Source: an archaeon (GTDB taxonomy: Archaea > Iainarchaeota > Iainarchaeia > Iainarchaeales > DTGL01). From it: DNA of 64,000 bases. Made by a program: the position numbers and the translations under genes. Shown piece after piece: positions 1-64,000 of the stretch (position 1 is its first letter; each line of letters opens with the position of its first letter). The notes below the pieces were generated by a model, which was given only the letters and a program-made list of their open reading frames with translations, was not told the origin of the DNA and ran no database searches. Where the stretch lies: assembly GCA_029258755.1 (NCBI GenBank), contig JAPDKC010000009.1:46967-110966 (forward strand). The letters are read 5' to 3'.

Positions 1-540
1 TATGCCATTTATCGAATTTGCCTCAAGCAAGTTTACATTGCCTATGCTGGGCACGCCTATAAATATAATAAAAAGCAGGCCAGCAACTTCAATTAAGGTT
101 ATAAAAGAAGCTACGCTTGCGGAAAGCTTTATACCAGCAAGCATAACTGTGGTGGAAAGTACGATGATTAGTATTGCTCCGTAAAGCCAGTTTATCCCTA
201 AAAACTTTTCCAAGTAATTCCCGAAACCAATAGCAACAGTTGCTGCTCCAACTATGGAAGCAAATATTACAAGCCAGCCAACAATAAATGCTGCTTTATT
301 TCCAAATGCATGCTTTGCAAAGTCGTATTCTGCTCCTGCTTTAGGATACATAGAGGAGAGCTCAGCATAGCTAAGCCCTGTTGTAGCTGCAATGACAGCT
401 GCTAAAGCAAAAGAAAGCCACAAAGCATTTCCTGCTAAAGCAGCTCCTTTACCAATAATTGCATATATGCCTGCGCCAACGATTATGCCAACTCCGCAAA
501 GCGTTAGTTCAAGCAATGAGAGCTCTCTTTTTAATGGCAT
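1..540 (-). CDS. Amino acid permease (APC family), N-terminal part; C-terminus lies beyond the window start
   Basis: Minus-strand ATG at 538-540 gives MPLKRELSLLELTLCGVGIIVGAGIYAIIGKGAALAG..., a typical APC-transporter N-terminus with multiple TM helices. There is no stop before the window edge. Confidence 0.55.
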   Translation of the reverse strand, partial: MPLKRELSLLELTLCGVGIIVGAGIYAIIGKGAALAGNALWLSFALAAVIAATTGLSYAELSSMYPKAGAEYDFAKHAFGNKAAFIVGWLVIFASIVGAATVAIGFGNYLEKFLGINWLYGAILIIVLSTTVMLAGIKLSASVASFITLIEVAGLLFIIFIGVPSIGNVNLLEANSINGI

Positions 541-602
541 GGTAAAAAATAGAGCATGAGTAAATTTATTTCTTGCGGATATCGCTTAAAAGACAGTTTT
601 GG

Positions 603-821
603 TTATTTATTTCCGGGCTCTTCTGGAACAATTATCCAAGCCGCTAGATAAAGAAGGATACCAGCACCCCAAACCAAGCATCCTAAAACCCAAAGTAATC
701 TGATAATGGAGGAATCGACATCAAGATATTTAGCAATTCCTCCACAAACTCCGCCGAGGATTCTATCATCTCGCGATCGATACAAACGTTTCTTTTTATT
801 ATTTTTCATTTTTAGCACCAC
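603..821 (-). CDS. PspC-domain membrane protein
   Basis: RSRDDRILGGVCGGIAKYLDVDSSIIRLLWVL is the PspC domain signature, followed by a TM helix. Confidence 0.7.
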   Translation of the reverse strand: MVLKMKNNKKKRLYRSRDDRILGGVCGGIAKYLDVDSSIIRLLWVLGCLVWGAGILLYLAAWIIVPEEPGNK

Positions 822-1050
822 GCTACCTCGCTAAGATTCTGCTTAATATTTTTGTGAAAAAACAGTATAAAAAATGTTTGTAGCGTTCTGAGCCTGCAAG
901 CGGGTATAGACACAGAAGAATTAGCACGCCCAGGCCGTGCCAGACCTTTGGAAATCTCCGCCCCAAGCCTTTATTATTCCGGTGCGATTACTAATAGTGC
1001 TAAACTCATATTTAATTCTTTTGTTCTATAAATAATTGTAAATATTAATT

Positions 1051-1671
1051 TTGGTAGTGAGCGAAATGGGAATTTATTCAATTGCTTTTATTCCCAAAGG
1101 TACAAACAGAGCACAGTTTGAAGCTCTTAAAGAGCAAATCACCACGCTTTGCAAAGGAAAGAAAAAGGCAATTCCTGTTCACATTTCAATAAGAGAAACG
1201 TTTGAAACAGAAAAAGTAGATAAGCTCATTCATGAGCTCACCCAGATATGTAAAAAATTCACCCCTTTCAGGATGACTCCAAAAAAGGTTCAAAGGTTGG
1301 GTCCGAACACAATTGCGCTTGTATTTATAAAAACTAAAAAATTGCAGCGATTCCACGAAATCATACTCAAACTTGTAGACAAATACAGAACTGATTACAT
1401 TCAGCCAAAATACTTGAAAAATCTGCAACAACTTCCAAAGAAACAAAAGGGTTATGTGCAACAGCATGGATACCCATACTGCTTAGAATATTATCTGCCT
1501 CATTTAACCCTTGCCTACGAGGCAAAACCTAGCATGATTAAAAAAAATGAAAAAAAACTGAAAAATATGGGAATCAAAAAAAGTTTTATTGTTTCAGAAG
1601 TAGCTGTGCTTGTAAAAAAAGGGGGAAAATGGGAAGTTAAAAAATTTTTAAAATTGAAGGCAAGCAAATAA
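1051..1671 (+). CDS. 2H phosphoesterase (LigT/ThpR-like 2'-5' RNA ligase family)
   Basis: Two H-x-T/S-x motifs (HISI ... HLTL) at the spacing typical of the 2H superfamily. Confidence 0.5.
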   Translation: MVVSEMGIYSIAFIPKGTNRAQFEALKEQITTLCKGKKKAIPVHISIRETFETEKVDKLIHELTQICKKFTPFRMTPKKVQRLGPNTIALVFIKTKKLQRFHEIILKLVDKYRTDYIQPKYLKNLQQLPKKQKGYVQQHGYPYCLEYYLPHLTLAYEAKPSMIKKNEKKLKNMGIKKSFIVSEVAVLVKKGGKWEVKKFLKLKASK

Positions 1672-1676
1672 AGAAT

Positions 1677-3101
1677 TCACTTTCTCAGCATCCGACGAAA
1701 TAACTTATGGCGCAATCTTCCCCCCTGTTTAATTTTGCGCAATTTTTCGATACTTTCTTTCCTATCCATGCCCCATAGGCTCCTATATTTTTTTATTACC
1801 TTCAGAGTTCTTGCAGAGACGTTAGGATTTCGAACAACATATAACCGAATATTTCTCCACTCTTGGCCGCGGTAAAGTTTTTTTAAATGTTCGGGAAGAT
1901 TAGAAGGAGGCACTACAAGTTTATGCAAGGTTTCAGGGGCCGCATTAGGATTTGTGGCCACTCTATACAAAACATACCAATCTCCAGGGTTGTTAGTGGC
2001 AATAAAATCTAACACATTTGGATCTTTAGTTCTTGCTCCACAAAGCATCTTAACAATTTGGTCAGAACTCTTCATGGCTTCAACTTCCACTTCTTTAGTA
2101 ACAGATGTTGAATAATCCAATAACTTTTTGATCAATTTCTTATTTTTATGCCTTGATGTCCTCACTATTTCTGGAATAATAAATTTTTGTTCGACACGCC
2201 CCAAAATAGAAAAAATCCTTTGCCTAGAAAGATTCAAGAGAGTTCTCAAAACCTCTTCCTTTATTTTTTCTCTTTTAGCGATCTCTTTTATTAAAGAAGA
2301 AGTAATTTTTGGGAACGGAGTTTTTTGTATTGTTTGCCCTCTTAACCTAAACCACAAAAGTACATCAGTAGCACGAATAATGTCCAAGCATTCCTTTTTA
2401 CTAATCACCCCTGCCTCAGCTAACTTTTTTGCCGCATCCTCAATTGTTACTAATCTTGGATCGAAGTCAAAGTAGTATTTTGCAAATTGAAACAAAAAGT
2501 GAGAAGCTCTTAAGCCCCCATAAACAAATTTAAAGTCTTTATCTCCCTTCAGAGCCCTCTGAGCTCTCCATTTATTTGTTGTAAAAATCTGAGCTAGTTC
2601 TCTAACATTACCGTATCTATCTAGCGTTATATTGGCTTCTCGTGTTTTGAAAAATTTATCTCGAACTTCTTCATCTCCACAGACAAAATGAGCTAAAGCG
2701 ACTGCTTGTCTATCGATGCCATTGGTTCTTGCAGCCGAGATAAGATTGTCTATATCGTGCCAAACTAGAAGATCAATCTTATTGTGAGGGAGCTGTTTCT
2801 TAATTTCTCTAATAAACTTTTTTAAAGCGGCTTTAAATTTGAGTCGGCCTTTTAGGGACATTTCGTTGAGATTTGTTACAACGATTATATCTAGGTCTGA
2901 CCTTGGACCCATCTCATAGCGACCGGTAGCCCCCCATGCAAACAGAGCTCCTTTAACATCCTTAAAAGATCCCCTAAAAGCTTTAGATAAATGAGATAGT
3001 GCATTTTCTGTCACATTATGAGCTTCTTTGAGGCCATTAAAGTTTCCTTCTTTGAAAATTTCTTTTGCTTGAGTGAAAACTTCGGAAAAGATGCCTCTCA
3101 C
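1677..3101 (-). CDS. Putative nucleotidyltransferase (GlnD/DUF294-like) with C-terminal LRV-type repeats
   Basis: GATGRYEMGPRSDLDIIVV nucleotidyltransferase motif, then a DUF294_C-like helical domain. The C-terminus repeats NPN..P.TL..L (ATNPNAAPETLHKL / VRNPNVSARTLKVI). Confidence 0.45.
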   Translation of the reverse strand: MRGIFSEVFTQAKEIFKEGNFNGLKEAHNVTENALSHLSKAFRGSFKDVKGALFAWGATGRYEMGPRSDLDIIVVTNLNEMSLKGRLKFKAALKKFIREIKKQLPHNKIDLLVWHDIDNLISAARTNGIDRQAVALAHFVCGDEEVRDKFFKTREANITLDRYGNVRELAQIFTTNKWRAQRALKGDKDFKFVYGGLRASHFLFQFAKYYFDFDPRLVTIEDAAKKLAEAGVISKKECLDIIRATDVLLWFRLRGQTIQKTPFPKITSSLIKEIAKREKIKEEVLRTLLNLSRQRIFSILGRVEQKFIIPEIVRTSRHKNKKLIKKLLDYSTSVTKEVEVEAMKSSDQIVKMLCGARTKDPNVLDFIATNNPGDWYVLYRVATNPNAAPETLHKLVVPPSNLPEHLKKLYRGQEWRNIRLYVVRNPNVSARTLKVIKKYRSLWGMDRKESIEKLRKIKQGGRLRHKLFRRMLRK

Positions 3102-3139
3102 CCGATACTTTTATTCTATCCTTTGTTATAATGCGCTAT

Positions 3140-3580
3140 CTATAAATATTTAGCCTCTATTTCCTCAATCTTTTCAAGTTTTCTTGCTGAATGTCCTCCT
3201 TTAAACTCCGCGTCTAGCCAGATATCTAGCAAAGTTTTCGCCAGTTCTGTCCCCACGATAAGCGCCCCCATTGTCATTATTTGGGCGTTATTACTAGCCC
3301 TAGACTTAAAGGCCGAGTAGGGATCATGGCACACTGTTGCCCTTACTCCTCGAACTTTATTTGCAGAAATGGCCATCCCCATACCAGTGCCACAGATAAG
3401 GATTCCCCTTTCACACGTTTTCTTCTTAATAGCGAGTGCTACCTTTATAGCTGCATCTGGATAATCTTCTTCCCCTTCGGGAGTGAAGTCAACTATTTCA
3501 TGGCCTTTCTCCACCAAGTATTTTTTTATAACTTCTTTAAGTTCAATCCCTGCTTTATCACAACCCAATCCAATTTTCAA
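3140..3580 (-). CDS. rpiB: Ribose-5-phosphate isomerase B
   Basis: 146 aa; GLGCDKAG...ICGTGMGMAISANK is the RpiB/LacAB signature. Confidence 0.9.
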   Translation of the reverse strand: MKIGLGCDKAGIELKEVIKKYLVEKGHEIVDFTPEGEEDYPDAAIKVALAIKKKTCERGILICGTGMGMAISANKVRGVRATVCHDPYSAFKSRASNNAQIMTMGALIVGTELAKTLLDIWLDAEFKGGHSARKLEKIEEIEAKYL

Positions 3581-3621
3581 TTAACTCACCCCTAAAAAGT
3601 GGTAGATTATATTTGAGTGTA

Positions 3622-4884
3622 CTACAATAATTCATGTAAAATGTCTGCCTTTTCACTAATTGATACTACCTCATACTCGCCCGCCTTGCCCTTGGGTCTT
3701 ACAATCGCGCTAGGTGCTGGTTTCTCAAATTTTTCGAAGGCTCGGCCAGTTATAATAAAGAAGATTTTGTCCTTCTTACTAATTTTTTTCTCTTTAGCCA
3801 ACTTTACCAATCCGGCGAATCCGATATAAGGAGCTTTTTCAAGTTCATGAGAAAGTTTGATTTTAAATTCCTCTAAAGAATCTTCAAAAACATCCTTGAT
3901 TTCTTCTACCTCTTTCGGACCGGCATCTGTTACAAGGCCCTGCGTAGCATTTAATATCTCTTCAATGAATGGGTAATTTTTGGCTGGATTGGAGCTTTGT
4001 AAAGTAGGCTCAAAGGGGGCTGCTGAACTTTTGCGTTCTGGCTTTGCAGATTTTCCCAAGTTATAAGTTTCCACGAAATAATTATTATCTTGCGATTGAA
4101 CACAAACGATTTTGGGAATATCGGATCTTTTTTCCAAATTATTTTCTACAAGCCTCTGGTGGCCCTTAAAAAAGCCTATTGCCCCGTAACCACTAGACAC
4201 CGTCTGAACATACATTGTTGCATCCGGTAGCTGTTCGAATTGTTCGTAAGCCAAGGTTGTATAAGGTTCAATCTTTTCATGAAATGTTGTAACAAATGTT
4301 AAATTGTTCTTTTTTGCAAAATTTTTTGCTATTGCAGATATCGTAGGAAAAGGCCCATCTACTGCTATAAAATGGTTGTTGCTTGTGATTAAGTCAGGAT
4401 TTATTTTATAAAAAGAATGTTTGGGAATAAAACAAAAAGATTGAATTCCAGCTTCTATAGCGTATGCAGTATAGGCTGCACCAGTATTCCCTGTTGAATG
4501 ATATACCAACCCATTATGCCCCAGTTCTTCATTTCTGCTAATAATTACTGAGCCCTCTCTACTCTTGAATGTCCCGGTTGGATTTTCAGAATCCACCTTA
4601 GCATAAAACTCAGCACCATTAAGATATTCTTCTAAACACTCTATTCTTTCTATCCGGGTAAAACCTTCACCCAAAGAAATAATATTTTCTTCTTTTTCTA
4701 CTGGAAGTAATTCAAAATATCTCCAGATATCTTCTCTATCTCGAAGCAATTTTTCAAAGCTCTCAATTCCTTTGTATATAAATTCCAGTGGACCTCCACA
4801 TTCACAATTGTTAAGCCTTTGGGTGCCTGGGAAAACACGGCCGCATTGTTTGCACCTTTGGAAAAATTTAACTCTTCCACTCAT
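3622..4884 (-). CDS. thrC: Threonine synthase
   Basis: N-terminal Zn-ribbon (CKQCG...CECGG), PLP-lysine motif NPTGTFKSR, and the Gly-rich loop SSGYGAIG of fold-type II PLP enzymes. Confidence 0.8.
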   Translation of the reverse strand: MSGRVKFFQRCKQCGRVFPGTQRLNNCECGGPLEFIYKGIESFEKLLRDREDIWRYFELLPVEKEENIISLGEGFTRIERIECLEEYLNGAEFYAKVDSENPTGTFKSREGSVIISRNEELGHNGLVYHSTGNTGAAYTAYAIEAGIQSFCFIPKHSFYKINPDLITSNNHFIAVDGPFPTISAIAKNFAKKNNLTFVTTFHEKIEPYTTLAYEQFEQLPDATMYVQTVSSGYGAIGFFKGHQRLVENNLEKRSDIPKIVCVQSQDNNYFVETYNLGKSAKPERKSSAAPFEPTLQSSNPAKNYPFIEEILNATQGLVTDAGPKEVEEIKDVFEDSLEEFKIKLSHELEKAPYIGFAGLVKLAKEKKISKKDKIFFIITGRAFEKFEKPAPSAIVRPKGKAGEYEVVSISEKADILHELL

Positions 4885-4921
4885 ACCATCACCTTAAGGA
4901 CCTTTAACGCTTAATCCACCA

Positions 4922-5599
4922 TCAACATATATTATCTGACCTGTGATATAATCTGACTGCTCTTTTGGAAAATTCCTTTAAATATCTCTGGCTTTTAAAT
5001 TTTTTTCTATTTCGCTCAACCACTATTGTTCCAGGAGCAATTGCGTTCACACAGATATTATACTTAGCCAGCTCAAGCGCCATAATCTTAGTTAGCATAT
5101 TTATGCCCCCTTTGGAACATGCATAAGCACATTGCCCCTCTATGGCAAATTCTCCGGAAATGGAACTTATATTGATTATTTTGCCTTTCCGTATTTTTAT
5201 CATTTCCCTTGCAACTCGTTGACCACACAAAAAGTAGCCTTTTAAGTTGGTATTAATGGTTCTATCCCATAGATCTTCAGGATAATCAAGGAACTTATGA
5301 TAAGGAACGATTGCAGCATTATTTATTAACACATCAATACGACCAAACTTTTTCATAACTTCTTTTACACCAACGTCCACTTGTTTTTTCTTCGAAACAT
5401 CTACTTTTCTGATAAAAAACGGCCTCTCTGGAGTTTCTGTTATTTGCCTTTTTATATCTCTCAAACCACGTTCGTCGATATCAAAAACAGCTACCAAATT
5501 ACCCAAATTAAAAAGTTTAAAAGCTAAAGCCCGCCCAATTCCATTTGCGCCACCAGTAATTAAAAAGACTTTTTTGTCTTCATTAAACTTTTCTTCCAT
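4922..5599 (-). CDS. Short-chain dehydrogenase/reductase (SDR); 3' end appears frameshifted
   Basis: TGGANGIGRA Rossmann motif and YACSK catalytic motif. The expected C-terminus ...SDYITGQIIYVDGGLSVKGP is encoded in another frame, ending at 4894. Confidence 0.75.
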   Translation of the reverse strand: MEEKFNEDKKVFLITGGANGIGRALAFKLFNLGNLVAVFDIDERGLRDIKRQITETPERPFFIRKVDVSKKKQVDVGVKEVMKKFGRIDVLINNAAIVPYHKFLDYPEDLWDRTINTNLKGYFLCGQRVAREMIKIRKGKIINISSISGEFAIEGQCAYACSKGGINMLTKIMALELAKYNICVNAIAPGTIVVERNRKKFKSQRYLKEFSKRAVRLYHRSDNIC

Positions 5600-5688
5600 C
5601 TTTCACCATCTTATTTTTTAAATTAAATGATAACTGCTATTTAAATAATTAATGTTTAGTAACGCCGGCGCTACTTGGCTAATTTTCA

Positions 5689-6837
5689 TCAGCAAACCCT
5701 AAAACCCGTGTATTCTCTCCTCTTTTCCGGGATCTCCCTTATGAACTCTTCCAGATACCTTTTAACCTGCAGCGCTTCATCTATGCTCTTTATCTGCTCC
5801 TTCGTTTTGAGGTTTATCAGCTTTGTTTGCTTGCCTCTTCCGATTTTGATCAAGAACTCCTCTTCAGCCTCGCCGTTTCCATTCTCTTCGAACTTCTCGA
5901 GCTTCCTCAACCGCTTCAGCAGTTTCCTCTTCTGCTCCTCCACTTTCTGGGTGAACACCTTAACAGGATCGAGGATGAAGTAGTTTCTCGGCGTTGTGTT
6001 TGAGCATCTTACCAATCCGCAGTTTATGAGCTCCTTCAGAACAGCGTAAACAGTTGCCTTGCAGATGCCGGTTTCGTCCATTATCTGCTTTGCGGTTTTG
6101 ACCTCGCTTGAAAGAAGGTTGCAGCGCTTCAGCTTCCTCATGCAGAGCTCTGCCCTTATGTCCAGCTGATTCAATGCAGTTTCTTTGTCTTTGAATGCTT
6201 TGGTATTGCATGGAACGACGATGTAGAATAGCCTGTTCCTAACAGCGTTTTCCTCAATGAAATCCTGAACGAACCTTTTGAAAGCCTGGAACTGCTCCCA
6301 TAATTTTTTCGACTTTCTCTTCTCAACTTCAAGCCCCAGATCAGCCAGATACTCATTGAGCGAGAGGTTCACGGTTCTCACAACTATCTGAATCGGGAAG
6401 CTCAATGCATTGAGAAAGTCGCGGAAAGCACTTATTACTGCTTTCTGCTCCATTGCGGAGAGCATGGAAAAGCTTATCGGCACCACCTGCAGAACAGCGC
6501 AGGCTTTGCCATCATCGAGGATTATCGCATCCCTTTCAACTCTCGAAACCCCTACAAAACGCCTAGCTTTCTCATCGAAGTAACCTGCTTTTGTGCCTGA
6601 GAGCTTGAACGAAACGATAGCTTTGAGCTTTTCAAAGAGGTTGAAGAATGCAAAGGAAACGCCGAGAGAGATCAAAACAAGGGAAAGCCCGACTTTTAGC
6701 TCAAAAAGCATTGCAGTTTTGAAGAATATTACTGCTGCAATGCCGGTAAATAAGCCTAACCAGAAAAGCTGCGGAAGGCTGAGCCCGAAGAGGATCTTTT
6801 CCTCATACTTAAGCTCTTTTGGAATCTCATAAGCCAT
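5689..6837 (-). CDS. PrgI/VirB3-like 2-TM domain plus VirB4-N-terminal-like domain plus C-terminal winged-HTH; no ATPase domain
   Basis: KELKYEEKILFGLSLPQLFWLGLF matches the PrgI/VirB3 family N-terminus, with two TM helices. The following region (DAIILDDGKACAVLQVVPISFSMLSAMEQKAVISAFRDFLNAL) resembles the VirB4/TrbE N-domain. The C-terminus is a wHTH (ETGICKATVYAVLKELINCGLV) plus coiled coil. No Walker A is present. Confidence 0.4.
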   Translation of the reverse strand: MAYEIPKELKYEEKILFGLSLPQLFWLGLFTGIAAVIFFKTAMLFELKVGLSLVLISLGVSFAFFNLFEKLKAIVSFKLSGTKAGYFDEKARRFVGVSRVERDAIILDDGKACAVLQVVPISFSMLSAMEQKAVISAFRDFLNALSFPIQIVVRTVNLSLNEYLADLGLEVEKRKSKKLWEQFQAFKRFVQDFIEENAVRNRLFYIVVPCNTKAFKDKETALNQLDIRAELCMRKLKRCNLLSSEVKTAKQIMDETGICKATVYAVLKELINCGLVRCSNTTPRNYFILDPVKVFTQKVEEQKRKLLKRLRKLEKFEENGNGEAEEEFLIKIGRGKQTKLINLKTKEQIKSIDEALQVKRYLEEFIREIPEKRREYTGFRVC

Positions 6838-6887
6838 TGCAAGACCTCGCAGAAAGGTTTAAATATTCCTGAAAGATAGTTTTAAGT

Positions 6888-7286
6888 ATGATAAAAAATA
6901 TTGCAAAACCATCAGGGGAAGAATCCAAAGGGAAATTTGACTGGGTTAAAAATTCTGCTTTAGCCGTGATCTTTTCCGCTGTCGCGCTTTGGGTTACTGC
7001 GTTCCCCTTTTTTATTAGAGGATTCTTCAAAGGGGCAAATAGGGAATTATTAGTCTTATTTGTTATTATCACGCAGTCCATTTTGGTTCCAGCTGTGCTT
7101 GTAGTCTCTTTGATAGGGCTAGCTTTGGGGGTTGTGGGGTTGATTTTAGAGCTTAGAAAGGCTGAAAAGGACCGCATCAGGCTGTTGACAGCAGTAATGG
7201 CCATTTGCGGTAATTTATTTGCTTTTATGGGCGCATTTGAAGTAGCGGCGCCGGTTTTTGTTCTTTCGTTTTGGAAGTATTTTTGA
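6888..7286 (+). CDS. Small multi-TM membrane protein (hypothetical); the strand call is uncertain
   Basis: 132 aa with 3-4 clear TM helices. The competing minus-strand ORF 6827..7294 is low-complexity (T/S/K/N-rich), as expected for an antisense reading of a hydrophobic gene. Confidence 0.3.
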   Translation: MIKNIAKPSGEESKGKFDWVKNSALAVIFSAVALWVTAFPFFIRGFFKGANRELLVLFVIITQSILVPAVLVVSLIGLALGVVGLILELRKAEKDRIRLLTAVMAICGNLFAFMGAFEVAAPVFVLSFWKYF

Positions 7287-7293
7287 TAGGCCA

Positions 7294-8256
7294 TTATATC
7301 ACGGCTCCTGTAACAGCTTTTGCAACAACCACAAGCTCGGGGTTCTGAGATGCAACCGAGGATAGGCCTTTCAATATTGCAATAACCAAAATTGCCGCAT
7401 TCACAACAGCCGCAACAATGAAGCCCACAGCAAGCGCGAATGTTCCAAAGTACTCAAGCGATGCAAACTGAGTTGTGAGCATGGAAATGCCTAAAAGCAA
7501 AGCGGCATCGATAACCTGCATGAACACGATTGCACCGAAGAAGTTCAGAATCACAGAATCCCAAGCGCGCAAAGGAATTATGAAGTAGAGGAAAATTCCT
7601 ATTGGGATGAAAATCACACCCAAAATCAAAAAGAGCTGGCGCAGTAAAAGGGTTATTGCAAGCAAGAGTGCTCCAAAAGCGTAAAAAACAATCCAGAGCA
7701 AATTCAGGGCATCGAGCTGAGCTATATCAAACAGCGAATCGAGCTTTTCAGTCCAGATTGTCAGAGCAACAGCAGAGCTGAGCTGGAGCATAAGAGAATA
7801 GAGCAGAAGAGAGGCGTTGACAGCAACCACAATAACAACAGCGTTTTTCAGCCACTCCTTTGCGCTTTTCCTCTGCACAGCATCGTACGAACCAAGAAGA
7901 AACTTCAAACCTGCAAAAACGAACAGCAAAAGGTAAAAGCAAGAGATTACTGAAACAATCACGAGCCACAGATCCTGAAAATCGTAAGGGTTTATGTTGT
8001 TCAGAACCATTGCTTTTATGAAATCGAGGATCGGAGCTACAAAGGAAACAACTGTGCCTTTGAAGGAGTCCAGAATCGCATTTGCAACGTTGCAGGCAGG
8101 TTCGAAACGGAATCCCAGAGGCCTGCGCTCGCGTTTGAGAGCAAAAGCACAAGAAACAAAAGCGGCATTAAGAAACGAGCTCTCACAGCAGACCACCCAG
8201 TACTTTTTTTGCTGCAAAAAGTGTTGCGAAGTAGAGCGAAACAAATATGCTTCCAT
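7294..8256 (-). CDS. Polytopic integral membrane protein (VirB6/CedA-like?)
   Basis: At least 6 TM helices across about 240 aa. It sits in the operon between the pilin-like and VirB3/B4-like genes. The true start may be the internal Met (MVLNNINPYDF...). Confidence 0.4.
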   Translation of the reverse strand: MEAYLFRSTSQHFLQQKKYWVVCCESSFLNAAFVSCAFALKRERRPLGFRFEPACNVANAILDSFKGTVVSFVAPILDFIKAMVLNNINPYDFQDLWLVIVSVISCFYLLLFVFAGLKFLLGSYDAVQRKSAKEWLKNAVVIVVAVNASLLLYSLMLQLSSAVALTIWTEKLDSLFDIAQLDALNLLWIVFYAFGALLLAITLLLRQLFLILGVIFIPIGIFLYFIIPLRAWDSVILNFFGAIVFMQVIDAALLLGISMLTTQFASLEYFGTFALAVGFIVAAVVNAAILVIAILKGLSSVASQNPELVVVAKAVTGAVI

Positions 8257-8443
8257 CGAAAGCGGTTTTTCCAGCTTTTTTGAGAGTAAACGAGAAAGTG
8301 CTTTGCTTTGGTGGTTCGGATATACTCAAAGCAACCGAACTCTGCGCGTATGGACCCTTCAGAATCCGAACTCAGGAATTCGGTTTTCGCTACGCCGTTT
8401 TCATCGGTTAGCGCTTTTATTCTCTGCCTGCCGTTGAAGAAAA

Positions 8444-9646
8444 CTATTTCCTTATTTGCAAGGGTTTTCCGTTTGAGGTGAGAACAGCGGTTGCAAGTAC
8501 ATAATCGTTCTCTGAAAAGCTGCCGGAATTGAGAGAAAGTGAGAGCTCTGCGGGCTTTGCTTCAATTAAACACTTATTGCTCAGATCGAACTCTTCGAAT
8601 GCGGAATAAAGCTTCATTTTGCAGGCAGGGGCTTTCGCAAAGCCAAGCTTAATGAGCTTTCTTTTTGGGCTGAGATTGGAATTAAGATCTATTAAGCCGC
8701 GCGCTGATTTTCCAAGAGCGCTTTTGCGGACCACGAAAAGAACACCGTAAGGCTTGAGTGTTGAAGCAATGTCGAAGTTTTCTTCGGAAAAGGAAAAGCT
8801 GTTCTTGCCAAAAGAAACTGTGAACTCATTTACCGGCATGGTTGATTCAATCATGTAGCGGGCTTCACTTATGCCATCTTTGAGCTCAACAGCGCTCGCG
8901 AGATTGAAGTCAAAGAAATAAGCCTTTGCTCTGAACTCATCGCTCAGCTTTAAGGAATCTGTTCGCTCTGTTGTTTTGTAGTAGTCGCATGAGGTCCAGC
9001 AGTAGATTGTGCATACCTCATTGCAGAACTGCGCGCAATGCGACTGCTTTCGAAAATGCTTTTCAATGAGCTTTGCTTTTATGAACAGCTCTGCTGAAAA
9101 ATTCAGATCTTTTTCTTTGCCTGCCGAGTAGCTTGAAACTTTTTGCGAGCCTATTTTTGAGCCATTGAGGAAAACGCTAAGATTGTCTGCAAGCACTTTG
9201 TAGGAGCGCTCTGTTTTGCAGTCGTGCTCTGCTGTGTCTTTTGGCAATACAATTTCAAAATTGCCTGCCACTAGCACCCTGCCGCTTGGCTCAGCATACC
9301 ATTGGTTGGAATCGAGATCAAAGAAAGATCTATCAATAGCAATTATCTTCAGCCAAGCGTTTTTTATTATGCCTGAGCTGTGCTGCTGCAAGTTAGCGGG
9401 CGCTTCGCTGAAATTGAGCGAGTTGTTCCAATTCCAAATGAAAGCATAATCCGGCAGTACGCCCTGCTTGCTTAGAAGGTTGAGATACAGATCCTCTTTT
9501 TGCTCAACGCTGAGGGATTCATCTGCAAGGATGTTCTCGCACTCTGACTTTTTCCAGCCGTTGAGATGATCGCAGTTGGCTGGCAGTATTGCTGAGTAAG
9601 CCGAGGTAATCAACAGTATGCAAAACAAAGCAACAAAGCCTTTCAT
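8444..9646 (-). CDS. Secreted cysteine-rich protein (signal peptide), hypothetical
   Basis: N-terminal signal MKGFVALFCILLITSAYSA and multiple Cys clusters (CDHLNGWKKSEC; HCAQFCNEVCTIYCWTSCDYY). No recognised domain. Confidence 0.45.
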   Translation of the reverse strand: MKGFVALFCILLITSAYSAILPANCDHLNGWKKSECENILADESLSVEQKEDLYLNLLSKQGVLPDYAFIWNWNNSLNFSEAPANLQQHSSGIIKNAWLKIIAIDRSFFDLDSNQWYAEPSGRVLVAGNFEIVLPKDTAEHDCKTERSYKVLADNLSVFLNGSKIGSQKVSSYSAGKEKDLNFSAELFIKAKLIEKHFRKQSHCAQFCNEVCTIYCWTSCDYYKTTERTDSLKLSDEFRAKAYFFDFNLASAVELKDGISEARYMIESTMPVNEFTVSFGKNSFSFSEENFDIASTLKPYGVLFVVRKSALGKSARGLIDLNSNLSPKRKLIKLGFAKAPACKMKLYSAFEEFDLSNKCLIEAKPAELSLSLNSGSFSENDYVLATAVLTSNGKPLQIRK

Positions 9647-9655
9647 GGAATCTCC

Positions 9656-9979
9656 TTAAGCTGCTGTTAAGAAGTTAACCAAGTATGGAGCGATCCAGAT
9701 TATGAGCAGGCCCATTACTGCATAAGAAAGCATCTGCTTGGCGCTTTCTCTTGCCTGTATGTTCTCGCCGGAAGCCATGAAGCGGAAGCCTGCAAATGTA
9801 ATAACCAAGACAGCAACAATGGAAATTAGTGTTTGCACAACCGTGTATATGCGCTCCAATGGCTCCTTTATTTTTTGCAGGTTCTCATCGCTGGTATCAG
9901 CTGCGTGCACAAAAGGCGCAGCTGAAAGCATAAAGAAAATCAAAGTCGGGACCAAAAGAGGAATTAAAGCTTCTTTCAT
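9656..9979 (-). CDS. VirB2/TrbC-like (CedA1-like) small 2-TM pilin-like protein
   Basis: 107 aa: a signal-like N-terminus ending AAPFVHA, then two hydrophobic helices separated by a short polar loop. An SD-like GGAGGTG lies 5 nt upstream of the ATG. Confidence 0.4.
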   Translation of the reverse strand: MKEALIPLLVPTLIFFMLSAAPFVHAADTSDENLQKIKEPLERIYTVVQTLISIVAVLVITFAGFRFMASGENIQARESAKQMLSYAVMGLLIIWIAPYLVNFLTAA

Positions 9980-10095
9980 AGCAGCACCTCCAAGGTTAAT
10001 TAAGGTGCTGTGCTGAACCGAAAATATATTAAAAAGAAGGGTGAAAAGAGTCTGTGGAAAAGGGCGACTATAAAATAAAAAGAGTGTAAAAAATA

Positions 10096-10923
10096 TTATT
10101 TTTCTAAATAGGCTATTGTTTTTTCTATTAGCTCAGATACTTCCAAAAATCTGCCTACTATAATCTTTTTTCGGAGAGCTTCTTCTGTTTCCTTAAAATC
10201 GGGATAACGTGCACCAACATATTTAACAAGCACCATTGACAGAACACTAAATATGAGCAAAAGAATATACGTCTTTTTCAGTGTTTTGTATAGAAAGTTA
10301 AAATTAAATCTTTTCTTATTAGCTAACTTAGCTTCTTTCAGCAAGCGACTTGAGGAAAATATGGAAGACTGTATCGCTAAAAGTTGAATAGAGTCTATCT
10401 TGGCCATTTTTTTGATACTTTTAATTAATTTAGGATACTCCTCAATCAAGTTTGCAATAGTTTCATCTTCAGAGCTTTTCAAAGAAATTTTATTAAGATT
10501 TAGGCTTTTAAGGTAATTTTTCACCTTTTTGATAGCACTTTTATCACATCCAGCGATTTTTAACGTGTAGCTTTCCAAAGAACTTAAATTGGAAAGCCAT
10601 TTATCCCTAAATGGTTTGAGCATTTTAATTAATTGATCTACCCAGTCATGGCCAAACTCTTTTAAAGAGTTAACTTTGAATTTTTCTAAACCAAATCTAC
10701 GTAAAAGCTCTTCATTCTCGTTTGAAAACACTTCTTGAGGCCATAAAAGGCCTATGTCTACAATCGCTCCTTTGCTGGCTTTCTCTACAGATTGTTGAAG
10801 AGCAAATAATGCCTGTGGGTAATATCTGTGAGCGTAGGCATACTTGGCCATTTCTAAGTCTCTCTTGGCGTACTCATACCATTTTTTTGAATCCAAACAA
10901 AGACAATGTTTAGAGTTCTTCAT
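10096..10923 (-). CDS. HEPN-domain protein with C-terminal TM segment
   Basis: The N-terminus YEYAKRDLEMAKYAYAHRYYPQALFALQQSVEKASKGAI resembles the HEPN fold. A hydrophobic segment (ILLLIFSVLSMVLV) lies near the C-terminus. Confidence 0.35.
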   Translation of the reverse strand: MKNSKHCLCLDSKKWYEYAKRDLEMAKYAYAHRYYPQALFALQQSVEKASKGAIVDIGLLWPQEVFSNENEELLRRFGLEKFKVNSLKEFGHDWVDQLIKMLKPFRDKWLSNLSSLESYTLKIAGCDKSAIKKVKNYLKSLNLNKISLKSSEDETIANLIEEYPKLIKSIKKMAKIDSIQLLAIQSSIFSSSRLLKEAKLANKKRFNFNFLYKTLKKTYILLLIFSVLSMVLVKYVGARYPDFKETEEALRKKIIVGRFLEVSELIEKTIAYLEK

Positions 10924-11061
10924 AAAATTTATTGTTTAAAGTAAAGCAGAAAAAAGGACCCTTGGCGTTATTTATATTAAGAGGGCAATCAATAGGATTT
11001 TATTTTTTATTAATAATAGATGTATTATGGCTAGAAAAAAACTTAGGGAAATGCCTAGACG

Positions 11062-11451
11062 TTGTCAAAAAAAATACTGGGCAGGGAAGAAGTACTACTT
11101 GTCAAAAGCAACACCAACCGTAAAAGTTTCAGGATATGTAAGAAAAAAGATGAGGCTTATAATACAATCATTCTAGACCGCACAATTAAATTTCTTGAGG
11201 CTCGTTTGATTGAAGCAGGCGTAGCACAAATTAGCCCGCAACTATATGTATGTATTAAGGTTATAGAAAAAATTAATGACCTCAAGGAAATTTTTGATGC
11301 AATTGAAAATGGCGAATCTGATAGGGCCCTTGCTCTGCTCGTGGAACGGGGCATATTTGAGAGTATAGAAAGTGCGAGAAGGAAGGAAGATATGTTTAGA
11401 AAAATAGAAACATATTATTGGGAAGAAATAGGGGGAACTTTAAGTGTATAA
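11062..11451 (+). CDS. Hypothetical protein
   Basis: ORF only. Its end overlaps the next ORF by 8 nt, suggesting an operon. Confidence 0.3.
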   Translation: MSKKILGREEVLLVKSNTNRKSFRICKKKDEAYNTIILDRTIKFLEARLIEAGVAQISPQLYVCIKVIEKINDLKEIFDAIENGESDRALALLVERGIFESIESARRKEDMFRKIETYYWEEIGGTLSV

Positions 11452-11746
11452 AGAACCTTTAGATCGTGATGCTCTAATAAAGGCAGTACTAAAATTTTTG
11501 TGTATAGATGATCTGCTGGCCAGCGAAAAGAAAAAGCTTAAAAAGGGAGAATTAGTTGAGTTTCTTAAAGAAGAACCCCAACTAAGAAATCTGCTCAATG
11601 AAGCATTCGAAAAAGGGTGCAAACCGTATTTAAAAAAGGAAATAATAGATAACAAAGAATTGGAACGAATCTACGGAGAGTGTATCTGGAGGATGCACTC
11701 TTACCTTAAACAGCTAGAAGAAGAAAAAGGAAAGATAAAGAAGTAG
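11444..11746 (+). CDS. Hypothetical protein (GTG start)
   Basis: ORF only; overlaps and is probably co-transcribed with 11062..11451. Confidence 0.3.
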   Translation: MYKEPLDRDALIKAVLKFLCIDDLLASEKKKLKKGELVEFLKEEPQLRNLLNEAFEKGCKPYLKKEIIDNKELERIYGECIWRMHSYLKQLEEEKGKIKK

Positions 11747-11750
11747 AATT

Positions 11751-12266
11751 TTAATAATCCTCCGGCTTCATAAATGTACAGCTGCAACCATCAAGCACAA
11801 CCCATATTCTGCCCTTTTCAATCACTCGTAATCTCATATATTCTGTATCTTCTGGATCCGGCTTCTTAAGAAGCTCAATTCCTTTCTTTACAATTTCCTT
11901 GTAATTGTCCTTTACTTCTTCGAATAGGTTCATTGTGAAAACTATTGGCTTTCCATTAGCAAATTCACCTACCTTTACCAGAACACCATCTTCAATCGCC
12001 TGCTCAAGCGGATAGCTGTCAATCACTTCGCCGAAGAATTCTTCTGGAGAAGGAGCGGCCGTTTTCTGGCCACTCCCGTTGTTTCTTATGCGCTTCACTT
12101 CGAACTCAAGGAACTGATTAAGTCTGTTTGTTAATTCCTGCTTTACCTCGAGCATGTCATCGGTTTCTTCAAGCGCAACAGTAGCACCAATGAGTATGCC
12201 TTTGCTTTCATAGTTGCCAAGGTTGATCTTTCTGGAAACGCTTACTGTGAGCTCTTTAAGCTTCAC
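11751..12266 (-). CDS. Hypothetical protein
   Basis: 171-aa ORF with no recognisable motif. Confidence 0.35.
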   Translation of the reverse strand: MKLKELTVSVSRKINLGNYESKGILIGATVALEETDDMLEVKQELTNRLNQFLEFEVKRIRNNGSGQKTAAPSPEEFFGEVIDSYPLEQAIEDGVLVKVGEFANGKPIVFTMNLFEEVKDNYKEIVKKGIELLKKPDPEDTEYMRLRVIEKGRIWVVLDGCSCTFMKPEDY

Positions 12267-12629
12267 CTGCGATCACCTCCTTTGTATTGGTTTCTGCAGC
12301 GCCAGTCAAGCGCTTCAGCCCAGCGAACAGGCTCAGGAAGCAGGTAGTCATAGCTCTGCTTTTCGCTGAGCTTAACCGAATTGAAAAAACTTTTTTGCAA
12401 GCGAGCCACCTCCTAAAAGTTTTTTCTGGAGGCGGTTTGTGGATTTTGGTGGTATTAAATCCTTTCCGAAAGGCGCGGAGCGTGCTTGCTTGCAAGCAAA
12501 AGGTTTAAACCAGCAAAAGCCAGGCCGGAAAGAAAAAACTGGAGGTGGCGAGCGAAAAAGTTGCAGAGAGGTTAAGCGGAAAGCGGCAGAGTACAGATTT
12601 TTCAATGTGGGCGGCCAAAAATAGTAAAA
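12267..12629 (+). ncRNA. Candidate structured ncRNA (possibly SRP/7S RNA); strand tentative
   Basis: This 360-nt intergenic block has much higher GC than its surroundings and only short overlapping ORFs of odd composition. There is long-range complementarity: GCCACCTCC (12405-12413) with GGAGGTGGC (12540-12548), and AGTTTTTT with AAAAAACT. The motif CCAGGCCGGAAAG resembles the SRP RNA helix-8 apex. Confidence 0.35.
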
Positions 12630-13316
12630 TTAACGTCTAGACGGCCATTTTTTCCTGTTTTCGTTAATAAATCTCGCGGGAGAAACTGCAATAATGGGTG
12701 GTTTAATATCCCCAGTACTTTTGCCAAATTTTTCTAATAATTCAGAATCATTAGTGATAAAATACTTACAACCTTGGTAAACTGCTTGGGCAAGCAGATG
12801 AGCATCATTGCATAATAAACCGTGTTCTGAAATAAAAACCCCTGCTATTCCAAATAATTCTTTACTTTCTCTTGCTATTTTTGCATGTTTTTTAAGTTTA
12901 TTAAAGTATTCTTTGTTTTTAAGATAAATATCAAGATAAGTTCCTTTGGGAAATTTTTCTTTTCTTAATCTATAAAACTCTTCAATGGGAATAAAATTTC
13001 TATCCATATATCTTAAAATGTATTTTTCAAAAAGGACACTTAGAACTTCGGTCATGACCAGAGGCGAATAATAAAATTCGAAACCTTTGTTTTCACGGCA
13101 GACAAAGTGTTCAACGAATTCATACGACTGATAAAAAGTTTTTATGTATTTGTTACTATTAGTCCTTTGTTGTTCAATAAAGTCATTCTTTTCTTTTGTT
13201 GTTTGTTTTTGTGCAAGCAACGAATGAAAAATCAGCCAGTTAGCAATTACATTTGAATCAATTAAAGATTTTATCACAATTCTTGCATTTCCTCCAACCT
13301 TTTTTACTGGAGGCAA
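12630..13316 (-). CDS. PIN-domain protein
   Basis: Acidic residues at PIN positions: LIDSNVI ... VMTEV ... ITNDSELL. Confidence 0.4.
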   Translation of the reverse strand: MPPVKKVGGNARIVIKSLIDSNVIANWLIFHSLLAQKQTTKEKNDFIEQQRTNSNKYIKTFYQSYEFVEHFVCRENKGFEFYYSPLVMTEVLSVLFEKYILRYMDRNFIPIEEFYRLRKEKFPKGTYLDIYLKNKEYFNKLKKHAKIARESKELFGIAGVFISEHGLLCNDAHLLAQAVYQGCKYFITNDSELLEKFGKSTGDIKPPIIAVSPARFINENRKKWPSRR

Positions 13317-13962
13317 ATTATTTCCTCCTCCTAATATAGAAAGACACTCTTTTGCCGTCCCTTGTTTTAAAACTAACTTTAATTCTCCTTTTCAGTTTTT
13401 TACTCTTCCTGGTTTTTCTTTTTGTTTTCCCCATTTTACTCTATTTTATAACGACTTTATCTTTATTAATTCTTTTTGTTCCTCGTTGCTGTTAACTTAT
13501 TTGGGATCTCATATCTGTTTGGCTTTTTAATTTAAGAATATGGATGTTTGGTACATGCAAAAGTTCCACATCCCTACTTAGTTAACATTACCTTGTTCCT
13601 CCAAGGCTTAAACGAAATAGAAGTATTTTAAAAGAGAGCTAACAAGAAAATAAGGGGCAAATATGTCCAATTCATCTTTCTTTATTATTTACCGAAATAG
13701 AAGTCTGCAAAATAAACATTAATTTTTCCAACATTGTATTATAAAGCGGGCAAAATTAAAAATAGAATTTTTTAAGGCGAAAAATTCGAAAAAACCCCTA
13801 CTTTAGCTTTAAAGCGAAAAACAAGCTGTTTAGGCGCTTCTTTTACTAGCCATAAAATTTATAAACACTACAAAGCGTATAATTATTATAGTGGGTAAGT
13901 CCAAGCCAGCTCGTGTACCGGATGGTGCACTTTGCCAATAGGCTGGCTTGGGTCCACAATTT

Positions 13963-14589
13963 CTATTTCCATAATATCATGTTTTCTTTGTTCTCAATTT
14001 TCTCTTCAATTATTCTGAAGTAGTGATCATCGCCGGCGTTGAATTTTCTGTTTATGCTCCATGCAACAAAATCCACCACCTGCAGCTCGTTGCTGGCAAA
14101 AGATGGCTTGTGGAATATCTCTATATCCAACTCCTTGCACTTTCTTTTCAGCTTCCTCTTAATATAGCCATTGAAGTCCTCTCTCACAAGAGTGTTTGTA
14201 TGTTTTTTATCTATTGTGATTATCACTTTTCCTTTGTCCAAATTGAGCTCGTTTAGCAGTATGCCACACAGGTAATTGTAAAGCTTGTTCTTCACATCGA
14301 AAAGATAATCTTTAATCTTGTTTTTCTCAACAACTATGGCAAAAATGCGGCAGTCTGTTCTCTTAATTCTTTCTAGCACATATTCTCTTATCCGTTGGTT
14401 AGACTTGTTCGCTTTGATTTCAGGCATTTGCTTTATGGTTTTCTTCAGCTTTATCTGTCTCAGCCTTTTGATTATTCTTGCTAATTTCTTCGGCTCATCA
14501 ACCAAAACAGCAGCAACTGTGAAATACTTTGAGCCGAACTTTCCCAGATCACCGCTCTCATCTATGCAAACATAGTTAAGCCAGCCCAT
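13963..14589 (-). CDS. DUF3800-family protein
   Basis: N-terminal YVCIDESGD motif characteristic of DUF3800. Confidence 0.5.
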   Translation of the reverse strand: MGWLNYVCIDESGDLGKFGSKYFTVAAVLVDEPKKLARIIKRLRQIKLKKTIKQMPEIKANKSNQRIREYVLERIKRTDCRIFAIVVEKNKIKDYLFDVKNKLYNYLCGILLNELNLDKGKVIITIDKKHTNTLVREDFNGYIKRKLKRKCKELDIEIFHKPSFASNELQVVDFVAWSINRKFNAGDDHYFRIIEEKIENKENMILWK

Positions 14590-14720
14590 GGGAAAACCTC
14601 TGGATACGCTTAGCCGTTAAAGAATTCCTGGTACTCTAACTTATTTAAAAGCAATGGTAGAGAATTTCCGCTGACTTTTTTCACCACACGTTTAAATAGC
14701 TGAAAAAGAGGGATTAATTT

Positions 14721-15138
14721 ATGGGGGCTGGTTGTATGCATGCAAAAGAGGACTCTCTATCGGATTCTGAAATAACAGCAAAGCTTCTGGAGTTCATGTT
14801 GAGGAACAGAAAGGAGCTGAAGTTTGTTTTTGAGGAGCTTGAAAAGTACAGAATGTTAAAAGCACGGGGTGGTGGTGTTGGAGTACAAGGATCTGAAGCA
14901 CTTCGAACAGGTGCACGGAAAGCTGTTTGTGTATCTCCTTGAAGAGCTGGATAAATTCATGAGGGGATCTGATGAGGGATCTGAGCCGGAGGAGATTCAA
15001 CTCAAATAATCCGCAGGCAAACTACATAAAAATTCAGGAGAGGATTGACTCTTTGGAGCACAGGTTGAGGGAATTGGACCAGCTTATAATTGAAGGGATG
15101 AGCAGAATAAGCGAGCTGGAGAATAAGTCGAATACGTG
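14721..15138 (+). pseudogene. Coiled-coil hypothetical gene broken into three successive reading frames
   Basis: Frame 1 covers 14721-14942, frame 3 from about 14868 to 15008, and frame 2 from about 14973 to 15138. Each picks up where the previous one stops. The first junction sits at an A4 run. Confidence 0.35.
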
Positions 15139-15193
15139 AAAAAGGTTCGGGTAAACGCCTGTTTTAAATTGCATTGGCACAGTTGGTAATCTT

Positions 15194-16600
15194 TTAAAAC
15201 CCCGGGGGTCTACGATGCTCATAACGTCCTTTGAATAATGTGCTTTTTTGTTTAGTAGATTTCCTTTGCCTCTTGCCTTGAACTTTTTGATAACCTCTCA
15301 CTCTCACGGGTTTTTTAGTCAGATTATTTTCCATTTGATAAAGCTGTTGCCTTGTTTTTATCTTTTTCTTGTATAAGCTTACAAATCTTGGAAGATCTGT
15401 TGCGAGGACAGCGACGGTTTCTTTTATTAAGTTCAAACCTAACATGGAAAAAATTGCAGGGGCTACCCTGTCATCACTGACCTCAGTGCATATTTCACTG
15501 CCGATATCTGGCCGAATTATTTTTAAATTATCTTTAATAATGTCCTCGATAGATTTTATCCAAAACTGCGAAATCCAATCCCCTAACAGGATTTTAAGCA
15601 ACCTAAAAATAAAAATTTTTAAAATTTCTTCATCAATTTTTTCAAGTGTCTCCCTCTTTTCTTCTAAAGACTTCATAAACTTACGTAGTCTATCGTCATG
15701 AATGTTCTCGATTGTTTCCTCCTCAGTTATTCTTCCAGAGAAAGAAAGGGAAGTAGTAATAAGTTGGCTTAAAATTTCAATGTCACTCTTGCTAGGTTCT
15801 TTACCCTCCCTCTCTTTCTGCAAGATACTTGCTGCCTTAAGACCTGCGTAGTAAAAAGCTTTTTTTGAAAGATAGGGGGTAGAATTTGCGCGTAGCTTTT
15901 CAAGCAGGTCTGCTTTAAATTCTTTAGTTGCATAGTTGGGAGCAAGGATTTTTTCAATGAACTTTTTATCCTCAAAGGGCAAGCTTGGGGATACCACGAA
16001 ATCGCCGTTGTTTATATCTTTTGAAAAAACATATACGGCAGATATCTCCGCAAATTTGCCATCTCTGCGCGACAACGTTTTATAGGTCTTGATCCATTTA
16101 GGCTGTAAACTCTCGTCACCGCCATCTTTTACAAAGAAAAATTTTGCCGAATCTCGCCCTTCTTCAAAATACCTCAAACTGAGTGTTATTTTTTCACTTA
16201 CATTTATCTCTAAAAAGACGATATATGGCCCAACTATTCCTTTTTTTGCCCTCCTTAAAGCATCGTACAGGGCATTCCAATCATGTTTCCCAAATTCCCA
16301 ACATAAGGTCTTCAAACCAGACGGTTTCTTATCTATCTTTAGTTCTTCGAGGGAAACGGTTTTAACTTCAACAAAAAATTCAGTGCCATCTAAAATTATC
16401 CTGTAGTCAGGAGTCTTGCTCGTGTGCTCTAAAGAAGGTTCGTATTCAATCTCATCCGCACCTTTATCTATGAAAAAGAACCCAACCTTAACTTCGGGAA
16501 GTGTTTGTCTAGGTCGCCTCTTTAAATTTTCAATCAATTTTTTATTATTTTTTATTGCATAAAGTCGCTCATCATTTAAAAGACTCTCAGTTTCGCTCAT
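15194..16600 (-). CDS. PD-(D/E)xK nuclease-fold protein, 468 aa (hypothetical)
   Basis: Textbook motif PDYRIILDGTEFFVEVKT (PD-x12-E-x-K) in the N-terminal third. A basic tail (KKPVRVRGYQKVQGKRQRK...) follows. Confidence 0.45.
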   Translation of the reverse strand: MSETESLLNDERLYAIKNNKKLIENLKRRPRQTLPEVKVGFFFIDKGADEIEYEPSLEHTSKTPDYRIILDGTEFFVEVKTVSLEELKIDKKPSGLKTLCWEFGKHDWNALYDALRRAKKGIVGPYIVFLEINVSEKITLSLRYFEEGRDSAKFFFVKDGGDESLQPKWIKTYKTLSRRDGKFAEISAVYVFSKDINNGDFVVSPSLPFEDKKFIEKILAPNYATKEFKADLLEKLRANSTPYLSKKAFYYAGLKAASILQKEREGKEPSKSDIEILSQLITTSLSFSGRITEEETIENIHDDRLRKFMKSLEEKRETLEKIDEEILKIFIFRLLKILLGDWISQFWIKSIEDIIKDNLKIIRPDIGSEICTEVSDDRVAPAIFSMLGLNLIKETVAVLATDLPRFVSLYKKKIKTRQQLYQMENNLTKKPVRVRGYQKVQGKRQRKSTKQKSTLFKGRYEHRRPPGF

Positions 16601-16665
16601 AACAATAACGGGCTACCAAAACATTTAATATTTAATTATCTCACACAGAATCCTGCAACAAATCC

Positions 16666-17895
16666 TTAAAGTTCCCTATTTTGCCCATCTAAAAGTAACT
16701 GCTGCTGCATTGAAGCCAAAATCTGCTGAACTCTGTCAGGATTCGCCTTTGAAAGGCTCTTGACCATATCTAACAGCTGAACCAGAACAATTGAGCTTTT
16801 CTCATCCAGATGCTTTATCTCGTCCACTTCGTATTGGGCTGAAGGTTTCAATGGAAGCCAGCACTTCTCGCAGTATTCAAAGGTGACATCGTTTACATGG
16901 CTACAGCGGGGGCACTTCAAAGGCTTCAGAATATCTTCTTTCTTTTCCTCCTTCTTCAGACCGTAGAGTTTCAGGATTGCATCGTCCATCTGCTTGCCGC
17001 TCAAGTGCACATAGCGAGCTGCCATATCCGAATCGCGGACCCATCCAAAGTATTCTTTCATCTGCGCTTCCGTCAAGAACTGCGCCAAGTAGGTTGCTCT
17101 GGAGTGTCTGAAGTTGTGCGGGTTCACAGGTTTTTTCAGGCCTACCCTTCTTGCAATTTTGTGAAGCTGGAGCCTTAGTGCATCATAAGTCATCAAAGAA
17201 ACTTTGTCCACATTTGTGCTGACCCAGAGAGGCGCTTCCGGATCCTCTCTTCTGGGATGGTGGTTTATCCACTCCAGAAGGTAAAGAGCAGCACTAACCA
17301 GGCGGATTCTTCGCATGCCTGTTTTTCCGTTTATTGTGATCTTACAGCCAAATTCATCAAAGGCGACATGCTTTATTTTCATTGTTCCGATTTCGCCAGC
17401 TCTCGCACCGGATTCCCAGAGGACCGCAACAAGCGCTTTGTCCCGTTTGTTCTCGCAGAATTTGAGAAGAAGCTTTACATCCTCTGGTGTGAGCAGCTCC
17501 TCAGGAAGCTTCTTGATTCGGTTTTCCTTGACACGCATCCAAGCAACACATTCTGGGTACTCGTTGTTGCCGTTGAGCCACTTGTGGAACACTTTAAGGA
17601 CCTTGATGTAGGTGTGCACGGTTTCTTGAGATAGCCCCCTTCTCTTGAGCTCTGCTATGAATTTCATGTAATCTTCCTTTGTGGCTTTATCAAAGTCTTT
17701 ACCCAAAGCGATAGCAACAATTTTCAGAATATTTGTTTGTCTTGATATTCTCGCAACACTGAGATCTCTGGCAAAGTTGTAGTCGTGGAATTTGAGAATC
17801 AGCTCTTTGTTGTGCTTCGATATCTTTTTGGATTTTTTAATGGATTCTATTTCCTTATCTAAAAGCTTCTTATAATCGTGGAATTTTTCATACAT
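16666..17895 (-). CDS. Tyrosine-type site-specific integrase/recombinase
   Basis: C-terminal catalytic region contains R (WESGARAGE), HNFRHSRATYL and ARYVH. An N-terminal SAM-like core-binding domain is present. Confidence 0.85.
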   Translation of the reverse strand: MYEKFHDYKKLLDKEIESIKKSKKISKHNKELILKFHDYNFARDLSVARISRQTNILKIVAIALGKDFDKATKEDYMKFIAELKRRGLSQETVHTYIKVLKVFHKWLNGNNEYPECVAWMRVKENRIKKLPEELLTPEDVKLLLKFCENKRDKALVAVLWESGARAGEIGTMKIKHVAFDEFGCKITINGKTGMRRIRLVSAALYLLEWINHHPRREDPEAPLWVSTNVDKVSLMTYDALRLQLHKIARRVGLKKPVNPHNFRHSRATYLAQFLTEAQMKEYFGWVRDSDMAARYVHLSGKQMDDAILKLYGLKKEEKKEDILKPLKCPRCSHVNDVTFEYCEKCWLPLKPSAQYEVDEIKHLDEKSSIVLVQLLDMVKSLSKANPDRVQQILASMQQQLLLDGQNREL

Positions 17896-17955
17896 TTAAC
17901 TACGCCCTCCTGCACCGAAAAATTTAAAAAGGCAAGAGGCGGAGGGCGCCGAACA

Positions 17956-18096
17956 AAAAAGCCAACGCCCAGGCCGGGATTCGAACCCGGATCGCAGCCT
18001 TCCTGCAATTTGCTGAATATTAGCAGCGGGTTGCTGGGGATAATAAGGACCCGCTGGAGGTCCTTATTTCGACAGGGCTGCATCCTAACCCTTAGA
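17956..18096 (-). tRNA. tRNA-Asp(GTC) with a 69-nt intron in the anticodon loop
   Basis: Minus-strand read: acceptor GCCCAGG/CCTGGGC, T-arm CCGGGTTCGAATCCCGG, anticodon stem CAGCC/GGCTG with loop CT-GTC-G...A. The intron forms strong hairpins (AATAAGGACC/GGTCCTTATT). No CCA is encoded. Confidence 0.6.
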
Positions 18097-18156
18097 CTAC
18101 CTGGGCACAGCTTAATAAATTATAAGTTAGGTGCAAGGTTTAAAAAATAATTACTT

Positions 18157-19311
18157 TCAGAGAGGCTCAAGAACATATATCAGGCGCTCGATTTTGTGCC
18201 ATTCTTCTTTGTAAAGAAAAGGAACGCTTACACCTATAGGCAAAGCTTCAGTTGCATTAAAAATTCTAAAACCATGCTTTTTCATTATTTTGTTCATATC
18301 GATTGTAAAAACTCTTGAGCTTTTCGTTCTAAATTGAGGGATAACAATTACAATCTTTCCGTTTTCCTTTAAAACAAACCTTGCCTCATTGAAAAATTTT
18401 TCGTAGAGGGTTTGTAGCTTATTGCATATATATTTTGCTTCTTTTTCCGTAGGTAACGACTTTAGCAGCGGCCCAAGTTCTGGCTCAGTAACGATAGCAT
18501 CGAAGCTTTCTCTTCCAAAATACTTCGAAAGCTTTGTAGCATCGCCTTTCTTTATCTCAAAGCTTTGTTTTATCCCATATTTTTTCTTTACCCATTCTAG
18601 GTTTGCGATGCTTTTTCTTACTCTTGCTTCACTAATCTCTAATCCTTTAACATTAAAACCGCTCAGCATCGCTTCTTGCAAAATAGTGCCTATACCACAA
18701 AAAGGATCCAGCATAGTTGCCTTTGGTCTAACACAACTTAAATTTACTAATATTCTTGCAATTCTTATAGAGCTCATTATTTCTGGCTCTTTAAATGGTC
18801 TGCATTCATCACGCTCCTTGAATTTGTACGGATCTGAACAAGCAATAGTTTTGCCAATCCAATATTTTTGCTCTTTCACTGCAATTATATCTAAGCAGTT
18901 ATGCAATCTTTTAGCCAAAGTATGCGGCGCTAATCTCTTGCGCACGGCTTTCAGTCGATAATCCTTAAATATTTTCTTTAGAGTTCCTCTTATTTCTGCT
19001 TCATTAGTGTTGTAGGTGCTTATAGAGTAAATAAGTTTATTCGAGCTGCTTTCATAGAGCTCTTCCTGAGCGAGTTTTCGTTTTAGCTCTTCAGCTTTGC
19101 ATCTAAATAATACCTTTGCGATTTTGACAGTACCTGCAAGCTCATTTATAACTTCGCTAGCATCTATTGTTTCTACTCTTGCAATAACCCCTTCCCTGAA
19201 CCATATCAATGGCTTGAAGCCCATGTTTCTGGCCTTAAAATAGCTTACTAATTCCAAATAAGAAAGCTTTGGGTTTCTTCCAAATAGAAATATATATTGC
19301 AAGCAGGGCAC
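18157..19311 (-). CDS. THUMP-domain tRNA (guanine-N2)-methyltransferase (Trm14/Trm11 family)
   Basis: An N-terminal THUMP-like region, then class I MTase motif I LDPFCGIGTIL and motif IV AIVTEPELG. Confidence 0.5.
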   Translation of the reverse strand: MPCLQYIFLFGRNPKLSYLELVSYFKARNMGFKPLIWFREGVIARVETIDASEVINELAGTVKIAKVLFRCKAEELKRKLAQEELYESSSNKLIYSISTYNTNEAEIRGTLKKIFKDYRLKAVRKRLAPHTLAKRLHNCLDIIAVKEQKYWIGKTIACSDPYKFKERDECRPFKEPEIMSSIRIARILVNLSCVRPKATMLDPFCGIGTILQEAMLSGFNVKGLEISEARVRKSIANLEWVKKKYGIKQSFEIKKGDATKLSKYFGRESFDAIVTEPELGPLLKSLPTEKEAKYICNKLQTLYEKFFNEARFVLKENGKIVIVIPQFRTKSSRVFTIDMNKIMKKHGFRIFNATEALPIGVSVPFLYKEEWHKIERLIYVLEPL

Positions 19312-19318
19312 CGCTAGC

Positions 19319-21088
19319 TTATTTAAAAGCCTCTATAGCCTTTCTATAGTGCTCAATTATTTTAGCTTGTTCTTCTTTGGAAAGCTTTCTCTCATATTTA
19401 TCATCGCTTAGCTTTTTTCCTGTGCGCTTTTCCCATTCACGGGCAGGAATAGAATATTCGCGCTGTACTGAATCTCTGTAAAGCTCAGGAATAACATTAA
19501 ATGCGCAAAATGGAACTATCTTGCCGTTAGGCATCGCATAATGAATACAGCAGCGCTCAACGCGGTCAACATCATAGTTGTAAGTATCCATGAAGTGCAT
19601 CATACCTATAAAGAGCGAGCGATAATGGAACTCTTTTAAGCCGTCGTAAGAGCCGCTTATAAGCGCCTGCCTAATCATTCTAGCTAAATTGAGCCCTTTA
19701 GGTTGCTTATCTTTGTAGATAAAAGAATCGAGCTTTGCCAAAAGCTTGCCAGCACTTATTATTGTCTTTAGTTTTTTAACTCTGCTGTTTTTTATCTCCA
19801 TAGCAAGTTCCTCTAAGTATTCAAACAAACCCTCAACATCTACAAAGCGTGTTATTGGAACAAAGCGCTTACCATCTAAGAAAATATAAGTAGCAGCACC
19901 GCATGCAAAGTGGGTAGAAAACCTATATTGCGGCCTTCCCTTTATAGCTTCAACAAAATCGCTTATAGCGCTTACGCAAGGAACACAATAGAAATCCTCT
20001 AAAGCAATTTGCCCATCTGTCTGTTCCTCAATACACTTTATAACCTTTGGGATAGTAACTCTTTGCTTTTCCCTTTCCTTTCTTGGCATCATGCCTACCA
20101 AAGAAACTGGCTGGAAGTTCACGCCTCTAACAACGTCAATATTGTAGGCGGCATACCTTATAATATCGCCAAGCTCATGTGTATTGTAGCTGCCTATCAC
20201 TGTTGGCACTAAAACTATGCCTGCTTTGCGCGTTTTTCTTACATTCTCTATGGCTTTTGGGACTTCCCAAAAATTTTTTGGATTCGTTTCCGGTGTAACG
20301 CCATCAAAGCTCATATAGATTACGTTAGCGCCAGCTTCCACAATTCTTTTTACAAGCTCAGGATCCCGGCTAAATCTTATGCCATTCGTGTTAAATTGAA
20401 CGTGCTCAAAGCCTTCTTCGCGGCACATTTTTATAATCTCTACAATATCATCCCTTATTGAAGGTTCCCCTCCTGTAAGCTGAACAGCATTGCATGCTAC
20501 TGGCCTTTCATTTTTAAGCATCCTTAGCATTTCCCTTATTTGCTCCAAACTTGGCTCATATACTGGCTCATCTCTTTTTTGATAGAAGAAGCAGTACCAG
20601 CACGAAAGATCGCAGCGATTGGTTACAACTATGTTTGCCAACGCTGTGTGGCTCTTGTGCTGCTTGCACAAGCCGCAATCATTTGGACAAACAATTTCGT
20701 TTAGCTCTTTTTCCACCTGCGGATTTTCAAGTTCTATACCTGGAGAAGCAAACTTCATCTGCTTGAAGTAATAATTCGCATCTTCCCAGTAGTGATCAAC
20801 CCATAAACCATGCCTCGGGCATTCTTTGCGCAAAGAGATCTTTCCGTCCTTTTCAAATACAAGCGCCGGAATAAGCATTGCTTGCCATCTTTTTTCTTCA
20901 GCACAGGCAGGGCATAAACTCATTATAAGCCTTACCGGCCTCTCTCCTTTGCGAATAAGCTTCTTAATTATTTTTTTGCATTCTTCTTCATTAAGCTTTA
21001 CATTAGCGCTTATAGTAACCGTCCAATCTCTAAAAGCCAGGGTTCTGTCTCCGGAATATATCTTCCGCAAAAGCATACTTTTAGGCAT
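19319..21088 (-). CDS. Radical SAM protein with N-terminal Cys-rich (zinc-ribbon-like) region; function unknown
   Basis: CDLSCWYCF is a CxxxCxxC radical SAM cluster motif. Additional upstream Cys pairs are present (CPACAEE; CPNDCGLC). 589 aa. Confidence 0.6.
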   Translation of the reverse strand: MPKSMLLRKIYSGDRTLAFRDWTVTISANVKLNEEECKKIIKKLIRKGERPVRLIMSLCPACAEEKRWQAMLIPALVFEKDGKISLRKECPRHGLWVDHYWEDANYYFKQMKFASPGIELENPQVEKELNEIVCPNDCGLCKQHKSHTALANIVVTNRCDLSCWYCFFYQKRDEPVYEPSLEQIREMLRMLKNERPVACNAVQLTGGEPSIRDDIVEIIKMCREEGFEHVQFNTNGIRFSRDPELVKRIVEAGANVIYMSFDGVTPETNPKNFWEVPKAIENVRKTRKAGIVLVPTVIGSYNTHELGDIIRYAAYNIDVVRGVNFQPVSLVGMMPRKEREKQRVTIPKVIKCIEEQTDGQIALEDFYCVPCVSAISDFVEAIKGRPQYRFSTHFACGAATYIFLDGKRFVPITRFVDVEGLFEYLEELAMEIKNSRVKKLKTIISAGKLLAKLDSFIYKDKQPKGLNLARMIRQALISGSYDGLKEFHYRSLFIGMMHFMDTYNYDVDRVERCCIHYAMPNGKIVPFCAFNVIPELYRDSVQREYSIPAREWEKRTGKKLSDDKYERKLSKEEQAKIIEHYRKAIEAFK

Positions 21089-21177
21089 TTGTATCCCCAG
21101 ACGCTTATTAAAATAAGTTAGTAAAACATTTAAAATGTTTAATTTTTAAACCTTCTTAGAGGAGTTTTTATATAGCT

Positions 21178-21262
21178 GGTGGGGTGGCCCAGTGGTCCAC
21201 GGCGGCAGCCTGCTAAGCTGCTGGGCGTAATGCCCGCCCGGGTTCGAATCCCGGCCCCACCG
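21178..21262 (+). tRNA. tRNA-Ser(GCT)
   Basis: 85 nt with a type II layout: acceptor GGTGGGG/CCCCACC, a 3-bp D-stem, anticodon loop CT-GCT-AA, a long variable arm (GGGC-GTAAT-GCCC) and T-arm CCGGGTTCGAATCCCGG. Confidence 0.85.
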
Positions 21263-21351
21263 CTTTCGAGTTTTTAATAATAAACCAACTAATTCGCTTT
21301 TTTGACAGAAACGAAAAAAATAAATACAAGCTTACATACATACTTCATACA

Positions 21352-22215
21352 ATGAGAATGCACAAGCGAGGCAAAGAAAGCGATCTTCTTTCAGAGAAAA
21401 ACAAACAAAAGCTAAAGGAGATAGGTTTTACTGAAGCACAGATCGCACGCAGAGCTAAGCAACCTGGCTGGAATGTAATTTTAAGGATTGATTCAAGACA
21501 GTTGGAAGAGATAATTTCGTATGCAAAAAGACATTTGGGCGAAGAAGGAGCTCGTATTCTTCTTGGCAAACTCGCCCATCCAAAATTTCAAAAAGAATAC
21601 AAAGAAAAAAGAGGCAGAGCTGTACCAAAACCAGAAGAACTCGAATCAGCAGTACTACAAGCCGGCGAAGTTGCACGAGAATGGAAACTTCCAGAAGGCC
21701 TAAGAGGGGCTTTTGTGCTAGATAATCTCACTTTTTTCCTATTGCATCGGCTGCCTAAAGCAAAAATTCTTGCTGCAAAAAAACTGCTTGGTAAAAAATA
21801 TGATTTTTTGCGCCAGCATAGTTTTAGAGAGAGTGAAATTCTAACGCTTCTTAGGACACCTAAAGGCTCAGAATGGCTTCGCTTATTAGATGTTCGAAGA
21901 TTTCAAGGATTGAAAGATGTGCTATCTCGTTACAAGCTGGGTTCATTGTTTCCCGTGGTATTAAGAGCTGACTTACACGGGAGGCTTCGCCTAAAAACAG
22001 CGAGGGATCTCAAAGAGAAAATAGGAAGAATCTTCGCTATAGGTGTAAGGTATGGAGTACCTCAAGAGAAGATAAAAGCTTTGCTTAGGAGGAAGCCACA
22101 CCTGCTCATTCACCCATGCAAAACATTCGAAGGTTTTCTACGACTTTCTTTAAAGCTTAGGCCTTCGATAACTGGGCAGAAAAGAGCTAAACGAAGGAGT
22201 CCAAAGCCAAGGTAA
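21352..22215 (+). CDS. Basic (Arg/Lys-rich) hypothetical protein
   Basis: 287-aa ORF between two tRNA genes with no recognisable catalytic motif. Confidence 0.4.
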   Translation: MRMHKRGKESDLLSEKNKQKLKEIGFTEAQIARRAKQPGWNVILRIDSRQLEEIISYAKRHLGEEGARILLGKLAHPKFQKEYKEKRGRAVPKPEELESAVLQAGEVAREWKLPEGLRGAFVLDNLTFFLLHRLPKAKILAAKKLLGKKYDFLRQHSFRESEILTLLRTPKGSEWLRLLDVRRFQGLKDVLSRYKLGSLFPVVLRADLHGRLRLKTARDLKEKIGRIFAIGVRYGVPQEKIKALLRRKPHLLIHPCKTFEGFLRLSLKLRPSITGQKRAKRRSPKPR

Positions 22216-22261
22216 AAGAATTTGATATTTTTTTAATCCTTTTTCAAATAGAAATAAGATT

Positions 22262-22630
22262 ATGGGAATATTGAAATTACTGGAAAGAAAGGAGAAGAAG
22301 CCCCTTGGTGTTTGTATCCCAGAGCATCAAAAAAGAAGAATAGAAGAACTTTCAAAAAAAGAGCCTAAGATAAAAGCGAGCGGTGATGCGAGCTTTGAGG
22401 TCACAGAATACTTCCAAATACATGAGTTTGCAATAATAAAAGGAAACGTCCTTAAAGGGATTGTAACAAATAAGGATAAACTCTTAATTGGCGGCAAGAA
22501 GATTAAGATTGCGGAGCTCTGGATGAACAACAGAAAGGTGTGTATGTTAAACGAGGGCGATTCTGGAGCAATATTCATAAATACCAAAGGTTTGCGCTTG
22601 CAGCCAGGGGAAGTTTTGCAGATAGAATAA
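22262..22630 (+). CDS. Hypothetical protein with beta-barrel (EF-Tu domain-2-like) C-terminal region
   Basis: 122-aa ORF that ends 6 nt before tRNA-Leu. Confidence 0.35.
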   Translation: MGILKLLERKEKKPLGVCIPEHQKRRIEELSKKEPKIKASGDASFEVTEYFQIHEFAIIKGNVLKGIVTNKDKLLIGGKKIKIAELWMNNRKVCMLNEGDSGAIFINTKGLRLQPGEVLQIE

Positions 22631-22636
22631 CCTAAA

Positions 22637-22720
22637 GCAGGGGTACCGAAGCGGCCAAACGGACCAGGCTCAAGACCTGGTGGCTTAGTGCCTTCGGCGG
22701 TTCGAATCCGCCCCCCTGCA
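22637..22720 (+). tRNA. tRNA-Leu(CAA)
   Basis: 84 nt: acceptor GCAGGGG/CCCCTGC, anticodon stem CCAGG/CCTGG with loop CT-CAA-GA, a long variable arm and T-arm GGCGGTTCGAATCCGCC. Confidence 0.85.
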
Positions 22721-22753
22721 TTTAGAAAATGCTGATAAAAATGCAAAAGGAAG

Positions 22754-23056
22754 TTACAATTCAATTCCTAATTTTTTTCTCGCTTCAGCACTTATTCTTT
22801 CTGGCGTCCAAGCAGGCTCAAAAACAAGCTCAACCCTGCATTTTTGCACATCTGGTAGCTTAGAAACAGTCTCTTCAACCTGGGATTTTAAATATCCTTG
22901 GAGAGGACATTGGGGATTTGTCAAAGTCATCTTTACTACGACTTCTGAGCCTTTAATCTTCACTTCATAGATGAGTCCTAAATCCACTACACTGAGACCT
23001 ATCTCAGGATCTGTAACGCTGGCTAAAGCTTTCCATACTGCTTTTTCTTCAATCAT
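22754..23056 (-). CDS. DUF59/MIP18-family Fe-S cluster assembly protein (SufT-like)
   Basis: DPEIGLSVVDLGLIYEV is the DUF59 signature; 100 aa. Confidence 0.8.
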   Translation of the reverse strand: MIEEKAVWKALASVTDPEIGLSVVDLGLIYEVKIKGSEVVVKMTLTNPQCPLQGYLKSQVEETVSKLPDVQKCRVELVFEPAWTPERISAEARKKLGIEL

Positions 23057-23061
23057 AAAAA

Positions 23062-23283
23062 CTACTCTTTAATATGTATACAGTTTACTGGACAATTTCC
23101 TTCAGCTTGCTTTGCGCATTCTTGCTCTTCGGCGGTAAACTCCTTTTCGAGCACCATGTTGCTGCCTTCAGCAGCAGCTCCTTTTAGCTTTGCTTTAGCA
23201 CCTTCCATTTCGAAAAGAGCCGGACATAAAGCTGCGCAAGTGCCACAACCAATGCATTTTTCAACCTCGTGCACAACCTTCAT
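23062..23283 (-). CDS. 4Fe-4S ferredoxin
   Basis: CIGCGTCAALCP plus a distal CPVNC; 73 aa. Confidence 0.8.
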   Translation of the reverse strand: MKVVHEVEKCIGCGTCAALCPALFEMEGAKAKLKGAAAEGSNMVLEKEFTAEEQECAKQAEGNCPVNCIHIKE

Positions 23284-23304
23284 CCCATCACGCTCCGTAG
23301 TTTT

Positions 23305-24438
23305 TTAACATTGCCCGCTTCCAGCCCCTGTTTCGGAGCTCAGCTCCTCAGAGCATTCTTCAGGTGCTTCTTTAAACGCAGAACATATCGCCTTCTTAAA
23401 ACTTTCAGGCGATCTATTGCCTGAATATTCCACATCGTTTATGAAAATTGTTGGCGAACCTCTAACACCATACTTTTCGTTTAGTTCAACCTCCTTTTCA
23501 AGCAAAGCTATTGCTTCATTGTTGAAGCATTCCTCTATTTTTGCAACATCTATGCCCACTGCTTCCGCTTGTTCCTTCCAGCACGTGTCTATATTGTTTA
23601 AATTACAGTTTCCCTGATAGATTTTCTCAACATAGGGCCAAAACTTATCTGGCTCATATTTCCATATGCATAGCTGCCTCACATCTTCGCGTAGCTCAGC
23701 TATGCCGTGCATCGAGCAGTAGTTGGCATTTTCATCTATGCAGTAATCTGGATATGTATAACCATATTTCCCAGAGTATATTACATAGTGGGGCTCGAAA
23801 TCTATCTTATCTCCAAGAAGCTCTACAGCTGGTTTGAGCCCCTTCTCAGCTTGCTGACCAAACGGGCAGAAGCTCATAACAAACATAAGAACTTTAGGCC
23901 TGTCGCTTTTTGGATATTCTTTTGCAGGCTCTTTGGGCTTTTCAAACTTGAGGGGCTCGTTCAGATCGTAAATAGGGCCAAATATTATCTTCTTTCCATC
24001 CTTTGTAGCATATATAGGTGATGAAGGAAGCTTTCCCTGATCAGTAGTTACTTCCGCCTCTATTGAATATAGACAATCATCATATGACTCTACTTTGTTT
24101 ATCTTCAAATCCTTGAGTTCTACATTTATGCTTTTAAGATAGCTATCATAGGTTTCATAGAGGAACTTTCTAACTTTTTCCCTAACCTTGTCTTTACTTA
24201 AAGGTTCCATACAAACCATGCCTGTAGCTTCTCCCGAAGGTTTTATACTTGGTGCTTCAGCAGAGGGTTGTTTCTCACCTACAAGTTGAGTCGGATAGAA
24301 GGAAAGCATTATTATAATTCCCAACATCACGCCAAAGAGGCAGGAAAGCATCAAAAAAAGCGCTGTAAGGACTTTATTTTGAGCAAAATTTATTTTTAGT
24401 GCTTTTTTCTTTGCTTCTTTGTTCTCCTTCTTTGCCAT
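23305..24438 (-). CDS. Membrane-anchored extracytoplasmic protein, hypothetical
   Basis: Lys-rich N-terminus, one TM helix, a Cys-rich extracellular domain, and a C-terminal Gly/Ser tail ending in C. Confidence 0.4.
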   Translation of the reverse strand: MAKKENKEAKKKALKINFAQNKVLTALFLMLSCLFGVMLGIIIMLSFYPTQLVGEKQPSAEAPSIKPSGEATGMVCMEPLSKDKVREKVRKFLYETYDSYLKSINVELKDLKINKVESYDDCLYSIEAEVTTDQGKLPSSPIYATKDGKKIIFGPIYDLNEPLKFEKPKEPAKEYPKSDRPKVLMFVMSFCPFGQQAEKGLKPAVELLGDKIDFEPHYVIYSGKYGYTYPDYCIDENANYCSMHGIAELREDVRQLCIWKYEPDKFWPYVEKIYQGNCNLNNIDTCWKEQAEAVGIDVAKIEECFNNEAIALLEKEVELNEKYGVRGSPTIFINDVEYSGNRSPESFKKAICSAFKEAPEECSEELSSETGAGSGQC

Positions 24439-24628
24439 GAGAAAACACCTTAAGAAATAAAATAAAGGAATGTTTTTAAATGTACTTTAATTGTTCGAAA
24501 AATAAATAAAAGTTTTTAAGTTTGCTTAAAAGGTTTTTTACAAATAAATCAACAAAACGAATTTTAAGGAAAAAAGCAAAAAAGATATTATCGGCTGCTA
24601 AGAGGGTTGGCTGGCTTCTATGCCAGCC

Positions 24629-24976
24629 CTACAAACTTTTTAGCAGTTCTTTCCCTTTCGCTCCAATGCGCTTTGTAACGCGGGCAGCACGTGCTTTTTC
24701 ATAGCCGATAATTTTTGCGAGTTCTTCAAAGCTAAGCTTATCTTCAATAAATTTGTCTAGGGCTTTTTTATCTATATTTCTTTCCTCTATAATTCGATCA
24801 AATGAATCTTTAAGTATTTCGTTTATAAATTCGTCTCTTTTTTTATCTTCCACCTTAGCCGCAACTTCCAATCTTTTAACAAGGTTTTCTTCCAACATTA
24901 TAAAGCATTTCTTCATCTTAGGCATCTTAACCCACCAAATAAAGAAGAGTTTTTCTAATTTAAAGGTTTTGTTCAA
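24629..24976 (-). CDS. Ribbon-helix-helix (CopG-like) small DNA-binding protein, hypothetical
   Basis: KKCFIMLEENLVKRLEVAAKV fits an RHH beta-strand plus helix. The likely true start is an internal Met at 24925 or 24916. Confidence 0.35.
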   Translation of the reverse strand: MNKTFKLEKLFFIWWVKMPKMKKCFIMLEENLVKRLEVAAKVEDKKRDEFINEILKDSFDRIIEERNIDKKALDKFIEDKLSFEELAKIIGYEKARAARVTKRIGAKGKELLKSL

Positions 24977-25004
24977 GTTTTGCCTTTGAAGCCATGCTTT
25001 CTTG

Positions 25005-25775
25005 TTACCTATAAAAACGCATTAAAACCCTGGATTCAAAGAATGTTTTTTCCAACTCTCGTAGAAAACTAAAAGATTCGCTCTCCTTCCCGATTTGGTT
25101 AAGATATTTGTAAAACAGATTTTTGATTTCACTTAGGGTTCTTGGAGCCCTTTTCTCAAGCCATTTCAAAGAAACCCTCCTGTTTTTCAAATCTTTTTCA
25201 ATGAGCTTTTTTTCTTCAGGATATTTTGTTAGAAAAGAAACAAAAAAGTTCAAATTCCGGCCATAATCCAGGTGAAGGTCTCGAATATCATCTGCTATTT
25301 GGGCAGCTAATGCCCAATTACGTAGTGCTTTGCCTGCAAGTTCTGCATCTTTTTCTGAAAGACCATTCAAAAGAGCTATAATATTACCAAAATCTTCAAA
25401 TGCCCTTCCCGTGGTATTTTCCTTCCATGCAATAACTTTTTCTGGAGCTGCAAAATAACCAAGCTTCATTTCCTCTAAATACTCTTTAAATACCGCCCTT
25501 CTCATCTCAGCAAAAATTTTTATAATTCGCTTCTTTGTTTTTTTGTCCAAAGGCATTCTAACAACGAAGGAGGTAAATCTTTCTGCCGCTTGTTTTGCTT
25601 TTTCATTCTCTTTTAGTTGTCTAAGCTTCTCAAGTTTCTTTTCCCTCACAAGCTTCTCAGCTTCATCGTCAAATGCTCGCATCCATGTATAGATAAGGCT
25701 TAGCGCTTTTACAGATTCTTTACGTTTGAATTTGCCCCCCTTCTCGCGTACAAAGTTTTCAAGTATATCAAGCAT
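25005..25775 (-). CDS. Squalene/phytoene synthase family (head-to-head isoprenoid synthase) protein
   Basis: First Asp-rich motif YTWMRAFDDEAE and second motif AAQIADDIRDLHLDYGRN match the SQS/PSY family. Confidence 0.55.
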   Translation of the reverse strand: MLDILENFVREKGGKFKRKESVKALSLIYTWMRAFDDEAEKLVREKKLEKLRQLKENEKAKQAAERFTSFVVRMPLDKKTKKRIIKIFAEMRRAVFKEYLEEMKLGYFAAPEKVIAWKENTTGRAFEDFGNIIALLNGLSEKDAELAGKALRNWALAAQIADDIRDLHLDYGRNLNFFVSFLTKYPEEKKLIEKDLKNRRVSLKWLEKRAPRTLSEIKNLFYKYLNQIGKESESFSFLRELEKTFFESRVLMRFYR

Positions 25776-26048
25776 TAAATAGTAGTGTACCTTTGGTTTT
25801 GTGCCTAAGCGTAAAAGTTCTCTTCGCTCACGGAGATTTAAGAACCTATTAAAAGCTGCTTTTGTGACGGTTCTTGCAACTTTTTTTGTGAAATGCTAAT
25901 CTGGACTTCGACAAGCGCAAAGGCATAAAAACATAGATTGGCTGGCTATTTAAATTGTTTTCGTTTCTTTTACTCTGAAACCTTCTTCTTTATAGTTTTC
26001 TAAACAGACCCTTGCGAAAGTTTTAAATAAATAAAAAACTTTTTTTCT

Positions 26049-26705
26049 GTGATGTCCAGCGTAAAAAGGACTGTCACGTTTCTTTTTTTGTTACTGATTA
26101 TGATGCCTGTTGCTTTTGCAGACCTGATTGGCCCCAACTATTTAATTGATTTTCCCCTGATCACATTCTTTTTTCTCTTTGTAAATTTTGCATGGAACCT
26201 ATTAGTGGTCTTTTCTATCCAGAGAATTTTCCTAAAGGACTTTCTTTCTAAAATGCATTTCTCTGAAATTTTAAACCTTCTTGCAATGATTACCTTCTTC
26301 GGGCTTGTGGGAGACGCCATCTGTGTGCTTGGTGGCTTGAATTTGGAACCAGCATTTTTCTCTTACCTTTTCTGTGCTTTACCTATTGTTATCCTTGAAT
26401 TCAATTATCTGGCAAGAAAAACAACTATAAAAAACGCAGGAATTCTAGCTCTGTCGCTCGGTTTGCTAGCCAATCCCATACTCGGAATAACTGTTTTGGA
26501 ATCCTTGAGTGTGCAGTTTCAGGTGAATATAGCAATGGTTTTGTTTGGCCTACTCATAGTCATTCTAGCAGCAGCAGTTCTTTACCATCTGTGGAAAAAA
26601 GAAAAGCAACCTGAAAAAAGCAAACAGGCCCTTTTGTGGCTTACAATTGCTTTGATTGTGTTTGTGCTCTCAGCAATCTTTTTATTGTTTACCAGCGCGG
26701 GATAA
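26049..26705 (+). CDS. Integral membrane protein, hypothetical
   Basis: 218 aa with about 6 TM helices. Confidence 0.45.
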   Translation: MMSSVKRTVTFLFLLLIMMPVAFADLIGPNYLIDFPLITFFFLFVNFAWNLLVVFSIQRIFLKDFLSKMHFSEILNLLAMITFFGLVGDAICVLGGLNLEPAFFSYLFCALPIVILEFNYLARKTTIKNAGILALSLGLLANPILGITVLESLSVQFQVNIAMVLFGLLIVILAAAVLYHLWKKEKQPEKSKQALLWLTIALIVFVLSAIFLLFTSAG

Positions 26706-27440
26706 GACAAGGGCTAAGGAGCCATAAAATTATCATAGCTGGAATCGACCACTAACTATCATAAAATCAGAAATACTATCCATAACAACATCACCACTAT
26801 ACGGCACTCCAATACTGGCATATATTGCGAATTGGTTGATAACAACAACATCAACTAAAAAGAAAGGGGTAGAGAAGGAAAGGGTTCATCATCATAGATA
26901 GAAGGGGGTTTGATAGAGTAGCCGGGAGCAATGAAAGAATAACGGCTCGTTTCCGAGGGAATTTAAATTTGTATTTTAAGAGAAGATGTTCAAATACAAA
27001 AGTTAGAACAATATTAAAATGACTGAACCAAGAGAAAATAGAATAACAGTCATGAAAAGGGTTGAAATTATGGCCACAACAGGCAGAGAAGCCATTCCTA
27101 TGAATAAATCCATCACTTTTTCTGCTGGAAATTTTTTCAGAAAATTGTGCGGCTTTGCATCAAAATCGCAGCTACTCATAGCTACCTAAATAAGGATTAA
27201 ATATTCGCATAGTTTTAGGGTGGTGAGGTTAGAAAAATAGAACCGAAAATCTGTGCAAAGTTATTTGTAAAGCCTTTGACGCATAAAACTTGCTGGAAGA
27301 AGGCAGGAGGTTCTTGCAAGGATTGTTCTGCACAATTTCATGCAGCTTGTTGTTGCGCATTATGAAAGCAGAGTGAAACTGGAAATTTTGTTAGGAAAAA
27401 TAATTATGACACAAAGCCACACCCATTGCTTTCACGCCAC

Positions 27441-28328
27441 CTATCCAGAAACCTTGCTTAGGATAAATTCCATCATCTTTTTTGGCACGATATTGCCTAA
27501 GAATTTTCTGAAAGGTCCCGGCTGAAAGTTTGCCTCAATAACCGCAAAGCCCTGCTTTGTTAGGTTCGTTTCTATGAAATCTATCGCGCATATATCAAAC
27601 CCTAAAACGCGAGCAGCTTTCACAGCACACTTTTCCATCTTCTCGTTTCCTTCGATTATCTCTGCTTTGCCACCCCTGCTTATGTTTGCACGCCAATCAC
27701 CTGGCTTGCCAGTTCTTCTTACGCTAAGCACCTCATCTCCAAAAACATAGCACCTTATATCGGTATTCCTTCCAGGAACAAAGCGCTGTGCAGCAATATA
27801 ATCCTCGAAAAGATGCACAGTATCGAGAATGGAAAGAAGCTGTTTTTTGTCCCTTACAAGCATCACTCCTTTTCCAGCAAATCCGCTTATAAGCTTTAAC
27901 ACAACCGGGAAGCCGAAAGCTTTTACAATGCTTTCTGTTGCTTGAGGGGATGCGCTAAGCGATGTAAGCAAGCAAGGGATCTTATTTTCAGCGAGCCTTT
28001 TTATGGTATAATACTTATGGTTTGAGATTTGGTAGCCTCTAAGAGAAACTGGTGTATAAATTTTTGCGCTATCCAAAATTCTAAGCACGGCTTCTCCCAT
28101 AAAGAAATCGCTCGAACCAAATCTTGGATAGCAAGCATCAAAATCAAGTATGTTTGTATCTTTGTAGAGTATTTTCGATGAACCGCTTTCATGTACTATG
28201 CGGAGCTTATTTATCGGAACAAAAAGCACTTTATCAAAGAGCTTCTCCGCTTCTTTGAGAAGCAATCTATTGTTTGCCTTATGGTATCGCGTAGCTGCAA
28301 TTATAGCAATACTTGCCATCTCAAGCAC
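27441..28328 (-). CDS. RimK-like ATP-grasp ligase
   Basis: ATP-grasp fold motifs (FPVVLK, GKGV, DIRCYVFGDEV, DFIETN...GFAVIEAN). Confidence 0.7.
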   Translation of the reverse strand: MLEMASIAIIAATRYHKANNRLLLKEAEKLFDKVLFVPINKLRIVHESGSSKILYKDTNILDFDACYPRFGSSDFFMGEAVLRILDSAKIYTPVSLRGYQISNHKYYTIKRLAENKIPCLLTSLSASPQATESIVKAFGFPVVLKLISGFAGKGVMLVRDKKQLLSILDTVHLFEDYIAAQRFVPGRNTDIRCYVFGDEVLSVRRTGKPGDWRANISRGGKAEIIEGNEKMEKCAVKAARVLGFDICAIDFIETNLTKQGFAVIEANFQPGPFRKFLGNIVPKKMMEFILSKVSG

Positions 28329-29160
28329 CAGAGATTTTTTCCTTAAATAGTTCGGCTACCTCCTCAAAAAGGTTCTGCCCAGTTCTTTTCGTGAATGTAA
28401 GCATGTTCACATAGGGCTTTACTTTAAGCACAAATCCTTTGCACATCTTTACCATGGCAATATCGCAGCCGCATACGCTTGCAGCTTGTATAGCTAACTC
28501 TTCCTCCGCTTTAGACAATTTTGCTGGCAAAGCTTTTTTCAATGGCTGCAAGCTGCCGTCTTCTTTGACCAACCTTCTCAAGTTATAAACCTTTTCCCCT
28601 ATAACAGCGCAGTGGTCTACTTCGCCAACTATATAATCCCTTATAAGCGCATTATCAGCTTGTATTCCTTCTGACAGGGAAAGCAATGTTTTTTCATCCT
28701 TTGCTATGAAGCTATGGATCTTTTTCCCTTTAACGTAAAACTTAACAAGCACGGGATAGCTAAACTTTTCAGCAGCTGCTTTAATCTGCTCGGGGCTTCC
28801 TACTATCATTGTTCGCGGTACTTTTATATTGTATTCATTCAATACGCTTATCTGAAGAAGTTCGTTGCTTCCGATATAAAAAGAGCCCTTTTTCAGCTGA
28901 CAGTATATACCGCGCCTTTCGATTTCATCTAACAGGGGCTCAACGAACTGCGTTAGCTCCAGCGGTGTTTCCAGATAGACGGCTTTTGTTTTGGTAAGAG
29001 CCAAGCCCGAATTTTTAATTCTTGAGCCAGACATATCGCTGAAAAGTGTTAGCTCCCTCACATGAATCGTTTTAACATCAAAGCCCCTTTCCTTGAAGGC
29101 ATCCTTCAGCAAACCAAAGCGTTTCTTCTCGCCTTCAACAGCCATTATTAATTTTTCCAT
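28321..29160 (-). CDS. RimK-like ATP-grasp ligase (second copy)
   Basis: Start taken at MEKLIMAVEG (29160) rather than the ORF-track start, to avoid overlapping the convergent protease gene. Motifs YPVLVKF and ATP-grasp C-terminal region. 8-nt overlap with the downstream RimK-like gene. Confidence 0.65.
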   Translation of the reverse strand: MEKLIMAVEGEKKRFGLLKDAFKERGFDVKTIHVRELTLFSDMSGSRIKNSGLALTKTKAVYLETPLELTQFVEPLLDEIERRGIYCQLKKGSFYIGSNELLQISVLNEYNIKVPRTMIVGSPEQIKAAAEKFSYPVLVKFYVKGKKIHSFIAKDEKTLLSLSEGIQADNALIRDYIVGEVDHCAVIGEKVYNLRRLVKEDGSLQPLKKALPAKLSKAEEELAIQAASVCGCDIAMVKMCKGFVLKVKPYVNMLTFTKRTGQNLFEEVAELFKEKISGA

Positions 29161-29209
29161 CCAAACCCCCGATAGGATAATAACATAAGACCTCTTCTTT
29201 AAAAATTTT

Positions 29210-29689
29210 TTGATTTTTCCAACTTTTGTTATGTCGCAAAAAAGGGCCTTACTCAAGGCCCTGCAAGAAAAAAAGATAGTTGGCTTGGTAGAGCCCGTAA
29301 AAATAATCGGAAAGAAACGTACTGTTGAAACCTTGGCTTTATTAGATACTGGAGCAACACGCTCAAGTGTTGATCTGAAAATAGCTGCAAAAGCCGGCTT
29401 AGGCCCCATAACAAGGGTTGCTAGGGTGAAAAGCAAAACAGAGCCAAAGGGCTACACCAGAAGAGCTGTTGTTTTGGGAGAGATAGAGATAGCAGGCATA
29501 AGAAAGAAGGTTCATTTTACGCTTGCTGATCGCTTAGGCATGCGGTATGCGGTGCTTGTTGGCAGGGATGTTTTGCATGATGGCTTTGTTGTGGATATAG
29601 GAAAAACGCACAATGGATTCAAACTTGATGATATAAAGAAGGATGTTTTGCAAAATGTTGAAGATAAAAATAAGAAAAGTAAAAAATGA
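29210..29689 (+). CDS. Retropepsin-like aspartic protease (RimK-associated 'ATP-dependent zinc protease' family, PF05618-like)
   Basis: LALLDTGATRSSVD contains the DTGA aspartyl protease motif. The size and the RimK neighbourhood match the family. Confidence 0.6.
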   Translation: MIFPTFVMSQKRALLKALQEKKIVGLVEPVKIIGKKRTVETLALLDTGATRSSVDLKIAAKAGLGPITRVARVKSKTEPKGYTRRAVVLGEIEIAGIRKKVHFTLADRLGMRYAVLVGRDVLHDGFVVDIGKTHNGFKLDDIKKDVLQNVEDKNKKSKK

Positions 29690-30113
29690 GGATGCAAGCG
29701 CTTTAGCCGCATTATTTCCTCACTGGGACGCAGAGATAACAAAAAAAAGAGTTGAAAGAGCCCCAAAAAGCAAGCGCGAAGCAAGGTACGTTGCAGAGAT
29801 AGAAGACAAAGTTGTAGCGCACCTGCTTGTAAGATTTGGTGCAGGATGGCAGAGCCACATAGCAACTTTTTACTCTTTAGTAGTCCATCCTGATTACAGG
29901 CGCAAGGGCATAGCCACAGAACTTATAAAATACGCAATTAAAAACATGCCCAAGCACATAGAGATCGTTAATGCCCAGGTTCAGCACGATAATAAGGCAT
30001 CTTTAGCCCTTTTTTCCAAGCTCGGCTTTGAGGTTTATGGAAGATTAAAGGACGGTTGGAAGAAAGAAGGCGTATACAAAGACCTAATCCTTCTGATGAA
30101 AAGGATAAGATAG
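29643..30113 (+). CDS. GNAT-family N-acetyltransferase
   Basis: Acetyl-CoA binding motif RRKGIATELI. The likely start is MLKIKIRK at 29655. Confidence 0.7.
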   Translation: MFCKMLKIKIRKVKNEDASALAALFPHWDAEITKKRVERAPKSKREARYVAEIEDKVVAHLLVRFGAGWQSHIATFYSLVVHPDYRRKGIATELIKYAIKNMPKHIEIVNAQVQHDNKASLALFSKLGFEVYGRLKDGWKKEGVYKDLILLMKRIR

Positions 30114-30560
30114 CTAAATTTCTTCTATACCAAGATCTATGGCTAAGCGCTTCTTTATCAAGGAGCTTTTAAACCTTTTAGGCATATATGCTCTTAAGCG
30201 AACCACCTTCGCCTTTACAGAATGCTCCTTAAGAAATCGCTCCAATGTTTTTTTGCTGATATTGTGATCATAGCCCAAAGCGACAATATCGGGCTTATAC
30301 TTAAGAATCACTGCAAGTTTATCCTTCTTCGAGCCAAGAATTGCTTTGTCCACAAATTTTAAGGAGTTTATTATCGCTACTCTTTGCCTTTCATCTTTTA
30401 ATGGCAAGCTCCCCTTTTCCTTCAAAACATTTTCATCCCTTGCAACCACAACCAGAAGCTTATTGCCAAGCGCCTTTGCTTTTTTAAGATAATAGATATG
30501 CCCCAAATGCAATATGTCAAAGCAACCAAAAGCCATCACAAGTTTTTCTCTTTTCATCAC
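30114..30560 (-). CDS. Cytidylyltransferase-like nucleotidyltransferase (possibly FAD synthase RibL)
   Basis: MAFGCFDILHLGHIYYL is the (H/T)xGH motif of the nucleotidylyl transferase superfamily. The 148-aa size is typical of archaeal RibL. Confidence 0.5.
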   Translation of the reverse strand: MMKREKLVMAFGCFDILHLGHIYYLKKAKALGNKLLVVVARDENVLKEKGSLPLKDERQRVAIINSLKFVDKAILGSKKDKLAVILKYKPDIVALGYDHNISKKTLERFLKEHSVKAKVVRLRAYMPKRFKSSLIKKRLAIDLGIEEI

Positions 30561-30622
30561 TTTTTAAATTATAAGAGTTAAGTTTAAATAGATGTAAAGT
30601 TAAAAACTTAATTGGTGAACAC

Positions 30623-31339
30623 ATGCAGATTAATCCATTATTCATATTTGCACACCCGGTGAAAACGCTTCAGGATGCTATAGAAAAACCGGATTTTAAC
30701 AAAGCCTTCTTTATAGTCATGATTCCCACAATCCTTTTTGTATCCTTCAATCTGTTAGCAGGGCTCAAGCTTGATATGTTCACTGTAGCCAGGCATGCTG
30801 GCCTACATTACCTAAGCTGGATTATCGCAAGCTCGGTGTTTTATTTCTTTGCATTTCTTGTTGCTGGAAAAACCATTAAAGGGAAGTTCCTTTCTATAAT
30901 GTGTGCTCTTTCATATCTTTGGATTTTTTTGGCTATAATGATGCTTGTTTCCTTCCTGCTTTTAATGGGTTCGCCCAAATTTATCGAGATTCAGCAAATA
31001 GTTAGGAAAAAGTCGCTTACCGCAGATGAAGTAGAAACCTTGTACAACATCCTCACCAGAAATGACTCAGAGGCCCTAGAAAACTTTGAGAAGGTGCACG
31101 ATATAAGAACGGATCTGAGCAAATATATGCTTACGAAAGAAGAAGTAGCTACCATAAATAATATAAGTGCCTTTGGTTTTATTTCTGGCACAATCCTTCT
31201 ATTTTATATGCTCTTCCTTTATCCATTTATAACCCTTAAACTTTTGGTGAAAAAAGGGTCTGCAGCGGTATTTATTTTATATATCATTGCTGGCACAGTA
31301 ACGCTTTATACTATTTCGGCTCCTTTTAAGCTCTTCTAA
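30623..31339 (+). CDS. Yip1-like multi-TM membrane protein, hypothetical
   Basis: 238 aa with about 5 TM helices. Confidence 0.4.
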   Translation: MQINPLFIFAHPVKTLQDAIEKPDFNKAFFIVMIPTILFVSFNLLAGLKLDMFTVARHAGLHYLSWIIASSVFYFFAFLVAGKTIKGKFLSIMCALSYLWIFLAIMMLVSFLLLMGSPKFIEIQQIVRKKSLTADEVETLYNILTRNDSEALENFEKVHDIRTDLSKYMLTKEEVATINNISAFGFISGTILLFYMLFLYPFITLKLLVKKGSAAVFILYIIAGTVTLYTISAPFKLF

Positions 31340-31800
31340 GGTTTTCTTCGGATTATGGCCAAAATTCCGAAAGCAACTAAGATAATAAAGCTCGGAGGAA
31401 GCTCATCTATATTAACTCCGCTAATATCCCTTGGAACAACAAAGAAGCGTATTAGTCTGCAAGTACCGCTTGGATCGCAGCTTGAAGAAATTTCGGCCAA
31501 AACAGCATATTTTCCAGGAGAAAGGGGCTGCGAAAGAGAGAAACTTTGAATAGTGTTGCAGTGCACATTTATGAGAGAAGAGCCTATCTGGGTCTTTGGC
31601 TCAGTTTCCCAGTCATAGAGAGTTAGATTCACTGTTCCAGAGCTTGGGTTGCCAGAGGCATCATAGCATTCAACATACACTCTAGGCATGCCATTTAGAA
31701 GAGAGATATTCATATCCGTTATGGAATATTGAGCATGCACAGCATACAAAAGCACCAAACAAGCTAGAAGGAATGTTGCAGAGCGAAGCATAAAAACCAT
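31336..31800 (-). CDS. Secreted protein with C-terminal TM anchor plus basic tail (PGF-CTERM-like sorting signal?)
   Basis: Signal peptide MVFMLRSATFLLACLVLLYAVHA. The C-terminus is LPPSFIILVAFGILAIIRRKP. Confidence 0.45.
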   Translation of the reverse strand: MVFMLRSATFLLACLVLLYAVHAQYSITDMNISLLNGMPRVYVECYDASGNPSSGTVNLTLYDWETEPKTQIGSSLINVHCNTIQSFSLSQPLSPGKYAVLAEISSSCDPSGTCRLIRFFVVPRDISGVNIDELPPSFIILVAFGILAIIRRKP

Positions 31801-31824
31801 AATAATGAAAACTAAAAGGTATTA

Positions 31825-32283
31825 TTAAATCTTATCGGTTGTCTCTAGAAGCTCGGTAAATATTTGCATAAGAAGCTTTGGCAACTGCGAGCGTATCATT
31901 TTGCCATCAGATAGGGCACAGCCGATTATCTTTCCTCTAAACTTTAAAGCAACATAGCCAGCTTCCATACTTTTTTCTAAGGGTTTGCCTTTTATTAAAT
32001 CCAAAAGTTCTCTTTCATTTACCGAACATATGCGTTTTTTTATATAAGGTGCAAAAAACTGTAATGCAAAGCTTGTTGGTTTAAGCCCCCACTTTGTAGT
32101 ATGTAAGATTCTTAAGCCGAACGTTTGGATGTTAAATCCCTCTACTTTTTTAAGGTCTTTTGAAACAAGCCATATAGAGCTACCTCTCTCCAAAAACTCA
32201 AAGTGCTTGAAGGCTTTCTTTGGAATGCCGAATTGAGCAAAGTATTCCTCAACCTTTTTTCTTAAGTTTTGCAATAAAGGCAC
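31825..32283 (-). CDS. PUA-like / RsmF-C-terminal-like domain protein (may belong with the upstream Nop2/Sun gene)
   Basis: 152 aa. It overlaps the 3' end of the methyltransferase gene by 35 nt in a different frame. Confidence 0.4.
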   Translation of the reverse strand: MPLLQNLRKKVEEYFAQFGIPKKAFKHFEFLERGSSIWLVSKDLKKVEGFNIQTFGLRILHTTKWGLKPTSFALQFFAPYIKKRICSVNERELLDLIKGKPLEKSMEAGYVALKFRGKIIGCALSDGKMIRSQLPKLLMQIFTELLETTDKI

Positions 32284-33145
32284 CTCCCGAATTTAGGTGA
32301 TGAGGATAAATCCTTATGGCTTTTTTTAGTTCTTCTCCATAGAATTCCTTTCCAAAGCTTTCGAGCCCTTTCTCATGCGGCACGCTAATACCTATTTTTT
32401 CAATCTTTACTTCCTGTTCTTCTAATATAGCAGCAACGACCCTCTCGTTCTCTTCTGGAGCAAACGTGCATGTGCAATAAACTATTGTTCCATTCGGCTT
32501 TGTCAGCTCGCAAGCTTTTTTCAGCAAAGCTTTCTGCAAACTGCTTAGCGTTTCCCTAGTTTCTCTGGGCATTAGTGTTATTTTGTTTTGCAAGTTTCCT
32601 TCAGCCGTGCACGGAGCATCAACAAGCACATAATCAAATCGCTCTGAGGTATCCAACTTGGTTGCATCATTCCAGCTTACAATAACGTTTACGCAAGCTA
32701 AGCGCGAAACGTTAGCAACTAAGCTTTTGAGCCTTGCTATTGCTTTATCGTTAGCAACAACGGTGCCGGTATTTTCCATAAGAGCGCTAAGCTGTGTTGT
32801 TTTCCCACCAGGAGCTGCGCACATGTCCAAAACAAGCGAATGCTTTTTAGGCGCTAAGGCAAGAGCAGCAGCCATCGCTGACTCTTCTTGAATATAATAG
32901 TGGCCTAGAGCATGGTAAAGGGTTTTTCCTGGCTTTTCAACATAACCTAAGCGAAAGCCATCTTTATACCAAGAAATTGATTCAACATGGGCAAAGCATT
33001 CTTTTAGCTCTTCTATAAGCTCCTTTCTAGCTACTTTATGAGGATTCCAACGAACAGTGGTTATGCGCCTGCTTTTTATTGCTTGTAAAAATGTATCAAA
33101 ATCAGGAATAATATCCTTATATCTATACAGCGTTTCTTTGACCAT
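32249..33145 (-). CDS. NOL1/NOP2/Sun family RNA (cytosine-C5)-methyltransferase
   Basis: DMCAAPGGKT (motif I), DAPCT (motif IV Cys) and YCTCT (motif VI Cys). Confidence 0.85.
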   Translation of the reverse strand: MVKETLYRYKDIIPDFDTFLQAIKSRRITTVRWNPHKVARKELIEELKECFAHVESISWYKDGFRLGYVEKPGKTLYHALGHYYIQEESAMAAALALAPKKHSLVLDMCAAPGGKTTQLSALMENTGTVVANDKAIARLKSLVANVSRLACVNVIVSWNDATKLDTSERFDYVLVDAPCTAEGNLQNKITLMPRETRETLSSLQKALLKKACELTKPNGTIVYCTCTFAPEENERVVAAILEEQEVKIEKIGISVPHEKGLESFGKEFYGEELKKAIRIYPHHLNSGGAFIAKLKKKG

Positions 33146-33178
33146 AATCTAAAACTAATGCTGATTTGTTTTAAAACG

Positions 33179-34450
33179 CTATTCGTAGAATGGAAACTGC
33201 TTGCAAAGTTCTTTGATTTCAGCTTTAACCTTTTCTATCACTGCTTTGCTCTTTGGGTTTTCAATTATGCGATTTATGAGATATGCAAGAAATACCATCT
33301 CAGATTCTTTCATGCCTCGTGTTGTCACTGCCGGCGTCCCTAAGCGGATTCCGCTAGGATCCCAGGGCTTTCTCTTATCATAAGGAATCGTGTTTTTATT
33401 GCAATATATTCCTGCCTTTTCCAAAGCTTTTTCTGCTTCAAGCCCCGTTGTCCCTTTGGAAGTAACATCAACAAGCAATAGATGCGTATCCGTGCCGTTG
33501 GAAACTATTCTGTTCCCTAAAGAAGCGAGCTCTTCAGCAAGTACGCGAGCGTTCTTTACAACTTGCTTTGCATAACGCTTAAAGCTTGGTTGCAAAGCTT
33601 CTTTAAAAGCAACTGCTTGTGCAGCGATCACATTTTCGTGCGGGCCACCCTGCAAGAAAGGAAACACAGCTTTATCGATTGCCTCAGCAAATTCCTTCTT
33701 GCACATTATTGCAGCACCTCTCGGGCCGCGAAGCGTTTTGTGTGTTGTGGTTGTGACAACATCGAAGTATGGCACAGGGTTTTCGTGCATGCCGGTACAG
33801 CATAAGCCGGCTATATGTGCTATGTCTGCCATGGCGTAAGCACCGACAGAATCAGCAATTTCCCTAAATCGCTTAAAATCTATTGCTCTAGGGTAAGCGG
33901 TATAGCCAGAAAGAAGCAAGGAGGGCTTTTCCTTTTTAGCAAGCCTTTCGATTGCGTCATAATCCAATAGCTCAGTTTTGGGATCGACACCATAATGCAC
34001 AACTTTGAAAAGCACCCCAGAAAAATTCACTTTGTGGCCATGCGTTAGATGGCCGCCCATATCGAGGCGCATAGCCATAAATTTTTCTCCCGGCTTTAGG
34101 AACGCAAACAAAGCAGCCATGTTTGCTGGCGAACCGCTTAGTGGCTGAACGTTTGCATGTTCTGCCTCAAAAAGCTTTTTTAACCTGTTTATTGCCAACA
34201 ATTCTATTTTATCTATTATTTCATTACCACCATAGTAGCGCTTGCCTGCATAGCCCTCGCTGTATTTATTTGTTGGCACCGTTGCCAAAGCTTCAAGAAC
34301 CGCTTGACTTACAAGATTTTCGCTTGGAATAAGCTCTACACCCTGCATTTGCCTTTCCTTTTCTTGAATTATGAGAGAATAAAGCTTTGGATCAACTTCT
34401 TTTAGAGCTTCAAGATGCATTCGGTGCTTTTTCATACGCATCAAAAACAC
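33179..34450 (-). CDS. glyA: Serine hydroxymethyltransferase
   Basis: SHMT signatures: LIPSEN, YSEGYAGKRYYGG, and PLP-Lys region TTTTHKTLRGPRG. Confidence 0.9.
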   Translation of the reverse strand: MFLMRMKKHRMHLEALKEVDPKLYSLIIQEKERQMQGVELIPSENLVSQAVLEALATVPTNKYSEGYAGKRYYGGNEIIDKIELLAINRLKKLFEAEHANVQPLSGSPANMAALFAFLKPGEKFMAMRLDMGGHLTHGHKVNFSGVLFKVVHYGVDPKTELLDYDAIERLAKKEKPSLLLSGYTAYPRAIDFKRFREIADSVGAYAMADIAHIAGLCCTGMHENPVPYFDVVTTTTHKTLRGPRGAAIMCKKEFAEAIDKAVFPFLQGGPHENVIAAQAVAFKEALQPSFKRYAKQVVKNARVLAEELASLGNRIVSNGTDTHLLLVDVTSKGTTGLEAEKALEKAGIYCNKNTIPYDKRKPWDPSGIRLGTPAVTTRGMKESEMVFLAYLINRIIENPKSKAVIEKVKAEIKELCKQFPFYE

Positions 34451-34546
34451 CTTTCATAGCACAAAAACCGGGAAGAGTTTAAAAAGATAATTCCCAAAGC
34501 AAATCTTTTTTATTTAAAACCGTGCCAAATATTATAAGGGTTAGCA

Positions 34547-35938
34547 ATGGTAGTAATTCACAACACCCTTGGCGATAAGAAGCAAGAATTTGTGCCTGAA
34601 AAAAAAGGCTTAGTGCGCATGTATGTCTGTGGCCCTACTGTATATGGGCCTGCGCATATAGGGCATGCTAGAACTTATATAGCATTTGATGTAATAAGAC
34701 GATACTTCGAGTATAAAGGATTTGAGGTAAAGCTTGTTATAAATATCACAGATGTGCACGATGATATGATAGAAGAAGCAAATAAGCTAAATACAACTAT
34801 TTTTGAATTAGGAGATCGTTATACAAAACGCTTTTTTGAGGATATGAAAGCTTTACGTGTAAAGCCAGCAAGTGCTTACCCAAGGGTAACAAAGGAGATT
34901 GATGCTATAATAGAAACAATAAAGCTTCTTTACGAAAAAGGCTTTGCTTATGAAACCAATGATGGTGTCTACTACGATATAAGCAAATTTCCCGAGTATG
35001 GAAAGCTTTCTGGTATAAAGCCAAACAAAAGCATTACAGGCACTAGAGTTGATACTGATAAGTATGAGAAGAAGAAAGCGCAGGACTTCGCACTTTGGAA
35101 GAAGGCAAAGCCAAATGAACCATATTGGCCTAGTCCCTGGGGCGATGGAAGACCCGGCTGGCATATAGAATGCTCGACAATGAGCACAAAATATTTAGGC
35201 TTGCCTATAGATATACATGGCGGCGCGGTAGATCTTATATTCCCGCATCATGAAAATGAGATAGCTCAAAGCGAAGCTGCATACGGAATTAAACCTTTTG
35301 TGAAGTATTGGATGCATACTGGCTTTCTTACCATTCGCGGTCAGAAGATGAGCAAGTCCTTAGGCAACTTTATAACAGTTCCAGAATTATTGCAAAAGTA
35401 TGATGCCAGAGTGTTCAGATTCTTTATCGTAACTAAACATTACAGAAGCCAAATAGATTTTTCAGAGGAAGCGATGGAGCAAGCGAAAAATAGTTTAAAA
35501 CGCTTGGATGAGTTTATTCAGCGCTTATATGAAGTTGAGCTTCAAGGCAACGCAAGCGTTGTTGAGCCAATTTTAAGCGAAACTAAGGTTTCGTTTGAAA
35601 AAGCCATGGATAACGACTTCAATGCACCTGCGGCTTGGAGCGCAATCTTTAAGCTGGAAACAGAAGTAAACAAACTCATGAACGAAAATAAGATGACTAG
35701 AGAAGCTGCGCAAGCTGTTATAGAATTTTTAAAGAAGATTGATTCCGTCTTTGACGTGCTTTCCTTCAAAAAACCTGAGCAAAAGCTTACCGCTGAACAG
35801 GAGAAGCTTATTAAACTGAGAGAACAATTGCGGAGGGAAAAGAAGTTTGAGGAAGCCGACAAGATAAGAGAGCAACTGGCGCAGCAAGGAATTATCCTTA
35901 TAGATACTCCACAAGGTACTAAATGGCGAAAAGTATGA
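34547..35938 (+). CDS. cysS: Cysteinyl-tRNA synthetase
   Basis: HIGHARTY (HIGH) and KMSKS motifs. Zn-binding Cys residues at CGPT and WHIEC. Confidence 0.95.
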   Translation: MVVIHNTLGDKKQEFVPEKKGLVRMYVCGPTVYGPAHIGHARTYIAFDVIRRYFEYKGFEVKLVINITDVHDDMIEEANKLNTTIFELGDRYTKRFFEDMKALRVKPASAYPRVTKEIDAIIETIKLLYEKGFAYETNDGVYYDISKFPEYGKLSGIKPNKSITGTRVDTDKYEKKKAQDFALWKKAKPNEPYWPSPWGDGRPGWHIECSTMSTKYLGLPIDIHGGAVDLIFPHHENEIAQSEAAYGIKPFVKYWMHTGFLTIRGQKMSKSLGNFITVPELLQKYDARVFRFFIVTKHYRSQIDFSEEAMEQAKNSLKRLDEFIQRLYEVELQGNASVVEPILSETKVSFEKAMDNDFNAPAAWSAIFKLETEVNKLMNENKMTREAAQAVIEFLKKIDSVFDVLSFKKPEQKLTAEQEKLIKLREQLRREKKFEEADKIREQLAQQGIILIDTPQGTKWRKV

Positions 35939-36954
35939 ACGAACAACAAGTACTGCTTTTTCTCATAATATTCGGAATTACTTTATGCTCTATCATGATA
36001 GAGCGCAACACTCTTTACGATTTGCAGCCTTCAAAGAGCTATGTTGAATATGCGATTAGAAAAGGGTTAAATTTCTTGTACCTCAAACAACGTTTTTGGG
36101 GGGAATTTGCCACTTACAGATGCAAGCAAAACTATTGCTATTTTGATAGCTCACCATTTGTTACTACCTTCGTTCTGTACTCTCTTAAAGATATAAACCA
36201 CTATAAAGCAAGGCGTATGATTAGTAAGGGGGTCTCCTTTCTATTAAGCGAAAAAGAGCCTGGTGGAATATGGCGTTATTGGAGCTCGCATAATAGCAAA
36301 ACATTGCCTCCTGATTTAGATGATACTGCAGTTGCATCATTCATTCTAAAACACTATAGACATTATTTTGAAGACAATCTTAATGTTTTTCTGAACAATC
36401 GTGATGAAAAGGGGCTATTTCAAACCTGGTTATGGGCTGATTCTAAAATCCGCTCTAATGATACAGATTGTGTAGTAAACGCCAATGTTTTACTCTATTT
36501 AGGAGATAGGCCAGAAACTGCAGCAGCATGCAAATTCATTAATGATGCCATTAAAAAAGAGCTTGACTGTTCCGTTTATTATCCGAATCGTCTTGTGTTT
36601 TACTATATGGTTTCAAGGGCCTATGCAAATGGGACAACCTGTTTAAAAGAAAGCAAAGAGAAAATAATTAAGGACACGCTTAAGCGTATGAAAAAAGACG
36701 GTTCGTTTGGCGATGAACTCAACACTGCCCTAGCAATTAATATCATATACAATTTGGATTCTAATTATAGAAATCTTGGAGATTCCATTAAATATCTGCT
36801 TAGAACCCAGAAGGCGGATGGCTCATGGGCCAGAGGAGTATTCTTTATAGACCCGGGAAGATATGAATATGGTTCTGAAGAGCTTACAACAGCCCTTGTA
36901 TTGGAAGCTCTGCAAAAATATTTGATGTCAAAAAGCATAACAATTATAAATTAA
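35923..36954 (+). CDS. Prenyltransferase/terpene-cyclase-like (alpha-alpha toroid, QW-type repeats) protein
   Basis: Repeated DGSW / DGSFG motifs (KKDGSFGDE; QKADGSWARG) and PGGIWRYW. Confidence 0.45.
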   Translation: MAKSMNEQQVLLFLIIFGITLCSIMIERNTLYDLQPSKSYVEYAIRKGLNFLYLKQRFWGEFATYRCKQNYCYFDSSPFVTTFVLYSLKDINHYKARRMISKGVSFLLSEKEPGGIWRYWSSHNSKTLPPDLDDTAVASFILKHYRHYFEDNLNVFLNNRDEKGLFQTWLWADSKIRSNDTDCVVNANVLLYLGDRPETAAACKFINDAIKKELDCSVYYPNRLVFYYMVSRAYANGTTCLKESKEKIIKDTLKRMKKDGSFGDELNTALAINIIYNLDSNYRNLGDSIKYLLRTQKADGSWARGVFFIDPGRYEYGSEELTTALVLEALQKYLMSKSITIIN

Positions 36955-36969
36955 AATTTCCTATTCAAT

Positions 36970-38784
36970 TTGAGCTCTATGAGTGTGCTGAACAACATTT
37001 CGTTCAACCTAGTTTGGGAGCTTGGGTTAATTATAGTTGTTGCTGCAATATTCAATTATATTGCAAAAAGATTGAGGCAGCCCACTCTTTTAGCCTATAT
37101 AATCGCGGGCATAGTGATAAGCCCCCACTTTTTGGATTTTCTTTCCACTCAATTCTCAATAGATCTTACCTTTTTGAGTATAGCAAATACGCGTGACATA
37201 GGTTTGCTATCAAACTTAGGCGTAGCTTTCCTCCTCTTTTCTGTTGGCATAGAATCGGATTTTTTGAAGCTTAAGGACTTTGGTAAGCTCGCTGTTTTAG
37301 GCGGCTGCTTGCAAGTAGCCCTTACCGCACTTTTTACCTATGTTCTGTCTTTTTACACAGGAATACTCAACTTTACCGAAGCGATATATCTGTCAGCGAT
37401 ACTTGCCTTTTCCTCCACAATGATTGTCGTTAAGCTTCTTTCAGATAGCTTTACTATAGATACGCTGCACGGCAGAATAATGCTCGGCTTCCTCTTGGTG
37501 CAGGATGTTCTTGTTGTTCTGGTTATGCCTATACTTGCCAAGCTTAGTTTTATATTGGACGTGCATAGCTTGTTGAACTTTGCAGTTGCCGGCGCTTCGC
37601 TTATGATTCTTGCTTTGTTAGCAAGCAGGTTTTTATACCCTAAGATATTTGGCTTTTCAGCAAAAGGTACAGAGATGCTCTTTTTAGGTTCACTTTCAAT
37701 ATGTTTCATCTTTATGTTTTTGGCTGATTATTTAGGTATTTCCATAGCGATAGGTGCATTTATAGCTGGCTTAAGCCTATCTGTTCTGCCCTATAACTTT
37801 GAAATATATGATGAAATTCGTGGCGTGCGCGACTTCTTTGTTACGATATTCTTTGTCACATTAGGAATGCAGCTAAACATATTCCAACTTTCAAACAACT
37901 TTGCACTCTTAGCTATCTCGCTTTTGATAGTTTTCTTCATAAAGCCGCTTATCTTTTACCTCTTATGTTTGCTTGCTGGCTACGGGAGAAATATTTCACT
38001 TATGGTTGCTTTAGGCCTAAGCCAGGTTTCTGAGTTTTCATTTCTTTTGGTTGGTCAGGGCTTAGCTCAGCAGATGGTATCGCAAAACTTTTACTCCACA
38101 GTTATCTTCGTAATAGGCCTTTCTATGGTTGTTACTCCGTACTTTTTCAAGTATAGGGAGGTTTTCCTTGATTTGGGGGAAAGGTTTGCGGCAATGGTTC
38201 CAATAAAGCTGAAGAAAGAGTTCTTCAATAAAAAGGTTAAGCCATTGGAAGAAGTTGCAGAGCAAAAGGGCCATATAGTTATTGTTGGCGGTGGCGTAGT
38301 AGGCGCTTCCATTGCAAGGTTTTTGAAGGGCGAGCCACTTATAATAGTTGACCATGATCCCGATGTTGTTGCCATGCTAAGAAAGGAAGGTTTTAATTCT
38401 GTCTATGGTGAAGCTGAAAATAAGACACTTTGGAGCAAGCTCAATCTGAAGGAAGCAAAGATGCTTGTGTTAGCGATACCTCAGTTTGAAGCAACCATGC
38501 GCTTGCTTAACTATGCAAGGCAGCTTAATCCAAAGCTTGCGATATTTGCAAGAGCGCATACATATGAGGAAGCAAAACAGCTTTATGAAAACGGTGCCGA
38601 TTTTGTATGTATGCCAGAAGCCGCGGGCTCGAATGTTTTGATAAGGGAGATTGCAGAGTATTTAAATACAGGTTCTTTGAGGCATGTTCGCGCACTTAAA
38701 GATGAACTACTCAAACATCTTGAAGAAGCGGCAAAGAAACAGCCAAAGAAGAAGCCCTATAACGCTAAGCACCACTTCATTTAG
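36970..38784 (+). CDS. CPA2 (Kef-type) cation/proton antiporter with C-terminal TrkA-N/RCK domain
   Basis: About 12 TM helices, then the Rossmann motif GHIVIVGGGVVGASIARFL. Confidence 0.8.
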   Translation: MSSMSVLNNISFNLVWELGLIIVVAAIFNYIAKRLRQPTLLAYIIAGIVISPHFLDFLSTQFSIDLTFLSIANTRDIGLLSNLGVAFLLFSVGIESDFLKLKDFGKLAVLGGCLQVALTALFTYVLSFYTGILNFTEAIYLSAILAFSSTMIVVKLLSDSFTIDTLHGRIMLGFLLVQDVLVVLVMPILAKLSFILDVHSLLNFAVAGASLMILALLASRFLYPKIFGFSAKGTEMLFLGSLSICFIFMFLADYLGISIAIGAFIAGLSLSVLPYNFEIYDEIRGVRDFFVTIFFVTLGMQLNIFQLSNNFALLAISLLIVFFIKPLIFYLLCLLAGYGRNISLMVALGLSQVSEFSFLLVGQGLAQQMVSQNFYSTVIFVIGLSMVVTPYFFKYREVFLDLGERFAAMVPIKLKKEFFNKKVKPLEEVAEQKGHIVIVGGGVVGASIARFLKGEPLIIVDHDPDVVAMLRKEGFNSVYGEAENKTLWSKLNLKEAKMLVLAIPQFEATMRLLNYARQLNPKLAIFARAHTYEEAKQLYENGADFVCMPEAAGSNVLIREIAEYLNTGSLRHVRALKDELLKHLEEAAKKQPKKKPYNAKHHFI

Positions 38785-39232
38785 CTTTGCTTTTTTCAAT
38801 GATGAGTTCTAGCACGCCGTTATTGAAGCTTCTTTTCGTCGATTCTGGCTTTACGGTGCATTTTAGAGGAATCTCTTTATAGTACCTAGCATAATCTTCA
38901 TCGGCAGCAATTCTAACCCAATCAGGCCTTACATCAACAATAATGCTTTCTTCCTTTACGCCAGGAAGCATCGCTAAAATATGAACGCAATCCTTTTCGT
39001 ATCTCACCTCATAGAAGGGCTTTACCCCAAAACGAATTCTCTTTCTACAAGGCCTGCTTTTTCTGGGTTTTCTACCAGGTCCAAACTTTATCGTAAAGCC
39101 CATAGCGAATGGCTTTGAATGATGCAAAGCATTCTGTAGCTCAGGCATATCTAGGAAAAATTCATTTATTATATTTGCAAGCTTTCGCTGGAACTTTTCC
39201 ATATTATTTGTTTTCTTCCTTTTGCGATGCAC
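38777..39232 (-). CDS. Hsp20/alpha-crystallin family small heat-shock protein
   Basis: C-terminal NGVLELIIEKS motif and a central beta-sandwich region. The likely start is MEKFQRK. Confidence 0.55.
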   Translation of the reverse strand: MHRKRKKTNNMEKFQRKLANIINEFFLDMPELQNALHHSKPFAMGFTIKFGPGRKPRKSRPCRKRIRFGVKPFYEVRYEKDCVHILAMLPGVKEESIIVDVRPDWVRIAADEDYARYYKEIPLKCTVKPESTKRSFNNGVLELIIEKSKAK

Positions 39233-39897
39233 TAAAAATCACCCAAAGTTTTTTGCAACATCTTATCGAGCGCTTTAATATTTGGCTGCCAGTATATTCT
39301 TGCACATTCTGGCAGTTTTGAATGCTCTGCCACCCATTTTTGCACAAATCTTTGGGTTAGCGGATCGTGCCAATAGCCAGAGCCTAGCTCGCCATATTTT
39401 TTCTTTAGTTTTTCTATCTCTGCATCGCGAGCAACTTTTGCTATAATTGATGCAGCACTTACTATTGCATGCTCTTTATCAGCGAAATGCTGAGCCCTAA
39501 TAATTAGGTTGAAGGGAAGATATTTTTTAATTCTTTGTGCGAAGTTGTTTGCGATAATGTCTGGTGAGTCAACTATAAGCAAAGCTGGCTTTTTTTCGAG
39601 CTTTTGGATAAGCTTAGCTGCTTTCATTGCTTCAATCTCATTTAACGATTTCCTTGGCATAAGTTCGTTTAGCTCGTTCACTTCGATCTTTTCTACAGCG
39701 CACTTTTCGGCAATGTTTTCTATCTCTTTAGCTAAGCGCAAACGTTCCTTTTTGCTCAGCTCCTTTGAATCCTTTACGCCAAGCTCCATTAGCTGTTCTT
39801 CTTGCTCCTTATCTGCTAAAACAGCAGCCATAACCAAAGGGCCTAAAGCGGAGCCCCTGCCGGCTTCATCAATGCCTGCTAAAAATATTTTCTCCAT
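39232..39897 (-). CDS. rnhB: Ribonuclease HII
   Basis: GIDEAGRGSALGPLVMAAV active-site motif and DSK. Confidence 0.9.
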   Translation of the reverse strand: MEKIFLAGIDEAGRGSALGPLVMAAVLADKEQEEQLMELGVKDSKELSKKERLRLAKEIENIAEKCAVEKIEVNELNELMPRKSLNEIEAMKAAKLIQKLEKKPALLIVDSPDIIANNFAQRIKKYLPFNLIIRAQHFADKEHAIVSAASIIAKVARDAEIEKLKKKYGELGSGYWHDPLTQRFVQKWVAEHSKLPECARIYWQPNIKALDKMLQKTLGDF

Positions 39898-39959
39898 CGA
39901 AAAACTTCAATTAGAATAAATTTAAAAATGCTTCATTAAAGAATTATTTTAAACTGCTT

Positions 39960-40229
39960 TTGGTGATTGTTGTGGAAGGGGTTATAAAAAATTATAGAAG
40001 AGGTAGGCATACGCAAAATACGAAGCAAGCGATAATAGAAATCCCCGGCGTTGATAGCAGAGCCAAGGCATTTTCGCTTATAGGAAAAAAAGTACAATAC
40101 AAAACGCCTAGTGGCAAAATAATAACCGGAAAAATAACAGCAGCTCATGGCAATAGTGGTGCTGTGAGGGCACGCTTTTCAAAGGGCTTGCCTGGCCAAG
40201 CCATTGGCTCAAAAGTTCAGATTCTGTGA
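39960..40229 (+). CDS. rpl35ae: Ribosomal protein L35Ae
   Basis: HGNSGAVRARFSKGLPGQAIGSKV closely matches archaeal L35Ae. Confidence 0.85.
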   Translation: MVIVVEGVIKNYRRGRHTQNTKQAIIEIPGVDSRAKAFSLIGKKVQYKTPSGKIITGKITAAHGNSGAVRARFSKGLPGQAIGSKVQIL

Positions 40230-40510
40230 GGAAACGCCCTATTTACTATATCCACTTCCTTATTGCAAGCGTTGCATTTTTGCTTCAGGTCCATGCAAAA
40301 TCTCTTAAGCTCAAGGGCTTTTTTAATATCGCTTGCTTGAGCATTCTTAGCCCTAAGCTCGTTATAAAGGTTTTCATAATGAGCTATTAGCTTTTCTAGA
40401 ATTTCTTGCACCTGGCTTTTTTCATTTCCTTCAAATAGGTCTTTGCGGCCAAAGCAGAGCAAGCATTTACGTTTTGCCTGCATAACCAACTGTTCAGCGA
40501 TATTTTCCAT
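40217..40510 (-). CDS. Hypothetical small protein
   Basis: 97-aa ORF, helical, with several Cys. Confidence 0.3.
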   Translation of the reverse strand: MENIAEQLVMQAKRKCLLCFGRKDLFEGNEKSQVQEILEKLIAHYENLYNELRAKNAQASDIKKALELKRFCMDLKQKCNACNKEVDIVNRAFPHRI

Positions 40511-40550
40511 AAGATTACTTATTAATTAAAAGAATAAAAAGGTAGCAGCT

Positions 40551-41468
40551 TTAAGCTGCTACATCTATACCAAGTTCCTTCTTAAGCTCGCGGTATCTGT
40601 TACGAATTGTTACTTCTGTAACGCCGGCAACATTTGCTACCTCTTTCTGGGTTCTGCGCTCGCCCATAAGCAAGCTAGCTATATAGACAGCCGCTGCAGC
40701 AACACCTGTTGGACCTCTGCCACTTATAAGACCTTTCTTTATTGCCTTCTCTATAATCTCTCTGCCTTTTTCCTGCACCTCGCCGCTCAAGTTAAGCTCG
40801 GTTGCAAACCTTGGAATGTAGTGTATCGGATTTGTAAGCGGCACATCAAGCTTTAGCTCTCTTACCAAGAACCTGTAAGTTCTGCCAATCTCTTTCTTCG
40901 TAAGCCCGGAAGCTTCTGCCATCTCATTGAGGGTTCTAGGCACTTGGTAAGTTCTGCACACGGCATACAGTATTGCGGCTACAACCGCTTCAATAAGCCT
41001 GCCTCTAATAAGGCCTTTCTCAACTGTTTTTCTGTAAAGCAAAGCCGCTGCTTCTACCAGGGACTCAGGAATGTTCAAATAGCTAGCTATTCTGCGCATT
41101 TCCGTAAGCGCTATGCTCAGGTTTCTTTCCATTGAAGAGCTTACAGAGGCTCTCTTATGCCACTTTATAAGCCTGTACATCTGCGCCTTGCCCGTATTTG
41201 AAAGCTTATTTCCGCGCAAGTCACGACCTTTGCGATCTATCATGGTTACTAGGCCTTTGTTAAGCTTTACATACTTCTTAGGTGAACCCGTTCTGGCACG
41301 CTGCTCAAACTGTTCAGAATCAAAAGAGCGCCATTCTTTGCCCAAATCCACCATATCTTCTGTAATTACTAGACCGCATTTTTCACAGACAATCTCACCT
41401 CTAGAAGAATCTTTTCTAAGCTTTTTGGAACCACATTCTGGGCATTTAGCCACATTCATAAAAACCAC
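40551..41468 (-). CDS. tfb: Transcription initiation factor IIB (TFB)
   Basis: N-terminal Zn-ribbon CPECGS...CEKCG, then two cyclin-fold repeats. Confidence 0.95.
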   Translation of the reverse strand: MVFMNVAKCPECGSKKLRKDSSRGEIVCEKCGLVITEDMVDLGKEWRSFDSEQFEQRARTGSPKKYVKLNKGLVTMIDRKGRDLRGNKLSNTGKAQMYRLIKWHKRASVSSSMERNLSIALTEMRRIASYLNIPESLVEAAALLYRKTVEKGLIRGRLIEAVVAAILYAVCRTYQVPRTLNEMAEASGLTKKEIGRTYRFLVRELKLDVPLTNPIHYIPRFATELNLSGEVQEKGREIIEKAIKKGLISGRGPTGVAAAAVYIASLLMGERRTQKEVANVAGVTEVTIRNRYRELKKELGIDVAA

Positions 41469-41744
41469 CCTCCCTAACTAAAAATTTAGATGCAAAGAGC
41501 AAGCCTCTCGCCATTTTTTTGCCTGAGAAAAAAAGATACCTTTATATAATTAACTGTTGCTTTTCTACTATTTAAACCTTTCGGTTAAGCGTTGCTGTCA
41601 AGTTATTAGGGCTTTAAATCTATAATGTTTTAATTTTTAAAAACGACGGCTTTTAGCGTATAAAGAATTCCCTAGCAATAACTTGGCATTGTTCCGAAAA
41701 CGTTAGAATTAAAAAAAGTTTAAACTATTTGTTGTAAGATTCTT

Positions 41745-43175
41745 ATGCCAGCAGATCTTAAACAAGCAATAGTTAATTTAGAGCATTATCTCAACTCATG
41801 GAAAGACTTTGCTCATGGACTCCACACTTACATAATTACACCGCGCTGTATGGAACTTGCCGTAATAGCTCCCGACAGTGTTTCACAGGCAGCGCTTATA
41901 ATGGGTCATCTAAACCTCTATGAGAAAACCTCTAACAATAAGTATTTGGAAGAAGCTATGAAAGAGGCGGAATACCTTGTAAATAACTATTTGTGGGAAG
42001 TAAGTTTCTATCACAACTCCTGCTTTGAGCAAAAGCCAGCAGGCAGAGAAGCGTATACAACGCTATTCGGCAATGCTTATGCAACGCTTGCCCTATTCAG
42101 ATTATGTAGAATTCTTAAAGGAAAAGACATCACTTACACTACCTTCTTTAATGTTGCAAAAAATAACATAGAGCGCTTCATAATGGGAAAGTGCTGGGAC
42201 GATAAGAAAAGCTTTTTAGAATACAGCTATGGAAAGCAGGTTTTTAACCTAAGTTCGGCGAGCTTTGCTATAAGAGCACTAATTGAATATGCAAAGCTCA
42301 TTGAAAACGATTCTTTAATAGAACGCTACTGCAAACCTGCCGCCTACCAAATACTGCGCTTCCAGTACAAAAACGGTTGCTTCACATACGATGAAAGGGA
42401 CGAGATAGCCCCACTATTCCACTGTGCATTGACCATAAGGGGACTTATGGAGTTATATAGAATAACAAAAGATGAAAAACTGTTTGTGAATGCTAGGGAT
42501 GCTGCTGCTTTTATCTCCCGCAAGATGCACCCAAAAGAGAAGCTTTTCTACTATGGCTATCGTGGAGAGCGCTTCTTGAGGTTTCCCCTCTACGTAGCTC
42601 AAAGCGCCGTTATAGCTTCTGTACTTAAAGAGTTCTCGAACTATAAGTCCAAATTTGAGGCAGCTGATGAAGTGTTGAAAAGCGTCCTTTCTTGCCAATA
42701 TTCAAATGGTGCCTTGCCATCATTTAATACATACTATAACATCTTCGAAAAAACTGAGAGTGCTAAAGCCAAAGAGAAACGCTGGCAGGATGTTTTACCA
42801 TGTCCCTGTTGGAATGCCTTAGCATTTGAATATTTGACAGAGCTTATCCCGCAAGGCGCGAAAATGCCCATGGTAAGCGCTCTATTTCCTTGCGAGTATG
42901 AATCAAGCAGGTATACAATAAAAGAACGTGAAGCCACTTTGGTATTTTTTGAGAGGGATGGCTCTCTAGCAGCAAAATGGTTCAAAAAGCAGGACATATG
43001 GCGATTTGGCAAGCTTTATGTGGGCGCTAGGAAAAGAAGAAGTAAAGCTTCTAAGAGAGCAATGCGTAAAGCAGAAAAAATAGAAGTATCAGTAAAAAAA
43101 GAAGAAAAGCCAGTAAAGAAAGCGTTGCCTAAGAAAAAAAAGAAGCCGTTTTTAAGCCTCCTATTTAAGAAGTAG
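41745..43175 (+). CDS. Hypothetical protein (helical repeat / toroid-like) with Lys-rich C-terminal tail
   Basis: 476-aa ORF with no catalytic motif recognised. The C-terminus is KKKKKPFLSLLFKK. Confidence 0.4.
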   Translation: MPADLKQAIVNLEHYLNSWKDFAHGLHTYIITPRCMELAVIAPDSVSQAALIMGHLNLYEKTSNNKYLEEAMKEAEYLVNNYLWEVSFYHNSCFEQKPAGREAYTTLFGNAYATLALFRLCRILKGKDITYTTFFNVAKNNIERFIMGKCWDDKKSFLEYSYGKQVFNLSSASFAIRALIEYAKLIENDSLIERYCKPAAYQILRFQYKNGCFTYDERDEIAPLFHCALTIRGLMELYRITKDEKLFVNARDAAAFISRKMHPKEKLFYYGYRGERFLRFPLYVAQSAVIASVLKEFSNYKSKFEAADEVLKSVLSCQYSNGALPSFNTYYNIFEKTESAKAKEKRWQDVLPCPCWNALAFEYLTELIPQGAKMPMVSALFPCEYESSRYTIKEREATLVFFERDGSLAAKWFKKQDIWRFGKLYVGARKRRSKASKRAMRKAEKIEVSVKKEEKPVKKALPKKKKKPFLSLLFKK

Positions 43176-43208
43176 CGTTTTGAATAATATCTTCTTTAGG
43201 TATCATGG

Positions 43209-43781
43209 ATGGACAGGGTTGAATTTGTCTTAACCAATGCTCGCGGAAAAATCCTCGATGTAGGTTTTAATGCTTGCTCTCTTCACGAAAAGATTTTGAA
43301 GAGGTTTGGGAAGAGCAAGGTTTTTGGCATAGATATAGTGATTGAAAAGCATTATAGAGGAAACTATGTAAAGGCAGATGCACAGGCAATGCCGTTTAAG
43401 AATGAGGCCTTTGATTGCATTGTTGCAGGCGAACTAATAGAGCATCTTGAGAAGCCCGAACTTTTTGTACAGGAAGCCAAACGCGTGCTTAAGGAAGGGG
43501 GTACTCTTATAATCACTACCCCCAACAAAAACAGCTTAATAAATAGGCTCTTTCATTCTTATGAAGCACCTTTGCACTACTCTTTATTTTCCAAGGAAGA
43601 GCTCTTCCAAATGCTAAAAAAGAGTGGATTTAAAGTGGTTAAGTTCGTATGCTTTCCTTATACTGAAGAAAGTAGCTCTGGCTCAAGGCATAAAAAGCTT
43701 TTCTTTTTAAGAAAACTCTTGCATAGGTTTTTACCACAATGCTTGCAAGAAAATATGTGTGTGGTTGCGGTAAAGCAATAG
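43209..43781 (+). CDS. Class I SAM-dependent methyltransferase
   Basis: ILDVGFNACS motif I region and the MT-11 type motif DCIVAGELIEHL. Confidence 0.6.
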   Translation: MDRVEFVLTNARGKILDVGFNACSLHEKILKRFGKSKVFGIDIVIEKHYRGNYVKADAQAMPFKNEAFDCIVAGELIEHLEKPELFVQEAKRVLKEGGTLIITTPNKNSLINRLFHSYEAPLHYSLFSKEELFQMLKKSGFKVVKFVCFPYTEESSSGSRHKKLFFLRKLLHRFLPQCLQENMCVVAVKQ

Positions 43782-43787
43782 CTGTCT

Positions 43788-44190
43788 TTATAATTTCTGT
43801 AAAAATTCCTTCGCAGTTATAATTGGAATTCCTCTAAATTTCTTCAACTTCAGCAGATGCTTATCTCCAGTTATGATAAACTCTGCGCCAGCGGCTATTG
43901 CACATTCTAAAACCTTGTTATCTGCTGGGTCATCTTTAATTATTGTAATTTTTTTCTTTAGGCACAACAACGCGGGTAATTAAACACCAATCTAGTAGAG
44001 CGTTCTCAATCTCCTCTTTTCCAATTTTATTTTGGAATTTTCGCTCAAGAACGAGTTTTAATTCCTTTAATATTTCCATACTTGTATATGCTACAATTTT
44101 TCCCTCTAAAATGTGTCTTAACAACCTGTATTCATTCCCTCTCCAGAACATTGCAGAGATCATAACATTGGTGTCTAAAACGACCTTCAT
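43788..44190 (-). pseudogene. vapC: VapC-like PIN toxin, interrupted by a frameshift
   Basis: N-terminal part MKVVLDTNVMISA (43936..44190) and C-terminal part ...EFIITGDKHLL (43788..43970) are in different frames. They overlap at a T7/A7 homopolymer. Confidence 0.6.
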
Positions 44191-44194
44191 TACA

Positions 44195-44449
44195 TCACTC
44201 TGCTCGAATTTCTGCTATCGCTTTTTCCACATCCTTCCTCGTGAGCCCTGCCTTCTTTACTTTCTTCCTTATTTTAGCAAAATCGGCAAGAATTTTTTCT
44301 TTACTCAATTTTCTCAAAACGATTGTTTCCCTATCAAGAGCCACAACTGTAAAAATACTATCTTCATTTACATTTAGAAACTCGCGTATCCGCTTGGGAA
44401 TCACCACCTGGCCGCGAGTACTCATTTTTGTAGTTTCCACAACCACCAT
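44195..44449 (-). CDS. vapB: AbrB/SpoVT-family antitoxin (VapB-like)
   Basis: MSTRGQVVIPKRIREFL is the SpoVT/AbrB swapped-hairpin signature. It sits 5 nt upstream of vapC. Confidence 0.7.
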   Translation of the reverse strand: MVVVETTKMSTRGQVVIPKRIREFLNVNEDSIFTVVALDRETIVLRKLSKEKILADFAKIRKKVKKAGLTRKDVEKAIAEIRAE

Positions 44450-44515
44450 CGAATCACCTATATGATGCTAAATAGAAAAGTTAATAAGATTTTCTTATTT
44501 GTAAGAAAAGCACAA

Positions 44516-45049
44516 TTATGTCCTTTTAAAAGATTCTTTTTCGAAAAATCCCCTGTGTTTATAAAACATCAGTATGAAAATAAGGGAAAGGGCTAAGTTG
44601 AAGATTGGAAATCCCACTAAAAAATAAAAGATGGGGTTAGCACCCAGTGCAGATTCCAACTCGTTGACCAACCTTATGGCAAAAGGTATCAAAAGCAGCT
44701 TATCTATAAAGACGAATGTACAAAAAGCGATACCAAATTTCCATGCCCAGCTGTGACATCGGTATATTAGGTATAAGAGAATCACCGCAACAGCAATTTG
44801 TATTAAAAATATTAAAACCGCCATTTGGCCAGAAACTATCTGACCTAACACAAAGATAGTGCTTTCAGAACTGAAATCGGATGAATATAATACCCAACCC
44901 AAACTAAACGCAATCCAAAAAAAGCAAAACTTAATTGAAAGGGGCAGTCGGTTAAAGGCTGTATCTTTAGACATAAAAAACCACCGCTTTTTGCTGTATT
45001 GCACAATTATTCCTTTTCCCAGCAGTATCTCCAACCATATTACACTCAT
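44516..45049 (-). CDS. Integral membrane protein, hypothetical
   Basis: 177 aa with about 5 TM helices. Confidence 0.4.
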   Translation of the reverse strand: MSVIWLEILLGKGIIVQYSKKRWFFMSKDTAFNRLPLSIKFCFFWIAFSLGWVLYSSDFSSESTIFVLGQIVSGQMAVLIFLIQIAVAVILLYLIYRCHSWAWKFGIAFCTFVFIDKLLLIPFAIRLVNELESALGANPIFYFLVGFPIFNLALSLIFILMFYKHRGFFEKESFKRT

Positions 45050-45206
45050 TCTTTAAATAAAAAGTTAACGCTCGTGAGAGTTATGCAACACAGCACTGTA
45101 CATTGTAATGTATAAATATTTATAAAGGTTTATACAGCCAGGTGTATAAGTATTTCGCATAGAGGATTGTTCACCAAAAACTCTTCATTTTTAATCATTT
45201 CCTTAA

Positions 45207-46172
45207 ATGGTTTTCTTGATGAAGAAGCTGTTAGCGCTTGTTGGCATAGCTTTGTTTGCACTTATTTTGCTCAGTATAGATTTGAATAAAATGCTAGCGT
45301 TTCTATCGAAAGCGGATCTAACGCTTATTGCTTTTGCAGTATTTATTTTGATCTTAACCATCGCGATCAGATGCGCAAAATGGTTTTTAATACTGAGGCA
45401 ACAGGGCATTGAGCTTAGCTTCTGGAAGGCGTTCAAATATTATTACATTGGGATTGTTTTAGGCACGTTCACGCCTGGGCGCATAGGGGATTTTATAAAA
45501 GCGCTTTACCTGAAAGAGCATGGCTTAGCAAAGGTTTTCGCTTGCGTGCTTGTAGATCGCTTAGCGGATATAGGCGTATTATTTTTTACAGGAATATTTG
45601 CTAGCATGCTTTTCTCCCTTTATTTCGGCATCGAAATCTTTTCCTCTGCAATGCTCCTGCTGCTCATTGTGCTGTTCTGCCTTGCAGCTTACATTTTCCT
45701 CAACGAACCTCTCTTAAAGAAGCTCCTCAAACCGTTCTATAACTACCTAGTTCCTGCAAGATTTAAGGGGCAGTTAAAGCAGGGCTTTGGTTCCTTTATG
45801 GAAACGAGTTATTCGATTCTGAAATCAAAGAGGTTGATAATTGCTGTGGTAGCAATAAGCTTCGCTTCTTGGGCGCTCTCAATCTATGCTGCTTACCTAA
45901 TAGCCCTAGCTCTAAACCTAAATGTTTCTTTAAGCTTTCTCTTCCTTGTAATCCCAGTCGTTATGCTTGTTATATTGATTCCGATAAGTATTTCAGGAAT
46001 AGGCACAAGGGACGCTAGCACAATACTTCTGTTTTCACTTATTGGAATTGCAGCAGAACAAGCGTTAGCGTTCTCGCTACTTTTCTTCTTTTCCTCTCTT
46101 GTTGTAGCTGCTTTAGGAATACCGCTTTTTATGAGCGAAAAAATAGAACTAAATATTTTTGCCTCGACCTAA
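45207..46172 (+). CDS. UPF0104 / lysylphosphatidylglycerol-synthase-TM-like (flippase-like) membrane protein
   Basis: About 8 TM helices and the conserved TPGRIGDF motif. Confidence 0.5.
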   Translation: MVFLMKKLLALVGIALFALILLSIDLNKMLAFLSKADLTLIAFAVFILILTIAIRCAKWFLILRQQGIELSFWKAFKYYYIGIVLGTFTPGRIGDFIKALYLKEHGLAKVFACVLVDRLADIGVLFFTGIFASMLFSLYFGIEIFSSAMLLLLIVLFCLAAYIFLNEPLLKKLLKPFYNYLVPARFKGQLKQGFGSFMETSYSILKSKRLIIAVVAISFASWALSIYAAYLIALALNLNVSLSFLFLVIPVVMLVILIPISISGIGTRDASTILLFSLIGIAAEQALAFSLLFFFSSLVVAALGIPLFMSEKIELNIFAST

Positions 46173-46223
46173 TCAGGAATCTTAACAAGCAATGTATAAA
46201 ATTTTAACCCTCTTGCAATTTAT

Positions 46224-47750
46224 ATGCACGCTATAGCTGTTTTAGATTTTGGGGGCCAGTACGCACATCTCATCGCAAGGAAGATTAGGGAGCTTGGCGT
46301 TTATTCCTTTGTTATAGAAGGGGATTGTAAAAAAGAAAAGCTTGCCGAAATACAAGGGCTCAAAGGGATTGTTCTTTCTGGCGGTCCAGCTTCCGCTAGC
46401 GACAAAAATGCCCCTAAAATCGATAGGGAAATACTAAAATTGCATGTGCCGATTCTTGGCATCTGCTATGGCCACCAATTGTTAGCGAAGCTTTCTGGCG
46501 GAAAGGTAGCTAAAGGGAAAAATGCCGAATATGGGAAAACAGAGCTTAAAGTTCTAAATAAAAGCTTGTTGCTAGCTGGACTTAAAGAAAGAGAGATTGT
46601 TTGGATGAACCATAGAGATACTGTTGTAAAGCTGCCTTCAAGCTTCAATATATTGGCATCAACACAAAACTGCAAAATTGCAGCTTTCGAAAACAGAGAA
46701 AAAGGATTATATGGCTTGCAATTCCATCCGGAGGTAAGCCATACCATCAAAGGTAAAAGGATATTAGCAAACTTCGTTTTCAATATTTGTAAGGCGGAAC
46801 CATCTTACAAAGAAAAGGATATAATAAATAAAATTGTAGAAGAAGCAAAGCAAACAATAGGAAACAAAAAAGCCATAATTGGCTTATCCTCTGGTATAGA
46901 TTCATCCACAGCAGCAATGCTTGTACACAAAGCTATTGGAAAAAATTTGCTTGCTGTTTATATTGACACCGGTCTAATGCGCTATCGCGAAACAGAGCTT
47001 GTGAAAAGAGTGTTTAGCAAGCTTGGGCTAAATTTGCGTATCGTGAACGCAAAAAAACGATTCTTCGCTGCGTTAAAAAATGTGAAAAATCCGGAAAGAA
47101 AAAGGCACATTATAGGAAAGCTTTTCATTAAGATATTTGAGGAAATCGCCAAAAAAGAAAAAGCCGAATTTTTGGTACAAGGCACTATATATTCCGACCG
47201 CATAGAGAGTGGCATAACAAAGTATTCAGCAAGGATAAAGAGCCATCATAACGTTGCTGCTTTACCAAAGCGCATGCGCTTAAAGCTTTATGAACCGTTA
47301 AGAAATCTGTACAAAGATGAGGTAAGGAGGATAGCAAAAAAGCTTGGCCTACCTAAAGAGCTTATAAAAAGGCATGTTTTTCCCGGTCCTGGTTTAGCTA
47401 TTCGTGTAGCTGGTGAAGTAACACCGAAAAAAGTAGCCATAGTGAGAAAAGCAAGCTATATAGTAGAGGAAGAACTCAAAAAAGCAAAGCTTTATGATAA
47501 GGTCTGGATGGGCTTCGCGATTCTTTTGCCCGTTAAAAGCGTTGGTATCCAAGGAGACGCAAGAACTTATAAGTATGCGGTTGTAGTAAGGATTGTTTGC
47601 TCTGAAGATGCTATGACTGCAAACTTCGCCAAGCTTCCTTTCAGCGTGCTAGAAAGAATCTCTACTAGAATTACCAATGAGATAGCTGAAGTGAATCGCG
47701 TACTTTATGATATCACAAATAAGCCGCCAGCTACGATGGAATGGGAATAG
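46224..47750 (+). CDS. guaA: GMP synthase (glutamine-hydrolysing), fused GATase and ATP-PPase domains
   Basis: GICYGHQ (GATase Cys), SGGIDSS (PP-loop) and a C-terminal dimerisation domain. Confidence 0.9.
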   Translation: MHAIAVLDFGGQYAHLIARKIRELGVYSFVIEGDCKKEKLAEIQGLKGIVLSGGPASASDKNAPKIDREILKLHVPILGICYGHQLLAKLSGGKVAKGKNAEYGKTELKVLNKSLLLAGLKEREIVWMNHRDTVVKLPSSFNILASTQNCKIAAFENREKGLYGLQFHPEVSHTIKGKRILANFVFNICKAEPSYKEKDIINKIVEEAKQTIGNKKAIIGLSSGIDSSTAAMLVHKAIGKNLLAVYIDTGLMRYRETELVKRVFSKLGLNLRIVNAKKRFFAALKNVKNPERKRHIIGKLFIKIFEEIAKKEKAEFLVQGTIYSDRIESGITKYSARIKSHHNVAALPKRMRLKLYEPLRNLYKDEVRRIAKKLGLPKELIKRHVFPGPGLAIRVAGEVTPKKVAIVRKASYIVEEELKKAKLYDKVWMGFAILLPVKSVGIQGDARTYKYAVVVRIVCSEDAMTANFAKLPFSVLERISTRITNEIAEVNRVLYDITNKPPATMEWE

Positions 47751-47777
47751 CATTTCTTTTACAAGCTTTTCGAAAAA

Positions 47778-47835
47778 TTTGTAACTAAAATAGTTACAAA
47801 TATTTTTTAAATTTTTTGTAACTAAAATAGTTACA
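47778..47835 (+). promoter_or_regulatory. Two direct copies of a 21-nt element, each an 8-3-8 palindrome (TGTAACTA-aaa-TAGTTACA): putative AbiEi operator
   Basis: TTTGTAACTAAAATAGTTACA sits at 47778-47798 and again at 47815-47835. The second copy overlaps the ATG of the downstream gene. Confidence 0.6.
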
Positions 47836-48464
47836 TGAATAAAAAGTTGAAAATATATGCCTACTTGTGGAAATTGTTTGCAGATGAAGTATTTTCAATA
47901 AGAGAGTTTGAACAGGCATTCTATGCCCCAAATGCGAGAAAAACATTATGTGATTTGTGTAAAGAAGGGTTTGTTATAAGGGTAGGCAGAGGACATTACA
48001 AAGCGGCAAAACCTGTTGAGTTTTTAAACAATTTAATCTGCCAAAAAAACCCATACGATTTGCCAAACAAAAGCAATTTACCATATGCATTTGCTGATAA
48101 GGATGCTGTTGTTATCTGGAGCAATGGCTACTACTGGACAGGTTTTAAAGCAGGTTTTTTGCCAATTATTATTGAGGTAAGGCAAAGGGATTTGAAAAAA
48201 TGGCAGGAATTTTTTAAGAAAAATCGTGCTGAATATTTTGTTGAGGGTGAAAAACCTAAGGAAACATTTGTTGGCACTGTGTATATTTTAAGGCCTGTAA
48301 AAGAGGTTGAAGCGGAAAAAAGAGGGGCTTATTCAGTAATGCCCTTGAAAAAAACTATCGAATTCTGCAAAAGAAACAAGTACTTATTTGAACCAGTGTT
48401 AGAATATTTAAGCAAGAAGTATCGCATGCGTTTAGCAAAGCAATATAGCTATATTAATAGGTGA
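47835..48464 (+). CDS. abiEi: AbiEi-like antitoxin (wHTH transcriptional regulator) of a type IV TA system
   Basis: N-terminal wHTH with RVGRGHY, a 4-nt overlap with the downstream nucleotidyltransferase, and the operator repeats upstream. Confidence 0.5.
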   Translation: MNKKLKIYAYLWKLFADEVFSIREFEQAFYAPNARKTLCDLCKEGFVIRVGRGHYKAAKPVEFLNNLICQKNPYDLPNKSNLPYAFADKDAVVIWSNGYYWTGFKAGFLPIIIEVRQRDLKKWQEFFKKNRAEYFVEGEKPKETFVGTVYILRPVKEVEAEKRGAYSVMPLKKTIEFCKRNKYLFEPVLEYLSKKYRMRLAKQYSYINR

Positions 48465-49165
48465 TGCGTTTGTTTCTGGGGCTTTTGAAAAGAGAAAAAG
48501 AAATAATGAAGCTTTTGAAAGAGATTGTAAAAAGAAAAAGTTTTGTTGTAATTGGTGGCTATGCGGTAAATGCATTCACCCAGCCAAGATTTTCTCTTGA
48601 TCTGGATATCGTTGTCGATAAAGAAGATTCTGCATTTTTTCGAAAGTTTTTGAGAGAGAAGGGTTTTTCAAAAGTAGCGGAGTTTAAGGAACTTCCTTAT
48701 AAAGGAACTTTTGAAAGATTTGAGAAAAAGCTGGAAACTGGCAGCATTTCGGTAGATTTGCTTATCGGAGAGGTAGCAAGCAGGCAAACCGGAGCGAGCT
48801 ATTCTTACGAATATTTGAAAAAATACAGCAGGGTGAGAAACATTATAGGCATGTCTGAACGTGTCAGAGCGCGCGTAGCTGATGCAGAGTTGCTGATCGC
48901 ATTAAAGATAAACTCTGCTAGAAATGTGGATATAAGAGATGTATTTATGTTAGCAGGTACGAAGGTGCGACTGGAGATAATAAAAAAACATTTGGAAAAA
49001 GTGAATAAGAAAAAGCTGAAAGAGAATCTGAAGAAAATAAAAAAGGCAATTAACGAAAAGCGATTCAGAGATTCTTTGCAAGGATGCTTTGGCATTGTTG
49101 ATGATAAAACATTTGAAAGAAACAGGAAAAAGCTCATGAGAATTCTAAACGCGCTCTCCACTTAA
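48461..49165 (+). CDS. abiEii: AbiEii-like nucleotidyltransferase toxin
   Basis: VIGGYAVNAFTQPRFSLDLDIVV matches the AbiEii/DUF1814 motif (GG.A......R.S.DlD). Confidence 0.55.
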   Translation: MMRLFLGLLKREKEIMKLLKEIVKRKSFVVIGGYAVNAFTQPRFSLDLDIVVDKEDSAFFRKFLREKGFSKVAEFKELPYKGTFERFEKKLETGSISVDLLIGEVASRQTGASYSYEYLKKYSRVRNIIGMSERVRARVADAELLIALKINSARNVDIRDVFMLAGTKVRLEIIKKHLEKVNKKKLKENLKKIKKAINEKRFRDSLQGCFGIVDDKTFERNRKKLMRILNALST

Positions 49166-49166
49166 A

Positions 49167-49664
49167 CTATTTTCCTACACTGGACCAAGGATAAACAACC
49201 CAGCCGTCAGCTATTTCAGCATAATAATCGGGCTTAAACTTCGACCATGGTTTATAATGCACTGTCAAAAAGCGAGCTTCCTTTGGCTTAAGCGATTCTA
49301 TGTACTTTTTAACAGCTAAGCCGGTAGCACCGCTATCCGTCACTTCATCCACAACAAGCACGCGCTTACCTTCTATACTTTTATCCAATTTCTGCACAAT
49401 TTTGGGCTTTGCATTCTTTTTCATATCCGCTTTAGCAACATCATCTTTATAGTATTCAACTTTTATCACATACAATTCGTTGTTCTTTAGTGCATGTGAA
49501 ATTATTTGTGCAGGCACTAAGCCGCCCCTACTAACAGCAACAATAACATCCGGCTCAAAGCGATCTTTTTGCAGTTGCTCAACAAGCTTTTTGCAAAGCT
49601 TATCTAGCTTTTCCCAAGAAATAAATAGCTTTTTTTCTAAATTTTGCTTAGCTATTCGAGCCAT
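49167..49664 (-). CDS. Purine phosphoribosyltransferase (hpt/gpt-like)
   Basis: PRPP-binding motif RVLVVDEVTDSGATG. Confidence 0.75.
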   Translation of the reverse strand: MARIAKQNLEKKLFISWEKLDKLCKKLVEQLQKDRFEPDVIVAVSRGGLVPAQIISHALKNNELYVIKVEYYKDDVAKADMKKNAKPKIVQKLDKSIEGKRVLVVDEVTDSGATGLAVKKYIESLKPKEARFLTVHYKPWSKFKPDYYAEIADGWVVYPWSSVGK

Positions 49665-49725
49665 ATAATATCCATTAGAAAAAGTAATAAAAAACTATAA
49701 CACAATTTTAAGAACCAATGCCATG

Positions 49726-51411
49726 CTATCGAATCTTATAGAGCTTTATACTTCCATACTCAAGTACTGGCTTTTCTTTTAACTTAACTGGGAAATATTT
49801 CTCGTCAATTACCACGTATTCTACATTCAAATCATATATGCATTCCACACATTTCGTTTGCAGGATTTTTTCACGTAATTGTTTTTTTCTCAGCACTTCT
49901 TGCCAAGCTGCATTATGCCAAACGATATGCTTAACAGCTGGCAAAAAGAAACCACGAGTAACATCAAATGGAATCTTATTGGAAAATTCTGCTATCTTTG
50001 AAGAGCCTGTCGTAAGGAAAAGCGTTTCCTTAAGAGCTACGTCGTACTCCTTAAATCTAAAAGCAAAGCTAGCCTGCTCTGCTGAAATCTTGCTTCCAAA
50101 TCTAAGTTTAGTGAGATAGCCAGAAGAAAAAAACGCAAGCAAACAAAGAATAACAATAAGTACTTTTACCCACTTCTCAAATTCTTTGGTTTTGAATTGA
50201 ATTTCGGAAAGAGTTAAGCCACCAAACAGGACTGCACCCAAACCAGCAAACTCCATTGGAACATTGGAAGAAGGATACTTCTTTAGGAAAAGGTAGAAAT
50301 AAAGTAGTATAAAAACAATAATTATTGTTAACGCAAACAATTTTTGCTTTGAGTAATTCCTTTTATTAAGCATCCAAAAGAACCCAATAACAACAACAGC
50401 CAGCGGAACCCAACCAAGCCATAAAGCGACAGAAATTAATTCTTTACATAAGAGGGTTAGCGTTACTTCAGCAAGCTTGCTTTGAGCAAAAAGACCTGAA
50501 AAAGAAACAGAATAAACTATCATAAAGGAAGGTACCGCTAACACGAGCGCTGGCAGAGTTTTCAATATTGGAATAAACTTTTCCCTATAGAACAAAATAT
50601 AAATCAGGGAAAAAATTGCAGCATTGAAAAATATGCCTGCATGTACTATAGCGAGCGCTGGCAGGAAAAGCAAACAGAGCTTATTTTTCCTTAAAAAGAA
50701 AATAAAATAAAAGAAAAACAAGGTTGTTGCTAGCAGTCTTGGCCAAATACCAAAAAACATTTCTTGATAAACCATCTTGGTGCCAACAAAGAGCAATGCT
50801 GAATAAAGCCCAGCTTTTTCAGAGGCAAAAAGTTCCCTTGCAAAAAAATAAATTAAAATAACTTGTAGTGATGCGAAGAAAACACCAAAAAACCAAAGCA
50901 CTAAATAATCTGGAACAAAGAAAAATATATCTACAAAAAGCTTTGCAAACAAATGAAAACCAAAATTGTAGGTGAACGATATTCCTGAATACGGCTCAAA
51001 TGTTTGAGGTATTTTCTCGTTCATCTGAAGGACACGCACCATAATTGTGTGAAAAGCATCATTTGAAGCTGGGTAAAAGGGGTGGAGCAAAAGCAAGGGA
51101 TGTGCACAGAGCATTGCAACAATAATTGAAAGCAAAAAAACTTCCCCGCACGGTTTTTCAATTTTGCCTAAAAAGTTTTTAATTAAAAAATAAGAAATAA
51201 CACACGAAGTGATGAGAATTATAGGCGTGTTTAGAAAAAACAGACCTAGCCAAACTGAAGAAACAACAACAACACCAGTAAATACTAAAAACCAGAAAAC
51301 TATTTTTAGTAAAACTTTATCAATATTCCTCAACTTAATAGACATAAATTCCGCCTGCGCAAACGTTTTCTTCCCTAAGCAAAACGAACCTGCCCAAAGG
51401 AGGTATCTCAT
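49726..51411 (-). CDS. Large polytopic membrane protein, GT-C-like glycosyltransferase candidate
   Basis: 561 aa with at least 12 TM helices and a C-terminal soluble domain. Its neighbourhood is glycan-biosynthesis genes. Confidence 0.35.
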
Positions 51412-52558
51412 TAAAGTTTTCTAGCACTAATGCTTTGTCACATTCTATAAGCACTTTGCCAACCTCCGTTTCGTTAAGCGTTTTGGCCTCTTTTTCTATT
51501 ACTCTTAAATCAGCTGAATCTATGCGTTCATAAATGCGCTTTATTTTGCATACTCTTTCCTGGGTTGCACATCTTAAGCAAAGCTCTTTATTAATCTGTA
51601 AAGGCTCTCTGGCAAGCCAAAATATGTTTGCAACAAATTCCTTTTTTATTTCTGGCTTCTTTCCTGAGCAAGCAATTTCGCCTCTAGAAACGCTTGCGTT
51701 AGTTGTTACGCCTATGCTTTCGCCAGCAACTGCTTTGCTTTGCGTTTTACCGAAAACCTCTATAGAAAGTATTTTTGCCTCTATGCCTGAGGGATAAAAT
51801 GTTACTTGTTGACCTGCAAAAATCGTACCTGATTCAACTCTTCCTATAAAAATTTTTTTGCCCGCTCTTTCTAAAACGCCTTGCACAGCATATCTCAAGC
51901 TTTTATCTGCAAGCGTCTCCGAAACTTGCAAAGAATCCAACGCTTCAAGCAAAGTAGGGCCTTCAAACCAAGTCATGTTTTCAGAGGATTTCACTACATT
52001 ATCTCCAAGCTTTGCAGATATTGGAATATAGTAGCTTGCATGCAGCCCCAGCTTTGAAAGTAGGTTTTTAGTTTCCCCTAGTACTTCAACATACTTTTCT
52101 TTTTTGTATGAGACTAAATCCATTTTATTTAGAGCAACTATTATGTTCTTTAGTCCAAGCATCGCTAACATATAAGCGTGCCTTTTTGTTTGTTCCTCAA
52201 CACCTTTACTTACATCTATTATGAGTACTGCCGCTTGCGCTTGCGCAGCGCCTGTAATCATATTGCGGATAAATTCTTTGTGCCCGGGAGCATCGATTAT
52301 AGTATAGCAAGCTTTTGGAGTTTTGAAAAAAAGCTGTGCTGTATCAATAGTCATTTCCTGTTCGCGTTCTTCTTTAAGATGGTCCATCACAAACGCATAC
52401 TCAAAAGTTTTACCAAGCTTTTTGCATGTCTCTTTGATTTCTTCTATCCTTTCTTTCGGTAATGAACCTGTATCATAGAGGAGTCTACCTATAAGCGTGG
52501 ATTTCCCATGATCTACATGGCCTACAATTACTATAGGCATGCTTTTCATTTCAAACAC
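51335..52558 (-). CDS. cysN: Sulfate adenylyltransferase subunit 1 (CysN-type GTPase)
   Basis: [19 protein letters not shown] and NKMDLV. The RRH-like motif and NKMDLV favour CysN over EF-1alpha. It lies directly upstream of cysD. Confidence 0.6.
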
Positions 52559-53389
52559 CTACATATAACCTAAAGAACGCAACTTTTGCATCATATAAGC
52601 TTGTTCTTTATCTTGAGCTCTGCCTGCGCGCTCAGCTTCCTTAGTGTGCTTTAACTCTTCAATAATCTCATCTATTGTGCTAGCATTAGATTCTATTGGC
52701 TTTGTACAAGGCATACAGCCAAGGCTTCTATAACGCTTGCCATTCTTAGCGAAATACATTGGATTCACAGGAATCTGCTCGCGCTTTATATATTCCCATA
52801 TATTGAGCTCTGTCCAATGCAACATTGGATGCACTCTTATATGTGTTTCGCCATCGGCTTGAGTATTAAACTGATCCCAGAGTTCTGCAGGCTGTTCTTT
52901 ATAGTTCCACCTAAAGCTTGCATCCCTAGGGCTGAAATACCTTTCCTTAGCTCTAATGCCATGCTCATCTCTTCTTATACCAAGAAGCAAAGCCTTAAAT
53001 CCATACTTTTTTATTGCTTGCTTAAGCGCTTCTGTTTTTAGTGCTGTACAACAGGCAAGCTTTCCTTTGCTCGGATTCATACCTTGCTTCAGAGCCTCTT
53101 CATTCCTAGCTACAATAAGATTCAGGTTCCACTCTTTCGCTAAGCGATCTCTAAACTCATACATTTCCTTAAATTTAAAGGTTGTATCTATATGAAGAAC
53201 TGGGAAAGGTATTTCGCCATAAAACGCTTTTCTGCAAAGATAAAGCAAGGTTGTTGAATCCTTGCCAACACTCCAAAGCATTGCTATGCGCTTAAATCTT
53301 TCATATGCTTCTCTAATTATATATATGCTCTTGCTTTCCAGCTCATCCAAATAATCCATGCTATCACCTAAGCAAGGATGTTCCATCAA
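52559..53389 (-). CDS. cysD: Sulfate adenylyltransferase subunit 2
   Basis: PP-loop SVGKDSTTLLYL of the PAPS-reductase/CysD family. Confidence 0.8.
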   Translation of the reverse strand: MMEHPCLGDSMDYLDELESKSIYIIREAYERFKRIAMLWSVGKDSTTLLYLCRKAFYGEIPFPVLHIDTTFKFKEMYEFRDRLAKEWNLNLIVARNEEALKQGMNPSKGKLACCTALKTEALKQAIKKYGFKALLLGIRRDEHGIRAKERYFSPRDASFRWNYKEQPAELWDQFNTQADGETHIRVHPMLHWTELNIWEYIKREQIPVNPMYFAKNGKRYRSLGCMPCTKPIESNASTIDEIIEELKHTKEAERAGRAQDKEQAYMMQKLRSLGYM

Positions 53390-55112
53390 GCTGTTCGAAA
53401 GGAATATTAAAGTAATGCAAAGCTGTTGGCGTTAAGTCAAGGATGCTAGCGTTTTTTAGAGCTAGCGGCTCTGAGCAGAATATTATACCAGCGTTATGTT
53501 CAGGCAAAAATGGGCCAATATGGTCAGCGCTCCATTTGTTTTTATTGTCATAAATAATTTCATTTGAAGAAACGCTAGCGATAGCTGTTTCTCTCGATGC
53601 TCTGAAGCCTGGCCTATATATAGGCACTAAATCCGGCATATCTTTATTACCTTCATAAGCTTCCTCGTTGGTTTTCACATCAATAAATGGTTTCATATGA
53701 TCGAAGCTGAATTTCAGTAATGCTTGCTTAATGTCTTCCTTAATGCTTTCCGCATCCTTTTCGCTTACTATGCCGTATCTTTCCCTGCCTTTTAAATTGA
53801 TATAAATGGAACCGAATCCTAAAGCATACGCTTGAGTGCGACTCCAATCGATATCCGCAAAGCTGCCACATTCAGCTTTATCTTTAAATGCTAAAAATCC
53901 TTCCTCAAGCAGTATTTTATTAACCTGTACGCTTTTTCTGTAAGTTTGGAACCCATGATCAGAGATTACAAAAAGCAAAGCATCGCTAAGCAGAGGCATT
54001 AATTCAGCAAGCTTTTCATCAAGCCAAATATATGTTTTTTCAATTAGTTCAGCATAGTCACTTTCTTCATACATCGCATGCTCTTTATCTATAAAACGCC
54101 AAAATAAATGCTGCACGCGATCCACTGGAAAGAAATCTATTGCAAAGTAGTTCCATTTAGTTTTTTGGAGTAGGTGCTTCGCTATCCTAAATCTTGTTTC
54201 GAATGTATAGCGCATATCCTCAAGCCAGGTTTGTTCATCAATAAGCTCTTCTTTCAGCCCATAAACATCCGACTCAAAGCTTAAGCTTTTAAATACACCA
54301 AATTGTTCTGCAAGCTTTTTAGCAAGTGTTTCAGGATAGGCTATGCTAGCTGCCGGGTTAAAAGGAGAATAAGCTATTGGTGAAAGATAAACAGTTAGCT
54401 CGTTTTCATTGTTTTTAAGGATCTTAAATCTGCAAACTCCTTCTACATTAGCAAACTTAACTCTAAACCATTTGCTCCAGCAACCTTCTTTCAGCATATC
54501 TTTCTGTCCTTGTAATTCTATTACAATCTTCTCTCCTTTTCTTTCCAAAACTGCTTGTACTGTTTCATTATCCGGCCCTTCTATTGCCACAACAATTCTT
54601 TCTGCAAGTTCTATTTTCTTAACATCTGCCTTTTGTTCATCGCTTGCGGTTGAATATATTGTAGGCAAGCCTTGCGTGCCCCTCAAATCAGGCGTACCCA
54701 TGCCGCTAAGCACAACCCCCTTTATTTCTTCAGCTGGAAATGTAACTGGGATGAAAAGCGCTAGCGAAAAAAGCTTAGCTTCGCTTAGGTAATGCCAGCA
54801 AGCCTTTCCTTTGATCCTCTTTTCAAAAACTTTTTTGCCGGAAACAATTTTTTCATTAACCATTCCTATATCAAGCTGCATTGTTTCTGGATCACGAACA
54901 ATGAAGTCAAATATGTAATGCTTCGCTGGTGTTAAACCAGTTTGAAAAGAGCTCCAAGCAACAGGGCTTTGCGATACCAAAGTTGTGTTAAGCTTTGAAT
55001 ATGCTCCCTTATCTTTTAGCTCCGCTAACGTTGGCAGATTCCCTTCTTTAAGCAATTTATCCACTATACTTGGCTCTGCGCCATCTATACCAATTACTGC
55101 AAACCTTTTCAT
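53364..55112 (-). CDS. Alkaline-phosphatase-superfamily enzyme (type I phosphodiesterase/nucleotide pyrophosphatase, PF01663-like)
   Basis: ISDHGF metal-binding motif; 582 aa. Confidence 0.6.
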   Translation of the reverse strand: MKRFAVIGIDGAEPSIVDKLLKEGNLPTLAELKDKGAYSKLNTTLVSQSPVAWSSFQTGLTPAKHYIFDFIVRDPETMQLDIGMVNEKIVSGKKVFEKRIKGKACWHYLSEAKLFSLALFIPVTFPAEEIKGVVLSGMGTPDLRGTQGLPTIYSTASDEQKADVKKIELAERIVVAIEGPDNETVQAVLERKGEKIVIELQGQKDMLKEGCWSKWFRVKFANVEGVCRFKILKNNENELTVYLSPIAYSPFNPAASIAYPETLAKKLAEQFGVFKSLSFESDVYGLKEELIDEQTWLEDMRYTFETRFRIAKHLLQKTKWNYFAIDFFPVDRVQHLFWRFIDKEHAMYEESDYAELIEKTYIWLDEKLAELMPLLSDALLFVISDHGFQTYRKSVQVNKILLEEGFLAFKDKAECGSFADIDWSRTQAYALGFGSIYINLKGRERYGIVSEKDAESIKEDIKQALLKFSFDHMKPFIDVKTNEEAYEGNKDMPDLVPIYRPGFRASRETAIASVSSNEIIYDNKNKWSADHIGPFLPEHNAGIIFCSEPLALKNASILDLTPTALHYFNIPFEQLDGTSLLR

Positions 55113-55120
55113 AATAGCAC

Positions 55121-55366
55121 CTACTTCTTGCCAGCTAAATAGGGCAGCGTAACAATAGCTTTGCCTGTTTTTGCACTAGCGATTGCCTGCCTCAAAACAT
55201 ACCGTATCCATTCGCTAGGGCTTGAAAAGCCCGTTCCTTTTATTTCCTCCTTTATCTGCTCATAAAGCTCTTTTGGAATAGTAATAGTTACCTTTTCCTT
55301 TACCATAAGAGGAATTAAATGCAAACACTTTAAATAACTTATGTTTGAATTGCAATAACAATGCAA
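55121..55366 (-). CDS. Ribbon-helix-helix DNA-binding protein
   Basis: KVTITIPKELYEQIKEEI ... SEWIRYVLRQ. The likely start is MVKEK. Confidence 0.45.
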   Translation of the reverse strand: MHCYCNSNISYLKCLHLIPLMVKEKVTITIPKELYEQIKEEIKGTGFSSPSEWIRYVLRQAIASAKTGKAIVTLPYLAGKK

Positions 55367-56608
55367 TTATAATGAATATGCGGTTTTATTCTTTTTCTCG
55401 CACATTGCGAGTATCTCTTTTACTCCGAAAACCTTCATGTTTTTTGGCTTTTCTGGAACGATTTTCTTGTCTGGTACAATGAGCACTTTTTCGCACCTCT
55501 TAAAATTCGCCATTTTCTCCTCAATTGCATACAGCTCCTTCTTTCCCAATTTATTTTTCCATTTCACCTCAGCAACCAAAGTAAGCTTTTTGAAATCTCC
55601 AAGTGCAATATCAACCTCCAAATGCGGTTTATTTATAATAAAACATCTTTTTTTGTATAGCTTGGATAAAAGCTCTCTAAAAAAGTTTTCGATATGGAAA
55701 GGCAGTTTTTCAAAAAAGTATTTCTCATCCAATTCACTTTCAGAAAAGTTATATTTTTCATCTAGGTAGTAGTACAGATCAATCATAGGAGATGATACAA
55801 AATAGGAGTATCTTCTGCTTCCGTATTCTGGGATTCTCTTTATTAAACCCATGTCCAAAAGAGTTTTGATATAAGGGGTTATCTTTCCGTGCTCGCTTGT
55901 TTTAATGATGTTTTTGGAGTGTAAAAAATCAGCTATTTTCCCTATATGCCGCTTTCCCACGGCAATGGCTCTAATAATACCCTCATACTTTTCGCTCAGA
56001 GTTCTCTCTTCTTCTTCAAATATTTCCCCAACCAAGCTCGGAACAGTCAGCTTAAATTCGTTAATTATATTTGCCAAGTTTCTGCCCAAAAAACCTAGCA
56101 AAATCGGCTCTCTGAGATAAACGGAATATTCGACAAGCTTTTTTGGGTCTTTTATATATTTGCTTAAATTTACTAAAATATCCCTTTCATCAATGGGATT
56201 TATTCTGAGTTCATGTACGAGGCCAAGAATAGGTGATTTTCGTCCCATTATTTTTTTTGCAAGATGAAGTGTAGAGGTAACCAAAATAATCTTCTCCGGG
56301 CTCCTGTAATGGAGAAAATCTAAAAACTCATCTGGCAATCTGTGGAATTCATCCACCACAACAATTCTTTTTTCTTCTATGAGTCTATCCAGAATTGCGA
56401 TGAAAACATCATAATCCAGGCTTTTTTTAGCATTCTCATAGAATACGCCACCGCCTCTTTTTACAAAAAAATAATGGGCTTTTTTGAAATAATTTTTAAC
56501 CAAAAAAGTCTTCCCCGTTTTCCTTCGCCCATATATGAGAATCCTCCTAGGAAGCTCGGATAGTTTGCGTATTTCCGTGTTTCTAATTATGATAATTTTA
56601 TTTATCAT
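55367..56608 (-). CDS. Archaeal ATPase (PF01637-type AAA plus DUF234)
   Basis: Walker A GRRKTGKT, Walker B VVVDEF, and a DUF234-like C-terminus. Confidence 0.7.
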   Translation of the reverse strand: MINKIIIIRNTEIRKLSELPRRILIYGRRKTGKTFLVKNYFKKAHYFFVKRGGGVFYENAKKSLDYDVFIAILDRLIEEKRIVVVDEFHRLPDEFLDFLHYRSPEKIILVTSTLHLAKKIMGRKSPILGLVHELRINPIDERDILVNLSKYIKDPKKLVEYSVYLREPILLGFLGRNLANIINEFKLTVPSLVGEIFEEEERTLSEKYEGIIRAIAVGKRHIGKIADFLHSKNIIKTSEHGKITPYIKTLLDMGLIKRIPEYGSRRYSYFVSSPMIDLYYYLDEKYNFSESELDEKYFFEKLPFHIENFFRELLSKLYKKRCFIINKPHLEVDIALGDFKKLTLVAEVKWKNKLGKKELYAIEEKMANFKRCEKVLIVPDKKIVPEKPKNMKVFGVKEILAMCEKKNKTAYSL

Positions 56609-56634
56609 AACTTAAATTATCAAATACAATATTT

Positions 56635-58020
56635 TTAATATTTTCCGCCCCTAGAACAAACCCCTAACACAATTCTCTTCACAGCTCTCTTAAAAACAGA
56701 GGCAAAAAATCGCAAATCCTTAAAGCGCGGAATTATTTCTATTTGTAAGCCAACACTTCTCTGTTTAAAGTAGAGGAAGGCTCCAGCAAGCAAATTGGTT
56801 ATTACGCGCACTATAAGCAAGCCATAAATGGAATAATTTGCTATCAAAAAATAACCAAACGAAAGTGTAACAAAAAACGTTAGAAATAAACTTTTTGCAA
56901 TCATGTCAGCTCTATTAATGCTTCTGTATGCGTTATTTAAGAACTGAATACTAGAGCTAAGGAAAAGGACTATGAATAAAGGAAGTAAGGGATAGGCGTT
57001 AATAAAATTTGGGAAAAGAACGATCAACAATATTTTTCCAATAACCAAAATTACCAAGCCCAAAAGCAAACCCAATATAAGCGAGAATTTAATGCTCAGT
57101 GAAACAAGCCTACTTAAAGCTTTTTTATTGCTTGCTTTCTCGCTTGCAAAAGGAAGCATAGTTTCGCTTAGAGCGGCGATAGGCATCTCCACAGCATATG
57201 AAACAATACGCTCAGCAATATAATACAGACCTATTAGCACATTAGAAACAAAAAGAGCCATATAGAAGAGAAGCACCTGCATATTAAGCTTCTTCAGCAA
57301 GCTAACCACAAATATGTTTTTCACATATTTCTTCACTTCTTTGCCAGCAACTTTTTTATCCTCAAACGCGCAGCTATGGAAAAAATAATAAAGGTAGAGC
57401 AAAGAAGCTAGCGCTAGTGAAAACACTTTGGCAATTATTAAAGCTTCCACTCCTTGATGCAATATAAGAACAAAAAATGACGCTAAGCTCAAATTTGCAA
57501 AACTTTCAACAAGTGAAACTTTGAGCACTTTACCGAAGCTTTTTAATCCTTTAAAAAGGGCTTCGAAGAGTAAAAACAGGGGAAATACAAGGAACAAAAA
57601 AGCAGCATACCTAAAAATAGCCAGATTTCCTTTTTTAAGCAATAAAAAAATCCATTGGGGAAAGAAAAAGAACAGCGCAAAAAGGATGAAAAAAAGTCCT
57701 AACAGAATCTTTATAAATTTAACAAAAAGCTTCTTTGCTCTATACTTAGGAACAAAAACGATTAAGGTATTTCCTAAAGGCTCCGTACCAAAAAGGTAAA
57801 CAAGATTGCCTACAAACGCCAGCACAAACATAGCTAAGCCATATTTTGCAGGTCCTAGAGCATTAGCAACTATATATGTGTAAAGAAAACCAAATATAAG
57901 CAGAGCTAGCCTTTTACTATAAGAGTACACACTACTTTTAAAAAATAACCAGGAAGTCTCCGCTAGCATGAGATCACTCAATAAAAAGACACTTCCAGTA
58001 TTAAAAACATGTTGGTGCAA
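56635..58020 (-). CDS. Polysaccharide biosynthesis flippase (Wzx/MOP family)
   Basis: 461 aa with 12-14 TM helices and the typical flippase size, in a glycosyltransferase cluster. Confidence 0.5.
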   Translation of the reverse strand: MHQHVFNTGSVFLLSDLMLAETSWLFFKSSVYSYSKRLALLIFGFLYTYIVANALGPAKYGLAMFVLAFVGNLVYLFGTEPLGNTLIVFVPKYRAKKLFVKFIKILLGLFFILFALFFFFPQWIFLLLKKGNLAIFRYAAFLFLVFPLFLLFEALFKGLKSFGKVLKVSLVESFANLSLASFFVLILHQGVEALIIAKVFSLALASLLYLYYFFHSCAFEDKKVAGKEVKKYVKNIFVVSLLKKLNMQVLLFYMALFVSNVLIGLYYIAERIVSYAVEMPIAALSETMLPFASEKASNKKALSRLVSLSIKFSLILGLLLGLVILVIGKILLIVLFPNFINAYPLLPLFIVLFLSSSIQFLNNAYRSINRADMIAKSLFLTFFVTLSFGYFLIANYSIYGLLIVRVITNLLAGAFLYFKQRSVGLQIEIIPRFKDLRFFASVFKRAVKRIVLGVCSRGGKY

Positions 58021-58035
58021 AGTTCTTCTAGTTTT

Positions 58036-58629
58036 TTATTTACGAGCAATCACAAATAGTTCTGGGGCAAAATCCAAGTTAGTGAAGTAGGAAATAAATT
58101 TTTTGAATATATTAAACTTACTTGGCGAAATTCTTAGGACATCAATCTTCTTAAAGCCAGAGAGCTTTAGTAACGCATATAATGTTCTTGGTGTATACGC
58201 TTGCTTATGCGTAACATCATCAAAAAAGAATCCTATCGGGAAAAAGGGGTTATTTGTTGTAAGAATAAAGTTGTTTGTTATGGTGGCGATTTTTTTAAAA
58301 TAGCTCAGCGCTTCATCCAAAGATAAATGCTCAATCACTGCAAACATAACAACCCAATCAAATTTTTCATTTATTTTGTGTATATCATAATAATCATGCT
58401 TATATGTTTTGTCTACGTCCATAGATTTATAAACGCATTTTTTAGCCTTTAACTCTTTTCCAAACCAGCGATTTCCAGCACCAATATCCAAAACTTTAGC
58501 CTTTTCTGGAATTATTTCTAAAGCCAATTCAAGCGATTTTTTGTTTGTAAGGGGGACTTTTCGGAAATCAAGCCAATCCAAGACTTCTTGCCTATACTTA
58601 TTATACTCCGCCCATTTCATTAACACCAC
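58036..58629 (-). CDS. Class I SAM-dependent methyltransferase
   Basis: VLDIGAGNRWFG motif I and MFAVIEHL motif. Confidence 0.6.
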   Translation of the reverse strand: MVLMKWAEYNKYRQEVLDWLDFRKVPLTNKKSLELALEIIPEKAKVLDIGAGNRWFGKELKAKKCVYKSMDVDKTYKHDYYDIHKINEKFDWVVMFAVIEHLSLDEALSYFKKIATITNNFILTTNNPFFPIGFFFDDVTHKQAYTPRTLYALLKLSGFKKIDVLRISPSKFNIFKKFISYFTNLDFAPELFVIARK

Positions 58630-59746
58630 CCAAACCCTTTATTAATTTAAGCGCTCTTTTTAGAAGCAAGTTCCTTTCATATCTTCTCTTTATAAACTCT
58701 TGTCTCATTTTACGACTTTTCCTTAGCTTTTTAATGTTTTGTATGCTGTGCGCTAAAATACGTTGAAATTTATACCAACTATAAGCATAAGCCCCTATAA
58801 AAGAATTCTTTCTATAAAACTCCCTTAACGCTCCTTTTCTAGGCCCTTTTATAAGTACCCAAAGTCCACAAGCCAAATAATCAAAAATCTTTACGGGCAA
58901 ACTTGTATAATATTTTTCAGGCCAAGGAACAATGCCTATATCGCCTGCGGAAAGATAGCGATACATCCTATTATAAGGAACATTTTTAACAACCCGTATT
59001 CTTTCGCGCTTCTTTGCTTTTTTTAACATTTCTTCTAACTGCCATTCGTTTGCTTTCTCAATAGAAATCACTAGCAAAAGGAAAACATCTTTTTTATTGA
59101 GCTTATCAAAAGCTTTAATCAGTTTGTCTATTTCTTCATCTCCAACGCTACCAGCATATATAAGCACGGTTGCATTTGCTGGAATGCCCAATTCTTTTCT
59201 CGTTTCTTTTCTCGCTTTTTCAGAGTAATAAATGATATTTGAGTCAGAACCATTTGGAACTAAAATACATTTTTTCGGATTCAGATTATAACGTTTTATT
59301 TCTAACTTTCTATCCCACTCAGTCAAGAAAAAAAGTAAATCGGCATGCTTATATGTGAATGCCCTCAGCAAAAAATAAATTCTTCTTTTTATTCCTTTTA
59401 TTGAGAATAGGCTTGGCAAAGGTTCGAATACAAAAGGGTCATCCTTTGCGTCCAAAACAAATCTTTTACCTGAAAGCTTACATGCAACGAGAACAAAGAA
59501 ATTATGGGTCAATGGTGGTGATGTGCCTAAAACAACATCGAAATTACCAGCGAAAATGCGCTTTATTAGCTCAAATATACTACCGTACCGGTAAATCCCT
59601 TTTACTTTTTTAACTCCTGCCCGCTTAGGAGCAAAAATTTTTACCTTACAGCCCTTTTCTTCAAAATAATCTCTAAATGCATTTACTCTTATTACTGCTG
59701 CTCCCCTTTCGGGATCGGCATAAGGCGTTACTATTGCGATCTTCAT
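58601..59746 (-). CDS. Glycosyltransferase (GT4-like)
   Basis: The C-terminal half has a GT-B fold with an EX7E-like region. Confidence 0.5.
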   Translation of the reverse strand: MKIAIVTPYADPERGAAVIRVNAFRDYFEEKGCKVKIFAPKRAGVKKVKGIYRYGSIFELIKRIFAGNFDVVLGTSPPLTHNFFVLVACKLSGKRFVLDAKDDPFVFEPLPSLFSIKGIKRRIYFLLRAFTYKHADLLFFLTEWDRKLEIKRYNLNPKKCILVPNGSDSNIIYYSEKARKETRKELGIPANATVLIYAGSVGDEEIDKLIKAFDKLNKKDVFLLLVISIEKANEWQLEEMLKKAKKRERIRVVKNVPYNRMYRYLSAGDIGIVPWPEKYYTSLPVKIFDYLACGLWVLIKGPRKGALREFYRKNSFIGAYAYSWYKFQRILAHSIQNIKKLRKSRKMRQEFIKRRYERNLLLKRALKLIKGLGGVNEMGGV

Positions 59747-60696
59747 TTTTGATCCTGTCTGTTTTTCTTATACCACTCAATAAACTGCTTTATTCCTTCC
59801 TCGATACTTACTTTTGGTTCCCAACCAAGCAGGCGTTTAGCTTTGCTTATATCTGCATACGTAATTGGCACATCCCCTTTTGGAACAGGCTTTTCAATAA
59901 TCTTTGCTTTCTTGCCAAGATTCTGCTCAATGAGCTCTATAAGCTTATTTAACTGAACTGGCCTGCTGTTGCCAAGATTTATTATCTCAAAATCTAAAGG
60001 CCTTTCTAGCGCAAGCATTATCCCTTCTACTATATCATCAACATAGGTGAAATCTCTTTGCATATTGCCTTTTCCATAGCGTTCGATCGCTAAACCTTTT
60101 GCAATTTTGTCTGTAAATTTGTAAACAGCCATATCTGGTCTGCCACGAGGCCCATAAACAGTAAAAAGCCTCAAGCAAGTAGTTGGTATAGCATAATTGC
60201 AAGCATAAACTTGGCATAATAGTTCTGCAGAGCGCTTTGAAGCAGCGTAAGGGGAAATAATATTAGCTATTGCTTGCTCCTCGCTAAAAGGCGGTTTATT
60301 TAAGCCATATACGCTAGAAGAAGAAGTAAAAACAAACTGTTCAACATTATGTGCTTTAGCTAGCGCGAGCAGATTAAGCGTGCCTAAAACATTTACGTCA
60401 AAATAAAGTTCTGCTTGTTCAAATGAGGCTCGAACGCCTGCACGTGCAGCTAAATGAACAATTTTCTCTACATTGTATTCTTCAAAAATTTTTTTCATCT
60501 CCTTTTTATCTCTTATATCAGCCTCTATAAGAGTAAACCGCTCATCTTTAAGTGCCTGTGAAATATTTTCTCTCTTTATTGCAGGATCATAATAATCGTT
60601 AAAATCATCCACGCCAATAACTTCATGACCGTTAGCTAATAAGCGTTCGGTTAGGTGCGAACCTATAAAGCCTGCACAGCCGGTAACAAGAATCAT
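59743..60696 (-). CDS. NAD-dependent epimerase/dehydratase (UDP-sugar 4-epimerase/decarboxylase family)
   Basis: ILVTGCAGFIGSHL Rossmann motif and YAASK catalytic motif. Confidence 0.85.
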   Translation of the reverse strand: MILVTGCAGFIGSHLTERLLANGHEVIGVDDFNDYYDPAIKRENISQALKDERFTLIEADIRDKKEMKKIFEEYNVEKIVHLAARAGVRASFEQAELYFDVNVLGTLNLLALAKAHNVEQFVFTSSSSVYGLNKPPFSEEQAIANIISPYAASKRSAELLCQVYACNYAIPTTCLRLFTVYGPRGRPDMAVYKFTDKIAKGLAIERYGKGNMQRDFTYVDDIVEGIMLALERPLDFEIINLGNSRPVQLNKLIELIEQNLGKKAKIIEKPVPKGDVPITYADISKAKRLLGWEPKVSIEEGIKQFIEWYKKNRQDQK

Positions 60697-60706
60697 GCTA
60701 AAAACC

Positions 60707-61831
60707 TCATTTAATTAATTCATTATATATCTTTAAAACCTTCTCTGCGCTTCTTTTCCAGCAGAGCTGTTTAGCTTTTAGCTTTGCATTTTTACTAAAT
60801 CTTGCTCTTAGCTTTCTATCCTTTAGTTTTCCCAGAGCTTCTTTTAGCTCTTTAACACTTCTTTTCCTCACCAAAAACCCATTGAAACCATTTTCAATTA
60901 TTTCCTCTGCTCCAGTTCCTTTGCACGCAATACAGGGCAAGCCAAAGCAGCAGGCTTCCGCATATACTAAACCAAAACCCTCATAAAGGGAAGGCACACA
61001 TAATATATCTGCCATACTATAGTATTTTGTCAGTTTATGTCTATTAAGATAACCTGTAAACATAACTCTATTGGGAAGTTTTGCAAGCGTTTCAGTTTGT
61101 GTATTTAAACCCACTACAATTAATTTTGCTTCAGGTAACTTGCATAACGCCTCAGTTAAATAGCTCAAACCTTTTAGCCAAGCAGAGTTGCCAACCCAAA
61201 GCACAATAAAATCGCTCGCGTTAAAGCCGAGCTGTTTCCTTACTGCAATTTTATTAAACTTTTTGAATTCCTTGCAATCAACAGCATTTGGTACTACTAC
61301 AGCATCAATGCCATAAAACTTTTTGGCTTCTTTTTTAACGGTCTTTGAAACGCATGTAAAGGTATCAGCCAGCTTTATAGCAAACCAATTCTTAAAGATT
61401 GAAGCTTTAAGATAAAGGAATGTAGTGAGGCTAAAGCTTGTTCTTTTTAACTTTAGCTCTTTCTTCCATTCTTCATAGATCGCTTTATCTAGGCCGTGTA
61501 AGTGCACTACTATCTTGTATTTTTTGCGCAATAATAGACGAGCTATCACAGCATCAAAAGCTGCTTCTGGTGTATGCGAATGCACAATATCATAATCCTT
61601 ATCTTTGATAAAATTGGCGAAAAACAAAGCTGTTAATGGTGTGTGATGTAAAAAATGCAACGTGCCTTTTAAAGGCTGGAGATAATTAAACATCGCTTGC
61701 GGCGCATCATAGCCAAAAGCATAATCTACTTGCACACCTTTTTCTTCAAGAGCTTTGCCTAAGGAGAGCACAACTCTGCTTACGCCAGCACTTTTAGAAT
61801 AAGCACCATTGTAATGCATAAGAACGCGCAT
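60707..61831 (-). CDS. Glycosyltransferase family 4 (GT-B)
   Basis: C-terminal PSLYEGFGLVYAEACCFGLPCIA is the GT4 EX7E motif region. Confidence 0.8.
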   Translation of the reverse strand: MRVLMHYNGAYSKSAGVSRVVLSLGKALEEKGVQVDYAFGYDAPQAMFNYLQPLKGTLHFLHHTPLTALFFANFIKDKDYDIVHSHTPEAAFDAVIARLLLRKKYKIVVHLHGLDKAIYEEWKKELKLKRTSFSLTTFLYLKASIFKNWFAIKLADTFTCVSKTVKKEAKKFYGIDAVVVPNAVDCKEFKKFNKIAVRKQLGFNASDFIVLWVGNSAWLKGLSYLTEALCKLPEAKLIVVGLNTQTETLAKLPNRVMFTGYLNRHKLTKYYSMADILCVPSLYEGFGLVYAEACCFGLPCIACKGTGAEEIIENGFNGFLVRKRSVKELKEALGKLKDRKLRARFSKNAKLKAKQLCWKRSAEKVLKIYNELIK

Positions 61832-61877
61832 AATAATCTATTCTAACCGCGATTTAAAAAACGGTTTGGTACAAGAC

Positions 61878-63092
61878 TCAGGTTTTATGTAGGAGCCATT
61901 TCCATAGAGGAATAACTTTTATTATTCTTCCATCATCTCTAATTGTTTCTTCTGTATCCCAAGTAACAATGGTTGGTGTTCTAATTTTAAATCTTTTCAT
62001 CGCCTCTCGCAAGGTTTTTTTCTTTTCTTCCGTATCTTCATACGTAACTTCAAGCAGATGTTTTTCACCATTTTTAGATGCTAAAAAATCTATCTCATTC
62101 CCTTTCTTATCCATATAATAATTTACCTTAAATCCTCTGCGCAGAAGCTCGATGAATACTATATTTTCCATTTTTCTACCTATATCAAGGGTTTTTTCAA
62201 ATAGATGAGCAAAACATGTATCAATTAAATATATCTTTTTTGGGGAAACCATTCTCTCTTTCACCGAATAAGAAAACTTCTCTACAACAAAAGCTAAGAA
62301 CGAGCTTTCGATAGCACGAATATATTTTATAATAGTTTTGGTATCGATGTTCACCCCTAAAGAGCTAAATGTTCTTTTTAGAGAATTATAGGTCATTCTG
62401 TTTGAATAGTTTGCCAAAACAAAATAGAAAACCTCCTGCAAGTCCTCTAGGCCTTTGACTCTGAATTTCTCGGCGATATCCCTGTAAAACACAGTTTCCA
62501 AAATAGATACAATTTTTTCCCTAGATTTATAAAGCCACACCTCTGGAAAACCTCCCCAACGCAAATACTTCTCTAAAAGATTGAACATCTTGCCCCTCTC
62601 TCTGAAAGTTTTCAACTCAAAATTAATAATTTCTCCAAAGGATATGGGAAGAACGAGCTTGGAAAGATATCTCCCCCTTAACCTATAAGGAATCTCTGAG
62701 GAATATAACGCAGAAGAAGAACCTGAAACAAAAATATAAAAATCTTTAACATCGTGCAACCATCTGAGGTTGGCATCCCAATCTTTCCATTCTTGCACTT
62801 CATCAAGGAAAAGATTTATTCTTCCTTCAGGGTATGCTTTTTTCGCTAGTTCAGCAAGTTTTCTTGCTTTAACCTCTCTAAACCCGGGTTCATCAAAAGA
62901 TATATAAAGAGCTTGCTTCCGATTTTCCAGAAGGGTTTTAACTTTTTTGAGCATTAAAAAAGTTTTTCCCACGCGCCTTGGCCCTAAAAGAGCCACAATA
63001 TCCGGTGCTTGTCTTAAGGAGATTTCTCTTTTTATTTCTTTTACATATTTTAAAGCACCTATATATTCTTCTGTAATCTCTTTTAGATCCAT
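61878..63092 (-). CDS. AAA ATPase (PF13173) with DUF4143 domain
   Basis: Walker A LLGPRRVGKTF, Walker B LFLDEVQ, and a DUF4143-like C-terminus. Confidence 0.7.
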   Translation of the reverse strand: MDLKEITEEYIGALKYVKEIKREISLRQAPDIVALLGPRRVGKTFLMLKKVKTLLENRKQALYISFDEPGFREVKARKLAELAKKAYPEGRINLFLDEVQEWKDWDANLRWLHDVKDFYIFVSGSSSALYSSEIPYRLRGRYLSKLVLPISFGEIINFELKTFRERGKMFNLLEKYLRWGGFPEVWLYKSREKIVSILETVFYRDIAEKFRVKGLEDLQEVFYFVLANYSNRMTYNSLKRTFSSLGVNIDTKTIIKYIRAIESSFLAFVVEKFSYSVKERMVSPKKIYLIDTCFAHLFEKTLDIGRKMENIVFIELLRRGFKVNYYMDKKGNEIDFLASKNGEKHLLEVTYEDTEEKKKTLREAMKRFKIRTPTIVTWDTEETIRDDGRIIKVIPLWKWLLHKT

Positions 63093-63118
63093 TTATGGAT
63101 TTGTAATCCACAAGTTAG

Positions 63119-64000
63119 TTAAACAAGCAAATGCTTGTTTCCTATCTCAACGTTTTCTAAGCCGGCTTTTTTGCATACCTGCAGGCACTTTAATGCGAAT
63201 TCTTTTGATGTAAAACCCATATCGCTGAACTTATACTCTGGATGAAACGCCAACAGTATGTAAGGAATTGATTCATCTAAGCTTGCTATAAAGCTGGCGA
63301 TATTCTTTATCTCTTCCAAGGTTACATAGTGTGGCACTAGCAAGGTTGATGCATACAGAAAGTAAGGCTCCCTTCTTTCTTTATGAAACTCTGCAAGCAT
63401 CTCGAAGTTTTTATAGCTTACCTTATTTGATATGCCAGTTATCGCAATGTTTAGCCTTTCATCCCAAAACTTTAGATCTATCTTTATGCAACCTCCACTC
63501 TGCATGCTTAACTCAGCAAATCTTTTTAGAAGTGCTGGATTAGCGTTCCCATTGCTTTCCATACAAATCCTTAAAACAGGTTTTTTAAGCTCTATCATAA
63601 GCTCGCTTGCCTTAATTGCATGCATTATTTGCACATCCGGCGTGCCACCAAAGAAGCATACACAATTTACATCGCTTCTCATGGCGGCTTCTGCAAGTGA
63701 GCTAGCAGAAACTAAAGGCCCAAGCTTTTTTGTGAGATTCTTAAAGAACCAGTTCTGGCAGAACAAACAATTGAAGTTGCATGCGCCATAGAAAACAGCC
63801 AGGTTATAACCTCTCTCAGAGCTCGCTGGGCAGAAGTGGCTGGCTACGCAATTGGTGGGCAGTGGATCATAATAGTATTCAAGCAGTCCTTTTTCAGGTG
63901 TTCCTGCAAGCCTAATTAGTTTGTTGTTTGAATTCTTTACCAAACCACAATAGCCAAATGAATTTTTAGGTATTTTACATTCGTTTCCACAAGTATTGCA
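63119..64000 (-). CDS. Radical SAM activase-like protein (PflA / AmmeMemoRadiSam-type); N-terminus runs past the window end
   Basis: CNFNCLFCQN is the CxxxCxxC motif. The ORF-track start at 63943 is a TTG. The reading frame stays open to position 64000, encoding an N-terminal Cys-rich stretch (...CGNECKIPKNSFGYCGLV). Confidence 0.55.
   Translation of the reverse strand, partial: CNTCGNECKIPKNSFGYCGLVKNSNNKLIRLAGTPEKGLLEYYYDPLPTNCVASHFCPASSERGYNLAVFYGACNFNCLFCQNWFFKNLTKKLGPLVSASSLAEAAMRSDVNCVCFFGGTPDVQIMHAIKASELMIELKKPVLRICMESNGNANPALLKRFAELSMQSGGCIKIDLKFWDERLNIAITGISNKVSYKNFEMLAEFHKERREPYFLYASTLLVPHYVTLEEIKNIASFIASLDESIPYILLAFHPEYKFSDMGFTSKEFALKCLQVCKKAGLENVEIGNKHLLV

Follow-up and report, generated by a model that had tools for sequence, protein, structure and literature searches.

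The window, i.e. the whole 64-kb stretch of DNA that was analysed, is archaeal (DPANN, Diapherotrites-like) and contains a run of eleven ORFs, all on the minus strand and so close together that neighbours overlap or are at most 46 nt apart. An earlier note had described this run, and the ORFs were found at the coordinates and on the strand it gave; the members of its gene list are likewise all present, except that the epimerase sits between the two GT4 genes and not after them. Gene identities were taken from Pfam and NCBIfam profile matches, and AlkP is used here as shorthand for the PF01663 alkaline-phosphatase-superfamily enzyme at 53364-55112. The order is as follows, together with two co-directional genes lying upstream of the run:

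49726..51411, minus strand: GT-C-fold polytopic membrane protein, OST/PglB-like (AF2 and Foldseek; Pfam and NCBIfam silent)
51335..52558, minus strand: short-form CysN, GTPase subunit of the heterodimeric ATP sulfurylase (GTP_EFTU, D2 and eEF1A_C domains)
52559..53389, minus strand: CysD, PP-loop ATP sulfurylase subunit (NF003587, 368 bits vs. a cut-off of 195)
53364..55112, minus strand: AlkP, candidate glycan sulfotransferase (PF01663, 106 bits vs. a cut-off of 23)
55121..55366, minus strand: CopG-type ribbon-helix-helix (RHH) protein (RHH_1, 26 bits)
55367..56608, minus strand: AAA-type ATPase, 413 aa (AAA_14, a weak 28.7 bits vs. a cut-off of 27)
56635..58020, minus strand: Wzx-type flippase (Polysacc_synt_3, 40.8 bits; Polysacc_synt, 35.3 bits)
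58036..58629, minus strand: SAM-dependent methyltransferase (Methyltransf_23, 38.5 bits)
58601..59746, minus strand: GT4 glycosyltransferase (Glycos_transf_1 and Glyco_transf_4)
59743..60696, minus strand: NAD-dependent sugar-nucleotide epimerase/dehydratase, SDR (GDP_Man_Dehyd, 232 bits; Epimerase, 218 bits)
60707..61831, minus strand: GT4 glycosyltransferase (Glycos_transf_1, 121.7 bits; Glyco_transf_4, 81.5 bits)
61878-63092, minus strand, upstream of the run: AAA_14/DUF4143 ATPase (Pfam; also a PF01637 match)
63119-63943, minus strand, upstream of the run: radical SAM enzyme (Pfam)

The gene cluster may continue beyond the end of the window. As a whole, it is kept in the related loci L088, L089 and L081; radical SAM genes also occur in the related clusters L075, L081 and L089.

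Regarding glycan assembly, the membrane protein at 49726..51411, which probably starts at Met23 (51345), is matched by neither Pfam nor NCBIfam, and its earlier description as GT-C-like thus stands at the level of the fold but not at that of the profiles: its AF2 model (pLDDT 85) gives STT3, PglB, AftD, ALG12 and ArnT as top Foldseek matches in the PDB, with a probability of 1.0. The WWDYG motif is not present in its sequence, and its homologues, only 12 in number, are Diapherotrites-like without exception, those of L088 and L002 being found in equivalent position. We propose that this protein acts outside the cytoplasm, transferring the lipid-linked glycan once it has been flipped. Orthologues of Wzx are also found in equivalent position in L002 (61% identity) and L088, and in the latter methyltransferases occupy the position of the 58036..58629 gene. 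Neither an initiating phosphoglycosyltransferase nor AglB is in view. The SDR was considered as a UDP-sulfoquinovose synthase and rejected, scoring 58.8 bits with NF041015 against a cut-off of 575. Such a synthase (Agl3 of Sulfolobus, SQD1) offers an alternative route for bringing sulfur onto an archaeal N-glycan, but it uses sulfite and not APS, and the cluster SDR lies below the family model cut-off. Where sulfation or a sulfo-sugar had first been suggested, the SDR score therefore speaks against the sulfo-sugar, while sulfation is supported by the linkage of AlkP to sulfate activation and by the Agl30/Agl31 sulfotransferases, both presented below.

The RHH protein, with a probable real start at Met21 (55306) and hence about 61 aa, has orthologues with 63-69% identity directly upstream of AlkP in L002, L081, L082, L085, L088 and L089; in L083, a remoter relative (36%) is found upstream of cysD. 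Its place upstream of AlkP is conserved in archaea, and the RHH protein is presumed to regulate the cassette formed by RHH, AlkP, CysD and CysN; as weak evidence, the inner ATG of its gene is preceded, at a distance of about 27 nt, by a TATA-like TTATTTAAA. As for the 413-aa ATPase, the initial label of Arch_ATPase proved weak, since the PF01637 match belongs to the next ATPase (61878-63092). This 413-aa protein has no tblastn match in any of the first 80 loci (L001-L080) and is absent from L088, an otherwise syntenic relative at 80% identity where RHH comes directly after Wzx; it is probably an insertion and not a core part of the pathway.

By HMM score alone, the GTPase at 51335-52558 is ambiguous between CysN and EF-1alpha, with 333.3 bits for the CysN model TIGR02034 (cut-off 336.1) and 362 bits for an EF-1alpha model (cut-off 502). 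Its true relatives form a clade of proteins of about 405-420 aa, with 50-57% identity, in which the specific name, where one is given, is sulfate adenylyltransferase large subunit, and the short CysN adjoins cysD at all related loci. The translation factor EF-1alpha was rejected on the basis of this short-CysN clade and of scores some 140-190 bits below both EF-1alpha cut-offs; together with the cysD neighbour found throughout, this upholds the original CysN call. At 407 aa, CysN exhibits the motifs GHVDHGKS (G1), DAPGH (G3) and NKMD (G4) without a fused APS-kinase domain, and the kinase domain is absent throughout the CysDN-type loci, where CysN ranges from 397 to 446 aa. CysD, in which the SVGKDS PP-loop is found, scores 169 bits for PAPS_reduct and 243 bits against CysD from P. 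syringae (1zun_A).

Across the whole 64-kb window, no APS kinase, APS/PAPS reductase, sulfite reductase or canonical sulfotransferase was found, and the initial remark that no sulfate-reduction genes are in view holds over this full length. Neither cysH, sir nor a Pfam sulfotransferase domain occurs in the window, cysC is missing from the window and from CysDN-type loci alike, and tblastn for CysC, CysQ and Sat gave no match in the window or in 17 other CysDN-type loci; among the ORFs of the latter 17 loci, to which the motif scan was confined, there is no sulfotransferase-like P-loop motif. As only 64 kb of the genome is visible, genes for an APS kinase or a canonical sulfotransferase could lie outside it.

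The linkage of AlkP to sulfate activation was assessed at 80 loci from a genome scan seeded with AlkP homology only. Sulfate-activation genes lie within 10 kb of AlkP at 36 of these 80 loci, namely cysD and/or cysN at 13, mostly as direct neighbours (DPANN, Omnitrophota, Planctomycetes), and a non-homologous Sat-CysC fusion (PF01747 + PF01583) at 23 (Acidobacteriota, Latescibacterota), where CysQ (PF00459) is mostly present too. These 23 cases are not independent, as one syntenic Terriglobia region predominates. The remaining 44 of the 80 loci, many on short contigs, lack sulfate-activation genes over this 10-kb range. At least eight distinct architectures combine AlkP with sulfate activation, in several phyla of two domains (DPANN, Omnitrophota, Planctomycetes, an unclassified bacterium, Terriglobia, marine Acidobacteria and Latescibacterota), and in the reverse test PF01663 genes were adjacent in two of three CysN-seeded look-ups, CPR Doudnabacteria among them. 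By our own estimate, a random gene has a chance of about 1-2% of lying within 10 kb of such genes; the linkage is far beyond chance. Besides, the cassette includes a TauE/SafE sulfur-oxyanion permease in L088, L004, L038 and L054.

AlkP itself (JGI name 'predicted AlkP superfamily phosphohydrolase/phosphomutase') belongs to the NPP-like PF01663 branch of the superfamily and has an intact active site, in which the two-metal site is complete and Ser/Thr (Ser49) is the nucleophile, these residues being kept in 132 relatives. Its fold resembles that of NPP, an AMP-ester-binding family, and its best structural matches are Xac NPP, ENPP1-7 and the phosphonoacetate hydrolase PhnA, in which the two-metal site (D, D/H, D/H, H) recurs and a Ser/Thr nucleophile is aligned, at only about 12-18% identity. 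Unlike them, AlkP contains an additional insertion, all-beta and some 130 residues long (roughly 130-260), and Ala52, followed by an invariant Trp53, replaces the NPP oxyanion Asn. Whereas NPP is secreted, AlkP is cytoplasmic and found in a context of glycan synthesis and sulfate activation: archaeal AlkPs have neither a signal peptide nor a TM segment, which places them in the same compartment as APS, while the bacterial CysDN-linked AlkPs have an N-terminal TM anchor.

Sulfate activation dedicated to glycoconjugate or peptide sulfation exists in NodP/NodQ-NodH (Sinorhizobium), RaxP/RaxQ-RaxST (Xanthomonas) and CysDNC-Stf0 (Mycobacterium), where CysC is fused to or beside CysN and PAPS is used by canonical P-loop sulfotransferases. 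As proposed for the present cassette, their CysD/CysN paralogues go with, or are dedicated to, sulfation and not cysteine synthesis, but both kinase and canonical sulfotransferase are absent from the window and CysDN-type loci, within the scan scope given above. In Haloferax volcanii, Agl7 (HVO_2046) is needed for the sulfation of DolP-hexose of the low-salt N-glycan (Kaminski et al. 2013, PMC3892788), a genetically defined case of a lipid-linked archaeal glycan being sulfated before flipping, as would occur here. In Halobacterium salinarum, deletion and heterologous expression established Agl30 (VNG1056C, membrane form) and Agl31 (VNG1057C, soluble form) as alkaline-phosphatase-superfamily N-glycan sulfotransferases acting on a dolichol-phosphate-linked glycan (Zaretsky et al., mBio 2025, PMC11980604). 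Like AlkP, they are encoded within an archaeal glycosylation cluster, and the membrane/soluble pair parallels the TM-anchored bacterial and soluble archaeal AlkPs, but they belong to the PF00884 and not the PF01663 branch, and the support for their role is of a genetic kind. Together with the linkage, this precedent (PMC11980604) supports, without proving, the earlier note's suggestion that the PF01663 enzyme may be the transferase partner; its broader proposal of glycan sulfation fed by the in-cluster CysDN is supported to the same extent by the linkage, the identity of CysN and the missing reduction genes.

It is possible, if rather unlikely, that CysDN feeds glycan sulfation with AlkP as an accessory nucleotide enzyme, cleaving a pyrophosphate-type bond to pull the unfavourable sulfurylase reaction or clearing AMP, PAP or APS, the true sulfotransferase then being encoded outside the window or, in other genomes, by a PF00884-like neighbour. 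The linkage alone fits both the use of the donor and the processing of a by-product, and the closest folds are nucleotide pyrophosphatases/phosphodiesterases. NPP chemistry normally attacks phosphorus and on APS would yield an AMP-enzyme and free sulfate, which counts against AlkP as a sulfotransferase. Moreover, many loci also encode a Thr-type PF00884 protein nearer to Agl30/31; since these 'sulfatase' neighbours have T-x-P-S-H in place of the C/S-x-P-x-R formylglycine motif, they look like transferases rather than sulfatases, a point in favour of the sulfation cassette too. Yet no PF00884 protein occurs in the cluster of the window, L088, L002 or L001/L085, which leaves AlkP as sole candidate sulfotransferase there; Terriglobia already have CysQ for PAP, and inorganic pyrophosphatase is a housekeeping function that seldom requires a dedicated 580-aa enzyme.

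Another group transfer by AlkP and the CysD/CysN-like pair is unlikely, be it of an adenylyl group (AMP) from APS or ATP or of a phospho-group, as in phosphoglycerol, phosphocholine or phosphoethanolamine decoration, with sulfate activation then a mere neighbour. NPP-type enzymes do form nucleotidyl-enzyme intermediates, the superfamily relatives EptA and LtaS add phospho-alcohols to glycans, some AlkP homologues lie in clusters devoid of sulfate genes, and in the woesearchaeal locus L083 a HIT protein, i.e. a nucleotidyl-transfer enzyme, takes the place of AlkP between cysD and cysN. Such a function would nonetheless leave unexplained the link to two non-homologous ATP sulfurylases, CysQ and TauE, and CysD scores well over its family cut-off. 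Less probable still is sulfur scavenging, in which AlkP and the sulfatase-like proteins would free sulfate from organosulfates for activation by CysDN or Sat-CysC towards cysteine: the superfamily does include sulfatases, and the Sat-CysC and CysQ of the Terriglobia locus serve assimilation too, but the absence of cysH, sir and cysC reported above, the cytoplasmic AlkP, the missing formylglycine motif and the position of the archaeal cassette inside glycan-assembly clusters all speak against it, and to our knowledge DPANN organisms generally do not assimilate sulfate into cysteine. Finally, a housekeeping cysDN operon lying by chance within a glycan locus could be entertained for a single window in isolation, but is already refuted by the comparative data, the pairing being kept in several phyla and both domains with varied gene orders.

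On balance, the locus is best read as encoding a surface-glycan pathway that depends on Wzx and has its own sulfation cassette, RHH-AlkP-CysD-CysN. In the cytoplasm, CysD and CysN, driven by GTP, would make APS from ATP and sulfate, and AlkP would take the sulfuryl group from APS using its two metal sites and the Ser49 nucleophile, probably via a covalent sulfo-Ser enzyme comparable to the phospho- and nucleotidyl-enzymes of its relatives. The sulfate would be put on a hydroxyl of a lipid-linked oligosaccharide made by the two GT4s, the methyltransferase and the SDR, after which Wzx would flip the sulfated glycan and the GT-C-fold protein would pass it to the final acceptor outside the cell, the small RHH protein regulating the cassette. 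For the Acidobacteriota members of the AlkP family, beside Sat-CysC and CysQ, the donor may be PAPS. Because its pairing with sulfate activation recurs across unrelated microbes, AlkP is probably, as a candidate role, an unrecognised kind of sugar sulfotransferase.

The archaeal origin of the window is apparent from an encoded TFIIB and from an intron-containing tRNA detected by Rfam alone; its G+C content is about 38% and its best protein matches belong to Candidatus Diapherotrites and other DPANN MAGs. At 49726-61831, eleven minus-strand ORFs lie head to tail, overlapping or standing apart by no more than 46 nt. Their assignment with Pfam and NCBIfam confirms the surface-glycan gene run described in an earlier note on this DNA; the gene identities listed there stood, and two details had to be corrected, namely where the epimerase lies and how the ATPase was labelled.

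Genes of the minus-strand run in transcription order, with the source of each assignment.
60707-61831, minus strand: GT4 glycosyltransferase (Pfam/NCBIfam)
59743-60696, minus strand: SDR epimerase/dehydratase (Pfam/NCBIfam)
58601-59746, minus strand: GT4 glycosyltransferase (Pfam/NCBIfam)
58036-58629, minus strand: methyltransferase (Pfam/NCBIfam)
56635-58020, minus strand: Wzx-type flippase (Pfam/NCBIfam)
55367-56608, minus strand: AAA ATPase, 413 aa, weak score (Pfam)
55121-55366, minus strand: CopG-type RHH protein (Pfam)
53364-55112, minus strand: AlkP, the PF01663 alkaline-phosphatase-superfamily protein, 582 aa (Pfam)
52559-53389, minus strand: CysD (Pfam/NCBIfam)
51335-52558, minus strand: EF-Tu-type GTPase, 407 aa, read as a short CysN (Pfam/NCBIfam)
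49726-51411, minus strand: polytopic protein, 561 aa, without family match (Pfam/NCBIfam)

Two further co-directional genes, encoding an AAA_14/DUF4143 ATPase and a radical SAM enzyme, are located upstream of the run, so that the cluster may extend past the window end. The 413-aa ATPase between Wzx and RHH-AlkP-CysD-CysN is probably an insertion outside the pathway, as the syntenic cluster of L088, a relative with 80% identity, lacks it; the order there is GT4, SDR, GT4, methyltransferase, methyltransferase, Wzx, RHH, AlkP, CysD, TauE, CysN, GT2, a homologue of the 561-aa protein and LPG_synthase_TM. Two other comparison loci (L081 and L089) present CysD-CysN-RHH-AlkP amid GT2/GT4 glycosyltransferases, sugar-nucleotide enzymes, radical SAM enzymes and Wzx, L089 encoding additionally a PF00884 sulfatase-like protein, and on haloarchaeal megaplasmids AlkP homologues of 530 aa (25-27% identity) are encoded within glycan clusters.

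Regarding the 561-aa membrane protein, only 12 homologues were found, all Diapherotrites-like. Because its structural model (pLDDT 85) matches STT3 and PglB (Foldseek E 7e-7 to 2e-5, TM about 0.5) and further AftD, ALG12 and ArnT, a polytopic GT-C fold is predicted, in keeping with the GT-C-like protein proposed earlier. This protein was rejected as an AglB, since Pfam detects no STT3 domain, its sequence contains no WWDYG motif and the C-terminal soluble part of the model is small, at about 120 aa; the window shows no aglB. The RHH protein, whose core spans about 62 aa, is 63-69% identical among archaeal loci, which is above AlkP's own conservation, and its gene is always directly upstream of that of AlkP, a 36% relative being located upstream of cysD in a woesearchaeal locus (L083). 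In the window, its true start is probably the inner Met at 55306, some 27 nt upstream of which lies a TATA-like box, weak evidence in an A+T-rich genome; a scan for sigma-70 promoters and terminators, the wrong model for an archaeon, gave counts indistinguishable from those of shuffles.

Beyond the glycan cluster, synteny with L088 covers a 474-476-aa protein, a methyltransferase and LPG_synthase_TM (window 41745-46172; L088 13881-16907), and guaA, an AbiE pair and a phosphoribosyltransferase gene are inserted in the window between this block and the GT-C gene. The pair (47835-49165, plus strand), located between the other two genes, consists of a nucleotidyltransferase toxin of the AbiEii type and a partner upstream of it; in L002 (6179-7599), an ORF pair judged similar by eye from the sequences alone lies between cysN and the GT-C gene and, if it is the same, the pair moves within the neighbourhood. 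Elsewhere in the window, 5689-17895 looks like an integrated mobile element, with a PrgI-like/TrmB ORF, a T4SS-pilin-like ORF (9656-9979), HEPN and DUF3800 genes, a G+C content of 44-45% at 6-10 kb vs. about 38% elsewhere, and a tyrosine integrase (16666-17895) abutting the intron-containing tRNA (141 nt, 17966-18106, minus strand; Rfam 48.9 bits), which was missed by ARAGORN in bacterial mode. A 589-aa radical SAM protein with an HMPTM-type zinc ribbon (19319-21088, minus strand) and two tandem RimK-like ATP-grasp genes (27441-29436, minus strand) are unrelated to the proposed sulfation cassette.

The identity of CysD is secure at the sequence level, with 368.4 bits vs. a cut-off of 195 for NF003587 and 243 bits against the solved structure 1zun_A; it falls below the stricter models TIGR02039 (285.5 vs. 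396.6) and NF009214 (287 vs. 413). The adjoining GTPase is ambiguous by HMM scores alone, as it reaches 333.3 bits with the CysN model TIGR02034, just under the cut-off of 336.1, clearly fails the EF-1alpha models (348-362 bits, cut-offs 502-540) and, against the PDB, matches aEF1A with 287 bits, higher than the 226 bits of Pseudomonas syringae CysN. Its nearest 120 relatives in a large protein database are about 400-430 aa long, 50-57% identical beyond the closest species, and originate from Diapherotrites, Woese-, Aenigm- and Altiarchaeota, CPR Doudnabacteria, Omnitrophica, Planctomycetota and Nitrospinae; most are unnamed, the names, if any, being sulfate adenylyltransferase large subunit/CysN, GTP-binding protein or 50S ribosome-binding GTPase. 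The G1, G3 and G4 motifs are intact in its sequence, zero gap separates cysD from cysN in the window, and both genes are adjacent or near-adjacent in 17/17 other CysDN-type loci, i.e. loci with cysD/cysN. Since these some 120 relatives form a short-CysN clade and cysD stands alongside in CysDN-type loci, the GTPase is best assigned as a short CysN without APS-kinase domain. The case regarded in the earlier note as fatal to its own reading, i.e. that this 407-aa GTPase is the translation factor EF-1alpha, was discarded, both EF-1alpha cut-offs being missed and its kin being the short-CysN clade.

AlkP scores above the gathering threshold of PF01663 and adopts the alkaline-phosphatase core fold; PF01663 is the sole Pfam match, with none to the sulfatase-like/arylsulfatase family PF00884, whose members appear in other loci as separate neighbour proteins. 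In an alignment of 21 diverse homologues, the alkaline-phosphatase-type site is intact (D10, D331, H335, D385, H386, D530 and H531) and a Ser/Thr at position 49 lines up with the nucleophile of NPP. Across 132 family members, among them haloarchaeal relatives and a 486-aa paralogue, D10, D331, H335, D385, H386, H531 and Ser/Thr49 are kept and W53, N398, N439 and R443 are invariant; D530 is kept in the long forms, but neither in the 486-aa paralogues nor in the relatives from haloarchaea. The T-F-P-N-H motif of NPP proper is absent and aligned with S-P-V-A-W (Ala52 and Trp53), so that AlkP is a superfamily member and not an NPP orthologue; whereas an Asn near the nucleophile contacts the transferred group in NPP, AlkP has an Ala at that position. 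The AlphaFold model (pLDDT 92) displays an all-beta insertion specific to the AlkP family, at roughly residues 130-260, and a sequence search of solved structures returned weak N-terminal matches only, namely to ENPP1 and PhnA. Archaeal AlkPs begin nine residues ahead of the first metal ligand and, as they have no hydrophobic leader, are cytoplasmic; in bacterial CysDN-linked AlkPs, some 80 additional N-terminal residues include a TM segment. Besides, the PF00884 neighbours of AlkP in bacterial loci exhibit T-x-P-S-H where the formylglycine motif C/S-x-P-x-R would be expected (0/53 with the latter), and were rejected on this ground as canonical formylglycine sulfatases; the motif they carry would fit transferases rather than sulfatases.

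In the model put forward here, CysDN would make APS, and the cytoplasmic AlkP would move the sulfuryl group, probably via a sulfo-Ser49 intermediate, onto a lipid-linked oligosaccharide made by the GT4s, the methyltransferase and the SDR; Wzx would then flip the glycan, the GT-C enzyme would transfer it once flipped, and RHH would regulate the cassette. Inferred in this scheme are the substrate and the acceptor, together with the choice of sulfur over phosphorus as the atom attacked and of APS over PAPS as the donor. As a whole, with AlkP in the role of sulfotransferase, the model is considered somewhat probable. The main rival explanation keeps sulfation and gives AlkP an accessory role in nucleotide processing; it appears improbable. 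Transfer of some other group is less likely still.

The sulfotransferase model also has to be considered in the light of what surrounds CysDN. A Pfam scan of every sizeable ORF of the 64-kb window, the remaining genome being outside view and able to encode a kinase or a sulfotransferase, revealed no APS kinase, no sulfite reductase, no APS/PAPS reductase except CysD's own domain family and no Sulfotransfer_1/2/3-type domain, in agreement with the earlier remark that no sulfate-reduction genes are in view. By tblastn with the CysC domain, CysQ and Sat from bacterial loci as queries, cysC, cysQ and sat had 0 matches in the window and the 17 other CysDN-type loci, and a crude regex scan for the 5'-PSB motif in the ORFs of these 17 loci, window ORFs excluded, came back empty. 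The sulfo-sugar alternative of the earlier note fell, as the cluster SDR scores 58.8 bits with the UDP-sulfoquinovose synthase model NF041015 (cut-off 575), and a sulfoquinovose route (Agl3/SQD1) via this enzyme was set aside. Dedicated CysDN-type activation for sulfation is known in bacteria, namely NodPQ-NodH, RaxPQ-RaxST and mycobacterial CysDNC-Stf0, with a kinase domain and P-loop sulfotransferases; in contrast, the window has a short CysN without kinase domain and no sulfotransferase domain. CysDN probably serves sulfation here, not assimilation, and, with ATP sulfurylase genes set in a glycan cluster and no reductase in the window, sulfate scavenging is most unlikely.

The linkage of AlkP to sulfate activation was assessed over 185,579 species' genomes, with the AlkP alignment as sole seed, yielding 80 loci with flanks of up to 10 kb; the relatives are MAG contigs and the ORF calls in the loci mechanical. 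As detected by tblastn with the window proteins, cysD and/or cysN accompany AlkP in 13/80 loci (two archaeal MAGs, eight Omnitrophota, one Planctomycete and two unclassified bacteria). Clustering of all locus ORFs and annotation of the commonest families uncovered a fusion of PF01747 ATP-sulfurylase and PF01583 APS kinase (Sat-CysC) in a further 23/80, usually with CysQ (PF00459), in Terriglobia, a marine acidobacterium (L059), Latescibacterota (L070) and Acidiferrales (L046), the Terriglobia cases being one syntenic region and hence few independent events. Sulfate-activation genes, with two non-homologous ATP sulfurylases, are thus located within 10 kb of AlkP in 36/80 loci and in at least eight distinct architectures, where an unrelated gene would presumably be expected in 1-2%, by our own estimate from genome sizes; coincidence is scarcely credible. 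A TauE/SafE sulfur-oxyanion permease is found within the cassette in L088, L004, L038 and L054. On a rough, distance-based NJ tree, used solely for the spread of sulfate-linked members, the window AlkP falls in an archaeal clade in which 5/6 members adjoin CysDN, and sulfate-linked AlkPs are scattered over the deep branches of the family.

The reverse test consisted of three look-ups seeded with CysN relatives. RHH-AlkP-CysD-x-CysN was recovered in an archaeon (L085) and CysD-CysN-PF01663 in a CPR Doudnabacterium (L084); the woesearchaeal L083 (6449-9245) encodes cysD, DUF2061, a HIT-family protein, cysN and then a UbiA prenyltransferase, and no AlkP. AMP-X compounds, APS being one, are also substrates of HIT enzymes, and this HIT protein hints at a different fate for APS in that lineage.

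Several of these loci deserve separate mention. A conserved block in L074, L032, L040, L065 and about 15 other Terriglobia loci encodes a TM-anchored Thr-type 'sulfatase' (about 810 aa), AlkP (616 aa), an AlkP paralogue (486 aa) and an M28 peptidase; CysQ and Sat-CysC come next on the opposite strand, then a LuxR regulator. In soil Acidobacteriota, this arrangement is a candidate for a variant of the system that depends on PAPS. In the archaeal loci L001 (12567-13335) and L085 (7268-7999), an inserted LAGLIDADG/HTH homing-endonuclease-like ORF of 243 aa separates cysD from cysN. The glycan cluster of the archaeal L082 holds three PF01663 genes (596, 468 and 533 aa) and one PF00884 gene, with RHH and Wzx and no cysDN within 10 kb; its protein P0015 is also present on an 853-kb contig. 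On a Mesorhizobium loti plasmid (L090, 7983-9851), the sole full-length bacterial-plasmid AlkP homologue (23% identity) lies in a cluster with a DegT aminotransferase, a transketolase and two radical SAM enzymes; as sulfate genes are absent from it, this plasmid does not link AlkP to Nod-factor sulfation, and such a tie was rejected.

Archaeal sulfated surface glycans have been known for some forty years, and it was not until 2025 that the first sulfotransferases of archaea were identified. The sulfated N-glycans of Halobacterium are classical, and Agl7 of Haloferax volcanii is required for DolP-hexose sulfation (PMC3892788); a 2024 review names no archaeal sulfotransferase. Deletion, and expression in Hfx. 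volcanii, then established VNG1056C/Agl30 (membrane) and VNG1057C/Agl31 (soluble) of Halobacterium salinarum as sulfotransferases; both are sulfatase-like proteins of the alkaline-phosphatase superfamily encoded in the aglB cluster, and donor, PAPS and catalytic mechanism are never mentioned (Zaretsky et al., 2025; PMC11980604). AlkP is likewise an alkaline-phosphatase-superfamily protein encoded within an archaeal glycan-assembly cluster, but it belongs to PF01663 only, Agl30/Agl31 being of the PF00884 type. Haloarchaeal homologues checked toward the Agl7 (HVO_2046) family matched no NCBIfam model, and literature searches gave nothing past Agl30/31 for alkaline-phosphatase-superfamily sulfotransferases using APS and nothing relevant for 'COG3379'. 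The glycan-sulfation reading first proposed from this DNA, with the PF01663 enzyme as transferase partner, is supported by the linkage, the intact site and the Agl30/31 precedent. Sulfate activation within a glycan locus and an alkaline-phosphatase-superfamily sulfotransferase are already known, AlkP being here a candidate; what differs is the PF01663 branch, the likely APS donor and the spread of the cassette through DPANN, CPR and Omnitrophota.

A broader claim can be offered only tentatively and, taken jointly, is rather doubtful: PF01663-branch AlkPs may be widespread, unrecognised glycan sulfotransferases, using APS directly at an alkaline-phosphatase-type two-metal site via a covalent sulfo-Ser/Thr, with no APS kinase and no PAPS, and portable together with CysDN (plus the small RHH in archaea) among ultra-small DPANN, CPR and Omnitrophota. 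If so, the missing sulfate-donor pathway of the haloarchaeal alkaline-phosphatase-superfamily sulfotransferases would be identified; the locus and its relatives offer for it CysDN-made APS with no kinase nearby, or Sat-CysC and CysQ in Acidobacteriota. The locus also offers a second, structurally distinct candidate sulfotransferase of this superfamily, in a compact four-gene cassette. If an NPP-like enzyme indeed transfers the sulfuryl group from APS, this would represent a new mechanistic class of sulfotransferases. It would also give a reason for the retention of ATP sulfurylase in genome-reduced DPANN, CPR and Omnitrophota, which are not expected to assimilate sulfate, and would suggest that negatively charged, sulfated surfaces are common in episymbiont-like lineages.
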